A DNA stretch of 64,000 bases from Catajapyx aquilonaris (Eukaryota), in assembly GCA_000934665.2 (NCBI GenBank), contig JYFJ02001287.1, forward strand, positions 1 through 64,000, read 5' to 3'. Shown here piece by piece: positions 1 through 64,000 of the stretch (its first letter is position 1; each line of letters begins with the position of its first letter). A model generated the notes under the pieces. It saw only the letters and a list, made by a program, of their open reading frames with translations, ran no database searches and was not told the DNA's origin. A program made the position numbers and the translations under genes.

Positions 1-564
1 GCGACATAGCGAAATGAAACAACCGCTAGTATGCGGTTGGGTGGCCATAAGCTCGTCTGACGACCTCGCCGCGAGGTAGAGAAAATTTCGGTAAGGGTGG
101 CCTCAGGATCAAGCTTCGACACTACACGATGTTACTCACTAGATTCGTCATGCCTGGTCCCTCAAATGACAACGCAAGCAATTTTTTGCAGATTCTTGCA
201 AAAACGTGAAAAAACTGTCTGTCTTATTAACGATGCAAGAAATCATTGTCACATTTGAACTTCTGCATTTAATAGCATACACATAGGACATCCTGGGGCC
301 TATTTCATAAATGTGAAATGTTCTACATTTCATTCGTAATAATAATTGACTGGTTTCATAAAACTATGAGTGACAAGTGGATGAGAAACCAGGAATACAA
401 GCACATAAAAGCAGGTGATGGGGCTCTTCTACACCAAATTCTGTACACTAATTATGGCTACAGAAACTACAATCATTTACTATACTGTATATAATATGTA
501 CTACATGTGCAGACTTATGGAATACTTAACTGTTAATAAGATATTAATGTCAAACTTGTCTTAC

Positions 565-3500
565 CTAGAATTCGTTGCTGCTCAGTTATGTTGGTGATTC
601 CCTTGACACTCATACCACTGATCAGCACCACAAGGATGGCCCAGTGAACTTCCTTCATGCGGATGAAACTGAAGTACTGCCAAGTAATGGTACAGTGTGA
701 ATTCTTATAAATTATGGGCAAGTTGCTATTACAAATAGTGGAGGGCCAGAGCTTAGCGAAACAAAGATAGTCATGGGTCAATGCTTCTTTGCACATACCT
801 TTCTGGAAGTAAGTAGAGCTGCAACTGCACACATGTGTGGGGTCAGAAGCAGTTTTAGCCTCATGACAAGAATGGCCATCACAGCAAAGGCAGCCAGTTG
901 CATCAGGACATACGCAACTGCAGGGTCCCACCTCCCTGCCCTTCTCCGTTTTCCTCCTCCACTGCTTCCTCCTTCTCCATCCCCTGTCCCTCCTCCCCAA
1001 AACCACCCCACCCATCCCCATCCCCAACCTCCACTCTGGAGCACAACAGCTACTACCACTGCCACCACACAAGGCAGGAGGAGGGTGGCACTCAGCTTGT
1101 ACACGGTATCACGGCTCATAACATCGTACTCAGGAGCACAGGTGTACATCAATGTGTGGAAGTCTCGGTAGCTGCTGAGCTTAGATCGCAGCAGGTTGAA
1201 CACATGGGCCTGGAAGATGCATACAATAACTTGTTAGTGTCATAATATGGGCACACAAGAGAGGTGTGGTGGCCGAGTTGGTAACGAACTCGGCTTGCTG
1301 AGCAGAAGGTCCCGGGTTCAATCCCCACCGGGGAGTTCCCTTTCGCTTGCATCAGGAGGGCCTCTAACCCACGCCTTGGAGGCGTCAGGCAACCTAACCT
1401 CCAGGGAGACTGCACATGACCCAGATCCAGACATTTCACTAGCATCTGTGTCTCCTCCCCAAAAAATCCCCATCCCTACCCCATGTCCTTTCTTCCCTGC
1501 ACGGAATTGAAGAAAATTACAAGAAAAATTGAAAATATGGTGGTGTTCCACCCCCCCTCGAAGAGCGCTGACCTCTCCATGGGGTAAATAAATACAACAT
1601 TTTTAAAAAATGGTCACAAATTTTTATAATTCCATTTGCTTTTTGTTGACACATTACAGAATGTCTAGTACTACTTATGAGAAAGAGAATCCAGGGTAAA
1701 AGTTCAGTTAACTCAAACACTTCAGAGATCAGGCATTTTGGCCTGGTTAAAAACTATGCCCACTGAGTTAGCTGACCTCCCATGATTTCTGGGAAGTGGG
1801 ATTTGCTCATTCAAGTGCCCAGGATCATGGCTTAAATTGCCAATCTCTAATCAGTCCACTCACATCATCTTTAATTCCAACCCATTTGGTGAGGCACAGC
1901 TTGATTGTGACTGCAGTAGCCAGGACCATGGCAAGCTCAATGAGTCGCCGTCTCAGACCAAGGAGTGAACCAACAGCTGAATCACAGAGGCCCATCACCA
2001 GCAGGCCTGCCACCACCAGGCAGCTCAGGTATGAGCTTAAAAGCATTTCGTTGCCAAAGAGGAGCAAGACACTCTGTTGCACAGATAGCTGTTCCATGTA
2101 TAAAAGAATTAATTCATTAATTAATAATAACAATGACAATAACAGGGAGTAAAATGAAAATATTAAATAATTTTTAAATGAAGGAGGAAATCACATAAAT
2201 TATCCCACTTTACACTGGTTGACTTGATTCCTAAGGGTATACTGGCCCCCCAGGTCACATTTACTTTATACTGGCATGCTTCTCTATGCTCAAATGTTTG
2301 GAAACAAGTTTTGCCATTGCAACAGTAAAAAATAATACCCACCGTCTGTGCAAACAGGATGGACAACAGGACAACCTTCTTGATAATCCCCAATGTGTAC
2401 AGTGCAAAAACCACCACCAGCTGAGTCAGGAGTATAAATTGTGAAAACTGCCATGGCAGCAGGAAGAGCGTTGTGAACAGATTCAGTACCAGACACTGCA
2501 AGGGAAAAGTTCGAAATTTAACACAAAATCATTCCAATACACCTTGAGGTATGGATTTACCTGCTTTAAAGACAATTTGGATTGACGTAAGCAGTAGCAG
2601 AGGCAGATCATTTGCGCCACACAGAAAGGGTAAGCAAAGCTTTCCCTGAGGGTTGGAGCCCACTGCACTCGTGTACTCTGCAATTCAATTAGGTCGGAGA
2701 ATTTTGAAAAACAATTCACTAAAAACAAATTCAATGCAGTAAACAGCACTGACACTGGCCAAACTTAGAAGCCTGAGATTGATTGAAAACCTGCATTATA
2801 AAATTTATTTTCCAAATTACTTTAACATGTTCTCTAGTTACACACCTAGTCCAGAAATAAAATAATTAACATCCCATATGGGTGTATTATTTTATATCAC
2901 TTTGTATCAATTATTTATCATGGGTCAGTGTGGCCTTGTGTTTACCACTGCTCAGCAAAGGAATCAGTTAAATATCTCAAGTGAGAGCCTTGGGCACTTG
3001 ATCTTTGTTTTACATAAATGTACTCAGGCAGAGGGTCAAAGAACAGTTTCACCAAAATATTCCGTAAACATTTTAACAAAATACCAAATCCTACTAGACC
3101 ATTATGGCATTATAATAACACTAGGTGAATAAAAGTGTTCTCACCTCACCATGATTGTAGAAAAAACACATCACTGATATCACACCACCAACCAAGGAAT
3201 CACTGAAAAAAAAAAAAAAATCAAAATGTAAAAAAATGTGAGGAAACTGTGACCATCAAATGAAATTCTCACCTGAGAAAAAATCCAAAAATGAAGAGGC
3301 AGGTTACAGAAAGGCCTGCACAAATCCAGACCCCAGTGAGGTAAAAATAAGTAGGGTCACCCAATCCTTCACAGCTCCAAACAGGACTGAGTCCATTGCC
3401 CCTTTCCACTTGCCAGCACACTTTAGTTGGAATGCCAAGGTAGCCCATCATTGACTCGTATAACCTGTAGCAGGCACCCAACGTCACCTGTAATAGAAAT

Positions 3501-4498
3501 GATGAAACCACGTGACAATCTTGTAACAATTCTATTTGTCCAATTCTCACCTCTGGGTAGAGATTGAACCTCTTGAGGGTGTTTATTGTGGATGGATGCT
3601 CAGTCGTATTGTCGAACACAAGGTTTAGAAGCCCGTCTATAAATGTCGGGGCTTCTATAAGAGTTTTGTAGTAGGAGTAGTAAAGGCCCTAAAAGGAAGT
3701 GCCATTCAAAATAGTAAGATACACGAGTACCTCATTTTTCCTGGATACAGTTACGCTTGTCATGCCCTGTGCACTATGACATACAAACTGTGTGATCTAT
3801 ACAAAGTTAATCATGACTTAGCAAGTACAGCCAATTTGTGCACTCCTTTAAATTTTTCCTTTGAATTTTTGCGAGGCAAGGCATATTTTTAAAGGTGAAT
3901 CCGTTAAAATTATCTAATCTCAACTGCCTCTCATGGTGAAGTATTGGGTAACTAATATTACAGCAAAAATTTGTGCAAGCGACGAACACCTGTTTTATTT
4001 GAGCTAAAGTTACCCACCATTTCTGACCTAAACGTCATCTCCCTCTCCAGGTTGGACAGGTGTGAAAAGTGCCTGTCATTCTCAAACATGGTGGACACAT
4101 GGAAGCTGTTGAAACACCCACATCCCAATGCTGGAAACAATAATGAGAAAACATCAACGACGCATGCCATCACCTGCAATAGATCTACTACTGTATGTAT
4201 CATATTATCTTATGGATATTCTGTACAACTATTTTCCATTCCTCGAGGGGGTTGACATCCTTTGTAAAACCCATCACCCACCGATGAAGATGACTGCTGC
4301 CCTGTAGGAGTATGACCCTTTGCTGTCTCTCCTGCTGAGCTGCAGCTGGACGGCCTTCTTCTCCCTCCTGCCTGGAGCCTGGCTGTTCCCTGCCTGCTCG
4401 TCCTTCCCCTGGCAGGAGGCTGCTGAATCGGCCTTGTTTCCGCCCCTGCAGCTGCCGCCGGCCGAGGAGGAAGAGCCCGGCCTGTCCTTTGCCGCCAT
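565..4498 (-). CDS. DPY19: DPY19-family protein C-mannosyltransferase, 5' portion (3' exons lie left of the window)
   Basis: Hand-spliced GT-AG exons (minus strand): 4498-4282, 4130-4018, 3688-3551, 3487-3273, 3202-3145, 2677-2561, 2495-2343, 2088-1864, 1209-799, 676-565. They join in frame and give family motifs [95 protein letters not shown] and [12 protein letters not shown]. The start ATG at 4498 is inferred. Confidence 0.93.
1262..1440 (+). mobile_element. tRNA-derived SINE-like element (tRNA-like head plus unrelated body) in a DPY19 intron
   Basis: Pol III A-box TGGCCGAGTTGG (~1270) and B-box GGTTCAATCC (~1315) at tRNA spacing. The acceptor and anticodon arms are imperfect, so this is not a canonical tRNA. 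The 3' boundary is uncertain. Confidence 0.55.
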
Positions 4499-4661
4499 CT
4501 TGGGCAGGGGGCTGGGGTGCAGGGGAGGGGAGGGGAAAGAGGGGAGCTCGATACGGTAAGGAGACTGTTGCCAACAGATACCGTAAACATACTGGTTGCG
4601 TGGAGGGTTGCCTGCACTCCAGGATGACCTTAATTGTGACCACATGCTGGTGACGGTTAGT

Positions 4662-4715
<54 letters not shown>
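4662..4715. repeat. (TAC)n microsatellite, ~18 units
   Basis: Pure tandem TAC run just upstream of the DPY19 start codon. Confidence 0.97.
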
Positions 4716-4749
4716 CCTCGAGTGCCCATCTATAATATTAAAATGCTTG

Positions 4750-5090
4750 CGGAGCGCGGCCGAGCCCTCTGATTGGTCCGCCCCCGTATTGTTGCCGCCA
4801 CCTCTTCCCATTGGCCCCCGTCCATTGTTGCTGCGACGTGTCCATGACGCATTGTTACCATGATGCCTCCGATTGGCCCCCGTTCCGAGCATGCGCAGTG
4901 GGGGTTGAACACGTCCAGTTGCATGTTGACCTCCTTGGGCGAAGGTCGCTTTTTTTCGTCTCTCCCGCCGGACCTTTTACCCTTCTCCTCCCACCCTACC
5001 TGTGCCCCCCTCGCCGCGGGGCCCTGGTGGCTCATGTCAAGTATACCCAGGACATTCGCCGAATCAATTTGTTCGTAACCTAGCAACTTA
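4750..5090. promoter_or_regulatory. GC/CpG-rich promoter region of DPY19 with several CCAAT (ATTGG) boxes and an RFX X-box-like site
   Basis: ATTGG at ~4772, ~4810 and ~4871 in GC-rich, CpG-rich sequence upstream of the ATG. GTAACCTAGCAAC at 5075-5087 fits the RFX X-box pattern. Confidence 0.5.
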
Positions 5091-5907
5091 CGATTCGACC
5101 TGACCCATGACAATGACACCATCTGTATTCTGGTGAGGCTTGAGGAATTAATTCCGGGGTCCCTGCGGTTTGGTCCCTGGTCACTTCCCCGACTTCAAAC
5201 CCAGAAGCAAAACAACGAATCAAACGGTCGGCAAGCAGCAGGTACTGTTTCCTAATTGATTCGGCGAATGTTTCGTATACTTGACTTCAGCCGCGCACTG
5301 GCTTATTGAAAAATAGCCTTATGCACTGGTGGAGAAATGTACATACACATACACAACATCACGGCTTAATCCCAGACATGGGGTAGCCAGCGACGAAATG
5401 TAAGTTCCAAATTCGAAACGTTAGCATTATTGGTCGGACTGCTCTGTTACTGCGCACGTAGGCCTACCACATGCGGTGCTTTCACAGCTGGGAAGTGCAG
5501 TACACTGTCTTCGAGGCACTTCTTTCGGTGTAGTGTCGGAAACTGACTATACCGTCGAATACGTAGAATCGATCGTAAGAAGGCGGGTTGCAAACCTCCC
5601 ACGCTCGAATTATTAGCCTGGAATGTATATATTGTTGTTTTTTCCAGTTGTGCCAACTGGCAGGTCGTTTATACAGTTACTAAAGGTTATTGAGTTGGCA
5701 CAACTGACAACCAACATTTGGCAGGTTTTTGGGCCGTTTCTTTCCTTCTTTTCGTTCAAAATTCGATGTAGGAGTGATATTAATGAATAACAACTTTGCG
5801 CCNGGGGGGGGAAATCATCTACAGCCGGGTGGCCCGGAAATATACTTTTTAGAATCATCCGGCTCTCAGAAAGTCGATAGGCCTAACAGTTTACTCAGTC
5901 ACTATAC

Positions 5908-6136
5908 CAGTGGTTTCCAACCAGGGGGTCGCCGGCAGGGTCGGGGGTGGTCGGGAGCCTTTGTTCATTTTTTTTGTTTTTGCAATTTGTGTAACTTGAA
6001 CCATTTTTGCGGCCGTACAGAGTGTATGTTTTCTGGAAATGGGTCAGTTGTAGCAGGGGCCGGGTGGTGGGTGAGGGTCGCACATTTATGGAAACATGTT
6101 TAAGGGGTCGCAGTTGGTAAAAGGTTGGAAACCACT
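5908..6136. mobile_element. Non-autonomous hAT (Buster/Charlie-like) MITE, ~230 bp
   Basis: TIRs (C)AGTGGTTTCCAACC at 5908-5922 and GGTTGGAAACCACT at 6123-6136, with subterminal GGGGTCGC repeats. The 8-mer CACTATAC (NNNTANNN) lies left of the element (5900-5907) and recurs overlapping the right TIR. Confidence 0.75.
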
Positions 6137-6570
6137 ATACATTGTTCTTATGGTTACATAATATTACCACAACACTGTAGGCTACTATGATAAACTTCCA
6201 AGGGTCCAGACTTTACGGGCCACCCTGTGCTGAGGGAATATGCTTACATAAACGGTCACGTGGGAGCAACGTGACCTTGGCATACACGACTCAACATGAC
6301 GGGAACAGGGGAGGGGGAATCTGGAGCTGCTATGGTGGTTGAGTCACCATCCCAGAGATGGCAGGAGCATATTGAACCGGGTTTGGCACCGCAAAGGTCT
6401 CCTTCTCTATGCACATCCTCGCGCGCCAAATTCAAAAGCCCTCAGGACATCATAATAATTATGACGTCAAAGGTTTAATATAAGGAGGGGGGGAGGCAGG
6501 CGGGAGAGAGGTCGGGGGGAGGGGAGTATGATGCGGATAATTGTTGGATGAGCATCATTAAGAACATGAC

Positions 6571-6676
6571 CTACACCGCAGGCCGCAGGCCTAGAAAAGA
6601 GAGAGCGAAGCGAGTGGTTTTCTTGGCCTGCGCCCTAGGAAAATACGAGCGGAGCGAGGGTTTTCCTAGTGTGTAG
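6571..6676. repeat. Hairpin-rich element with two similar stem-loops and CTACAC...GTGTAG ends; probable transposon-derived fragment
   Basis: CTAGAAAA..GAGCGAAGCGAG..TTTTCTTG followed by CTAGGAAAA..CGAGCGGAGCGAG..TTTTCCTAG, bounded by a 6-bp inverted repeat. Confidence 0.45.
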
Positions 6677-9600
6677 TATGATATGATAATATGTCTCTCA
6701 TAGATGGCGCGTCCTTTCTCTGCATACTCCTGCCACTCATGGTCGATCGAGGGTACTACTAGCTCGGACAAACATCAGACGGAAAGAAGTCAAGTAGTAA
6801 GATGCTTGGAGAGGTTATTTAATTTAGTAATGATTTATTAAATTGAAACTTTTGAATATTGATGCCCCAGCAGCAATCATGTATTCAGCAAAGAGTTCAC
6901 AGAATGCAACGTTTACTTTCCCATGCAATCCGTTTCCATTCGAAATCTCGCAGTTAAACTGAAAATAACGGGGTTTGTGATTCAGTACAGTAGATTTCAA
7001 CGACTAGGCCACAGTTTGTCGACATGCAAGCCAGTGCGTGATGCCTCTTTACTTGAATACGACGCAGATGTTTACTGTAATGCTATAGCGTGAGTATGCT
7101 TGAAATCTAATCGCCTGCGTATAAGTAGCTTTCGGTTATCTGGCTCGTCAGCAAACTCGTTCATCAATCATTTTCAATAAAACGTTTATATGGCAGACAG
7201 ACATGGCTGAGAGAGAGATTACAATTACCTGAGGTTGGATAGCATGACTATATAGGTGCGACATGTGAGTACAGCTCGCATTGTGCGATGCGATACTATT
7301 ACTTTCCTCAACTGAACCATCTCACTGGCCATGAAGGAATTATTTCAGTTATTTCTTTTTGGAGAGTTTTATTTACATTTGTAGAGGAAAATTATTACCC
7401 AGTACCCTACCTATAAAGAATGTTTGTTGGAAGATCTGAATAATATTTAAGCGAAGAGACATCATCCTATCATCTGCGGTCATCTACCATCGGAATTACT
7501 TGCAAAATTTGATGTGAATGGTATGGGCACAAATACAGGAGATGCGTAGTTTCATGGGGCAGCGACTCAAACCTCACTTAACAAGAACTGGCAGGTTTGC
7601 ATGGATGGGCACCCAACATCCTCCTAGTTTGTCAGACTCGTCTCACTTGATGAAACCCACTGGAGCTCAGAGATGCATTGGCTGTGGACTGAGGTCAATG
7701 AGCAAAGTGTATTAGAATATCAGCCTACGTCTTATCCCTACACATATAAGAGCAGTAGGCCTATATACTTGTACGCTGGTCATATTTTCGTTCACTTTAT
7801 TGAATACGGAGGTTGATACAAAATACGGCATTATTTTGGTAACTGCATGCAAAATATATTCATTTCCCACCACAACAAACCTTTTCATTTGGCTAAATAC
7901 TGTATAGTAAGTTATGTAGCGTTTTTCTAGATTTCGGGTCCTTTTACTTATAGAACTTTTTGCCCGATGTTGTAATTTTTGTGTAGATGAGCTAAACAAA
8001 AATAACTACCCAAACAAACACTTGCAACACACTATCTGTTTTTCCTGTAACTGTTCGATAAAGCAACGGAAGTGTGTAGCCTTATATTTACAATAATATT
8101 GCTTTGGCTTTATCTGCCAAATGTCAGTTGTAACTGCTAATTAAAAGTACTCATTATTTTTAACCTTTGCATTGACCACCCGCGAGGTAGGACTAAATGT
8201 TCCGTGCAGCCCGATCGAAACATAGGTGTCGTTGAAAAATGCTTCCGCAACTTGAAGTTAGAGTCATTATCCATGTCCATTGTTCCAGAAAACACGTCTA
8301 TTATCATGACTGTGTGCTGACTCCGAACTTCAGACCTATTGATTCTAAGGGCAACTGAAGATCAACAAAGTGCCTAATAAGCAAATATAAAACCCAGAGA
8401 TAGACAGAAAAATACTACGCGACTAATCTGCGCTGAAAATAAACGAATAAAAAGTAAAAACCCATGCCCTGTCATTCCCCAGATAAATTATACGTTTTAA
8501 AATTATTATTATTATTGCAGGCTCCAATTCTAATATGTGTGAAGGATATGCGGCTGGGGATGTCGATGTGTAAAAATGATATTCCTCAAATAAAATTGTG
8601 TAAATGACTCTTCCAGGTCATGTACTGCACACTGTATATAAAGTGTATGATTTGTTTTGCATGAAAACGCTGACTCTGACGTCAAAGCTTTTCACTCAAC
8701 AAAAACCGCTCTATTAATGAAGTCAGATATGGTTAATTTATTACCACACAACCACGCAAGTCGTGTGCATTGGGCGTTATTAAATTCATTTTCATAAGTT
8801 TTTCCGATAAAGGTTTGACCATACAGCTTATTATTAAAAAGATACACACTACTGCACCTATACCTGGATGCGCACCATAAGTATTGAAAACCGATTATAT
8901 TTGGAATTTAAATGCGCTGTGTAAATTCACGGCCAGACAGATTCACAAACGGAGGAATGCACACGCTACAGAAGTTCTCCGCATGAAGAAACATTCCCAC
9001 TATACCACGCAATGACGTGTATTTTTGAGTGAAGGTCACAGAGAACCATGCCCTCAGTAAAGATATGCGGACGTGAAACATGCCTTTCATCAACATACTG
9101 TAGTAATATTCTTCACGAACAATATTCGTGCATATTTCAGGAGACGTCCAACTTGCGGATGGATTTTTTCAGTTATTGCATTTTGCTTTTGCTTTAAATG
9201 CAATATTATGGTAGAAACAGCAGTGTCGATTATTTTGTGTACAGCCCATGAGAGTGCAGAGGAGTATGTTGTATGGTCAGTGTATAGCAATATCGATTTG
9301 AGAGAACCTCCATTTTTCTGTCGCCATCCATTTCTCCATCCTTGCACAGCTACAGGGTATTTTGATGAAGGAAAAAAAAAGAGTAATGTTGGAGTCGGGT
9401 GTTGAAGTATCCTGCACACAGCCTGGGTCAAGAATGCTATTTTTACGAGATGGATCAATAAGCCGGGATATTTTTCCACTCAAAAAGGACATTAACCGAA
9501 ACACATATGCCCAGCAGTTTCCAATGTTTTAAATATAATCTCCGCCATTTTTATAGTTAAACTCATCCTGTAATATTTCATAGGCCTCCAGCACTAATCC

Positions 9601-11183
9601 AGACCACGCATTTTACAGACGTTCCCTATATGTTAGAGAATAACGCTAATATGTTTGGGTAGATGCTCTTCAACTCTATTTGCAGCCACGAGTTCTCTCA
9701 GCTCCGATCCAACTTCCTGAACAATTCTCCAGCCCAGCTAGTGACAAGCAAGCCAGCTTCAATTTTTTTTGTGGACGGTTCGACAAAATCCTGGGCTGGA
9801 GATTACTGGGCGATTACCAACTCACGCCCCATAAAAAGGCTCTTTGTTGGGCAGAACTCTTCCATTATGTCAACCAAGTCAGTCTGCAGTTGATCGTATA
9901 AGGTCGCACAGGGCACTGAGCTTTACGACTCGTGAAACTAGCACAAGTCACTGCTTCTCCTTACCATAAAAAACTAAAAAATGGCATAAATATGCTTTTA
10001 AAAATAAATCTGGTTTCAGTGGTCCTCACTTCTGATCCGTAGCCGACTGGAATATACGGTACTGTGAGTTTTAAAGTGCAATATTTTGTCCTGATTGCTT
10101 GAGGCCATTGGCATCCGCAGATTATAACATTGTGATGAGCTTTTAACAGGATTGCCGGACGTATAGAGGGGGAGGCTATTTGATAGACCGAGACTAAATT
10201 GATGGCGCCCATGTATTCAGAGAAGCAAAGAATTTCTAATGTGGCGACAAATAAATAAACAGGTTGGACATCATTACCTGAAATCCATATCAATTAGCAA
10301 TCACAATCGAATTATTTCGAAATATGAGCATTTGAAGTTGGAATATTACATTGTCTTGTTTCTATCAGTGACCTTCGTCGAGGACGGTTTTAATTCATTC
10401 CTCGAAAACACGAGTTTAATATTGGTATTGTGTGACGCGTTTCTGCTGATAGGAGTAAGAAAAGACGCCCGTCCTTTTGAGACACGTCTAATCGATTAAT
10501 TACCCCTAGAAATCTAAGACGCAGGTGCGATCCTGCGTCCTTGTTCGGTCCATCTCACTCGATAAAACTTACTATCTGTCAAAAAGAGTTGTTATTTGGC
10601 CAGACATGTCCTATGGCGCTACAAAACCATCAGCACTGGTGGTTTTTCCCCGTAGACTTTACCTTGGGCGAGTGTTGATGGTTGCGTCGCGCCAGGATAT
10701 GTGGCCAAAATCTCCTGAACACTGTACTTTATGGGATGTTTTCATTGGTGGATTGATTGATTCTGGCACAACAGCAGCAACGGCTATGCTGCGCCAAACA
10801 CATTGTCATGAGATGTTTTCAAACAATTCTCTATATGGAACTAGCATACAACTGATTTGGCCAATAATTTCGACCCAAATGTGACTTGCTCTTTCTGCTG
10901 TTTAAAACCCCCATGAACCGCAGAGACACATGCTATGCAGGCCAGAATTTTGATTGGCTTTTTTTTGTGATATCTGGTGTCGGGTGACAGGCATCACGCT
11001 TTGACGTGGGTGGTCAGACTGACACACATCGGCAGAATGGATGTGACACATGTAATGAGGAGGGCAAGTGATAAGACCCGGTACGAACTATACGCCTGGC
11101 AGTATACAGTACGGTGGTGTATTGAGCGAACGGTTGTATAGGTAGGTAGAGCTAGGGTTCGGGGTTTGTGGGTGGAAGGGTGG

Positions 11184-11200
11184 TGTGTGTGTGTGTGTGT
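11184..11200. repeat. (GT)n microsatellite
   Basis: Short GT dinucleotide run. Confidence 0.85.
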
Positions 11201-14200
11201 ATGGCTTGTCCCCTCCAGTGCAGGGAATCCGCCTGCGCAGGATATCCAGTGGAGAGCTCTCTCCTGTTGTGCCAACCAAGCCAGTTTCCTCAGCCGGTAG
11301 ACTGAGCCTCATTCTCACTTGCTTGTCATTTACTCCGAGTGAAGTTCTGTGGTTCACTGTCCCTGGCTGTATAACTATAGCTGGCTGCTGGAGTTGACGT
11401 CATTAGTGTTCCTGGAACTCCCTGGTCTGGCTCGGGTTCCACTACGATACGCTCAATCTGATGTACTGTACTATACCTTGCGATTCAGTGGCAACAGGTA
11501 GCGAAAGACACCTGCTGTGCTGATGCCTATATAGGGCAGGTAAGGCGGACCAATTACTTACTCGTTTGGCGAATCTTAATAATTGGGGGGCAATTCCGTT
11601 ATGCGAATTATGTGCATGCCAAATCATTTATATTGACAATTAATATTTATGAGGGCGGCGCACTCATACATATAGTGAAGCGTTGCTATTCTCATGCACA
11701 GTGTTATTGATCAAAGGACGGACTGCTGAAACTTTATTTCACGCCTATTAGTTTAATATGGAACATGCAGGAACAACCGTGATAACATGTTATTAAACAT
11801 ATCGATGTTCTGTTAAAAGGCTGATAATTTTCATGCTATTTTTGACATGTTAAATAATGCTGAGGTCAGCTTCAAACGTGGTATAGCGAGTGAACATAAT
11901 CATGACTGGTGCCTGATGATGGTCGAATGTAGAGCAGTGGAATTATTACTATAGTATTTGGACAAAACATATTTTACATTGCAATTGAAAAAAACGACAA
12001 AATACATGTGATTAAGATATTACTATTTATATCCGACTCTAACCTGCTGTAAATGTTTATAATTCAGTTATAGTAATATTGTTGGACCTTTTTCCGAAAA
12101 TGACGAGAAAGGGAAGTGCAACACATCATTATTATGATTGATATCAGTATACAGTGTACTTATCAATGTGCAAGGTGCACATTGTGGACCATATACGAGT
12201 ATGAGAGCTATTTGCACAAATAACTTTGTTATTCAGAAAGTTGAAAGTGAGTATAGTATTGCCCAATGCAATGAATAGCAGGGAATATGATATATAGGCC
12301 TAATAAAAATAAGCCAGTTGCCGATTTATTTCTGTTGAGGCCAATTATACTTTCACACAGGTGTGGTATAGAGTAATGTTGCAGACCTAATGGACTGAAA
12401 TCAAAAACATCAGTAGATGCAACCTTATTAAAGAGCTTCAGGTCTACATTTTAGCAAAAATGTATTTTAGTTGTAGGGCACTCAATATTTTAAAAAATTA
12501 AACCAATCAATTTGTACCAAGTGTGTGTAAATTTGACAGCAGTGTAACACAGAAAGGTATATAAAACCTTATACCGGTAATAATATATTATTTTCATTGG
12601 AGTTTCTCTGCGTGACCTAGTGATCTTATTAGCTGTGTAGCTACTAGTGAATGCGCTACACGGATATTGCCTTGGATATTGCATTATGTGCAAAATTTAA
12701 CTAAGCAAGCAACTTTCCATTTCTATGAGAGTGACGAAGATTATTTAGCTTATTTTTGCATGCTGGTGTAGAACTAAAAAATACATTTAAGAGTAAGCTT
12801 ACTATAAAATCCCATAGCGGAAAATCGACAGTCTGATGCAAACCGATATTAACAAGCATTTCTCTGATGACATTTTAAAATGACCTCGATTTTTCCAGAA
12901 ATGTTTCTCACAGTGGTGGAAACCCTATCTCATACTATCATACATCTCATACATCATACATCATTTTAGTCTCTATACGTAAAGGCTTCCATGGGCTTCC
13001 TAATCCTTCATAGAGTGGGTTTCATTCCTCTTTTGACATAGTGTAGCCATATCCGGACGAAAAGTTCCCTTTCCCGATGCGACAGAACATCTATTTTAGG
13101 ACTTGATTGGGTACATACTGCAGTGCACTTTATTTTTTCATAGCCTCATTCTATGGCGATGGCACCCTCGAGTGAAGATCAAAGGCTCAACATCAATCTG
13201 GATTTTCTTTATCAAAGCACGACAACGTTTTGAAGTATTCGCATGAGCGGAATAAAGTCAAATAAAAACGCCTTGCTCTTTGGAATCTTCATTTATACAT
13301 CTGCCTCCAGGCATATATCACAATCAAGAGCCGAGTAATTATATTCAAAGCTGCTTTTATATGTCCTCCGTATGCAAATGTTAACACAAGGATGCTTGGA
13401 AGCTAAAACTGAAAGGCAAAAGAAGTCGGAGATTTTTCACCTCTTATACCTACTCCTGTGCAACTTACAAGTCAGTTCATTTCCACCCATTTGTCACAAA
13501 TTATTACAAATTTACTTATTTTTACTTTTTGAATAGTTGAATATCACTCTTTCAAACTGCCGCAGTTTGCTATATAAGTGTTAATTAGGAAGGATGCCTT
13601 AACGAGCGTGGCCACTGTGCCCTTATACAAAGGCTGCATTAATATGGTAAAAGCCTAATTGCTCTTCTACTGTTTCCATGCCCACTGCACACGCTTACCC
13701 TTGACACCGAATATGTTTGCCCCCAAACCACAGTAATGACGCACGTTGATTTAATTTAAAGTCACTGCCCTGCTTCAAAAATATTTTCAACAGCCCACGG
13801 TTTCCACAGCCCCCTTCAAAACAGATCAATTTAATGAACACAGTACACTAAGCTTTATATGAGCTGAGACAAAGCCTTGCTAACAATGTACTAAAAGTGT
13901 CCATGAATTTTGCGGACCAAAAATCGATATGCACTAATGAAGGCCAGAAACATCCATTGTGCACTCCAGCTAAATCATTACTCCTACGTTATGCAGTATA
14001 ATGTAGTTTTCTCTCCCCAATTCATTACATTTCCACAGGATTTGAAGAGGAAAAAAAACCCTCTCATCTCCCCACAGGTATGTGGTCCCAGAATATTGTC
14101 AACAGGGACTTTCAGTAAGCTGGCAGCCACCAAGTTAATGAGGAGCCTGCGTGTTAAGCTCCAATCAGGCCTCGGATATGGCTCTGACCAATTGAGTCTC

Positions 14201-16865
14201 CACTTAGCACAACAACCATAATCTCCTGCGTCACTCTAGGATATAATTGTGCGCACTATGGACTCTCTTAACTCCCTGGACATGACGCAATGCACGCAGG
14301 TTTATTAAGGGCCGCCCCTTATATATATATTTTTAAAAGATGATTCCTCCTTGACCCGGGATACAAGCACACAATGCACCGGTTGGACGTCAAGCGGCTA
14401 TGTATAACGAAGAGGGGGAGTCGATTTCAAAGCTATCGCTTCGTCTCAATTAAATTAATTAAGGGAGTAGGGGCGGTAAAAGAGAACCCAATTAGTAGGC
14501 CCTTTTCATTTGCTTTACAGATCGATGACCCCCGGCCCTTTCTCAAGGTTTGTTTTTCTTTCAGTTTGTTTACAACAAACAACAACCGCTTTGGACGGTG
14601 CCAAAGGGTTAATACCTGCATTGCACAGGTCGAAGGTTAATGGGACACTGTGGTGGTGAGAATTAGGCAGGCTGTGGAAGGAAGCAGAGCTCAGCGAAGG
14701 AGCTGAGAGCAATATTGCATGCGACACGACATTGTGCCCTGCGACCTCCCGACCCCGTGCACTTCCACAGTATGGACGTCGAGAACTGCTTTTGGGCCTC
14801 TCGTGACGCTAATTCATCCTGGCTCAGATTTTGCTGCTCCGGTTTGGACACGGAGCGATAAGGCGAAAAAAGTGGGAGGGTAAAAGGAGAAGACCTCCTA
14901 ACTCAAAGTGTAGAAAACGGTTTTCCTTGCCCTAACCTACCCATGTTCTACACTCATTCATGTCATATAAGTAATGAATTAATTGCATGATCATGTAAGC
15001 ATATCATGACATGAAAGCATTTTTGGGTTGAGTTGAGCTGTAGGGTGGGTCAGGACTGCCACGAGACATTGGCTTTAGTATAACACCAAACTCTCCCAAT
15101 GCTACAGGCTTCTGTACTATACTCTACTATACTACTACTGTAGTAACACTGTGTATCAGATAATAATATAATTACGAAGCTTTGTGAAAATGTGTTTTTA
15201 AAGTACATGTGCACGTTACAAGTGGTGAGCAATTTTACTGAGGTCATAAAATGTTCCATGCAGTTGTTCTACAAAACTTTTATCAGTTGAATACTGTACC
15301 GTGTTGTAGAATAAATTGCGGCACTGTTTACAGGCAAACGATCATTCATGTTGAGCTACATTAAAAACAAATGGTATAGATTATCATCGAGGTTTAAAGC
15401 CTGAAAAATCCTGCTTTCACAAATGGAGCTTACGTAAGTGGTATAAACGTGCATGCAGTGATAGATTGAAGGAATGAAAACAGGATGGCTTCCAATCTGG
15501 AGACCACCGTTTTGAATTGCGGAACAGGCTTGTTTTTTTTTTATCAAGCTAGTCAGAGCTATCCTTTTCTCGGCTGTCCTTTTAATGAAAAAGGGCATCT
15601 CCGGTTGAAAAGCATCCTCTTGAGAACCCCCTTTTAAGGCGGATCTTCCTGATAACGAATGCAACGAATTGACGTCACGTTCTCCTTCACATGGACGTTG
15701 TTGATGTAATTAGGTTGTACTGCACTGTACGTTCGCATTACGTGAACATAATTTTTCGAAATATCCGAAAAACAGTGTGAAAACTTTTCTTCATTCACAA
15801 ATACCCGGAGTATAATCCTCTGACAATAACAATATCTGTATTCCCAACAGTCGCATAAGCCTCACTGGAATAATTAATCCGGATTTATATTCCCGCACCC
15901 TCGAAGGCAAATGTGGCATATGAACTCCGCGTCAATATAATCTATCGCTCCGGTAACCATGGCAGCAGCTAGCGTTCGTAGCTGCAAGCCACAGTTATCT
16001 AAGATTTTCTTCCTCTACCTGTAAAATTGAATCCGGCCCTTCAATCCTCTCTCGATTGGATGCTCATCCCTCCGGTTATTAGTACTCCAGGAGCAATATT
16101 ATGGATTTGAGCCATCTCCACACTACAAGACTCTATATAGACACGACACTAAACTATGTACACGTAATATGGCTTGCTGCCTGTGGTGTTTGCAAGGACC
16201 GTCGATCTTGCGCTATGATCATTAGTATAGTTCTCTAAGAGAAGGCGCAACATTATTTTTCGCTTATAATCCGTTGAAGCCATAAAGCATGATTTGCAGC
16301 AGAGAAAAAAAAGTGAGAGGCACAAGAGCGCTGGATAGGCTTTAGTTGGATTCAGGAGATTTGAAGGCCAACATCTGACACCCAAGGAACAGATTTCCAC
16401 ATCCGATAGAGCCCCTACAAAATATAGTGTCAACCAAAACAGACTTGTCATTGTGACGAGCCACATTGGTTTTGGACAGAAAGAGCAGTCACAACAAAGA
16501 GAAACTCTTTAATAGTGAACTGTTTCTAAAATGCTTAACGAAATGTCATACGATTCATATAAGAAATTACTGACATCCAGTAATAAATGTAAGCTGAAAG
16601 GATTACAGCACCTCACTTTTCACCTGAGCAGTGCAAATTTCCTATGTCACATTCTGTTTGTTTTAAATAAGGAAAAGTGTGTCGCCGATTTCTATCTAAC
16701 TTAAACTACCCGAAAGCTGCCAGTCTGCTATATTTATAGCCCCCCTACTTGTCATTTCCCAAATTCGACCCAGAAAAAAATTTTAGTTCCCATAATGTGA
16801 ACAAAAATCCATTTCTCTTTTCCTTCCCCCTCCAGGGATCTGAGATGAGGATGCTCCATCCATAG

Positions 16866-17106
16866 GCATCATACAAACAACGTAGTGTACCATCATCAGC
16901 AGAAATCTCGCAGCATCGTGCGCCTGCTCCATTCCTCCCCTCCCTCCCTCCCTACCCCCCCATTCAGCCAGGCAGCTCCAGCCAGGAAAAAGGACTTAAC
17001 GAAATCGATCCAGCAGGCTACGGAGAGCTGACTCAGGGACTGGATGCCGGTCAACATGATCCGGAGGCTGAGACGGAAGACTCGGAGGAACTCGGACAGG
17101 TGGGAG
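16866..17106 (+). CDS. Candidate upstream Pro-rich/acidic coding exon of the PRRT3/4-like gene
   Basis: Open frame ASYKQRSVPSSAEISQHRAPAPFLPSLPPYPPIQPG...DPEAETEDSEELGQVG ends at a phase-1 donor (G|gtacgg) that is compatible with the phase-1 acceptor at 24667. However, the stronger acceptor at 16835 would include an in-frame TAG, so this may be UTR. Confidence 0.3.
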
Positions 17107-20100
17107 GTACGGCCCGCACATGGCCTTCCTCCTGCTCTAGGTGCCATACGTTGAACTTGGACACCCCTTGATTTTTATTTTTTTGACAACCACTTCAGGA
17201 TGGCACGTCTCAATGGTTCTGGAATGATCGACAATGGTGAGTAAGGGACATTGTTTGTTTTTGGTTGGGGAAAACATGCGAGTGTTTGGACAGGCATGGT
17301 CTGGTACAGCCGGTTTCATTCCGGGGATTTGGGTTTTTGGCATGGTGAGCGGGAAATGCCAGCGGTGCATGTAATTGCGGGAGATTTCTTAGCAAAAAGG
17401 TAGGGCGTCTTTAGGTAGTGGTACTCAACCGGAGTGACAAAATTAGAGTGCATCCCAACCACAACAACGAAGACAACGACTAGTATATGAACTCAACCCA
17501 GCAGATTTATGTGTCCAAATATAGCTTGACTTTGGAGTTTAACCCTTCTCAATTATACAGGCAACTTCAACGCTGGGAATAAAGTGGGCTGGCCTAAATT
17601 TATGCGGGGTGGGAATATAATAACATTTTTAGATGTGCTCATGAGAGAATAACATTATTTTGCTCCCCCCCCTCCCCAGAGTTTAATTTGAACAGTATCG
17701 GAGAGCTGCGGATACATCAAAGGCAGGCGTGTTCTGCTCACTTGAGGCTAGTGTTGACCATGAACGATCGATTATCCGATTGAATGACTGGTGAAGCTCC
17801 GACGGCAATCTCTTCCACACACAGCCAATTTTACGCCATAAACGCATTATTGAAATTTACTTGCACAATGTTATTTTACTTTGTGTTGTTATGCACTGCA
17901 CTGTGGGCAAACACACTGAATTGTATACATTAAAAGCAGCCAGTGACGTTACATGATGAATATATCGCATATAAATGGGTAAATCACAAGGTGTGCAACA
18001 AACAGTTTGTTCCCTCTCAAAAACAATATTCCTTTCATCGTCCAAATGAAAGTGACCACTCCCAGTTCCATGTAACCCATTACTGTAGCAAAAAAAAAGT
18101 ATCAATCGGATCTCATTGCGCTGGAAATACTCCAGCGGGCTCTGTGCCAAGACTCTCTCTTTATATGTACATGGGAAGCGGAACCTATGCAACTGGAATC
18201 GGATGCTGCTGCTGCTGGACCTCCGCTTTTATTCAAGCCCGAGACTGGTTCGTGTTCTATCGAGAGTTTTAGCAGGGGATGAGTAATTAGCAGGCGGATC
18301 TGGGGATGTCAGAGGAGATCTGCAATTTTCGTGATAGCCTGTTTGCGTTGTCATGCAATATTCCCCCCCATACTCTCTTTTTTTTCAAGCTACGCTGGGA
18401 AATCAAGTTAGGCGTCATAAACTTAATTTCGGCGTTATTGAAAGGAGCCCCCTTGTTAAACTCCCATTACTGCGTCGCGTAATTAATGTGCAGCAGCAGG
18501 GTTCGAAAAAAGCGAATTGAGACCAAAATATAGAGAGCATGTTATATTGCCCTTGCAGTAATTTGCTTTTAGCGAATCATCACTCGATGGCAATTAGTAC
18601 TAACTACAACAAAAGGCGGCGTCTGTAATTTTACAAAAAATTACATATTAAATTCAATTTTATAATTATCTGTTAGTGTTTTACACCTTCCATCCACTAC
18701 ATATAGGCTATCTGCAGCAGAGTAAGTTTTGCAGAACATTACTCTAACTCTGATGTGTGGACACTAACATTATTCCTAAGAGGAGTTTATGTACCGTATT
18801 ATTATGTACGGCCCATTCAAAGCAACTTGTAATAATTACGTCGAGCAACAGTACAGATATTACGACATCAGTGGTTGTACGAGTATAGATGCCCGGAGGT
18901 TATGTTCTCAGCACTTGGTCCGACGCGTTGCAATGTATAACGAGGAGTTCAAATGAAAAGTTTTGCTTCCGTCAAGGCAAATCTCATTTAATCTGCATAC
19001 TAAATCATGTTGGACCTATGGGAAACTTACTCGGCGCCTAATCAGCATTAATAAGTGATGAGGTAAGAAGAGCAGCGCTCCTCGTCTTTGAAAAACCTCA
19101 GTACATACAGACATTGCCAAAAAAAATGCTAATGTCGCTATGTATATTGACTTTTGATGAATATTGCTATTTAAAAACTGATGGTTATCATCAAATGAAC
19201 ACTGCGTAGATTAATACGTTAGTGTCAGTGTAGTTTTGAAACACCTTGTATATGCAGTTCATGGAGCGATGGAGGGCAACATAACAAGTGCCCCGTATAC
19301 AGAGACCCGTAATATAAATCTGAAAGTGCTCATGGCTGTCAAGTTAGCCTGGCCGAGTTACAATGCAGATTTCACCGCGGGTATGTGGTGAATGGCATGC
19401 ATGTGAATTAAGGCTACTTTGTGGCACTGTTTGTCGAATATATTAGTAATATGCGATACTAACTTACTTACAAGCAAGAATATTACATTATTTATCCTCT
19501 GTTTTTAGTACAGTCCTGTTTTCATGGTGCATTATTCAAGAGCTGCCCACATTACCCATTCTAACCGGGTTTTTATTATGCTAAATATATCGGACGGGAT
19601 ATGCCTCTGTTTAAAGGCAAGGTGAAAGGTTAAAGTCCAAGTGTTGCTTTATTTCCTCTGACGGCAGTAACGATTCTGACAGTGACAGACTTGCATGATT
19701 TGCACGGCGTTTTTCCAAGAAGTCGCCCCAACTGCGGGGAAAAATTATTTAGTGCTTTATATATACGCCTACTGAAATGAAGTTGCATGATGATACTGTG
19801 GGTGAACAAGGAAATGAGCCCGCAGCGTATATAATTAAATTTTGAAATTAACCTTTGAGAAGTATAATGTATATACCGGTGTACATTTTCTCAATGGAAT
19901 TACTATGTCAGCACAGAAATGTTGGAATATGAAACTACAAGACTTGATTATTTTGGTAGAGACTTTCTGGATCGACAAAATGAGTTGATTTTGTGAATAT
20001 ATTACACATGCGTGCATATTTTTCATGCTTGTGTTTGTAGAATTGCCTTCTCTTTCGTAGTACATGGAACACTCTCTAATGCCCATCCATCACTTACGTT

Positions 20101-23100
20101 ACACTTAGCACTAAATCTACAATAATCCTTAAGTGCCTTTTCCCATCTTTTTATCGCCCCTGGCTTTGGCTAAACACCTGCACGGCCATCTAGGTAAATT
20201 GTCGAGGGAAACCGTAAAAGAAATTGATTTCGCACAGCTTATTGAAGATAGCACAGTGCACGGCGGACGTAATAATTCCATAGGGCTTTACAATCATGAA
20301 ACAACCACCTGGTCTCTCTCCTTTTGGAGAGCCTTTGAAGATCGGCAGGCGTGAGGCTTAATCTAGTTTCACCAAAGGTTTCACATTAAGCTCTGCAAAT
20401 TCGTCTATTTGAATTTTGCCTTTAATTCATCATCGGATTTCAGGAAGCTTAATAACCGCAGGAGATAGGCAGCTACTTGAGATGAGATAAAACTGAAATT
20501 CTCTCAGAATAATTTGTCCTCGCAGGCTTGCTCTTTTGACCCGCACTAAATTAGAACTAGTATGTACTTGAACGTTCACGTTACAAGTAGACTGGAATTG
20601 AGTTGGAAAGATGTCAAGAATCGAAACCAGACTCTAATTTGAACTTGGTTCTTTGGCGAGTGGGCGTACTCCACTTAGGTGGAAGGTAGTGGAGGGTTGC
20701 TACTGCTATGGATCGATTGGCTAGACTTCTAGTTGACATTCAGTTCCTACCGTACCACAGACTCCTGGGATCCTCACAGGTTTCAAGCTTCTCTCAGAAG
20801 CTCCCTCACTCCCACCCTATACCCCCACTTTTCAAATTGAGTTTTCTTTTCTAACGTGAAAATGCTTCAGAACGTTCTCAGGGAATTAAGTTTTAAGTTG
20901 GCATTCATAAAGCCAGTTATTTCTCATCATTAAAACCTCCTATTCTCAGTAAACAAATATCGAACTGTACGGTACCATTTGAAAAGGAAACGACTTTTTT
21001 TTGCAAATGCTTTTTGGAAAACCATGAAGTTCACAGATATACTGTACAGTGTGTTCCAACTGAAATGTCTGTTTTCATTAGCATTTTTTACTCTAAGCTG
21101 CTTATTTTTAAGCAGTTACTTTGAATTAATCACTTTCAGTGCTTATCGAAAAAGTTAGTCGCCAATATAATATATTATTCCAGATTAAATGATCGATCCA
21201 TGTTCTGAATTTCAAATTAGTCTTGATTGGGAAAGCACATGGAATATAACTGACAGCATCCGTTTTTTGCAGGCCAGAGATTCCTTTGCAGGGATTGAAA
21301 AGGATGAATCAACGCAACCTAATATTAGCTGATAATACTACTGATAGTACTACTGATAGTACAAAGATGAAAATATTCAAAAGAAACTGTACAAATAAAT
21401 CCACTTATTGTTAGTGCCAAAAACCCACTAACTAAAAAGGGAATTTCACATGAAACACCATTTACATGGTCCCATAATTTTTGTGTTTGAAACCGTTCAT
21501 TTGCATTTATTTTCTTTTGGTTTATTTTCTGGACACACAGTATTCATTTTGGGGAATTAGCTGGAACCGTCGTGATTACTGAATCATCAGGCTTTTTCCG
21601 GTGTTAAAACTACAATTAATAATTATATGCGCATTACAGTTTATTTAACCCCAATTAAAAAATGTATTGCACTCACATGCAATATTGCAACATGGGTACT
21701 TGGTACATCACGTTGTGACTAAGCTCTTCCTTCCATCTAGTAATATTGAATTCAAGTAACACGTTTAAAAAATCATTTACGTGCATGTACGTAGTTTTAT
21801 TTTCCTTAAAAAGTTCCGGCGAAAGGTGTCCTGGCCTCACCCGAGGTAAACATAAGCGAGAAAACGTGTTGGAGTACTGATGGTCATATACAGTACTGTA
21901 TTGCCAGAATACATTTGGCCAATTAGTTTTGACAGTACATGATGAAATTATGATACATGACATCTGCATGTTTGTGTTCCATAACTGCAGCGTCAGACCA
22001 ATATCTAACTTTGAAATCTTTTGCATAATGATTGCACTTAAACTAATTAAAAATAATTAGTTAATAGTTTACTCCGTGAGAGGCCTTGGCCTAAAAGGGG
22101 ATCTTTGTTTGATTAACAGACTTCAATTATCGACTTCTCTGCTGATGGATTTTGATTGTCAGAGTAAACGTGAGAATCCCGAGAAATCCCACGCAAACAC
22201 GGAGAAAACCCATATAGAAACTCATGCCACATGAGACAGTGTAAGTAGTGTTCTTCGTCCTATCTGAGGATACAACTCGGGAATGTCATTGCAAATGAAA
22301 AATAGTAGGATAATCTTGGAAGCTCTAACCAGCTACCACCTTCAATGCGCCACACTACAGTATTAGAGAAATTAAGTTATCAACAGCCCTTTCTGTACTG
22401 TGCATTAACACATCCAATTAAATGTATCAGGACTCACTTTCATTAACCCAGAATGAAGTTTGTGTTTCCGGTAGCAAATCAGTGTACTGCAGCTATACAC
22501 TCTTTCTGTGCACTCGAACCATGTTTTTTTTAAATCCTTTCATCGCTCGCGTACCAGTACCTAATGAATGAGGGCAGTTGTTTTTTTCTGAACGCTTTCA
22601 TTACATTTCCTTTAATTAATTATAGCAGCATTCCCCTGCCGTTAACTTCGGAAGTGATAAAAAACCGATCCCAATGCTGCCCTTTTCAGGCCGAAAAAGC
22701 TCTTTCCTTTTGCAGCAGGAGGGTTCATTTCCACACTAGCGTATACAGAGTTGAGTAAAATCTATGTCGTCATGGCTTTCCTTGGAAAGAAAGCTTTTAG
22801 CTATAGAAAAAGCAATGTGTCTGGAGGGGGGCTCCAAAGAACCCAGGTGACTTATAGAAAGAAGCGGAATTCATGAAGGAGGTACTGCAAGAAATGTGTA
22901 TGTACCGCGCCTTTTTCAATTTGCAAGAAAATCGCAATTAAAATGTCATAAATGTCCACAGCTCGAAATGAGACAAAGTGTACTTACGTACTTAGAAATA
23001 TTTTTCGTTCCAACAACCAGTCTAAAGAGAAGCAATCCAGTGCAATGGAAACAACAATAATTTCTGGTGACTGTTGCTTCCCTTTAAACCTGTTGCTGGG

Positions 23101-24666
23101 TAAACAATCCGCAAATTTCCACCTGCTTCATTCCTATCTTGAACTTACAGTTAGTGCAGAATATAGTGCATTCCATATGTTTTCGAGTCCGTTTGGAGAT
23201 ATTGATAATAGGGGCAGATTTTTTGTACACATTTGTTCGGCGCTGGGATTAGCTGGGAATAGTTTCTTGGTAGCGAGAGAGTGGACCAGAAACTATAATT
23301 AATCTATCAGACTTTAGTGGTCCAAGTGACGCTTCATCAGTAATGGTGACCCCCTCTATAATAGTTTATTGCAACACCCTGCACAAGTGCACATCTTCCC
23401 TTACATTTTTCCCCCATATTTGCCAGTTAATATCGACATCCCCTCTTTTTTGCTCTCGAAAAGATTCCTCTCTTCCCGCACCAATATTCGTGGAGAAGAT
23501 TGAATGTATTTTTGACGCACGTGAAGCATTACATCAGCAGCAGCAGAAGGATATTGGTTTTTCCTGTGTCTAGTCCGAGCCAATAAGGACCGTAACAGAG
23601 CCTTTAAAATGATTATTTGAGTTTGAACGATGCTCGCATCTGGGTCTTTTACTTGGTAGCTCTCTGCGGGGATAGTTAGCACAAAGCAACTATAGTAAAG
23701 ACAACAAAAAAAAAATGTAGAGAGAAACGAAGAGGCATTTGAGTGTGGCGCGAGGGATCAAGCGATAAAAGGAAGTGGCCCAGCTGCAATTCCCTGTGCA
23801 AATTACGATAGCGAAGTCGGGGAGAAAGAGGAAGGCCACATCGGGAATTACCTGAGCCTTTCTATACGGACCTGCAGACTGTACGTCAGCCTTGAAGAAA
23901 AAAACAATCTTCCGCTTCCAGAACCAAAGTACTATTTCCTCTGCTCTCGCTCGCTGCCGCTGAATCAATATTTACAGCTCTCCTAGCTATGAATAATTAC
24001 CGGGAAACTTGTGGATGTGCTCTTTCCCAAAATGTCTAACTTGTTACATTCGAGGAGATTAAATGAGGCGGATTTTTTTTAAAAGAGAGAAAAGGAGGTA
24101 GGGGAAACTTGTCTCGTTAAGGAGAGAGGGCAAAATAATGTTCAAGTTGACTCCGACTACAAGGACTCTTACGTATATGGATGATATAGCCTCCTAGTGC
24201 TACGAAATATCTTCGCATTCTTTCAATATATACATGCATTTCTCAACCTTAACCTTTTGATATTCCATGAAGTGGAATCATTTGCGGATAAGAATAGTGG
24301 TTTATGACCTATTGACCCCTGACGTACAATTCGTATCGTGTTTCCAGGCTGCCTTGCGTCCAAACATTCTTATAGTTGCTTCCGGTTCTCCTTAATAGCA
24401 CCCGTCGAGGTATTCCTTATGAAGGCGCTATAAAGTTACCTCCTATCAGGGCATTCTATTTTGAACAAATCGATAGTCATTATGAGATTACAATGACCAC
24501 CCACGAACTTTGTAGCACCATGAAAGGGGTGTCAGGAGCCAGGAAATTGATAAAGCACTCCCCTTTTTAAGTGACACTCTCTGACGCGAGATATCATCAG
24601 CGACATGTCTAACTGATTTTATGTACAAAATATTGCGTTCTGATGATTTATGTCGACCTTTTTCAG

Positions 24667-27600
24667 AGACGGCGTCTACCTGGGACATGCAGAACTGCAC
24701 TTCTTCCCCTCAGCTTGAGCTGGTTGTGTATGCCCCTGAACTCACCGTCTTGAGACTGCAAGTCAAATGGGTCTTCATGCTGCACACCTATGGCTTCGCA
24801 TGCCTCTTCTTTATGCTCGCCTTCTACTCCTTTTTCTCCATTCTCAACCTGAGGTAAGTTAATAAAAAAATTGAGGACGAATTTAGTCATTCATCAGGAT
24901 TTAGACAAATAGGATTTACTGTTGGTAATTAGGCTCTGACACGATGGTTTCGATGTATTCATATATGAAAGAGTATGTCTGAATGATTATAACACTGCTA
25001 CCTTAATACGGCCTCGTCTAGAAAATGCTTGAGTGTCTAAGAGACATTGTGGCATCACGCTTCACTAATTTGCAGGAAAAGGTCCGTCTTAATCCGTAAT
25101 TTTTGATGGGTAACTTGATCGTGTTTACCGTCAGTATGGCCAAATGGTGAAAGAATGTCAACCTTAAGTGCTGGGTGAGTGTTGAAGGATGGTTTTCTGG
25201 AAAGTTGACACCACAATGTTATATAGTCGTGGTCCAATTCCGTGATGCCACACTTGAAGACAACATTTACTCGGGTTCTTAGAAGCTAAAGCATATTTTC
25301 GCAAATGGTTTTCATCTTTTTGCCTGACGGGTTTTTTCAAAAATACCTAGATTTGGCTGTAGTATCCTACTGGCATAGTCATAAATCCGGATCGTAATCC
25401 ACATAAAACATTCATAAACCCTCTCTAATCCTTTCCAACCCCTCATAAACCATAAATTGTGTGTACCAGTTCGGTGGCTGCACATGCACGTTGCATCAAC
25501 ACCCTCCAACTGAGAACTACGTGTACCAAGCCCTGATAACGAGAGTGCTCTTACCTTGCTACGGTATCAAGTATCTCAAGCGCTTGAACACCTGCCGTGC
25601 TACAAAGTTTCACATCATTCTATACCCTTCTATAAAGTGTCTGAAGCCGCAATGGAGCCTCTTTCCGGTGCCCCAAAAATCCCTCACTTTTACTGGGGGT
25701 ACGACGAGCACAACCGCCACGTCCCTGTGGACGACGTGACATGTCACCCACTACTCCCCCACTTTTGCCAAGCCCAGTCATGCACACAAACGTTCTGAAT
25801 ATCAACGGCGTGAAATGAGGGGTCCGTTCCGCAAGGTGGTCCTAAGTCCCCTGGATGCTAATTAGGGCTAACAGCCAAGCTCATCCCTTTTGGAGGAATT
25901 AACCATCCCCGAGACTTTTCCTTACTTAGAGCATGGTGTCTGAAATAAGCTGTTTATAATATTAAGCAGTTGATTTCAAACTGCTAAATGGGCGGTTAAC
26001 ATAAATATTGCTTATGTATGAGATTTTTTGTCTTTATGCTTGTATAATGTGAGCATGAAATTTTGTAAATTCGGAATCACTTTTGGGTCACACCCTGTGC
26101 CTCCCCTTATTCGATCCCCTAGCTTCAACCCGTGCTGTATACATGAGCTACCACGATTTTCCGCAGCCGCATTGATCCGGCCAGCAGCCTCTCCAAGGGG
26201 TAGGGCGTATCATCTCTCAATCATCACGCCGATTCTCCCATTTGACTCCAACCACGCTTTTCAGATTACACACAAGGTTGGGTTTCCCTAGGCTTCCTCT
26301 CGTATCCAGGCTGGCATAGATATCACAATGGAGAGTGGTTGAAGGCACAACATCAGGGTCCTCTTGCTAAGAAAGCAACCGTCAACCGGCAAGTGGTGTC
26401 ACTTGAATCTGTATGTCAATATTGACATACAGATTCCAATGACAACACTTGACGGTTCGATTCTGGCTTAAACTGCAGTTAACTTTAACGGTCAGTTAAA
26501 TGGGAGAATTCCGATTCAGGGATGGGTTTGTTTTCTCTGGCTTTTCCATAAGAGGATCTCTTCTCGCATGGAATTGCTAAACATCTACGGAGCCCTTTTT
26601 GGCCCCTTGATCACTCTACCGAATCAACTCACAAGCAGAAAGCATCCAGCTTCCTTTGAACGTCTGCTTTATGGGCGCCACATTTTGCAAAGCGTGCTTG
26701 GAATGGGTTTCAGACTTAAGGCGATGAGCCTGATGAGGCATCAACATCACTTCGCTCCCACCATCCACCCAATTTTACACTGCTCTGAAGCAGTGGAAAG
26801 TGCATTAGGAGTCGGGGCCCCACCTTTAAAGTTGGAACATGTTTTGAGTGAGGGCATGTTTGATGTGCAAGACAGTTATAATGTGCAAAATTTTTTGCAA
26901 TGCCAAGGCTCATTTGAGATACTAGTGAACCCGTTGCCAACATTTGGTAAAGTATGACACAGTGACAATCAAACAAACATCCGACGGAGATAATATGCTT
27001 ATTAGGAGAAAGGTGATCACACTGGAAAAATGTTTTTATAATCTCACATGCTCGCTAGCTTAATAATGATTGAATTGTACATGCATATCTGACAATAGTA
27101 TTTTGTCATTAGTCGTACACTATGTAAATGAACAAATTAGAGCGTTAATCACATTCGCCACTTATCAAATTACAGATTCATTAGTCTCGCCTTCCATCTA
27201 CCCTGACTTTTTCAAAAGCACTGAAGCTCAGGGCTATAAAGCTTGGCCCGTTTGTCACGTCGCGACCTCGTCTACTACGGCAGAATAAAGGATTTCTTAT
27301 TCATGCCTGCCAGCCCGGGCCGCATTCCAACACCGACTTCCAAATAATCGAATCATGGCTTTGCTAGGAACCAACTGCTGCGGAAGCCAAGGGTCGTCTT
27401 CGGAATAGGGGGAGGGGGGACTTCGTCCAAACAACTTTGCCTGTACTAACAGGAAGATCCTGTTTGCGGTAGAGTCTCACCGTTTCGTAAACTCTACCTA
27501 TCTATGCAAAAGTCGAGCCAAAAGTTTACGCGGGCTAATGCAGGGTGAGTGTGCAAATTTGAACAGCCATTCCTCTTTCCAAGCGCCATTCTTCATTGCT

Positions 27601-30600
27601 GTAATTTGACTTTTCGTTTTGGGGGTCTGCGGCTGGAGTGTGGGGATATGAATAATCTGTGAGTGGATAAGAGGAGATGGGCCAGGGGGCGAATGGACAA
27701 CAGAAAATGAGGACCGGTGCTCCCAGAAGAGGTCAGGAGTGGCATACACCAGCTATTTCAAATAAATTAATGGGGCCTCGCGGGTCAAAAGGAGAGGCTT
27801 GCTGGACATTTTCTGTCGGGTGCCATTTAAAAGTCTATCAATTAAGGCTGGAAAGTCCTCCTAGAGTGCGATGAATTTTAATTAGAGGAGAGTAGCCCTG
27901 GCATATCAAGAGCAAGATAGAGCATAGAGGTACTGTTCACTGATTTCATCCTGAGAATCATGCAACAGCACCCTTGTCCAATTGAAAGTATAACTTGCAG
28001 GAGCAAACTTTAGACTTCCAGCAATATGCGCGTCTTATGTCTAATTATGACACAGAATCGCCCAGAGCCACGGATTTTCTGCGACATTGTGGAAAGAAAT
28101 AGGTCAAACCAGCAGGTAAGCGGGTGCGCACACTTCTTTTGTGAAGTCTTCACAATGCCTGCAGAGCAAACACAAGCTGGCCAGCATGCCCATTGATGGA
28201 CGTTTCCGTTTTCCCTTCCTTTCAGGACTTGCCATTGTCGCTGTTCTTTATGGCGTCCTGGTCACTGTTATTTGAGCAGCAACTGTATATACGTGCTCTT
28301 TGTTGGTTTCCTTGCGACTGCATCGCACCGCATTGCTTTGATCTCGTCAAATCATAAGTTCAACCCTTTCTCACTTTCTCAGTCAGAGTCGTATACTCTG
28401 AATGATGTTGTCTACACGAGCATTATTTTGTCTTCCCTCATGATATTTCACAAATTCCAAGCATCGCAGAATCACTAGTAAGCAATAATGCAGTAACAAA
28501 ATTGCTAAAAATGTAACATTTTGCTCCTTGCAGGCTATAAATGCTACATAAACATTGAAAATGTACCCCAAAGCAACGAAATGTAGTAGTAATAGTAGTA
28601 GTAGCAGCAGCAGCAGCAGTAGTCGTAATTTTTTTAAATTTATTTAAAATAAATAAATAAATAAATTACGTGATGTAGGGAAGTTTGGTGAGTGTTACAA
28701 CAGGAATTATAATAACAATTATTTTTGTTCGCAGGTCTCAAATCTCGAATCGGCCATACATGTCCACGATCAACGGATTCCTTTGCCTCTTGGGAGTGTC
28801 TCGAGCGGCTTGTCTTCTCATCGATCCTTACGACTTGAAGGAAGTAAGTGTGGTGCACAGTATATCATTCTGACTCTTCATCCATCATGTTCAACTTGTG
28901 GGGGCAAGCTCGCCCACTGCTTGCTAAACTGAATTTTACATCCATTTCCGCACGCAGTAATGGTCGATTCACAAGAGCACCACTTTAGGCTATTGTACAT
29001 CCCATAATGCCACATAAGCTCACTTTGCATGACAGTGTTCTGGGTATGATGTATCGAGCATTGTAGCTATATCCGGCCTTTATGACCACCAGAACTTGGG
29101 ACCAAACAAATGGCCTGCTCTTCCTTTGTTGGCATTTAAATTGATGACTGCCATAACAGAGTTAAAATGCAATCCACCTGTCTGATGACATGACTATCGG
29201 CACATCACGGTATACATTTGAAAGTACGTATTTACATCAATGATGTTAACATAATATGGGTAGATTATGTCAGTTGTTTGTTGTGTCAAAATGTTTGGTG
29301 CTTGGGAACATTCCGCCAGAATTTTCGTCTTATATGAATACTATAGTGAGGACAGCGCTTCTTTGAGAGTCTTCTTTCCTTCTCCAATTTCATTAGTGGC
29401 GGAGTGGAAGATAAATGAGGCGGAGCATGAGCGTGTCGAGACAGCAAGGGATGTCTCAGCAAACGCATAATCAAAGGAGCTATAAACGACCCAATCTGGC
29501 AGTCAATTCTCCCTCAGTCGCCTCACCGGAAATTGGGTTCTTCCCTCGCTCTGATTAACTATTGTTGTGGACGCTGGACTTTCCGGGATTTCACTCCTTT
29601 TTTTTCTCATTCACTGAGAGCATCTAGTGAGGCATGGATTCAAAGAGATCTCCGCTGGACCGTGACAGATTTGTTTACAAAAGCAGAGGCCGGCCTTTCT
29701 GCTTGGGTCATTTTTTTAAAAGCGCTTTTACAGATGGTCAAGAGCTCGCTGACTGACCAAATTACTTGCAAAATTGTCATTTGCATGTCGGATATTGCAG
29801 GCACACTTTCACAGCTTCCAAAAGAAAATGGACCAAATAATGGATTTTCAATTCCAGACGATGCCAACTGTGATCGGATCGATCATGTGGGATGTGGGCT
29901 TCCCTTGCCTGATCTCCACTTTTGGTCTCATTCAGCTTGCATTTCTGCAATTCACTCAGGTAAGTTGATTTGCGCACATGAAGTACAGGACAGCAATATT
30001 GGAATTGTCTACTACATTGACTACACCTAATAAATTCTGGAAACGCTACGTTTTGCGTTAATTATTTGAAAATTGGGAAAATTGAGCAAATTAAACTGTT
30101 TTTAGAGCGTCAAGAATGGCCATTTCAATAGGGTCTGGTCGTAAATAATCGCAGGGTTTCAATAGACGGCTGTGGAATAGTTTACTGGTCTGCTTTTAGT
30201 TGGCCACAATAAAATGGTTTACGGTGCCTGGGTACTGTGGGAAAATGGGTTGGGTATAATTTGGGAGTCGGCGCTTTTAATCGGGTTGCGCCAGGAGAAT
30301 AGATCTTGGCAAGCTTGGGCTTTCCATAATTTCAGGGCTGGGAGCACTCATGACTTGCTAATTGAAATCGATCATCGTCTAATTTGTACATTGAAGGGTC
30401 ATTTCCTTCATCTCTTTTGAGTAACTTTATCCCCCCCCCCCCAACTTTTCAGTTTTGCGAGCCTTTTTGTGCCTTATGCGGGTCCGGCTATTTATATCGG
30501 CGGTTAATGTTCTGGAAACAAGGTCAGTCGGAATAATAACGCGGTGGCACACAGAGAAATTATTTTTACCTATAATTTGCAGTTTCCATTGAAGGTAAGA

Positions 30601-33600
30601 ATCTAGTGGCCTTCATGCTCTGCTGCTTACAAAACCCGGCTAGAGAGAAGAGCATAAAGATCAAAGAGAATTTAATTGCGAGTCCAACTAACTCCAGGCT
30701 CAGAGTTGGGAAGCTGATTGATTACAGGCTGCCGGAATATTTATAATGAAATTAATCCCGTGCATACTACAATCATGCTAATGTTACATGGTGGAAATTA
30801 TATAATTTACTCTTGCTATAATCTGATAATTCTGCACAATATGTTGCAGAGATATTGTAAAGCTGTGATGCTATTGATATAAATTTTGTTATAATATTAT
30901 TAGGCTAGCAGTCAACTAAACGGATCATGAAAGTGTAACTATTTGTTTATAAAAAAATAACGGTTGTTTTAGTTATATGGTCCTATCCCACCCTCTGCCA
31001 TTAGTGTGTTTTTAACTTTAGGAAGCTTTTCTCATAATCGTCCTCATTTAAGGAAGCTGCACGTCATAGTAAGCATCGTACAGTAGGCTAATAATTATGG
31101 GACGGAAAATAGCACCGTTTTGTAAATCCACAACTAACCGATGGACACAGATTGTAGCATTAATTGGCACTGTATAGTGGACTAATGGGTATGAATTGAT
31201 TTGAGATAAAACAGCATTTGGCGTGTTGGTTTACAAACTATATAAATGGCTTTAATAGGTTAACACTCTGTCATAACTGAATTGAATTAGTACATCGGTG
31301 CGCAGCTTCGGTGATATTATAGTTGGATTATTAGGCTGGCTATCAACTAATTTGATTATAAAAATGAAATGTGCGTCTAATAATTTAATTGCAGTAGATG
31401 TTGGGGTTTGGCTAGCCTGAGGGGCAGTCACTTTGTTCATCAGAGAACAGTTTTAATTTAAATTGAATCCTTGGAGCTGTCAACATACAGACGCTGTAAA
31501 ACGAGTACGTGCCAAATGTTCAGTATCAGGAGAACCAAGTATTCCTTTGATGAGATGCACATGAATATCCGAGCTTTTTCTCAAATATTTGTTCACCGTG
31601 GTGCTTTAAAAGCCTGCACACTCCTGCTGCAGCATTTACATGGCTGTTGTACAGTACTGTACAAGCATCGCAGGCGACGCAATGTGTTTTCAAACAACAC
31701 AGCTGTGTTGTACATCACCAGCGCAACTAAATAAATTATTCATCGGGTATGGTGGAGCTCAGGTGCTCCACATACTGTACGTATGTGCATGCAGCACATT
31801 CGTTCCCTCATGTGTCCAACCTGGATATCAAACTTCCTTATATGTGACCCAAAATGCTAAAAAAAATGGTGTGACCCTGATTGTGTTGGTTTCTCTTTCC
31901 ATGCCTGTGTGTTTCGTGTGTGTCGATGGGCCTACCACAGACTGTACCTCAGCACAAACTCTGGCAACTATCTCCCAATACTACTGTCTACATTGTTTCC
32001 CAGTGGAAGTACGCGAAGAAATACGTGGTACAGTAATTCCCCCGCTCTTCTAGGGCAGTCCTAGCCACTTTCGCTTTACACTTCTTTCACGCCTTTCATT
32101 CTCCATGGCTTTTGCATGGTGCATGAGCATGCCTCTCTTTGTGGTGTCTTTGCTGATATGTATGAACGCCAGAACTCTCTTTACCTCTGTATGATGGAGA
32201 ACAAGATTTTCACAATTACCTGATGTCACCAAATTATTTTCAAAGCCTGCAAATAATTGGGGGGGTTCTCTGCAGTTCTTTTACAGATCAAGTGATTATT
32301 CCGATCATTGTGTTGTACTGTGCAAAAATTTCCAATAGCGTCAGGTGTGGGTAAACTATGAATGATGTGCTACTTTAACAAATTAAGTTCGTGGAGATAT
32401 GTGTGGGTACGAATTCGAGTACATACGTATAATAATAATATACTGGAACATGTGACTAGATATAATCATCGGCTATACAATAATAGGAAACGTTTTTTGG
32501 CATATTATTACAACACTGACTTGCATATAATTATGGGGGTTGAAGTAAATATTATGGTTGGTGCCTGATATTCATCTTACACGTAGAATCATTGCAGATT
32601 ATGGAAAGTACTAACTGGGGGGTTAAAATAATATTTATGTGTCCACTACGTGCGATGATAACACGTCACGAGAATGTTTCATAAGAGCTACAAGTACAGC
32701 ATGTTAATATTTATAAATACCTATGTCTACGTACGTGCATTCCAGTAATAAGTAAGTGGTCCTGTATTATGTACAGTACGTACTGTACCAATACTCGTGC
32801 ATAATTATTCGGCCCTCTAGTCTCTAGATGAGAACATAACTGGTGACCGAGGTAGAGTATGCAATTTCTTTTTTTTTTGAAATTCCCATTATATTTAATA
32901 TTGCACCAAAATTTACCCAGAAGGTGGCGGTTTTTAATGATCTTTAAACTTCTTAACCACCTGCTATAGCGACACTTCAAGAAATTCATAATAAACTGAC
33001 TACTTTCATAGGTATAATACCAAGTCACCAGTTTTAGAATATTATTTCAATGTAATTTTCAGATGATAAATCGGACCATTATTAAGGGAAAGTGAATTAT
33101 CTCAAACGGTTTAAAAAGGTGTATAATTATGTAATGGAGTAAAAACAATCACATTCCGTATAGTGGAGACACGGTAATGAAAATCACTCCCAGACTCCCC
33201 TTTAACGAGGCACTGGTGATGGATTCAGGTGTCGGTGTATCGGCTTTCGAGGGAATTAAGCGGACAATTATTCTGCAGACCACACGTCTGTCCATGATAT
33301 TGTCAACTTAACTACTCACCAGAGCAGTAATGACCTAATACCGAGCGAGACACGCTCTACTCCCAGTCAAATATCCGACTCGTTATTTTTGATCTCCTAT
33401 TAAATATTAATCCAGTCCACGCAGGTTCCTTTGATTTATAGAAATCTAGATGAGACTAAAAAAATATAATCGTATATCAAAGTGACGCTTTTGCATGACC
33501 CGCATTCGTAATTAATCCGCAATCGAAAACTGGTGGTTAGCGTGGACCACCTGGTACACCGGATATTCCGCCAAAAGCCATTCCTCACTCGGAGAGCGGT

Positions 33601-36600
33601 TCACAATAATGTTAACCTATGCATCTCTAACACTAGTGAGTTTGTTAAGCAGTTCTACGTATATTAAACGTTGTACTTATAGTTTGAGTCATGTCCGGGC
33701 ATGTCACTGCTTGCTTGCTTGTGGCTGACTTTAATCACGCGACAGAAAGCATTGCCGCAGTTCCTGTAACAGGCTTCAAATAGAATACGAGTTATCTTTC
33801 TCGATTTAAAATCTGCGCATTCCAGGGTGTCTAGCTTAAAAGAAAAGATCAATCACAACCCTTATCACTCTGACGTGAGTAATCTATCAGCTAAATCCAC
33901 ATGCAAGCATTCCTTCACAGCAGACAGTACCCTGCAAGTCAGCGTGTCATGTACACGAACCATTGAAGTTCAATGCCCTTCGTGGGGCACTGCTCAAGTC
34001 ATTGTCTGAGCAATTGTTTTGTAAGTCACAACAAACACTACCAAAATAATGTCCCTTCCAAAGAAAACATGACGATTTGCACCCAAATGTTTATACCCTC
34101 TGCCAGACCCTTGCGTCGGAGACCCTATATCATTCCCTGTGGAGCAACAAAGAACGGTAGAAGTTGTGTTTCTTTTGGATGGGACCTATAGTTATTTAGA
34201 ATTTGAACTCTGCATCCCCCTGATAGTGAATCCCCAGCTGCTGCCTCTGCTCGTGCTACTTTAATATATAGGACTGAAAGAGTCTTCGGATCTGGCAGCT
34301 TGTCAACTGGGGCTTCTATTGGATATCCGATCTTGATTCATTTTTTTCTTCTTCTTCTTTTTCGTCTCCACAGCTCCACTTGGGGCCGGAGAAACTACGC
34401 CGGAAGTCCTGCCTTTCCCTAGTCATCACCACACATTTCTCATGCATCATAGCTATCGATATCCTCACCAACTTTCAACCGGATCTCCTGGTAAGTCCTA
34501 GGATTTTGACTTGACACGTCCTAAACGTCAGCGACAAGTTTCAAAAGAGGATTGCTATACATGACGCGCCTTAATGTCGTCGAGTGGCACTGGAAAATGT
34601 TTCTTCGATTGAGACAGATGACACACTCAACAAAATGCAGATGTATTAGAAAAGTCTGGTTGGTGTTCATATGGGCGTCGCGTCGTTGTCTTTGTATATG
34701 GGTCGTTGTGGTTGGAATTTAATTACGATAACTCATCATTAATTGCTGTATAGGAAATTATTAAACAACTAGCGAGTAATCAGAAACTGGGTACACACAT
34801 TTTTTAAAAACTCAATTAAATAGATAGCTCTATAAAAAAATCACTCACGTTGAGTCTGCAACAACCATAAAAATTACAACATTAAATTTTGTAAGATCTA
34901 TTTTTAAGTGTTTTTTTTAAAATTGATATGTCAAGATTAGAGTAGTTGTTTGATCTGAGAGGGTTGTATCTCAGTTTTAGAGCAGATCCTGCTTTTCTGA
35001 GATAGGGAGCCTTTTGTGGGAAGAAAGGGACCTTTGAAAGGAATCCCGCAAATCCAATTTGAAAACTTTTTGCTATAGGATAGGAAAGAAAGAGGCAAAT
35101 TCTTTGTACTCGCTTCCGCCTCGCCAATTTCCCAGTGGGACTCAATTCACATTTCGGACCATTTCCCACCTTCGCTCTTACACTGTGATTTTCTCTCTCT
35201 CCCTTCCTTTTTCTATTTTTCCAGTGGGAGTTTTTTTTAAAGCATTCGACTTTAAATTGAAAATGAAGATCGCAGAAACGCCAGACCCATGCCAAAATAG
35301 TGAAGCCTTTCTGCCACACTTGACAGTTATTACCGAAATGCCTGTCACGAAGTTCGAGTAGACAATAACTTGCTAACTTTTATCAGGTCACGTTAGCAAG
35401 TGGTTTTTCTTTTGCAACTATCCATACAATGAGACTATAGGATTACAAGTCAACTACATAATGAGATATAATCACTGCGCATACTGCACCATGTATTGTA
35501 CTGATTAAGCTTTAACTTATGCACTGTTCCTCTTACAGGTGGTCAAGTTTGCAATTCAAACACTCTTCGTCATTTGGGGATTGTTCCTGTGTGGCACCTT
35601 TCTGTATGGTGGATATAAAGTAATCAGCTTACTAAAAACTGTACCCAGCGCCATTTTCCATCAAAGAGAAACTGCTGCCAATGATAGCAAAGGTAATGAG
35701 CCAGGTGGTGATTTCATATTCAATATTCTGGATGGTGAAATTAGTATTATTGTTACAACTGTTATGATTACAATATGAAGAGTTGAAAATCGCGCATTAT
35801 TGACGCCATCGCGACCCCAAAAAAACTGCCAATCGATTCTGATCAATATTTTCACATCCAACTCCTCACTTTCTCTGTCCTTGCGTTACATGAACCCCCC
35901 CACATTAACACCAACAGTAAGCAAATCCAACTTTCCCATGAAAACAGCAAAGGTGCTCAAACTCAACAGGTTAGGTCCCACTTGTAACCTTGCCTCACCT
36001 ATGCAGAGTACATGCCTTAATTAGCCTCCAAAAAATATGCATAAAATATCAATTTTTAGACCAGGCTCTGAAAAGGTCATGCAGGGTAGGAAAGGAATAA
36101 TTGGGAACCTGGGGAACATTGCAGTCTGTCTCTCACTTGTCTGTCTGTCTGACTCCCCTTGCAAGGCAATCATTTTGAAGCCAATCGATATCATGCTGCC
36201 CGACACCAGAAGCTGGCTTTTTATATGCGAGGAATGTAGTTACGACTGTGTGGGGCTGCCTGCAAAATCTCTATGTATTCATAAGCCTCCCAGCACCAGG
36301 CTTCTAGCTTCCATAGGTAGTTTCAACTTTTATGCAAATCATTACCTAGCACATGTAGCGAGACTGCTTTTTGTGGTGGCGGAATCCATTTGCGCTTTTC
36401 TCTGCCCCCAGGATACTTTCAGAGCCGTTTATACCAACAGAAGCTGGCGCCGACTGGAAAACACATGTTGTTGTTTTTTAAAATGTTGCAAAGTGTAGCA
36501 AACAAGGAGATTTAAACTGATGGAGTTTGTGCTGGGCACATATCAATATAAAATTCGGAACGATTTTTAATATGACTGTAGATTTTAATTAGAGCGCTTG

Positions 36601-38488
36601 ATGTCGCGACAAAGCAGTTTTCATTCACGGTCTAATTCAAAGTTGATGAGCTCTCATCCTCGTCGCTCCTGTAACATTTAACGTTTAATTAGAAAGTAGT
36701 TGACAAGCCAAGAGGAGCTTCGGTGGACCTGAAGAGTTTCTTGGATTCGCTTGGGACCTTGCCAGAAACCCGATTTTGGCCGATTGCGGTCTAATGCAGC
36801 TTCACTCTAATCCAGTTTCCTACGATTCGAAAACGGACAGGTTAAAATGGTTCTTTTTTTTCAATCGTGCTTTAATGTTCAATATTGAAGGCACTTTATA
36901 GCTGCCAAGACGTAAATTGAAATTTCTGAGCAGAATTTAGTGTCGAATGTGTCAAATATTCAAGATTTAGCTGTCTTAAGTTGAATAACAGCTATTCAAG
37001 TTTCGGCGAAGTCGAATTAGAAGTAACTTTTCTTTTCATTTCCATTTGAACAGGTCTTCTTCAGCTGTCGTTGTTGGCACCATTCCATAATTTGAACTTG
37101 GCAACTTCCGTCACTGCTGCAATAGCACCGACTCTCCTCACCCCAAAGATTCGGATCACTGACGAAAATGAGCAAACGTTCAGTTACGCCAGTGACAACA
37201 GCCATGTTAGCAACCAGAATGTGGCTGATTTAGGTAAGCTAGTCGCCTCTTTTTTTAAAAAAATAGAGAAATCCATATACCTTTTTGCACATTTAAGGAG
37301 GTGAAGGCAAACTACTTGTTCTATATTGATTTTCAGATTTTGTACCCTTTAAAGAGATATGCTGTTATTACATCTTGTTATATATTTCCGTACAGTGTTA
37401 TTAAAATATTCAAATATCGGATTAAATCAGCTCTCCAATTAGTGACCACTAATTCCTTCCATCGTGTTGTATGTCAGATTTGGGTAACGCGAACGGTCGT
37501 ACGTCGCCTCACGTCCTGGTACGTCCATCCACCCCGGTACCTGGCTGCAGCAGCAACTTGTCTCGCCGAAACTCATCATCCGAAGACCCCTTGATGGTGG
37601 TGCGACCTCCAAGTCCAGACCCCAGAAGAAGCAGCAGCACCAGTCTTCACTCCAGAAACTCCATCAGCGGTCGAGGAACACTCGGAGTGATGGGGATGCA
37701 AAGCCGGAGAACAAGTGGAGCCAGGTACGTTCACACAAACTGGACCTGGTTCACTTTGCCATTGACGTCATCGTTTTGTTCACCAATAATGTTTCTATTT
37801 GCAATGTAGTGTCGGGGGAGGTTCGTGTAGCAGTCGGCGAGGCAGCGAGACTAGTCGGAGGGGCAGCGAAGGGGTGGCCCTGATGTGCAGTAGCCCCGGG
37901 GCATCCAGACGGGCATTGATGGACACGGGCGTGGGCATAGGGGCGGGCGTGGGGCTTAACCTGGGGCTGAGTGGAGCTGGTTGTTCAAGCGTCCGTAAGA
38001 GCAGTCGTAGGAAAGTGGAACCGGACTTTGAGAGCGCCGAGACCTCGCTTCTGTCCGGCGGTATGGGAACCACGTCCGGTATCGACAGCAGCGGTACCGG
38101 CGGCCTTGGAGTGGGCGAGGCGGTCACTCTTCACTCGATCCTTAACCACATCGCGTATGTGAACCAGGCCGCTGTGGACTACAAGGACGGGCAGAGGACA
38201 AGCCGAAAGTCGCAGGTGCAGAAGGTGCTGCACGTCACCTACATGACCGCGGTGCTAGGAGTGTTGCTGTGCCTGGCAGACATCGCGCGCATTTACAGCA
38301 CCTACGGACTGTTCGCTTCCGAAGCGCACCCTTACCCCTGGCCATGGTTCGCCTTCCAGACCGTGTCCAGGCTGCTGGAGCTGGTCATGGGCTGCTTGGT
38401 GGCCAATGTCACCAAGCAGCCCGTCAACCGACATAGCCACTACGCCTACTCGCTCAGGCTCAAGCACAGAGAATCGCTCTACATGTGA
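24667..38488 (+). CDS. Proline-rich transmembrane protein 3/4-like (PRRT3/PRRT4 family) multipass membrane protein; N-terminus uncertain
   Basis: In-frame GT-AG exons 24667-24853, 28735-28843, 29858-29959, 34374-34490, 35539-35692, 37054-37233, 37478-37724 and 37810-38488 (TGA). About 7 hydrophobic helices with motifs HTYGFACLFFMLAFYS, LLIDPY, WDVGFPCL and PYPWPWFAFQTVSRLLEL, plus a long Ser/Gly/Arg-rich loop. The start is either ATG 24687 (MQNCT...) or an upstream exon. Confidence 0.8.
26377..26457. repeat. Palindromic/fold-back element with a perfect 32-bp palindrome core
   Basis: GAATCTGTATGTCAAT|ATTGACATACAGATTC at 26405-26436, with imperfect arms extending to AACCGTCAA...TTGACGGTT. Confidence 0.85.
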
Positions 38489-41400
38489 TCTTCCGCCAAC
38501 GTAGCTCAAAAGTCTCTCACCACCAGAATGATGATGGCCGAGATCCGTTTTTCAAGAGTTTTTCTATATCTGATGGTCTGATGCTGCGTGGCAAGGATTT
38601 GTGTGTGTTATGATGGTTGATATTATTTATGAGGGCAGGATGGCGACACGACGTCAACTCCGGTTTGGACTTACCATTTACATTTTCTACCTCACGAAAA
38701 TTATTCACTTTGCTCTATCTAAGACATATTGGAAATATTTTTTTTTGTGACAAGATGGGTATTGAATTTACAAGATGCTGGATTGGTAAAACGGAAAAAA
38801 ATTCTCTGTCACTGCCGTTTTGTGTAAAATTATTTTGTACACAATATGTTCCGATTAACTTTAATGAACAATTTGTTGCACGAAGCTATTTAGTTACTAC
38901 AATACCTAACATTTATTTTGGAGAATCAAAAACATTGTCCTGTAATACATATTATTAAAACGTGCAAACATGGTCGTACTTGTAGATACCTCCATTGCCC
39001 GTTAGGAGATTACTTATATATAGTGCATTCAGAAATAATGTAATAAAAGTAGCTGCATCATCGCTCGTTGCTGTTTTTTCAACAACTATAAACTACTTTA
39101 TTTCTGGATACACAAATAAACTTTGATGATAATATGTACGGTATAGGCGCCTTCTTCAGACAAAGCTACGTATAATTTTACCTAAAACGGAAATGACAGG
39201 GAATTTTACCACATTATTTGCTGGTAACAGTCCTGATAACATGCTAAAATGTCAAGTTGCATAGAAACTGGCTTTGGGACAAAATATTTTTGTTCACGCC
39301 TACTACACTTGACGATTGACATTTATCATTTGACGGAAATATTTGGCCAAATTGCGAAAAAAAAGGTCCGTCCGAACGCACTTCATATTTCATATGCGAG
39401 ATCTTTGCTGATTATTTAAAAATGCGTATAATCCAACGTGAATGCAACCTCGCATCACGCATCTCATAGTAAATAGACCATGCCCTGTTGCCATGCGATC
39501 GATGCAATTCCAGTCAACTTCTCTTCATTTTATTTCTAAGCTATTGGAACAAACTCGTTACATAACAATCACATACCGCTTAATACATTTTAACATTCAA
39601 CACAAATTTATAGCCATTAATAATCTCTTATCTAAGCTCATAAAAATTTTGTAGTGTTTCTTAAAAAAAACCTTGGCCATATCTGTGGTACAAAATATCT
39701 CGTATGACAGAATATTGGCATCCTAAAAATATCCGCTGGTCACTCGATTAGCATTTTAATGGAATTTCTAAATATAAACTAAAAGCTCAATTTCTGCAGC
39801 ACACCCACTTCACGGTTCATGCATTCCGTATACTTGATCGACTACCAATCATTAATCGTGTCGCACACATAAAACGGACTTCAAGCGCCGAAAACAGTGA
39901 CAATCCGCAGTATATATACCCTCAATAATCTTATTCTGATCAACCCTTAGGCCAGTTTGCCATTTGCTTGTTGCGTTAAATAGAGCGCGATAGTTAGCCT
40001 ATACAGTTTCCTAACCTATCGCAGTCTTCCATACAAGCCAACAATAAGAATCCATGAAAAATGGAAAGACACTTGAAATGCGGATGAAACTCACTGTGGA
40101 TTTGACAATCTCGCAATTTCTTATGGCTGTATAAATACCGGTACTGCACATCATCATTATTAACAAAGCAAGACCATTCAAACTGTCACTTGGTTATTGT
40201 GCAATGTACTGTAAGTTGTAAGCAAAAACTATTCAGCATAATTTATGTTCCATCACAGCAGGAAGCAATCACTTTTTAGGTCTTATTTTGGGCACAAGAT
40301 TTAGTTTGGCGATATCTCCAAATGACAGGTTTTTTTTACCCATCATTGATCCATGCCTGCTTTTTAATGTCTACAAACTTCTGTTTTGAGATTATTCCTC
40401 TACTTTGTTCTTACATTATTTTGTCGGTTTTTGTGTGCACAACACATTGCATGGGATGAAATACATCAAATACATGGTTCGCCCAAAAATGACTTCTGTG
40501 GTGCCAAATTCGGAGACTGCTTTTTTGCTGTGCAATCGACTGAATCAGTGTAGAGAGAGAGAGCAGCATCGTTTTGCAAACATTATTATGTCCCGTTTAT
40601 TATGCCAAAAATAATGCCCGTACATCGCGACTGACGACCTTGATCAGTGTATTTTAATTTTAGCCATCGTTGTCGACTCTGCAGTAGTTAGCAGAATATC
40701 ACAAGTAAACCAGTAAACCCGAAGTGATTCACTCTAGTGAACATAACAGTATTTTTTATTAAGAAATATTTTTTTGCGAAAATGGCCTATTTTACAATGA
40801 AGTTGTCTAATTAGTGAGGTGGAAAGGAGGACTCGCTATAAAAATGCCAATTCATTGCGTACTATAGGTGATACCGTCCTAGAGCCTGTTGCGTTTCATC
40901 AGCAACCAATCAGGAGAGAGCATACTGTCGATAGATAGGGGGGGAAATGAGCTATAGTTCTTTTTAAAAGGTGTAGCCTTAGATGCCAAAAGCTACGCGA
41001 AGCAATGGTAAACGGCTTATATCACTTAGACAGTATACCATAGATAGAATAGAACTGAGAAGGTCAGTAGGTCGAAAATAATCATCCACACGCAAAGTGA
41101 TACTGCTCTGAATTAATACCGTATAAAGATCGGAATGTACACTTATCTCGTGGACACGGTAGGTCGTACAACAATGTGAACAAAAATCATGAAAACATGC
41201 CTGATATTAGAAATATAGGATCTGTTACGAGGTGCTGCTGCTATATGTTCCTGGCTTTCACAATTTCTTATTTTTTAAATTTCATATCACATTACATGAA
41301 ACACGCAGCCCTGCCCTGCTCCATCCGGATATTATTTGTTCCCTAATAATTATGAAGAAACACCTTAATTAGACCTTCGAATAACTCAATTTCTAGCATA

Positions 41401-44189
41401 ACCGTCAGATTCTATACCTATAGATGAAGAACGCTGTAATTAGTGGATGGCACTTAGATGGGACGTTGTTAATAACAATGTATGTATAAATTTCGCAGCT
41501 TTTAATTTCTTTAAAAAGTCAGGAACTTATCAGCCCCCCCTTCGTACTAGCTGTGCTGCCTATAGAAACTCAGGCATGATAGCGACAAATACTATGTCGG
41601 AAAAGATGTGATACTGCTAGGTAAGACTCAATAGTTACGTCAAAAGCAGGACATAGCTTGTGCAATGCTTGTACAGTATGTAAGGCGTAATAACATACTT
41701 AAACTCGAGATTTAACTCGACCGGTGATGCGGAGGATTTCCGAAAAGTGCGTTGAAATTAAGTGGTATATAATATTATAAGTAAACCCGCTCTTTAACAC
41801 TGATTAATAGCAAGAATTCGTTAACCTCTCTACTGTATTTTTCCAGATATAATCTAACCTCTTTTCCATGATCTTTAGATACCAAATATTGCTAACATTT
41901 AATATTGATTCTCAACAATTATTCGTACAGACATCCAACATTGGTTTTAGCTGCTACTTCTCTATTATACCTTACCATTTCATAGTGCTGTCTTTTCTCA
42001 CATCATGGTAATTTAACATGTCGCCGTCCCATTGCAATCCCCCACATCAGGATTAGACAAATTAACCTAAACATCGTCGAAGGGGTGAAAATATTGAACT
42101 CGCTATTTGTAAGTAACAGTTCCCGGAGAGTCTTTCATTAACAATATTGTGGGAGTTACAAGTGAGAAAAACAAACACTTCATGCATATAATCATTGGGT
42201 TTCTCTTTAAAAGTGTAACACGCTGTACATAAGCTAATGCTGCTTTACCAGAGAAGTGTGAATGATCGTGGATATCATCAATAAATACATTACTAGGCCT
42301 TTTTTCTGGGCCAATCGCTGGCTGAACTGGCAGTAACCTTAGAGTGAATGTGCCAAAGTTTTATACGTTGTTGATGTAGGTTTGATTATTTGATATTAGT
42401 ATGAGGTATGTGTAAGCCCTTTCATATGGACGCGTATGTTTAATTAGCCTCATTACGTTTTGTCATCAGATCTCAACCGGACAGGCACACCCAGAATAGA
42501 TATGCATATCTAAACATTCTTTGTGTATAGACCTGCGTTTTAAAATCATGTGCTGGTAAACATACCTCAGATTATTCCAACTCAAGTGAATGTTATTCTG
42601 GGTTGCTGGAAACAAATGCTGGGTAAACCTAGATTACTTAGTTAACCCGTGCAGTGATTACAATAGAGGAGTGATTAAGAGTACAGCAAAATATTTGCTG
42701 GCAAAGTATTAAGTCCTTGAAATGATTCTGAATAAGAGTAGGAGTCATTTACTTATAGGTCTACATGATTTGACTGACCCAACATCGCCTCCAGTTCCGC
42801 ACTTTTGTCATTGTTGGAGGACTTAGAATCACAATTTGCTCATGAATGTCGACACATGAAGCAAGTGCGGAAATTATTATCATAAGAGATTTCTTTCAAA
42901 TCATCGCATAAATGCACTGCAGTGTAATTTTACACTGCCATACCACAATTTAGTTAGTTAATGCCCCGATATGATCATGCGCTCTGTGGGCATGACACAA
43001 GAAAAGCAAAAAAGAATGCAATGTCCATGTTGCAATTATTATTAAGCCCTAATTTTAGGGAGTTTTGCAATCATGCTTCAGCTTTTCGATATTACTTTGA
43101 AGAGTCGTAACATCACAATCAAGTTACTCCGTAGGGTAACAAAACACTTCAAATGTAATTTATTTTTAAACATACTTGACAATATTTACTCTACTTTTTC
43201 GACATTGTATCGGTACTGTTTGTGACGACATTCATTGATATGGGCGTATTCTGCCTAATTCGATTTTAGTGCTAAGAGTGACATAAGTGGGACTTTTTCA
43301 GCTAGTGTGCTGACTTACCAAATTATAGAGTTACTAATGTGCGGGTACGTGAATAATGACTGATACTATACCATGGGTGTCAAAATTGTGGTCAAGTGAA
43401 AAGTTATCCCACCTGCAATTTAATCCGATCGTAACGCAAGAAAGCATGAACAATTACGTCATCATCCCTTGTGTGTAACAAGAGCACGGATATATACTTT
43501 TATTAGAATCTCAGGTGAGTAGAAAATTTATTTTTTATTAATCTTTCGTACAAATTCATGACGTTAAGTCGTCAAATATCGTCAAACACTCTGAAACGTA
43601 TATATACTCACCATATGGAGTTTCTTTTTATATGCTGCGGTACACAAATGTCACCGTGTCCAGCGACGCCGTGATTTTCAAGTAATATTTGTCGAAGTAT
43701 CTGTATTAATAATATTGAGATGATCTCATCATTTAGACCATACTGGTCTTGTAAATATTTAAAATATGAAAACGAAAGATATTTCTTGAGTCTGCTGTAC
43801 CTGTAAGGCTGTGTCTGTTACCGGATGTGTACATTTTTTGGTCTTGAGTATGTACGTGTGTATGTCAGTTTATTGTACTGTACGCGTACGTGGTGCTACT
43901 GCCCACACTTATATCCTGCCAAATAAATACTACCTGGCCTGTAGTGGGACGTAATTGATGCGCATATTTTGACTTCCCTGTATGATACTTTTTACGACTA
44001 TTGTTGCAACACAGAAAGTAAGTTATAGATTGTCGACCTTAATTGTGATTCACACAGTTGATCACGTATCATGGCAACGTAAGACACTGCAATTTTCATA
44101 TACAATGATTTACGAAGGAAGCCTACATCCTCAATTTCATAATATTTTACTAGACTTTGAACAGAATATAGGACCCTAACTCTGTGACG

Positions 44190-46675
44190 ATGAGGCGTCG
44201 CATATCTCCGGAACCTGAGGAAACAGTGGAAGACTTATTTCCGAATGAATCTCCGCCATCCGCAAAATCTGAAGAGAAATTTGATGAGAGCTACCTGCTC
44301 GCTGATCAGGTGCGAAAGTCGAAGAGGATCAACCTAAATGTTGAGAGACGGTTCAAGATACAAGAGAGCAAAGTTTTAAGCCGACAGGCTCAGGAGACGT
44401 GTTTCTCCAGCATCGTCGAAGCAGATGATTATTGGCTCAACCGCTACATGAAGAAAGAACTCTTAGGATTTGTTCTTGAGAACATATATTTCAGGTTACT
44501 TGAGATTTAAAATTTAAACTTTTAGTTCAACAATAGGAGATTTCACAGGCCTATATACGATGCTTCCTTCCAGAATCACCATATTATTTCTCATAGTGGT
44601 CAATGCAGTTTTAATCGCAATTAGCACAATGGACGACCTTATGGACGTCCACGGAAACTTAATTGACATTTTGGATTGCATGATTCTGTCAGTCTTTATT
44701 CTGGAAGCTGCCTTGAGGATGTACTATCATCTAGGTCTTTACTTCTACGTAAGCAGTTGGATAAAATAGCATTACATTATATGTATAACGCTTTTACATT
44801 TTTAATTTCCCTCAGAGTGGATGGAATGTATTGGATTTAATCATAGTGATTGTGACCATAGCGTACTATGAAAATCCATACCTGAGGAGCGCCCGTGCAC
44901 TTCGCTTGTTACGAGTCGTACGAGCACTTAGTGGTATCCGAACTGTCAGGTTCGTATCTGCTGGATTCCTATGTAATCCTATAATGGACTTCGCCGATGA
45001 CATATCAGGTTGACCCTTAAGCTGATCCAAACAGCAGTGGCTTTCAAACTGCCATTTTGGGTGGATTATTATCCGTGATTACATGGCATGCAATTAGGAT
45101 GTTTAAAAAAAAATTAATGTTATACTCTCCCAGAGGCCTGTCCATAACTTTGAAATTTTTTTCTATATTTTGTAAGCAGATTTTTGGCATATTTAAACAA
45201 ATTCACACTCACTCTAGCCACATTTTGAATTTCAGGGCACTGAGAGGCTTGTCAGTTGTACTAGCTACAATGATGAGTTCTTTGATAGACATGGCGAATA
45301 TTGTCATGCTGCAGACGGTCGTTATGCTGGTTTTGGGAGTCGTGGGTGTGACCCTGTTTGGAGAACTCATGCCCAGTAATTTTAGCAACATAGTGGACGC
45401 CTGTTACACTCTTTTTATCTGCTTCACTCAAGATGGATGGGCGGACATTAAAGAGGAATTTGATGTCAGAATAATATTTACTCTTGCGTAATGATACGGA
45501 TTAATATTGCAATTATTTTCGCATAGGCACTGGACTACTTCACAGCAGGATCGCTTTACCTCGTCTGCGCAGTAAGTATCACAGGCTTCATCTTTTCCAA
45601 CTTGGTCGTGGCATGCGTGGTCACCAACCTGGAAAGCGCGACTGCTGATATGAAAGCTGAAGATATGGAAGTTGATAATTTGCAAGAAGCAGTGAAAGAA
45701 TCGCAGGTGTGAAAACCGTGTTATCTGGTTCTCGTGGCTTTTCAATGCCCATATTATGACAAGCGACTTCAGATTTCAAACCGGATTGTTTCAGATGCAT
45801 CGTCATGCCATGTGGACTGTAGGTCGAGAAGTAACGGAAAAAACTCCAGAAGTGCCTGTGATTCTCACTAAAAATATGCTGCTCCACTCCCGAAATCTGA
45901 TGAAAAATCAAGGACCATTTGAAAGGCCTTCACTCAACTATGTCAATGCGGAGCGTCTGTCTAAGTTTTTCACAAGCAAGTGTTTTTTTCATTTTCATGG
46001 CCCTGCACTACCGGATATGAAATCATCTCAACTGTACAGAGTACAATTATGCAATTTTTTAAAATATCCAATAACTATTTACATTCGCATTTGCAGTTCT
46101 TGTCGCGCTGGAAGAAAACAGAATGGAGTATGAAGTCATTCGAAAAGATTTAGACCGCGTTGTGCTGGTGCTGCAAGACATCTGCAGCGTGACCAAATAC
46201 ATGGGCAATGATGAGGAGGAAAAGAAAATGAATACCCGGGCAGAAAGGTTGTTCAGTAATCAGCTTGACCTAATCAGGGAAAGTATCGTCAACAGGAAGA
46301 TGACAGGAGACATAGTAACCAACATGGAAGCACTAAACGAAGTATGTTGTCTTATATACGAAGGGTTCTTTGAGGGGCTGTAGTGGATGAGATTTTAAAA
46401 GTAAATTTTGACGTTGTAACCGCTTCCGTATCTCAAATAACGTCCATATTGAATTCCAGCTTAAAACCATTCGTCGAAACACGTTAATACAGGATAATGA
46501 ACGGCATAACCCAGAAGCAGCCAAGCTGTTGAAAAGAATCAAAGGATTAATCCAAGGCATCGGTAACCGACCTGCAGCCCCTAGACGACAGAGCAGACGA
46601 CAATCGCATATCATACTTCCTGAACATGGTACTCAGCCCCAGCATGGAAGTGTTTTCTATCGCCGATTGTCTTAA
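44190..46675 (+). CDS. CATSPER4: Cation channel sperm-associated protein 4-like (CatSper pore-forming subunit)
   Basis: Exons 44190-44494, 44574-44748, 44816-44949, 45236-45464, 45527-45706, 45795-45975 (GC donor), 46097-46341 and 46460-46675 (TAA). Single 6-TM repeat with S3 SGWNVLDLIIV, S4 RSARALRLLRVVRAL, pore FICFTQDGW (the T-x-D-x-W CatSper filter; TQDGW is the CatSper4 form), S6 FSNLVVACVVTNLE and a C-terminal coiled coil LEENRMEYEVIRKDL. Confidence 0.85.
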
Positions 46676-47611
46676 TAGGTCATTTGCATACGGACATGTT
46701 CATCGGAACATTTTGCATGATGTATATTCGACAAAAAATAAAACGTATACATCATCAGTTAAGAAAAATATTTTTGGTATTGGTTCTGTTGATTGTTGCA
46801 GCTATTCGTGCAGTATGAAGTGTTCAGGATCCACAAACTAATTTTACTGTAACAGTCGAGTTATTGCATTTTTGCTTATCATGAAATAAGTGCCTTATAG
46901 TATTTCCAGTAAAATCCATATCCGCTTACTAATAAGACTTACAAAGTCACAGCACACTCCTCGGAAGCCTACAGCCATGCCTACATATCTTTAATATTGC
47001 AATGCATACTCTTATGCAGTATGTTCTTCTTATGTAACGAGTGTGTGGCGCAGTTGAAGCGTAATAAGGGTGGTACAGTTGGCATTGCCTCACTTTTATA
47101 TTCATACAGTCACAGTTATTGATGATGCGAGTGTAGCTATTAACACTTGCGCATGTTACATCAATGTTCGCAGAAGAGGCCCACATTTTCCTTTTCCACA
47201 GCATAACAGGGCGTTTACGTTTCATGTGAAATGCATGCAGTCTATTGATAAAATTCTGCTTTCATTGCGGTGTTTGCTTCTGTATTGTCCAATAAGCGTA
47301 GCAGCCAGAAGTTACAGTCATGTAGATGTAATTTGCATATCGACCAGTTATTGGTATGATCATTGAGAAAACCTTATAAAAGCGGATACCAGCGGGTTAT
47401 TACGTCTGCTGCTGTCATCAGCGGGAAGTGCTGCCAATAATTCAGGTAAGGATAGCAGACCATTTAATCTGAATTAGCCTCTTGGAATAATCATCATTGT
47501 CGTCCCAAGAGTCCCACAATAGGAACACATTTCCTTAAGTTTCACACGTACTGTAATTACTGATTTACATTTTTATTATAGTTATAGGGGTGAAAAAACA
47601 ATACGACAAAA

Positions 47612-48450
47612 ATGAAGACACTAATGATGATTGTATGCCTGGCGATGAGTATTGAAGGGTCGGTTGGCTTATGTCGCAGCGGAGGTAGGTAACTCGACAA
47701 AATCGAACTGCTATGAAAATGATACGAATTTATTGGCCTAATGTTGTTTCCAGAGGAGCTTGAGTGTGGCCTATGCATGCCAGGAGAATATGACACTTTC
47801 TTGGATGATGGATATTGTCACCATTGCAAATGTTGCCTGTTCTTCTCCTGCTGTTATGTTATTGAGTGTGGTAAGTTAAATGCTCACATGTCTATCTACA
47901 TAATGACATAAAATTTTGCGCATGAAATTCAAATTGGAGAACTTCTCATTACCCAGTTATAGTGCATGTTTATGATTAGGGTGTTCTCTTGCTCTTCTTG
48001 CTGTCAACAGACACGGATGCTCAAGGAAGAAGGATTTTAAATGGAAACCACGCCAACCATAGACCAGGGGCGAGCCACAACAGGAGGGGTGGAAGGCCAG
48101 GGAGTGGCGGTACAAGCCATGGAAGCAACCCAGGAAGTGGCACAGGCAGCCATGGGAGCAGTGGCACAGGCCATGGGAATCACGGAGGTGCAAGCCGCGG
48201 AGGGAATTCTGCTGGTACTGGAGGCCACGGTAGGAGCCAGCACGGGACAGGAGCCAGGACAGGAGGAGGGAGCCATGGGAGTGGAGGTCATAGGTCAGGG
48301 AGCCACAATTCTGGGAGCCATGGAGGGCACGGGAGCGGAGGGCACGGCGGCAACAACGACGGTTCTGATGGTGGCCATGACCCAAGTGCGACGGAAGGAA
48401 CTGGCGGTGCAGGAGTTGCCAACAATGGGGCTGACAACGGGGGCACATAG
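47612..48450 (+). CDS. Cluster gene A: secreted protein, 10-Cys domain plus Gly/His/Ser-rich tail
   Basis: TATAAAA 47375; non-coding exon donor 47445; coding exons 47612-47684, 47754-47870, 48011-48450. Protein: MKTLMMIVCLAMSIEGSVG|LCRSGEELECGLCMPGEYDTFLDDGYCHHCKCCLFFSCCYVIECDTDAQGRR, then GSHG/GHG repeats. AATAAA at 48544. Confidence 0.85.
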
Positions 48451-49267
48451 TGGAGTCGCCGTTGGGTAAACGGAAAAAATTGTATTCAACTTCGAATGGC
48501 CAGAGAAAACCTTCCTTCATATATGCAAAACCAGAAAAATGTAAATAAATGCAACTCGTCAAAAGGTGTATTCATTAAATGTAGATCTCGTTTATCCTGC
48601 CCTAAACCGAAAAATATTTTGTACCGACGAAATGTTTATTAAATAATCAACAGCATCATTATAATAAATGTCATATTACTGTGTATGAATAAGCACTGTT
48701 TATGCAAAGCAGATGTTCCGTAACCTACACGTTACATAACATGTTTTCAAGTGAAGTCTGCTGGCCATGCCGTCTTCCTGCAAACACTTATAATAATTAT
48801 GCTTCTTATAACTATAATTATTACAACTGCAAGTATTTCTTGAGTAACAGATCCAACTGTTGCGTATGGTGTATATGAGTAGATCATAAATATTTGCAAT
48901 GTTCACAATGGAATGTTTACACGACCTTCATGCAAAATGCGCGTGGCAGACTCTCTTCCTTTATTGTCATATTTCCTTCCTATAATTCATTTGGTAATTA
49001 GGGCGATATGAAGGTTGAGGTCATTTGCATGAAAACCAGCGGGAATAACTTGTAGGTCCAAGCACAACATATAAAATGCCATGTAATGAGAGTAATTTCG
49101 AGGATAGACCACTGCAGATGTCTGCAGGGAAGGATTGACAAATCAGGTAACGGTACCCTTTTTCAGACAATCACTGTCGACTTTAGCGCTTTTAAAAGTA
49201 ATTGATGTTAAGTATAAATGGTGTTACTAATTAGTTATAATCTTAGTTAATTTCCACACAAGCAATT

Positions 49268-50749
49268 ATGTGGAAGACGATGAAGCCCCTCCTAGCACTT
49301 CTTTGCTTGTCAGTCACATTCAAAACGGCAGCAAGCCTCTGCCGAAGTGGAGGCAAGTGCCATTTTAAAACTAACCTTAAGTTAATGTGCACTTACTGAA
49401 CGGGTCTGCTTCGTTACAGAGGAGTTCGTCCATGGGCTATGCCAACCAGGAGAATACGACACCTTCCTTGACGATGGCATATGCCACCACTGTACATGCT
49501 GCCTGTTATTCTCATGCTGCTACCCATTTGATTGCGGTAAGTCCAAGAGGTCAAATATACAGCTAGGGGCATCAATGTTTATGAAACTGTTGCAAACATG
49601 CTGACGTTAGACAAATTAATTAAGTGCAATTAAAGGCGTTGTTTTCCCGTTTGTGTACCCATTTTACTAATTCGCAACAGTCGAAAGTGAGCTGGAATGG
49701 CACTTTACAGTTCAGATTCGTCGTCAAAAGCAGTTGCCGCAATTGCAGCCAAATACATCTCCGCTTTAATAATTGCAGGTGGCGACGATAATGACTATAT
49801 TGATGAACAGGAGGCTAAGAATGGGGTGCAGCGTGGTGGTGCTGGTGGAGGGGCAAATGGAGGCAGCGCCAGTCACAACCACGGTGGTGCGAGGGGTGGA
49901 AGCCATCAGCAGCAAGGGGATAAGTCTAGTAGCAACAATGTCGGAGGGGGCCACAACAATAAGGGTGGCACCGTCGGGGGGGTTTCTGGTTCCGAAAGCA
50001 GCAGCAAGGGTGGGAGCCACGGAGGTTCTGCAGGTGGTGGAAGTGGGCACAAAGCTGGAGGAGGCCGAAAAGGAGGAAGCCACGGGGGTGCTGTCCGCTA
50101 TGGCGGTGGTGGCAATGGAAGAGGAGGAGGAAGAGGAGGCCGTGGTGGTCACGGGAGAGGAAAGAAGCACGGTGTTGGCAGGAAGGGAAGTGGTGGAGGA
50201 AGAGGAGGAGGAAGCAACAACGGGGGCGGCGGTGGTGGTGGTAGTGCCAATGGCGGAGGTGTGGGTGGGGGCAATGGCAATGGTTCTGGTGGGGAAAGTA
50301 GTGATGGCGTGGGAGAAGTGGGCGGTTTGGGATCTGGGTCTTTTGGAGCTGATGTTGCTAACGCTCTTGGAGCTCTGAGCGATTTATTTGGCAAATTTCT
50401 TGGAGGAGGAGGTCTAGGTGGTTCAGGCGGTGGTCTAGGTGGAGGAGGTCTAGGTGGAGGTCTAGGTGGAGGAGGTTTAGGTGGTGGTCTAGGTGGTCTT
50501 GGTGGAGGAGGTTTAGGTGGTGGTTTAGGTGGTCTAGGTGGAGGAGGTTCAGGTGGTGGTCTAGGTGGAGGAGGTTTAGGTGGAGGCCTAGGTGGAGGAG
50601 GTCTAGGTGGAGGAAATCTAGCTGGAGGAAGTGTTGGTGGGGGAGGTTTAGATGGAGGTAATAGTGTAAATGACACCTCTGGAGGTCTCGGTGTGGGAGA
50701 TGGTGGAGGATCTCTAGTCAACGAGGGTGGTGCAGGGGTCAGTGGATAA
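49268..50749 (+). CDS. Cluster gene B: secreted protein, 9-Cys domain (paralogue of A) plus long Gly-rich GGLGG tail
   Basis: TATAAAA 49070; exon-1 donor 49146; coding exons 49268 (or 49280)-49352 (GC donor), 49420-49536, optional 49681-49686, and 49779-50749. Protein: MKPLLALLCLSVTFKTAAS|LCRSGEEFVHGLCQPGEYDTFLDDGICHHCTCCLLFSCCYPFDC, then ~320 aa Gly-rich. AATAAA at 51026. Confidence 0.85.
50402..50615 (+). repeat. Coding minisatellite encoding (GGLGG/GGGGL)n
   Basis: Tandem ggtctaggtgga(gga) and ggtttaggtggt units inside the gene B tail exon. Confidence 0.9.
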
Positions 50750-52086
50750 CTTTCCAAGGGCCATGTAACACGGTGTCAGTAGTGCTCTTGCATTTAGATT
50801 TGTCTGTACCAATGTTTACTGTTCCAATTTTGTGTCAATGAGTGAGAATCAAATGATATTTTCATAGTAGAAAGGCCGACAGTTATACTTTCAGTGTTCG
50901 TAAAGCAATGGAGCTTAGGTGAGACGGAGATCTTCGTTCATTTCACTGTAAGCAATAATATTGTCTCATACTCTATACTGCATAGCAAGTGCACGATGCA
51001 ACATTGCCATTCATACACCTGCTGAAATAAAGACAAATTTGAATACCATGTTTATTTGCTTGTCGGTGCTTTTCTTAGCTTATACGCATGTATATACGTA
51101 AGAATGTGTTTCTGGTTGTTACCTTTGCTTGAACAAGTAGAAACAAAATACAGTATAACTGGTAACTCTTTCCATATATATGAACTCATAAAAACTATAA
51201 TTATGTCTGTCATATAAAAAGGAAGTGCGCACGAGTACGCTGTAATAGTTTTTCATAACTTCACGGTATAGTTTCAGTTATGCATAATTATCACCTTATT
51301 ATTTTGGTAACCTTCCCTTTCGAGATAATCCCGTTACAAGTGAACTTGTGTAACCAAATATCCACATCAGCCACACCTCTGATAAGTTTTACTACCCATA
51401 TTTTCAAAAATAAAGTTCTAGCAGTGTATAATTATGTGTATATAATTATTATTATGCATTTACTTTTATTTAAAACAGAGGTTTAAACTAGCCTTGGCCT
51501 GCTTCGTAATCCGAACAAATGCAATATTTATGTTAAAATTTACAACAGCACCTGCTGTTAGGTACTTTATGTGTGCCAGCCATCATATGGTAGCCGTAAA
51601 TAGGACTTTCATTCATTTAAATTTACATTAACGCAACGGACAACGGTCATTTGACAGTAGTGTAACAGCTGTGCACATGTGCTAACTGATAACACAGGGT
51701 ACACGACTGTTCTATTTGCTTTTGTGAGCGCATCCCCAACAGGCCTAAATGAGGAAAACACACCGTACAGTACCGGTATATATACATGCAATATAGAAAT
51801 AGTAGCAAATCGAGGCTATACATGCAGTACCTGTACTACACTACAATAGGCATGTATACATGGTGGATTGGTGGTGTAGTACATTTATAAGATAGTAGAG
51901 ACCCTAATTATTGTGCAGTTGCGAAGAAGTAGATGAGCATCCTGGTGCTGTCAGAGCATCCAGAAATGTACCGTATACGTATTTTCCACCAATGCTGTAA
52001 ATAATGCCGTACCTTTTGTGTGATGAAATTGTTTATTCACCTAATACATTACATGATAATGCATTGTTCTACATTAAACTTTGCGA

Positions 52087-52648
52087 CTAAAAACACCGAA
52101 TTCTACAAGTGTACCTGCCCAAACCAAAGGAAAATAAAGTAGGGCCATCACCATTGTAATCGTCATCGTTGTAATCATTAGCGTTGTTGGGCGAATCGTT
52201 GCCTGACGCTGCTGTTGTCCCATCATTGCTGCCAGCCGTAGTTGTTGAGTTGTCGGAGTTGGTACCTTCAGTAAAAATGCCCAGAGTTACTAAGTTGTTA
52301 AACACATCTATTTTCATTTTATGCACTCATAATGTTCTCACTTTCAGCAGTCGTGGAAGAAGGTAACTTGTCGCATTTGACGTAAGCTCCCATGCATCTG
52401 CAGTCGTAGCAATCTGAAGTGCCTGGCTTGCAGCACTGTCGAGTTGCTTCGGGGCATGTCATAACTGAATACGTTCCTGGAAACAATGGTTTATCAATGT
52501 TCAGTACAATGATGTAAATTCATATCATCACCACCACCATAATTATGAAGAACTTACTTCCGTTGCAAGGGTCTTGAAAGACTCCATCAGCCACCAGGAC
52601 CAAAGCACAAGTCAACAGTACAAGACAGAGAGTATTTATTCCGGCCAT
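52087..52648 (-). CDS. Cluster gene C: secreted protein, 8-Cys domain plus Ser/Thr/Asn/Asp-rich tail
   Basis: Exon-1 donor at 52794; coding exons 52648-52558, 52476-52342, 52265-52087. Protein: MAGINTLCLVLLTCALVLVADG|VFQDPCNGRTYSVMTCPEATRQCCKPGTSDCYDCRCMGAYVKCDKLPSSTTAESTNSDNSTTT...DDDYNGDGPTLFSFGLGRYTCRIRCF. Minus-strand AATAAA at 52032-52037. Confidence 0.82.
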
Positions 52649-54899
52649 GTCTTAGAAGTATCTGCAATAGGCTGTAGCAACAACGAATTGGCCGACTAAA
52701 GTTCAGATTGTATCAAATATTACAGCTTTTTTCTGTCTTCATTGATACAACTGGTCCTTAGCCAATGAAAGAAAACTCGAGAAGAATGTGTACCTGCAGT
52801 GGTACTGAAAAATTGATTGTGGTTTATTTTTGTTGCTTTCTGTGTATTATTGTGAAAATCAGGAGTATATAATAATCATTTCATTGATGTGGATTAAGTT
52901 CGGATCTGCTTACAATTTTGTGCTCAGTGAGGCGAAATCAATTTTTGTCTGCAAAAGATTCTGGTAACTACACAGCGCGTTTTAAAACCTATTTCGTACA
53001 TAGCACTTTCCCATCAGAATGAACAGTTTCATGCAGGCCTGACTTTTAAAAGGCGATGCATGAAAAAATATTTAAGTTTACACTTCACTGGGTTCAGGAT
53101 AATGGATATTAAAAACTATGATGCAATTATTGAAATAATTATTGAAATAAATTGATATTGATATCCAATGCAATTAAATCTGCCTTTACCCCCATTTCTA
53201 ACTATTGTAACTAAGTAAGTGTTGAGAGTACCCTTACGCTGATGCCTTGCAGAGTCCCGATTCGTGGGATAAAACTGATCTAATATCACTTTTGATTCGC
53301 TTCTTATACAAGATATCCAAGGAACTCTGATAATAATGAATTCGCATTTGTATTCGTCTGATGTAGACGTTTCATATCATATTCCACTTATGGCAATAAA
53401 AAGGCTCCCAATATGACATTGATACATCAAAACAGAGTGATAGGCTAGGTCACAACACGTCTTAAGATAACCTTTACTTCACCTACTTTTTCATAAACAA
53501 GCTTTGTAGTGGTGGAATGATGACGCAAACTTCCGGAATAGGACATACAGTGCATTATGTGGTTCTGCGTATAACTGTTTCAATATTACTATTCGTCCTT
53601 CTTGGGATACAGCTCCTGCAGATGTTTGTCGTGACCCACATTTTATTCTCAGAAATGACGGTGGCGTAAACACGTTATGAAACACATTAACTATGCAGGA
53701 GAATTTTAATGAAATTCTGCTGAATTTGTAACCAAACGACAGATGGTAACTTCCCAACATTCAAACACATTTTGAGCCGAAGTACTGACCATGAAAAATG
53801 ATACCCCTAATAAAATTCCTCATAATTATTGCTGGTTGTTCATTATTACTGCGTTAATCAAAAACCCAACAAGTCGAGTTTGGTGATGTCATTTCTAATT
53901 CTCCGCCTATCCTTCTATATATGGTGTCATTGTCTATACAAAGTGGACTGCTGTTATCGTGACAACAAAGAAATTCATTGGCGACGGAAGATGGTTGAGA
54001 ATACTAATAATCAACTTATTACGAACGCGAAAGTAATTCATGTACACCACGCATTTCAAATATATTGTAAGCAAAATGTTCGCATTTCCATAATAAAATA
54101 CCAGGCGATTCTATTTACCAGTGGCCACCACGACAGATGAATGTACTACGTGTGTTAAAATTTCATCATCCACACTTTCAGATAAGGAATTGAAAAACAT
54201 TTTTCTTTGAAATGCATATCAGGCCATCAGTAGCACATTTAAAAAACACATTCATTCCATGCAAATCTTTCATGTTTTTTCCTATCATTTACCCTCAAAA
54301 GAACTTTTCAATGAATTTTTAAGTTACTAGGAAGTCTGGTGTGCGTATTACACAATATAAAAATACGCACTTCACCATCAATATAAAAGTGAAGCGAGTT
54401 TATGGTCAGTTTACTGTTCGCAGAGCAAGAGAAGGTGAAGTGTCACTAATATCATCCACTGAAGCTCACATCAGGTACGTTCAGGTCAGTCACATCATTT
54501 GTCGCAGGTAGCATTATACACTTTCGTTTTTAAACAATTTGAAAAATTGCAATTTCAAGTTCGTTCGCATTTAATTTTCCTTTGGAATTCCGCATGTGAT
54601 AGTTTTGTTATTGCTATTCCTATTTTGTAATTTTCTACGGTAACTATTTTGTGATTTGTTTTTACGCAACAATCACTCAGAGAATTCCTCACAAAATGTA
54701 GGCTACCCTACTCCACAATATTTTAAAATTATTGTCTATGTAGATCCTTTCCATTAATCGAACCATTGTCAAATAGTCAGCGCAGTTGAAGATTAGTGGT
54801 TCTATATCTATACAGCAAAGAGCGTCCTCCTCACGCCTGATTCATGTCGAATAAATTTAATGTAGGGCATAAAAAATATTACAGACTCATTCCCCCAGA

Positions 54900-55463
54900 A
54901 TGAAGATCCTTCACTTGATCATGTTTGCTGCATTTGCTGTTGCCGTCGCAAGCGGCTTCTTCACTAACTGTGGTCCAGGACGTGAGTAAAAGAATATTTG
55001 TTTAGTCCACCTGTCGCGTGTTATTTTTAAATGCATAATTATGCATATAATGTACCTTCTTACATCATTGCAGAGAGCACGATGATGATCAGCTGCCCCA
55101 ATGCCAGCGGTGTTGGCACTTGGTCCCGTGTGGCTCCGCCGAATGATTGCCGCCAGTGTACTTGCCGTCGTGGGTGGTTTATTCAGTACTCTTGCTGCAC
55201 ACAGATGTCATGCCCAGGTATCACAATCATGTCACTTATAAAATAATATAATACTGAATTCCCTCTACTGAACGTAACCTAAGTGTAGCCAATGTTAAGA
55301 AAAGTTTTGTTGGAGAAAAAATATCCAACTTGTTTTGACAAACAGGAAGTTATATTCAAAATTGTTTGCTCGGACTTCATATGACATATCACGTGTGTTT
55401 TTTGTTTGTCTAGCTCCTGCAGCACCTACCACTACCACAGTGGCATCAGCACCCTCAGCATAA
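54900..55463 (+). CDS. Cluster gene D: small secreted 8-Cys peptide with short Thr/Ala tail
   Basis: TATAAAA 54382; exon-1 donor 54474; coding exons 54900-54981, 55074-55217, 55414-55463. Protein: MKILHLIMFAAFAVAVASG|FFTNCGPGQSTMMISCPNASGVGTWSRVAPPNDCRQCTCRRGWFIQYSCCTQMSCPAPAAPTTTTVASAPSA. Confidence 0.87.
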
Positions 55464-56404
55464 TTCCGTCTGGCATAGTGAAACACCCTGCCAGCTCCTG
55501 GGATGGTGATGAAGAAGTCGGTGGAGGGTTATAATACAATCTGAGTAATTGAAATTGATATGTCTGGAAACAGATTAGTTCATTGTCTTTTTTAAAAAAT
55601 TGAGCTTTCTTGACGAGCACTGCAACATTTTTGGTCCTAGTTTTGTGCTTTATCGATTCTGGTGTATGTAGCAGGAGCATACCTGATCAGTTGCAGGTAT
55701 ACTGTACAGGTAGACACATCTCGTTCACTACTACTTTTCTACATGTAGAATTGTAGATATAATAAATTTGATGCATGATCGCATATTGGCATACTTATTT
55801 TGGTTCTAAGAGAAACACCTATACTTGTTCCTTGAATGAAATGCTTGAATTTCTATCAACTTCAGTTGATTGACACTGTGACTTATGAGTTAATTTATTC
55901 AACTAATAATTTATTGCAAAATGTAATTATACAGTTAATAAAGTTTGATGCCCTGCAGTGGATGTACTGTATACCCATTCATTTTGCGGCTGTAGCAGTC
56001 TCCTGCAAACGCTAGCACGCGATTTTCTGTGAACCTTATACGTTATACTGTATAGGGAATAACATCCTGGTTAGTCCGTTTTGCTTCCGAGAGATAGTTT
56101 AGCAGTTGTTTCATAACCAGCAGAATATTCCATGCAGTTCAAATGGACTGATGATTGTGATGGACACATCCATGGGTCAAAATTTCCTTAATCCCTGCGT
56201 TCCATAGCAACACTTGTGCCATCCATAAAATAATGATATCCAGTTTGGATAGATCAAGGAATATATGCTATACACTTCATTCATTATTAGACTGTGGGAA
56301 GTATTGACCATCTTGTATTGCACAGAGCATGATTGTTGTCTCTGTGCATTTCAGGCCGAACCTTTTGCCAGTGTTTTGGTGTTCACGTGATTTGAGCAGT
56401 GGCA

Positions 56405-56463
56405 AAATCTTGTACACTCTTTTAATTAACCATGGTTACTAATTAAAAGTGCGTACAAGATTT
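56405..56463. repeat. ~59-bp near-perfect inverted repeat (hairpin) between genes D and E
   Basis: AAATCTTGTACACTCTTTTAATTA pairs with TAATTAAAAGTGCGTACAAGATTT (2 mismatches in 24 bp) around a short loop. Confidence 0.8.
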
Positions 56464-57596
56464 CAACTTCAACTTACGGGGTGTATCTTAGGGCTGGTTG
56501 TTTGAACACGAGTTAAGAACAACTAAGAAGTTTGCTCTTGTTTACATGAACACAACATGAGCTCGGACGGGTTTTATGACTTCCAGGATATTCTATAGAC
56601 CTTGTGTTTTATTCCCTAAAATAACGAGAAGCCGGCAGCATCCCATCTCTAAAAGCAACGTACTTGTATATGCAGTTATAAATTTTATCACATTTTCTCT
56701 ATTAATTTACAGTATAGGTTGTACAGTAGTCACACACGATGCGTATTTTGCATCTTACAAGGATCACCTTGCATAAAAATATTATTTCAAATGTATAAGC
56801 GCAGGCAAACGCATGTCACTCTGTAATATTATAACTAGCAGCAGGTATTGATGCAAAATAAAGTGTTCAATGATTTCTATATACGGCACTAATAATTCTG
56901 CTCTGGGAATGTTTGTTCCCGTGGCCTCAGGTTTTAAATAAAATAGGCCTGGTCACATCTGGTGAAGCAGAAGTAGGGCAAGGTCCATCCTGGATACTAA
57001 GAACTTTAACTCATTTGAATTTAAAAGGTGTGTCATTCACACTCAAGGTTAAAACTGCTGTTTATTAATAGTTTACTTACAAATATGCATTCCCATTTTC
57101 CTATTAGCAGGGTCATTCGCATTTAATGATCATCTGGAAATTCGCATAAGATAATTTATAGGTCACCGACATGGTATATAACATGTGAAATTTCGATCAT
57201 TTCCCAGCTCCTCTATCTTCTCTGCACGATATTGCCTCCCTGATTTCTCAACTAAGGTAAGTAAGTTATAGTGTAGCAAGTGTGGATTAGTTTTTGATTA
57301 TCCTATTGTATAGTTGTAATACCCACAATTTCTGATTATTCAGCTAATTCCTCACAGAATGCAACATGGTTAATTTTGAAATGATCGTGTGAATTGATAT
57401 ACTGTATTATACTGTATATATCGAGTCATTGTCAAATATTATAGTCACCTCTGTAGTTGAAAATTAGGGGTTCTATTTATGGCAAAGAATCTTCTCACAC
57501 CTGCTTCATAACGAATAAAATAATGTAATAGTAAAGAAGTGTGCATATTACAGACTCAACTTTCCAGTCCTACTGCCTTCATCAATAACATTCAGT

Positions 57597-58142
57597 ATGA
57601 AGACGCTGCACTTGGTCATGTTTGCTGCATTTGCTGTTGCCGTCGTAAGCGGCTTCTGTGGCTCAGGACGTGAGTAACAGAATATTACCAACTGCCAAAT
57701 GTCATTTTCAATGCGCATACTCTTAATAATAATTACACCGTTGCAGAGAGCAAGTTCATTATTAGCTGTCCCTCCTCTGCCGTTGCTGGCCGTTGGAACC
57801 GTGTGGTCCTGCCGGATGATTGCCGCCAGTGTGTTTGCCAGAATTCCTTTTTTTTCCTCTCCTACTCTTGCTGCACAAGAGTGGCATGTCCAGGTACCAC
57901 CTAATCATTTTACTTAATTGATTACCTATACAGTACATAGCATAAGTGTAGCCACTATACTTTACGCCAAGAAAAGTTTTGTTGATCAGAAATATTATAC
58001 GTACCTATACTTGTCTTGTCAAACAGTAGGCTACTGAATATGAAATGGTTTGTTCTGACTTCATATTCCGTGTGTTTTGATTTGTCTAGCTGCAGCAGTT
58101 ACCACTACTGGAACCACGCAGCCATCAACATCAGCCATGTAA
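57597..58142 (+). CDS. Cluster gene E: small secreted 8-Cys peptide, recent paralogue of D
   Basis: TATATAA 57175; exon-1 donor 57256; coding exons 57597-57669, 57747-57893, 58090-58142. Protein: MKTLHLVMFAAFAVAVVSG|FCGSGQSKFISCPSSAVAGRWNRVVLPDDCRQCVCQNSFFFLSYSCCTRVACPAAAVTTTGTTQPSTSAM. Confidence 0.87.
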
Positions 58143-59758
58143 TTTCGGCTTACGTGATGAAGCACCCTGTCAGCTCCTCGGATGGCGATGAAGAATTCGG
58201 CGGAGGCTTAAAATACAATATTATTATTGAAATTGATAAGTCTGGAAGCAGATGTGAGTCAATTGTTGTGGTTTTTATGAGCTCGATCTTGAAAAGCACT
58301 GCAACATATTTGGTCCTAGTTGTGTGCTTAGTCAATAATTTTGGTGTAGGGGCCTACGTAACGAGAGTGTGTCTAATCAGATGCAGGTACAAGTAGACGC
58401 ATCTCCTGCAATGCTATTTACTCATTTGCAGATTATTTTGATGCACATAGATGTAAGTAGATTTGACATATTTTATTCATGATCACATAATATAATATTG
58501 CATAATTATAGATGAGCACATTTATTTCGGTTTGAAGAGAAATGCCCATCATTACTTGCCCCTTAAATGAAAGGCTTGAATTTATGCCAACTTCTGTTAC
58601 ATTACACTGTGACCTATCTCTGTAAGGGTTAATGATCCTACTGATAAAGTTACAGCAAAACACTGTAATTGCAGCCAATAAAGTTTTATACCCTTCAAGC
58701 AGTGGATATACTAATTCATCTGACCAAAAAGGCTTGTTTTACTGTGTACAGCTGTCTCCTACGAGCTCTAAATCAACCATCACCGTATTCGGCGGACACC
58801 TTTGTACCCGTACATAGATTTCCTCCAGGCTATTTACTTCATCTTACATGAACGCTACACCTAATGATAATCCTGGCCAAGGCAAATGATGAAAGTTCGT
58901 TTTGGATCGGACGAAGTGAGCCAATCAACACTGCTTGGGCATAAAATAAATACCAAATAAACGCCCGCATTTACAAAATATATAATCCAGCGGTTTTGGC
59001 GGTTTGCTCAATATTACCAAAAATGTATAAAATGTTATGTAACCATCATTTCTGAGTTGCTCAAGTCAGCTGAATAGAGATTGACGTGTACGCCTGCTAC
59101 AAATATCGACAACTATTCCTTTGCATCAACAAGTTTGTGTGTTGCGCAGCAAATATTTTGCAGCTCTGACCAATGCTGATCGTGTTGTTGCTTTTTACGA
59201 TACAATGAAGCGATGGGCAGCTCTGCGCACTGCTCAACCACAACTTCAAATTCTTTTTAGACAGGTGCAAATTTTTGTCGGATGCTCATTCATACGAATT
59301 GGAATATGCCTATCAATTTATTCACGCTTTGACATGTTGGTGAAAATACGTTTTCTGATCTGAATTTTTTACTGAGAGGAAGTTCGTATAAAAGCCACTG
59401 GTAAAGTATAGTGGGCCACATTCAGATTTTTCTGCCTAAAAGTACTAGCATCTTTCTTACCTGAGGCATCCTCCCTAGAGAAGGTAAGGTTTGGCCTTTA
59501 ATCCTGCTTTCTATAGACTATAACACTTTTTGCAAAAATTGTTATACGGAATTTCGAGTCTGAAGCTCCTTTTAAACTGATGTCCAATTGAGCTTCTGAA
59601 GTTCACCAGTGGAATATAAAAATAAATAAATGTACACAAACTATTAGGGTCTCATATTTATGTCAGTTGATAACGGCTCTGCATTCTAGTTACAGTGAAT
59701 CACACAGAAAATCCTCATTTTTCTGGTCACTATTATAATAAATTCTCTTACAGCCAGC

Positions 59759-60212
59759 ATGAAGAGCGCCATCATTTTGATTTGCATGGCCGTGTCCATA
59801 AATTTGGCTCACTCCTGGTTCTTTCCGTCGTGCCCTACAGGTAAATTATGAAATGCAGTGAATATTCTCAGAATGTGCTTGTTTGCCTCGAATAACTTGG
59901 ACCAATGTTACTAACATTATCAGATCGTAGTAATATGATGATGGTGGCATACCCAAACAACAAAGAGTGGAAGAGAATCGTCGCTAACGACTGTCGGGAT
60001 TGCATGGGTAAGGGAAGCTATTCTTGCTGCAAGAGAATGGATTGCCCAGCGCCAGCCCCTGCCGATAAATGTAAGTACACACCTATAATATGTCTCCATC
60101 AGGGCCAGTCATATCGACAAACTTGTGCAACTGCGTTGTCCTACATGATGTATTGCCTGCCCTGAAGGGTTACGGATACCACCCACAAGTTTCCAACCAT
60201 ATCCTTGCAGAA
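59759..60212 (+). CDS. Cluster gene F: small secreted 6-Cys peptide, essentially tail-less
   Basis: TATAAAA 59387; exon-1 donor 59483; coding exons 59759-59840 and 59924-60070, then probably acceptor 60211, which gives a split T|AA stop. Protein: MKSAIILICMAVSINLAHS|WFFPSCPTDRSNMMMVAYPNNKEWKRIVANDCRDCMGKGSYSCCKRMDCPAPAPADK. The last exon is uncertain. Confidence 0.8.
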
Positions 60213-62399
60213 TAATCGCCATCTATACTGGTAGGCTATCCAGGATTACCTGCATGGTAATGTAAGTAGGAATCCCAGAACAGGAAATGACTCTGTGTAC
60301 AACAATTGGCATTTAAAAAACTGTGTGTGGTTGTCACTATAACTTTTTTGTTGTACTGGATGTTGATAGAGAGACGCATTAGTAATTTTTAGCAATATTA
60401 GGCACTCCTCATTTGCACGTTTTTGTTAAGTACATATTGATGGTCAGTTGCATGAACACAAACTGTTGGATTATGCATAGGTAGCCCCTGCTTTACGACA
60501 GTTCATTTTACATTTCACATTATTAACAACCTTTTCAAAATGACCTAAGATATAACAAGTTTTGATAAAAATTTGCAAAAAAAATTAAAATACGGTGAGA
60601 AAAGTATTCGAAATAGTAACACACCTACGTCATAACCCCTTTGAGTCCAAACATGCAATAGAGGCTTTCGTTTTTAGTGGCCCATTGTGTCAAGATGTAC
60701 AGTACACAGATACACAGTAATGTATTACTGGTCTTGGCAGTCCCCAAAGCACTGTAACAACTGTTGTTGCAATACACTTCTTGTACTACAATATTTCACA
60801 GAGAAGGGAAATGGGTCCTCAGAACATGATAACCCTTAATCTAGAACCTCTCGTTAAATATGTGCATTAAATGTTTTGAATACTCAGTGTAAAAAATAGA
60901 TCAACATTACTATGGAGGTAAAATTTTGGAACCTATTCCAATCAATTACATTATAATTTTGTCTTGTTTTACGACGTTTCACTTTACAACCTTGTTATTC
61001 TCATACCTAAGCATGTTATAAAACTGAGGCTACCTGCATTGTGAATACATAATCGAATATTTTTCATTTTATTTCATGCAACAGACCATGAATGTTTATC
61101 TGCTAATATTCTGATTTATATCAAGAGCTAGCTCATGTTTATATACATACAAATCAAGAAAGATATAATATTTCCATTTTTAGCTACAGCAAGTTCAAGT
61201 TCAACTCCATCAACTAAGAAAAGTCCTGACAAGAACTAACTGTAGGAGAACACTGACTGTGAGAGCCAGCAATATATTAATCCAGTGACATTCATTCACC
61301 AGAAAGTTACAAGCAATAGCAATGGTACTTTTAAGCATAAGACCTTCATGAATCATATGATTTAAAATACTTCTCTGTAGCAGGCCTGCACAAACTAAAT
61401 AAAACACTATTACACATTCTCTCATTGATGCTGTGTTATTTAGCATTGTGTTACTGCAAAGAGTCAGATCAGCTCAAACCCTTCTGACATTTAAACCATT
61501 CGTCAAGTAAGAACCAGCTGCATCAACACAATGCAGGGATGTTCTGAAAGAACCGTGGTTTTATCAAAACTGGGCTTGGTGAAACTGGCCCTTAGGGACA
61601 TTATTCTGGCGATGTGCTGGTATTCACATTCCGCACCTTAGATTTTCTCCTTCATATGAGTTAATTCAGCAGGTCTCTTACTTCTGATTCTTGCCTGTCT
61701 CACTTCACAAGCTAGCTCTACTCTATGTAATAGGTAAAATGCATTTTATTCAGCCACTAACGACCAATTCCCCTCCTGTCTCTCCACGAACATGGGCTGG
61801 CAATAGTTAGGCTGAGTTTTGTGATCCCATTCATAAGTTGTCGTGCTCTGTTATTCACTATTTTGAACATTATAACCAACAATACACCATAGAAACAGAT
61901 ATTCATCCAGTTCTCATCATGGCTTGCCATACAATATTATTTTGTGGCACTCAGAACACATGAATAATTTGGCTCAACTGACTATTCAGTGTCATATATC
62001 CAACCTGATCTGAACAGACTTGTAGTGACTTTTCTGTAAGGAAGCCAGATTAGAGCACAAAAACCTGTGCTGCTGGCATTCATTACTGCAGAACCAGGTT
62101 ATGACAGCCACACGGATGGCTAGGGATTGCTGGAGGGATGTCACATGGGCGAAAAAATGAGTGAAGGTCTAGGAAGGTACTAAAAGATAATAATATTCCT
62201 ATCGCCTGCCTGAAACTTGCAGGAAATGAAGGTGCTTCAATCATGTGCACATGCTAAAGATTATTATTGGTGCTGGCCATTGCCAATTCATGCCGCCCAC
62301 ACCGCCTAAGTCCTGATCCTCCTGAAAGCTGCAGAAAAGATACATTAGTTGTGGTTCTAAAGTTGTTTTATTTTGCCAGAGGTGATGTGTAGGAGAGAA

Positions 62400-63799
62400 T
62401 TAGATCTGTAGCAGAAGAGCCACACCAGCCAGGACCCATTTGGACGGGCTGTCCTTGCTTTTCAGGTTGAAGGTCCACACATAAGTAGGTCCTCGACTGC
62501 GTGTCTTGTACACTGGGCATTCATACATGTTTCGGGCATCCATCTTGTCCTGGGTGATGGCCTAGAGGGTCAGAATTGGTTAGTTTATCAGTTAAGATGT
62601 GCATGTAACATGTGAGGATTAGTCCTCTTGAATGTTGCATACAAAAATCGTACCCTGAGATAAATGACAGGCATAACTGGGTACAGCTCTTTCAATTTGG
62701 AATCATTTATAGCGCCAGTCTGTGTATCCCATCGAGCGCCCTCCATAAACATGCCAGTGATGTTGGCTCCCTCCCTCGGAGGGCTCCTGCGTAAAGGACA
62801 TAATACGTGTAAGGTGCACATCCTAGCTTTAGCATACTCCATACTCACGAGAAATCCTCCCTAACTTTCTTGGTTACGTCACATTGGAGGCACATCTTGT
62901 CCAGGGGGAGCTCCTGCCTGCGAGCAGTGCTCTGCATGATTGCAGTGAGGAAGGACTGTGGGTTAAAAAACCCTGCCAGCCACACGCAGGCTGGTAGCTG
63001 TGTGCATTTAAAAAAATCATGGTGTAGTACTCTATCAGCTCATCCCATGCTGTGTGACTATCTTACCACAAAGTCTGAAGACCAAGTTTCCAGTTCACGA
63101 ACACGGAGGAGGAGGTCAGCATACCATGGTGTCAGTCCCATCATTGATGGATATGCCCTCTTTGTCCATCCTGGAGGGACCTCATCCATGAACAGGCAGT
63201 TGGACAGGTCTTCCATGTCAGATGTGATTGTCAGTTCACCCTGTGCAAGTTAACAGTTTGTTAGTACATCTTGACAACAGTGACCAACAGTGATTCTGAG
63301 CACCTTCAAGCCAAGATCAAGCTCCTTCAGAGAGCGCCTCATTTCCTTGGTTAGGAAGCTCATCCGCTCGCACTCCTGGAATGCTACGATAACGTAAGGG
63401 GTCCTTTCTTCCACCTTAGACATAATTTCAGCCATGTTAAATTCATCAGGGAGGCGCTCCATAATGTCATCCAAAACTTGCTTCACCTGAGGACAGAATC
63501 AGTCATAACATCAGAAGACTCAAGTGTTAGTGAGTCATTGCAAAATCACTGCATACTTTTTCCTCTTTGGTAACAGTTGTTCCAGCTCCAGCACCTGAAT
63601 CCCGAGGTTGCAACTCCAAGACAGTTTTGAAAAGATTGTCAGAAGTGGTGGTAAGAAATCCTATCTCAGCATTTGGATGCAGGCCATACAAGTAAGGAGA
63701 TTCAGCTGGGATGTTTTCATCAATGTACACGTGATAGCCATGATAGTCCGTACTTGTGGGATTGGAAAATCCAGGAGCCAAGAGGACTTCGCCCTCCAA
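62400..63799 (-). CDS. Axonemal dynein heavy chain, outer-arm beta type (DNAH9/11/17-like), C-terminal exons; the gene continues beyond the right edge
   Basis: Exons 63799-63557, 63486-63304, 63240-63067, 62997-62849, 62786-62654, 62561-62400 (TAA). Motifs [71 protein letters not shown] and [33 protein letters not shown]. Confidence 0.95.
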
Positions 63800-64000
63800 C
63801 TAAAGAATGAACAGTGTAGACATGTTAGCATTAAGTGGTGGGGGAAGAATACGTCAGATAAATCAGTGGTGCTGGACACATTAGCAGTCTCTAAATGTTT
63901 ATTTATATTTCGGCATTGGCAGCGCTGGCGTTACCTGGCAACTAAGTAAACATTTAGGGACTGCTAATATGACCAGCACTGGTACTAGATGAATATGTTA

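Follow-up and report, generated by a model that had tools for sequence, protein, structure and literature searches.

The DNA analysed here, a 64 000-nucleotide window of Catajapyx aquilonaris contig JYFJ02001287.1, raises the question of whether a run of cysteine-rich reading frames in it represents a single family of genuine genes and, if so, what their products might do. A first-pass annotation had proposed a cluster of six secreted proteins with one shared core and interchangeable low-complexity tails. We rebuilt six gene models (A–F) from the window sequence, independently of that annotation, and obtained six intact four-exon genes, with C inverted relative to the other five, each made up of a non-coding first exon, a signal-peptide exon, a symmetric cysteine exon and a tail exon. 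When all six-frame open reading frames of the window were searched with an HMM built from the six cores, the six cysteine exons came back at E-values of 1e-15 to 1e-20 and no other frame did better than 3e-4. The models and the HMM confirm the proposed arrangement and its shared exon and phase design, and together establish the gene structure.

Gene A (47375–48549, forward strand) has a TATAAAA box at 47375, a non-coding exon ending at 47445, a second exon starting at approximately 47582 and AATAAA at 48544; its 209-residue product is encoded by 47612–47684 (signal peptide and Cys1), 47754–47870 (cysteine exon) and 48011–48450 (tail). Gene B, also on the forward strand (49070–51031; TATAAAA at 49070, exon 1 end 49146, AATAAA at 51026), encodes 390 residues in 49268–49352, 49420–49536 (117 nt) and 49779–50749 (tail). 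The inverted gene C occupies 52032–52877 on the reverse strand (exon 1 end 52794, exon 2 start approximately 52661, AATAAA at 52037), with coding segments 52648–52558, 52476–52342 (135 nt) and 52265–52087 (tail). The remaining genes are all on the forward strand. Gene D (54382–55942; TATAAAA at 54382, TCAGT at 54406, exon 1 end 54474, exon 2 start 54885, AATAAA at 55761 and 55937) encodes 91 residues in 54900–54981, 55074–55217 (144 nt) and 55414–55463 (tail), and gene E (57175–58682; TATATAA at 57175, exon 1 end 57256, exon 2 start 57554, AATAAA at 58677) encodes 90 residues in 57597–57669, 57747–57893 (147 nt) and 58090–58142 (tail). Gene F (59387–60212, with an undefined 3′ end; TATAAAA at 59387, exon 1 end 59483, exon 2 start 59754) encodes 76 residues in 59759–59840 and 59924–60070 (147 nt), while 60211–60212 only completes the stop codon.

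The signal exons of A–F (73, 85, 91, 82, 73 and 82 nt, respectively) all end in phase 1, with Cys1 lying two to three codons before the exon end, and the cysteine exons (117, 117, 135, 144, 147 and 147 nt) run from phase 1 to phase 1 in all six genes, as first described. The next cysteine is residue 8 of the cysteine exon in five genes, with a tyrosine at that place in F. All 18 acceptors are AG and 17 of 18 donors GT; the exception is a GC donor (AG/GCAAGT) at the second intron of gene B, for which a weak GT donor, in phase and lying 6 nt further upstream, is the alternative. In gene F, the last intron divides the TAA stop codon as T/AA. The shared TATA element that had been reported is a clear TATAAAA or TATATAA box in five genes, but only a weaker TATATAC-like site in C. 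AATAAA lies 50–560 nt past the stop codon in five genes; F has only an ATTAAA, 370 nt downstream.

In its full form the head carries eight cysteines, C-x10-C-x13/17-CxxCxC-x4/11-CC-x4-C, and is split over two exons, with Cys1 at the end of the signal exon and the remainder on the single symmetric phase-1 exon. Cysteine counts vary (10 in A, an odd 9 in B, 8 in D and 6 in F): F lacks framework cysteines 2 and 5, and C lacks the SCC-x4-C end, its CC being placed elsewhere. The common core attributed to all six genes, C-x9-11-C...D-x0-2-CxxCxC...SCC-x4-C, is incomplete in F and C. The heads also differ in charge. Those of A and B are acidic (charge −6; pI 4.3 for A) and precede basic tails (about +4) in a precursor-like arrangement, and those of D, E and F are basic (pI 8.5–8.6; 8.5 for D).

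The tails had been described as completely different from one another, which does not survive alignment. Over its opening part, the B tail aligns colinearly with that of A, scoring 250 where shuffles gave 195 ± 11 and none of 1000 came up to the real value, and the tail exons of D and E are homologous (62% nucleotide identity). Judged by alignment, the tail lineages number three (A/B, C and D/E), plus the near-tailless F, and not six; ‘interchangeable’ overstated the case, although the comparisons do support the last exon as the site of greatest difference among members. The tails of A and B are long, basic and disordered. The 146-residue tail of A is rich in Gly, Ser and His (35% Gly, 11% His, pI 11.4), with RR dibasic sites close to the head–tail junction. 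That of B (323 residues, 50% Gly) combines Gly/Ser/His and RGG parts with a unique segment and GGLGG repeats (14 overlapping copies); the repeat DNA (50398–50659) is 77.5% identical to itself when shifted by 99 nt. The C tail is acidic and composed of Ser, Thr, Asn and Asp (pI 4.05, charge −8), with two further cysteines at its end. D and E carry 16-residue tails, of Ala/Thr/Pro and Thr-rich composition, respectively; Thr/Ala/Pro stubs of this kind are usually O-glycosylated. Glycine spacing in the tails has no 3-residue periodicity, so they are not collagen-like or polyproline-II antifreeze-like.

The pair D and E reveals how these genes change. E is a recent duplicate of D, with 66.7% identity over 1192 aligned nucleotides, introns and 3′UTR included, and growth of the family by tandem duplication is supported. 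Identity is 90% in the signal exon, 74–75% in introns 2 and 3, 74% in the 3′UTR, 69% in the cysteine exon and 62% in the tail exon. The non-synonymous distance (dN) is 0.39 for the mature region and 0.08 for the signal peptide, compared with an intron distance of 0.31; dN/dS calculated against dS stays below 1, at 0.64, and all eight cysteines are conserved. The mature protein has changed fast, outpacing the introns, while the signal peptide has been conserved. A conserved signal peptide with a fast-evolving mature part is typically seen in secretions that serve defence or reproduction or act as toxins, and a mature part that outpaces introns is unusual in bulk structural proteins.

For A–F, we infer secretion, fold, disulfide pairing, a relationship to beta-microseminoprotein (MSMB) and function, and the combined reading, judged jointly for family, MSMB likeness, secretion and role, is plausible but tentative: six real genes that make up a lineage-restricted family and encode predicted secreted proteins with a small disulfide-locked head and a separate tail exon. 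The proteins would be released into a body fluid or into the secretion of a gland or epithelium. There the head might serve as a module for binding or pairing that resists proteases, with charge and physical behaviour set by the tail. Host defence or reproductive-tract secretion would be the most likely role, in preference to bulk structural material. Against this stand the nine cysteines of B, and the Gly-rich and acidic low-complexity tails, which would suit a structural matrix equally. No κB-like site was found in the 500 nt preceding any of the six TATA boxes, compared with 1.75 expected for the loosest pattern, so the idea of classical inducible antimicrobial genes gains no support from this search.

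The main competing possibility, unlikely though worth serious consideration, is that the products form a structural or adhesive matrix, such as cuticle, eggshell, spermatophore, cement or a silk-like secretion. In that case the tails would make up the material itself, being elastic or amorphous in A/B, able to bind minerals or cations in C and glycosylated in D/E, and the head would form disulfide cross-links or dock. The composition of the A and B tails, with the GGLGG repeats of B, and the strong acidity of the C tail fit such a material, as do the missing κB-like sites; an odd cysteine in B would leave one free for an intermolecular bond, and chemically opposite tails on one head suit a multi-component material. 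However, D, E and F are nearly tailless, so that their heads need a job of their own, and the mature D/E protein outpaces its introns. Pfam detected no chitin-binding or cuticle family in any part of A–F, and the aperiodic glycine spacing also argues against a matrix.

Relatives were sought with single-exon translations as queries. Neither Pfam nor the Atlas yielded one for A–F, word-index searches and a scan covering 1.84 billion proteins were equally empty, and Pfam at E ≤ 10 returned no PSP94, VWC or SVWC match for the six cysteine exons. The novelty claimed at first pass holds in that very large databases contain no detectable relative, with the caveat of a weak likeness to MSMB/USM (E 0.061). 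A profile of the six exons matched three of 177 635 PDB sequences, all MSMB (E 0.061, 0.55 and 0.56); a D/E/F profile matched two, both MSMB (E 3.5), and gene F alone matched five, the top two being MSMB (E 1.1 and 1.2). The alignment of F with MSMB spans 38 residues and pairs YPNNKEWK...DCRDC...SYSCC with HPLNSVWK...DCEEC...AISCC. D alone, E alone and an A/B profile had no PDB match at E ≤ 10, and gene C gave a noise match of similar strength, to an LDL-receptor class A domain (E 0.25). MSMB is the only recurring weak match, and none of its scores is statistically significant (best E 0.061). Structure prediction, suggested at first pass, gave a weak AlphaFold model for the D exon (pLDDT 64.7, four strands) and an unusable one for A (pLDDT 49.3). 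No Foldseek row for the D model was significant and no MSMB chain was among the matches; the best row, at E 3.7 and a probability of 0.12, was the C4 domain of von Willebrand factor. The best VIA Z-score for the model was 3.5, to an unrelated protein.

That Foldseek row bears on a further possibility, that the head is a reduced von Willebrand factor type C (VWC) domain (the arthropod single-VWC, or SVWC, Vago-like form) and not MSMB-like and the genes encode cytokine-like or pattern-recognition immune factors, which we consider improbable. VWC and SVWC domains have CxxCxC followed by a later CC, as here, but VWC domains end in CC-x2-C and carry cysteines between CxxCxC and CC, whereas the heads end in CC-x4-C with no cysteines in that interval. 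The structural match, top of its list though it was, is not significant, and on re-checking by VIA all 17 rows had a Z-score below 2. Pfam found neither domain, and the PDB sequence matches include MSMB chains but no VWC chain. The eight cysteines and mainly arthropod distribution of SVWC proteins (PMC13115929, in the portion consulted) speak in its favour.

Do the six genes belong together at all? Slightly less probable still is a chance neighbourhood of two or three unrelated families (A/B, C and D/E/F) whose likeness comes from cysteine richness and a common phase-1 signal-exon design, phase-1 introns being common after signal peptides. The D and F cores match at E 8e-11 and those of E and F at 1.5e-8, but between groups the scores are weak: BLAST E-values range from 5e-4 to 0.14 in a six-sequence database, and in eight HMM tests the real score was reached by 19 to 2831 of 5000 composition-preserving shuffles. 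The absent SCC-x4-C end and displaced CC of gene C point the same way. Against separate origins, the full D/E-derived cysteine framework present in A and B was reached by only 6 and 0 of 200 000 shuffles, respectively. A, B, D and E share exactly the C1-x10-C2 spacing and the intron position, three codons plus 1 nt past Cys1, and the signal peptide of F resembles those of A and B (scores reached by 2 and 0 of 5000 shuffles). Five of the genes (A, B, D, E and F) form one family, whose unity across A/B and D/E/F follows from the cysteine framework, common intron positions and the F signal peptide and not from overall sequence. Gene C, singled out at first pass as the most divergent, is a weaker member, and the claim of one tandemly duplicated family is less secure for it: its head fits the N-terminal half of the D/E-derived pattern, including CP and DCxxCxC, to which 25 of 200 000 shuffles conform in a post hoc test.

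In their DNA, A and B can be aligned over the cysteine exon only (74.6% over 130 nt; introns not alignable), and pS of 0.82 against pN of 0.23 there shows strong purifying selection on the head. That the models are decayed copies or chance open frames, not expressed genes, is very improbable despite the empty database searches and the split stop and unclear AATAAA of F, given six intact frames with correct phases across 18 introns, DNA conserved between A and B in the selected exon alone, the eight cysteines kept between D and E, and TATA boxes and poly(A) signals for most genes.

We return to the reading of A–F as a secreted family and its place among known systems. Like acanthoscurrins, ctenidins and serrulin, the A and B tails are cationic and have a very high glycine content, including GGGR and GGGL-type runs, but their glycine-rich part is 146–323 residues long and follows a head of 9–10 cysteines; the likeness is one of composition alone. 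Acanthoscurrins, ctenidins and serrulin are not known to have a cysteine-rich head. The consulted part of one account describes them as haemocyte-derived cationic glycine-rich arthropod antimicrobials of 3.5–10 kDa with amidated C-termini (PMC6784228). SVWC proteins, characterized in the portions of two sources used here as chiefly arthropod, tandem-expanded proteins with eight cysteines in four disulfides (PMC13115929, PMC11515477), share with the heads their secreted type, CxxCxC and later CC, but the heads are shorter (about 45–57 residues) in addition to the differences given above. With multigene families of toxin, defensin or seminal type, D and E have in common a conserved signal exon, faster mature exons and fixed cysteines; they differ in a dN/dS against dS below 1.

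The closest look-alike is the MSMB/PSP94, MSMP and USM group (Pfam PF05825), small secreted disulfide-rich proteins as A–F are predicted to be. The heads may be a very divergent arthropod relative of this group or a convergent copy, a tentative and unproven proposal. The MSMB N-domain has the same cysteine order (C...C...CxxCxC...CC), and the alignments share a Trp a few residues ahead of (D/N)C and then Ser-Cys-Cys. Loop lengths differ, the C1–C2 spacing being x10 in the heads and x15 in human MSMB; the PDB alignments of the D/E/F profile include C18 and C37–C50 but not C2. A–F also lack the C-terminal MSMB domain. MSMB has a C18–C42 disulfide; the loss of exactly the second and fifth cysteines in F is as expected if the two pair with each other, in agreement with that bond. 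MSMB genes also have four exons (non-coding, signal, N-domain and C-terminal part), though the start codon of A–F lies in exon 2 and not at the end of exon 1, and they too show tandem lineage-specific expansion and a mature protein that outpaces introns, here seen in D/E. According to the sections used of Frankenberg et al. 2011 (PMC3268785), family genes have four exons with a non-coding first, expand in tandem in particular lineages and have exons that evolve faster than introns; the hosts named there are deuterostomes, molluscs and one rotifer, with no arthropod. Some cluster members have long fused low-complexity tails, of which the parts of the MSMB literature drawn on make no mention. 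In MSMB the N-domain forms a Greek-key sheet of four strands (PMC9363672, as far as consulted), compared with four strands in the weak D model. The heads most resemble the C-terminally truncated, eight-cysteine form, USM, a marsupial egg-coat protein for which the same sections propose a new C-terminal cysteine as partner of C37 in place of C73 (PMC3268785); the CC-x4-C end of D and E may take the role of that cysteine.

Six neighbouring genes (A–F), each predicted to encode a secreted Cys-rich protein, were reconstructed from the raw sequence between 47.3 and 60.3 kb of the window. All six have a four-part layout of non-coding exon 1, signal exon, Cys exon and tail exon. Exon 1 is preceded by a TATA box in five genes, while C (the one inverted gene) has only a weaker TATATAC-like site. 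The short signal exon contains the ATG and encodes a typical signal peptide; its end, in phase 1, falls two to three codons past the first cysteine (Cys1); the symmetric Cys exon (phase 1/phase 1; 117, 117, 135, 144, 147 and 147 nt) carries the remaining cysteines. We refer to Cys1 plus the Cys exon as the head and to the last exon as the tail. Across the 18 introns, AG acceptors are found in 18 and GT donors in 17. The exception, the second intron of B, has a consensus GC donor (AG/GCAAGT) that preserves the CRSG-E junction as in A; an in-phase alternative is a weak GT donor located 6 nt upstream. Five genes have an AATAAA downstream of their stop codon. The stop codon of F is split T/AA by the last intron, so the last exon contributes no residues. 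Retention of this intron (60071–60210) would keep the frame open for 31 further codons with four more cysteines, giving ten in total, the count in full-length beta-microseminoprotein (MSMB; PSP94). A run of 31 open codons is not unusual by chance, while four cysteines within it is more than expected. As the donor (AAT/GTAAGT) and the acceptor both look strong, splicing remains the preferred model.

When a profile of the six heads was compared with all six-frame ORFs of the window, the six exons were recovered with E-values of 1e-15 to 1e-20, and nothing else scored better than E 3e-4. The frame at that value, 24 open codons with a CxxCxC motif at 22877–22948 (+), is probably a chance match, as it lacks a signal exon and the matching architecture. 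For A and B, DNA is alignable over the Cys exon only (74.6% over 130 nt); synonymous sites in the signal-plus-head region are saturated (pS 0.82) against a pN of 0.23, indicating strong purifying selection. D and E form a young pair that can be aligned along the full gene (66.7% identity over 1192 columns), with all eight cysteines retained. That A–F might not be genes at all seems very improbable on sequence grounds. The six-gene cluster with a shared exon architecture proposed in the first-pass annotation was thus borne out, with corrections, by the rebuilt models and the window profile search. Such genes would be missed by ab initio prediction and by ORF tracks, a point relevant wherever arthropod lineages with sparse sampling are annotated.

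The window, with Pfam matches to Dpy19, ion-channel and dynein heavy-chain exons, is animal sequence carrying ordinary spliced genes. The Dpy19 exon is at 3269–3688 (−; E 2.4e-33). A voltage-gated-type cation channel is represented by open frames (44172–46383, +; Ion_trans E 2.5e-10 for 45021–45491) that end about 1 kb upstream of A. Downstream, the cluster is followed on the opposite strand by exons for the C-terminal region of a dynein heavy chain (62588–63799, −; Dynein_C E 9.8e-13). Near the Dpy19 exon, a triplet microsatellite (about 4200–4980) reads as a run of approximately 18 valines in one frame; the sole N of the window is at 5803. The octamer ATTTGCAT is found at 47331 and 49023, respectively 44 and 47 nt upstream of the TATA boxes of A and B, and its reverse complement at 54259, 123 nt upstream of that of D. 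It occurs nine times in the window, both orientations counted, and may be a shared promoter element. Palindromic stretches are present between D and E (56405–56463; 62 aligned columns, 84%) and in the first intron of F (59519–59546; 28 nt, 93%).

Overall sequence similarity yields only two clear groups, A/B and D/E/F (identities of 77% for A–B, 53% for D–E and 39% for D–F, the last with E 8e-11). Profile scores between the groups are barely above those of shuffles: in eight tests, 19 to 2831 of 5000 composition-preserving shuffles reached the real score. Three features nevertheless join them. First, the eight-cysteine framework taken from D and E only (C-x10-C-x13/17-CxxCxC-x4/11-CC-x4-C), fits A and B once its two long loops are relaxed; only 6 of 200 000 shuffles of A and none of 200 000 of B did so. 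Second, the C1-x10-C2 spacing is identical across A, B, D and E, as is the intron site, three codons plus 1 nt after Cys1. Third, F has a D/E-type core but a signal peptide similar to that of A and that of B (score reached by 2 and by none of 5000 shuffles, respectively). C is the outlier. It has the common architecture and the N-terminal half of the pattern (C-x9-CP...DCxxCxC) without the SCC-x4-C end; 25 of 200 000 shuffles fit this half-pattern, which was relaxed after seeing C.

The tail of A is colinear with the first approximately 140 residues of the tail of B (score 250 versus 195 ± 11 for shuffles, none of 1000 reaching it), beyond which the B tail has an RGG-rich part, then a short segment free of repeats, then GGLGG repeats. 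That short segment (50340–50400, protein residues approx. 255–275) is rich in Ala, Leu and Phe, SFGADVANALGALSDLFGKFL, and is the sole part of the B tail that looks helix-capable; the DNA of the GGLGG region (50398–50659) is a tandem repeat with a 99 nt offset between copies that are 77.5% identical. The tails of D and E are also homologous, leaving three tail lineages plus the almost tailless F. The earlier interpretation is supported in part: A–F stand as real genes of one family, whereas the homology within A/B and within D/E makes the tails less interchangeable than it proposed. The A and B heads are acidic (pI 4.3–4.4, charge −6) and their tails basic (pI 11.4 and 9.3, charge about +4); the C tail is acidic (pI 4.05, charge −8), and the D, E and F heads are basic (pI 8.5–8.6, charge about +3). 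Heads contain 6–10 cysteines, those of A and B 9–10. A three-residue glycine period, collagen-like or springtail-antifreeze-like, was sought in the tails and is absent. In the C tail (52087–52265, −), tyrosines flanked by Asp/Asn (DYNDDDYNGD) are candidate sulfation sites, and N-x-S/T sequons are present; among the D, E and F heads, only D has a sequon (NAS).

Comparison of D with E shows how the family is changing. Identity is 90% in the signal exon, 74–75% in introns 2 and 3, 74% in the 3′UTR, 69% in the Cys exon and 62% in the tail exon. The dN of the mature region (0.39) exceeds the intron distance (0.31), with a signal-peptide dN of 0.08; relative to dS, the mature region gives a ratio of 0.64, on small site numbers. 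A conserved signal followed by a fast-changing mature part with fixed cysteines is a habit of defence, toxin and mating secretions, not of bulk structural proteins. Taken with the basic heads of D, E and F and the cationic glycine-rich tails of A and B, this mode of evolution tips the balance toward a secretion that serves defence or reproduction. Alternatively, the proteins would form a structural or adhesive matrix that the head cross-links. In favour of this rival are the odd cysteine number in B, the low-complexity tails and the acidic C tail, and the promoters, where a search for kappa-B-like motifs upstream of the six genes found none (1.75 expected). The evolution of the D/E pair is, by the same token, unlike that of bulk structural proteins, and on balance we lean toward the defence or reproductive role. 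To our knowledge, acanthoscurrin-type antimicrobial peptides lack a Cys-rich domain. The A and B tails recall arachnid glycine-rich antimicrobial peptides in composition, but the acanthoscurrin-type peptides described in the available part of PMC6784228 are short (3.5–10 kDa), cationic, Gly-rich and C-terminally amidated; with tails of 146 and 323 aa placed after a head of 9–10 cysteines, A and B are not of this type. RR sites in A are candidate cleavage sites for release of the tail.

Searches for relatives used single-exon translations of 38–48 residues, without Cys1. By hmmscan (E ≤ 10), no Pfam family scored above its cut-off for the six Cys-exon translations and two tails; sub-threshold rows for DUF2477 (E 2.8) and an Apicomplexa microprotein (E 0.022) were judged to be noise. 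Word-index searches of 5.8 billion clusters returned no homologue for the D exon against longer proteins or for A (a 40 aa query: the 38 aa exon extended by two intron-encoded residues); for the six-exon alignment, a search among proteins of similar length produced one candidate, which failed to score. An exhaustive profile search of 1.84 billion representatives yielded a single match at E ≤ 0.001, to a repeat protein of 1834 aa with a make-up that is probably bacterial; the match is spurious, as no one stretch accounts for it and the protein's three cysteines all fall within its last 20 residues. The ESM Atlas gave no usable match with D, or with F against named clusters. The Pfam, word-index, profile and Atlas negatives are real but limited by the short queries lacking Cys1, and a 41-position profile must reach a very high score against a library of 1.84 billion. 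An inhibitor cystine knot (C-C-CC-C-C within about 30–40 residues) was rejected, as A, B, D and E place CxxCxC ahead of CC; no knottin family appeared among the Pfam rows or PDB-sequence matches, and C alone shows the knot order, with two extra cysteines. In the available part of PMC11288129, we saw no framework in common between remipede xibalbin venom peptides and A–F. At the level of sequence A–F is a new family, tandem secreted Cys-rich families themselves being already known.

The one lead came from 177 635 solved-structure sequences. The six-exon profile gave three matches, all MSMB (E 0.061, 0.55 and 0.56), the D/E/F profile gave two, both human MSMB (E 3.5), and F alone gave five, headed by two porcine MSMB rows (E 1.1 and 1.2); nothing was matched by D or E individually or by the A/B profile. 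C alone matched an LDL-receptor class A domain at E 0.25, noise of comparable strength to the MSMB matches; we rejected this reading of C on its non-significant E-value and because C presumably lacks the conserved acidic calcium-binding residues of that motif. No MSMB match is significant singly. That MSMB comes first with the six-exon profile, the D/E/F profile and F, with other features agreeing, is what suggests a lead. Over 38 residues, F and porcine MSMB share, beyond the cysteines, P-x-N-x-x-W-K, DC-x-(D/E)-C and then S-C-C. The PSP94 profile (PF05825) matched none of the six Cys exons or two tails (hmmscan E ≤ 10), a comparison made less sensitive by the missing Cys1. A, B, D and E show the cysteine order of the MSMB N-domain (C...C...CxxCxC...CC); in F two of the cysteines are missing, and in C the CC is displaced. 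The ten-cysteine, two-domain organization of MSMB is absent, the heads having 6–10 cysteines and no C-domain-like sequence after them.

Structure prediction gave a weak model for the D exon (pLDDT 64.7) with four strands, the number in the Greek-key fold of the MSMB N-domain; the A/B model was unusable (pLDDT 49.3). With the weak D model, Foldseek returned 17 rows, none at E ≤ 0.001, while VIA gave no row with Z ≥ 5 in a wide search (the best, Z 3.5, being an unrelated protein) and none of 17 with Z ≥ 2 in a second look; no MSMB chain was among the 17 Foldseek rows or 30 VIA rows with Z ≥ 2. The top Foldseek row was a von Willebrand C4 domain (E 3.7, not significant). Since the heads also contain CxxCxC, a lesser alternative is that they are reduced VWC domains (PF00093, PF15430). 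The VWC consensus has C2xxC3xC4 and C8C9xxC10 motifs, whereas the heads end in CC-x4-C and lack the middle cysteines, and neither VWC nor SVWC was matched in Pfam by the six Cys exons or two tails at E ≤ 10.

The MSMB reading, which we prefer to VWC, draws further on the cysteines and exons. MSMB contains a C18–C42 disulfide. F has lost exactly cysteines 2 and 5, as if they were partners, which would match this bond. The available sections of Frankenberg et al. (2011; PMC3268785) describe genes for MSMB, its truncated marsupial egg-coat form USM, and MSMP as having four exons: the first non-coding except for the ATG, the second for the signal, the third for the N-domain and the fourth for the C-domain. 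The A–F models have the same four-exon layout, but their ATG lies inside exon 2, whereas exon 1 holds it in MSMB. The same sections report that these genes form lineage-specific tandem arrays and that their exons evolve faster than their introns. They also provide an exception to the ten-cysteine, two-domain form: marsupial USM, with eight cysteines, lacks most of the C-domain and carries a new C-terminal cysteine proposed to replace C73 as the partner of C37. D and E resemble USM: seven of their cysteines follow the order of the MSMB N-domain, and the eighth is found four residues past CC. Loop lengths, on the other hand, differ between the A–F heads and MSMB. Holders of the family named in these sections are deuterostomes, molluscs and one rotifer, and our literature search, at the level of titles and abstract openings, found no arthropod MSMB.

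Taken together, a true relationship of A–F to MSMB is a serious possibility, though we would lean against it. Less likely than not is the fuller scheme in which A–F would be the first arthropod branch of MSMB/USM, keeping the N-domain head only and with the last exon replaced by glycine-rich cationic, acidic or mucin-like tails; the head would then serve all members for docking or pairing, and the tails would do the work of a secretion used in defence or reproduction. MSMB binds CAP/CRISP proteins, and its function in vertebrates is still debated. If the link is true, the reach of the family extends to arthropods, and the cluster offers a natural experiment on the role of an isolated N-domain; if false, the heads are a disulfide-rich domain of a new kind, for which the pairing 1–7, 2–5, 4–6 and 3–8 is predicted. 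Tandem families of small secreted Cys-rich proteins are known, often fast-evolving and with functions in defence, venom, mating or materials. As a member of this class the cluster is unusually clean, combining one head with chemically opposite tails within 13 kb, and its pairs differ in age, A/B being old and conserved and D/E young and fast-changing.
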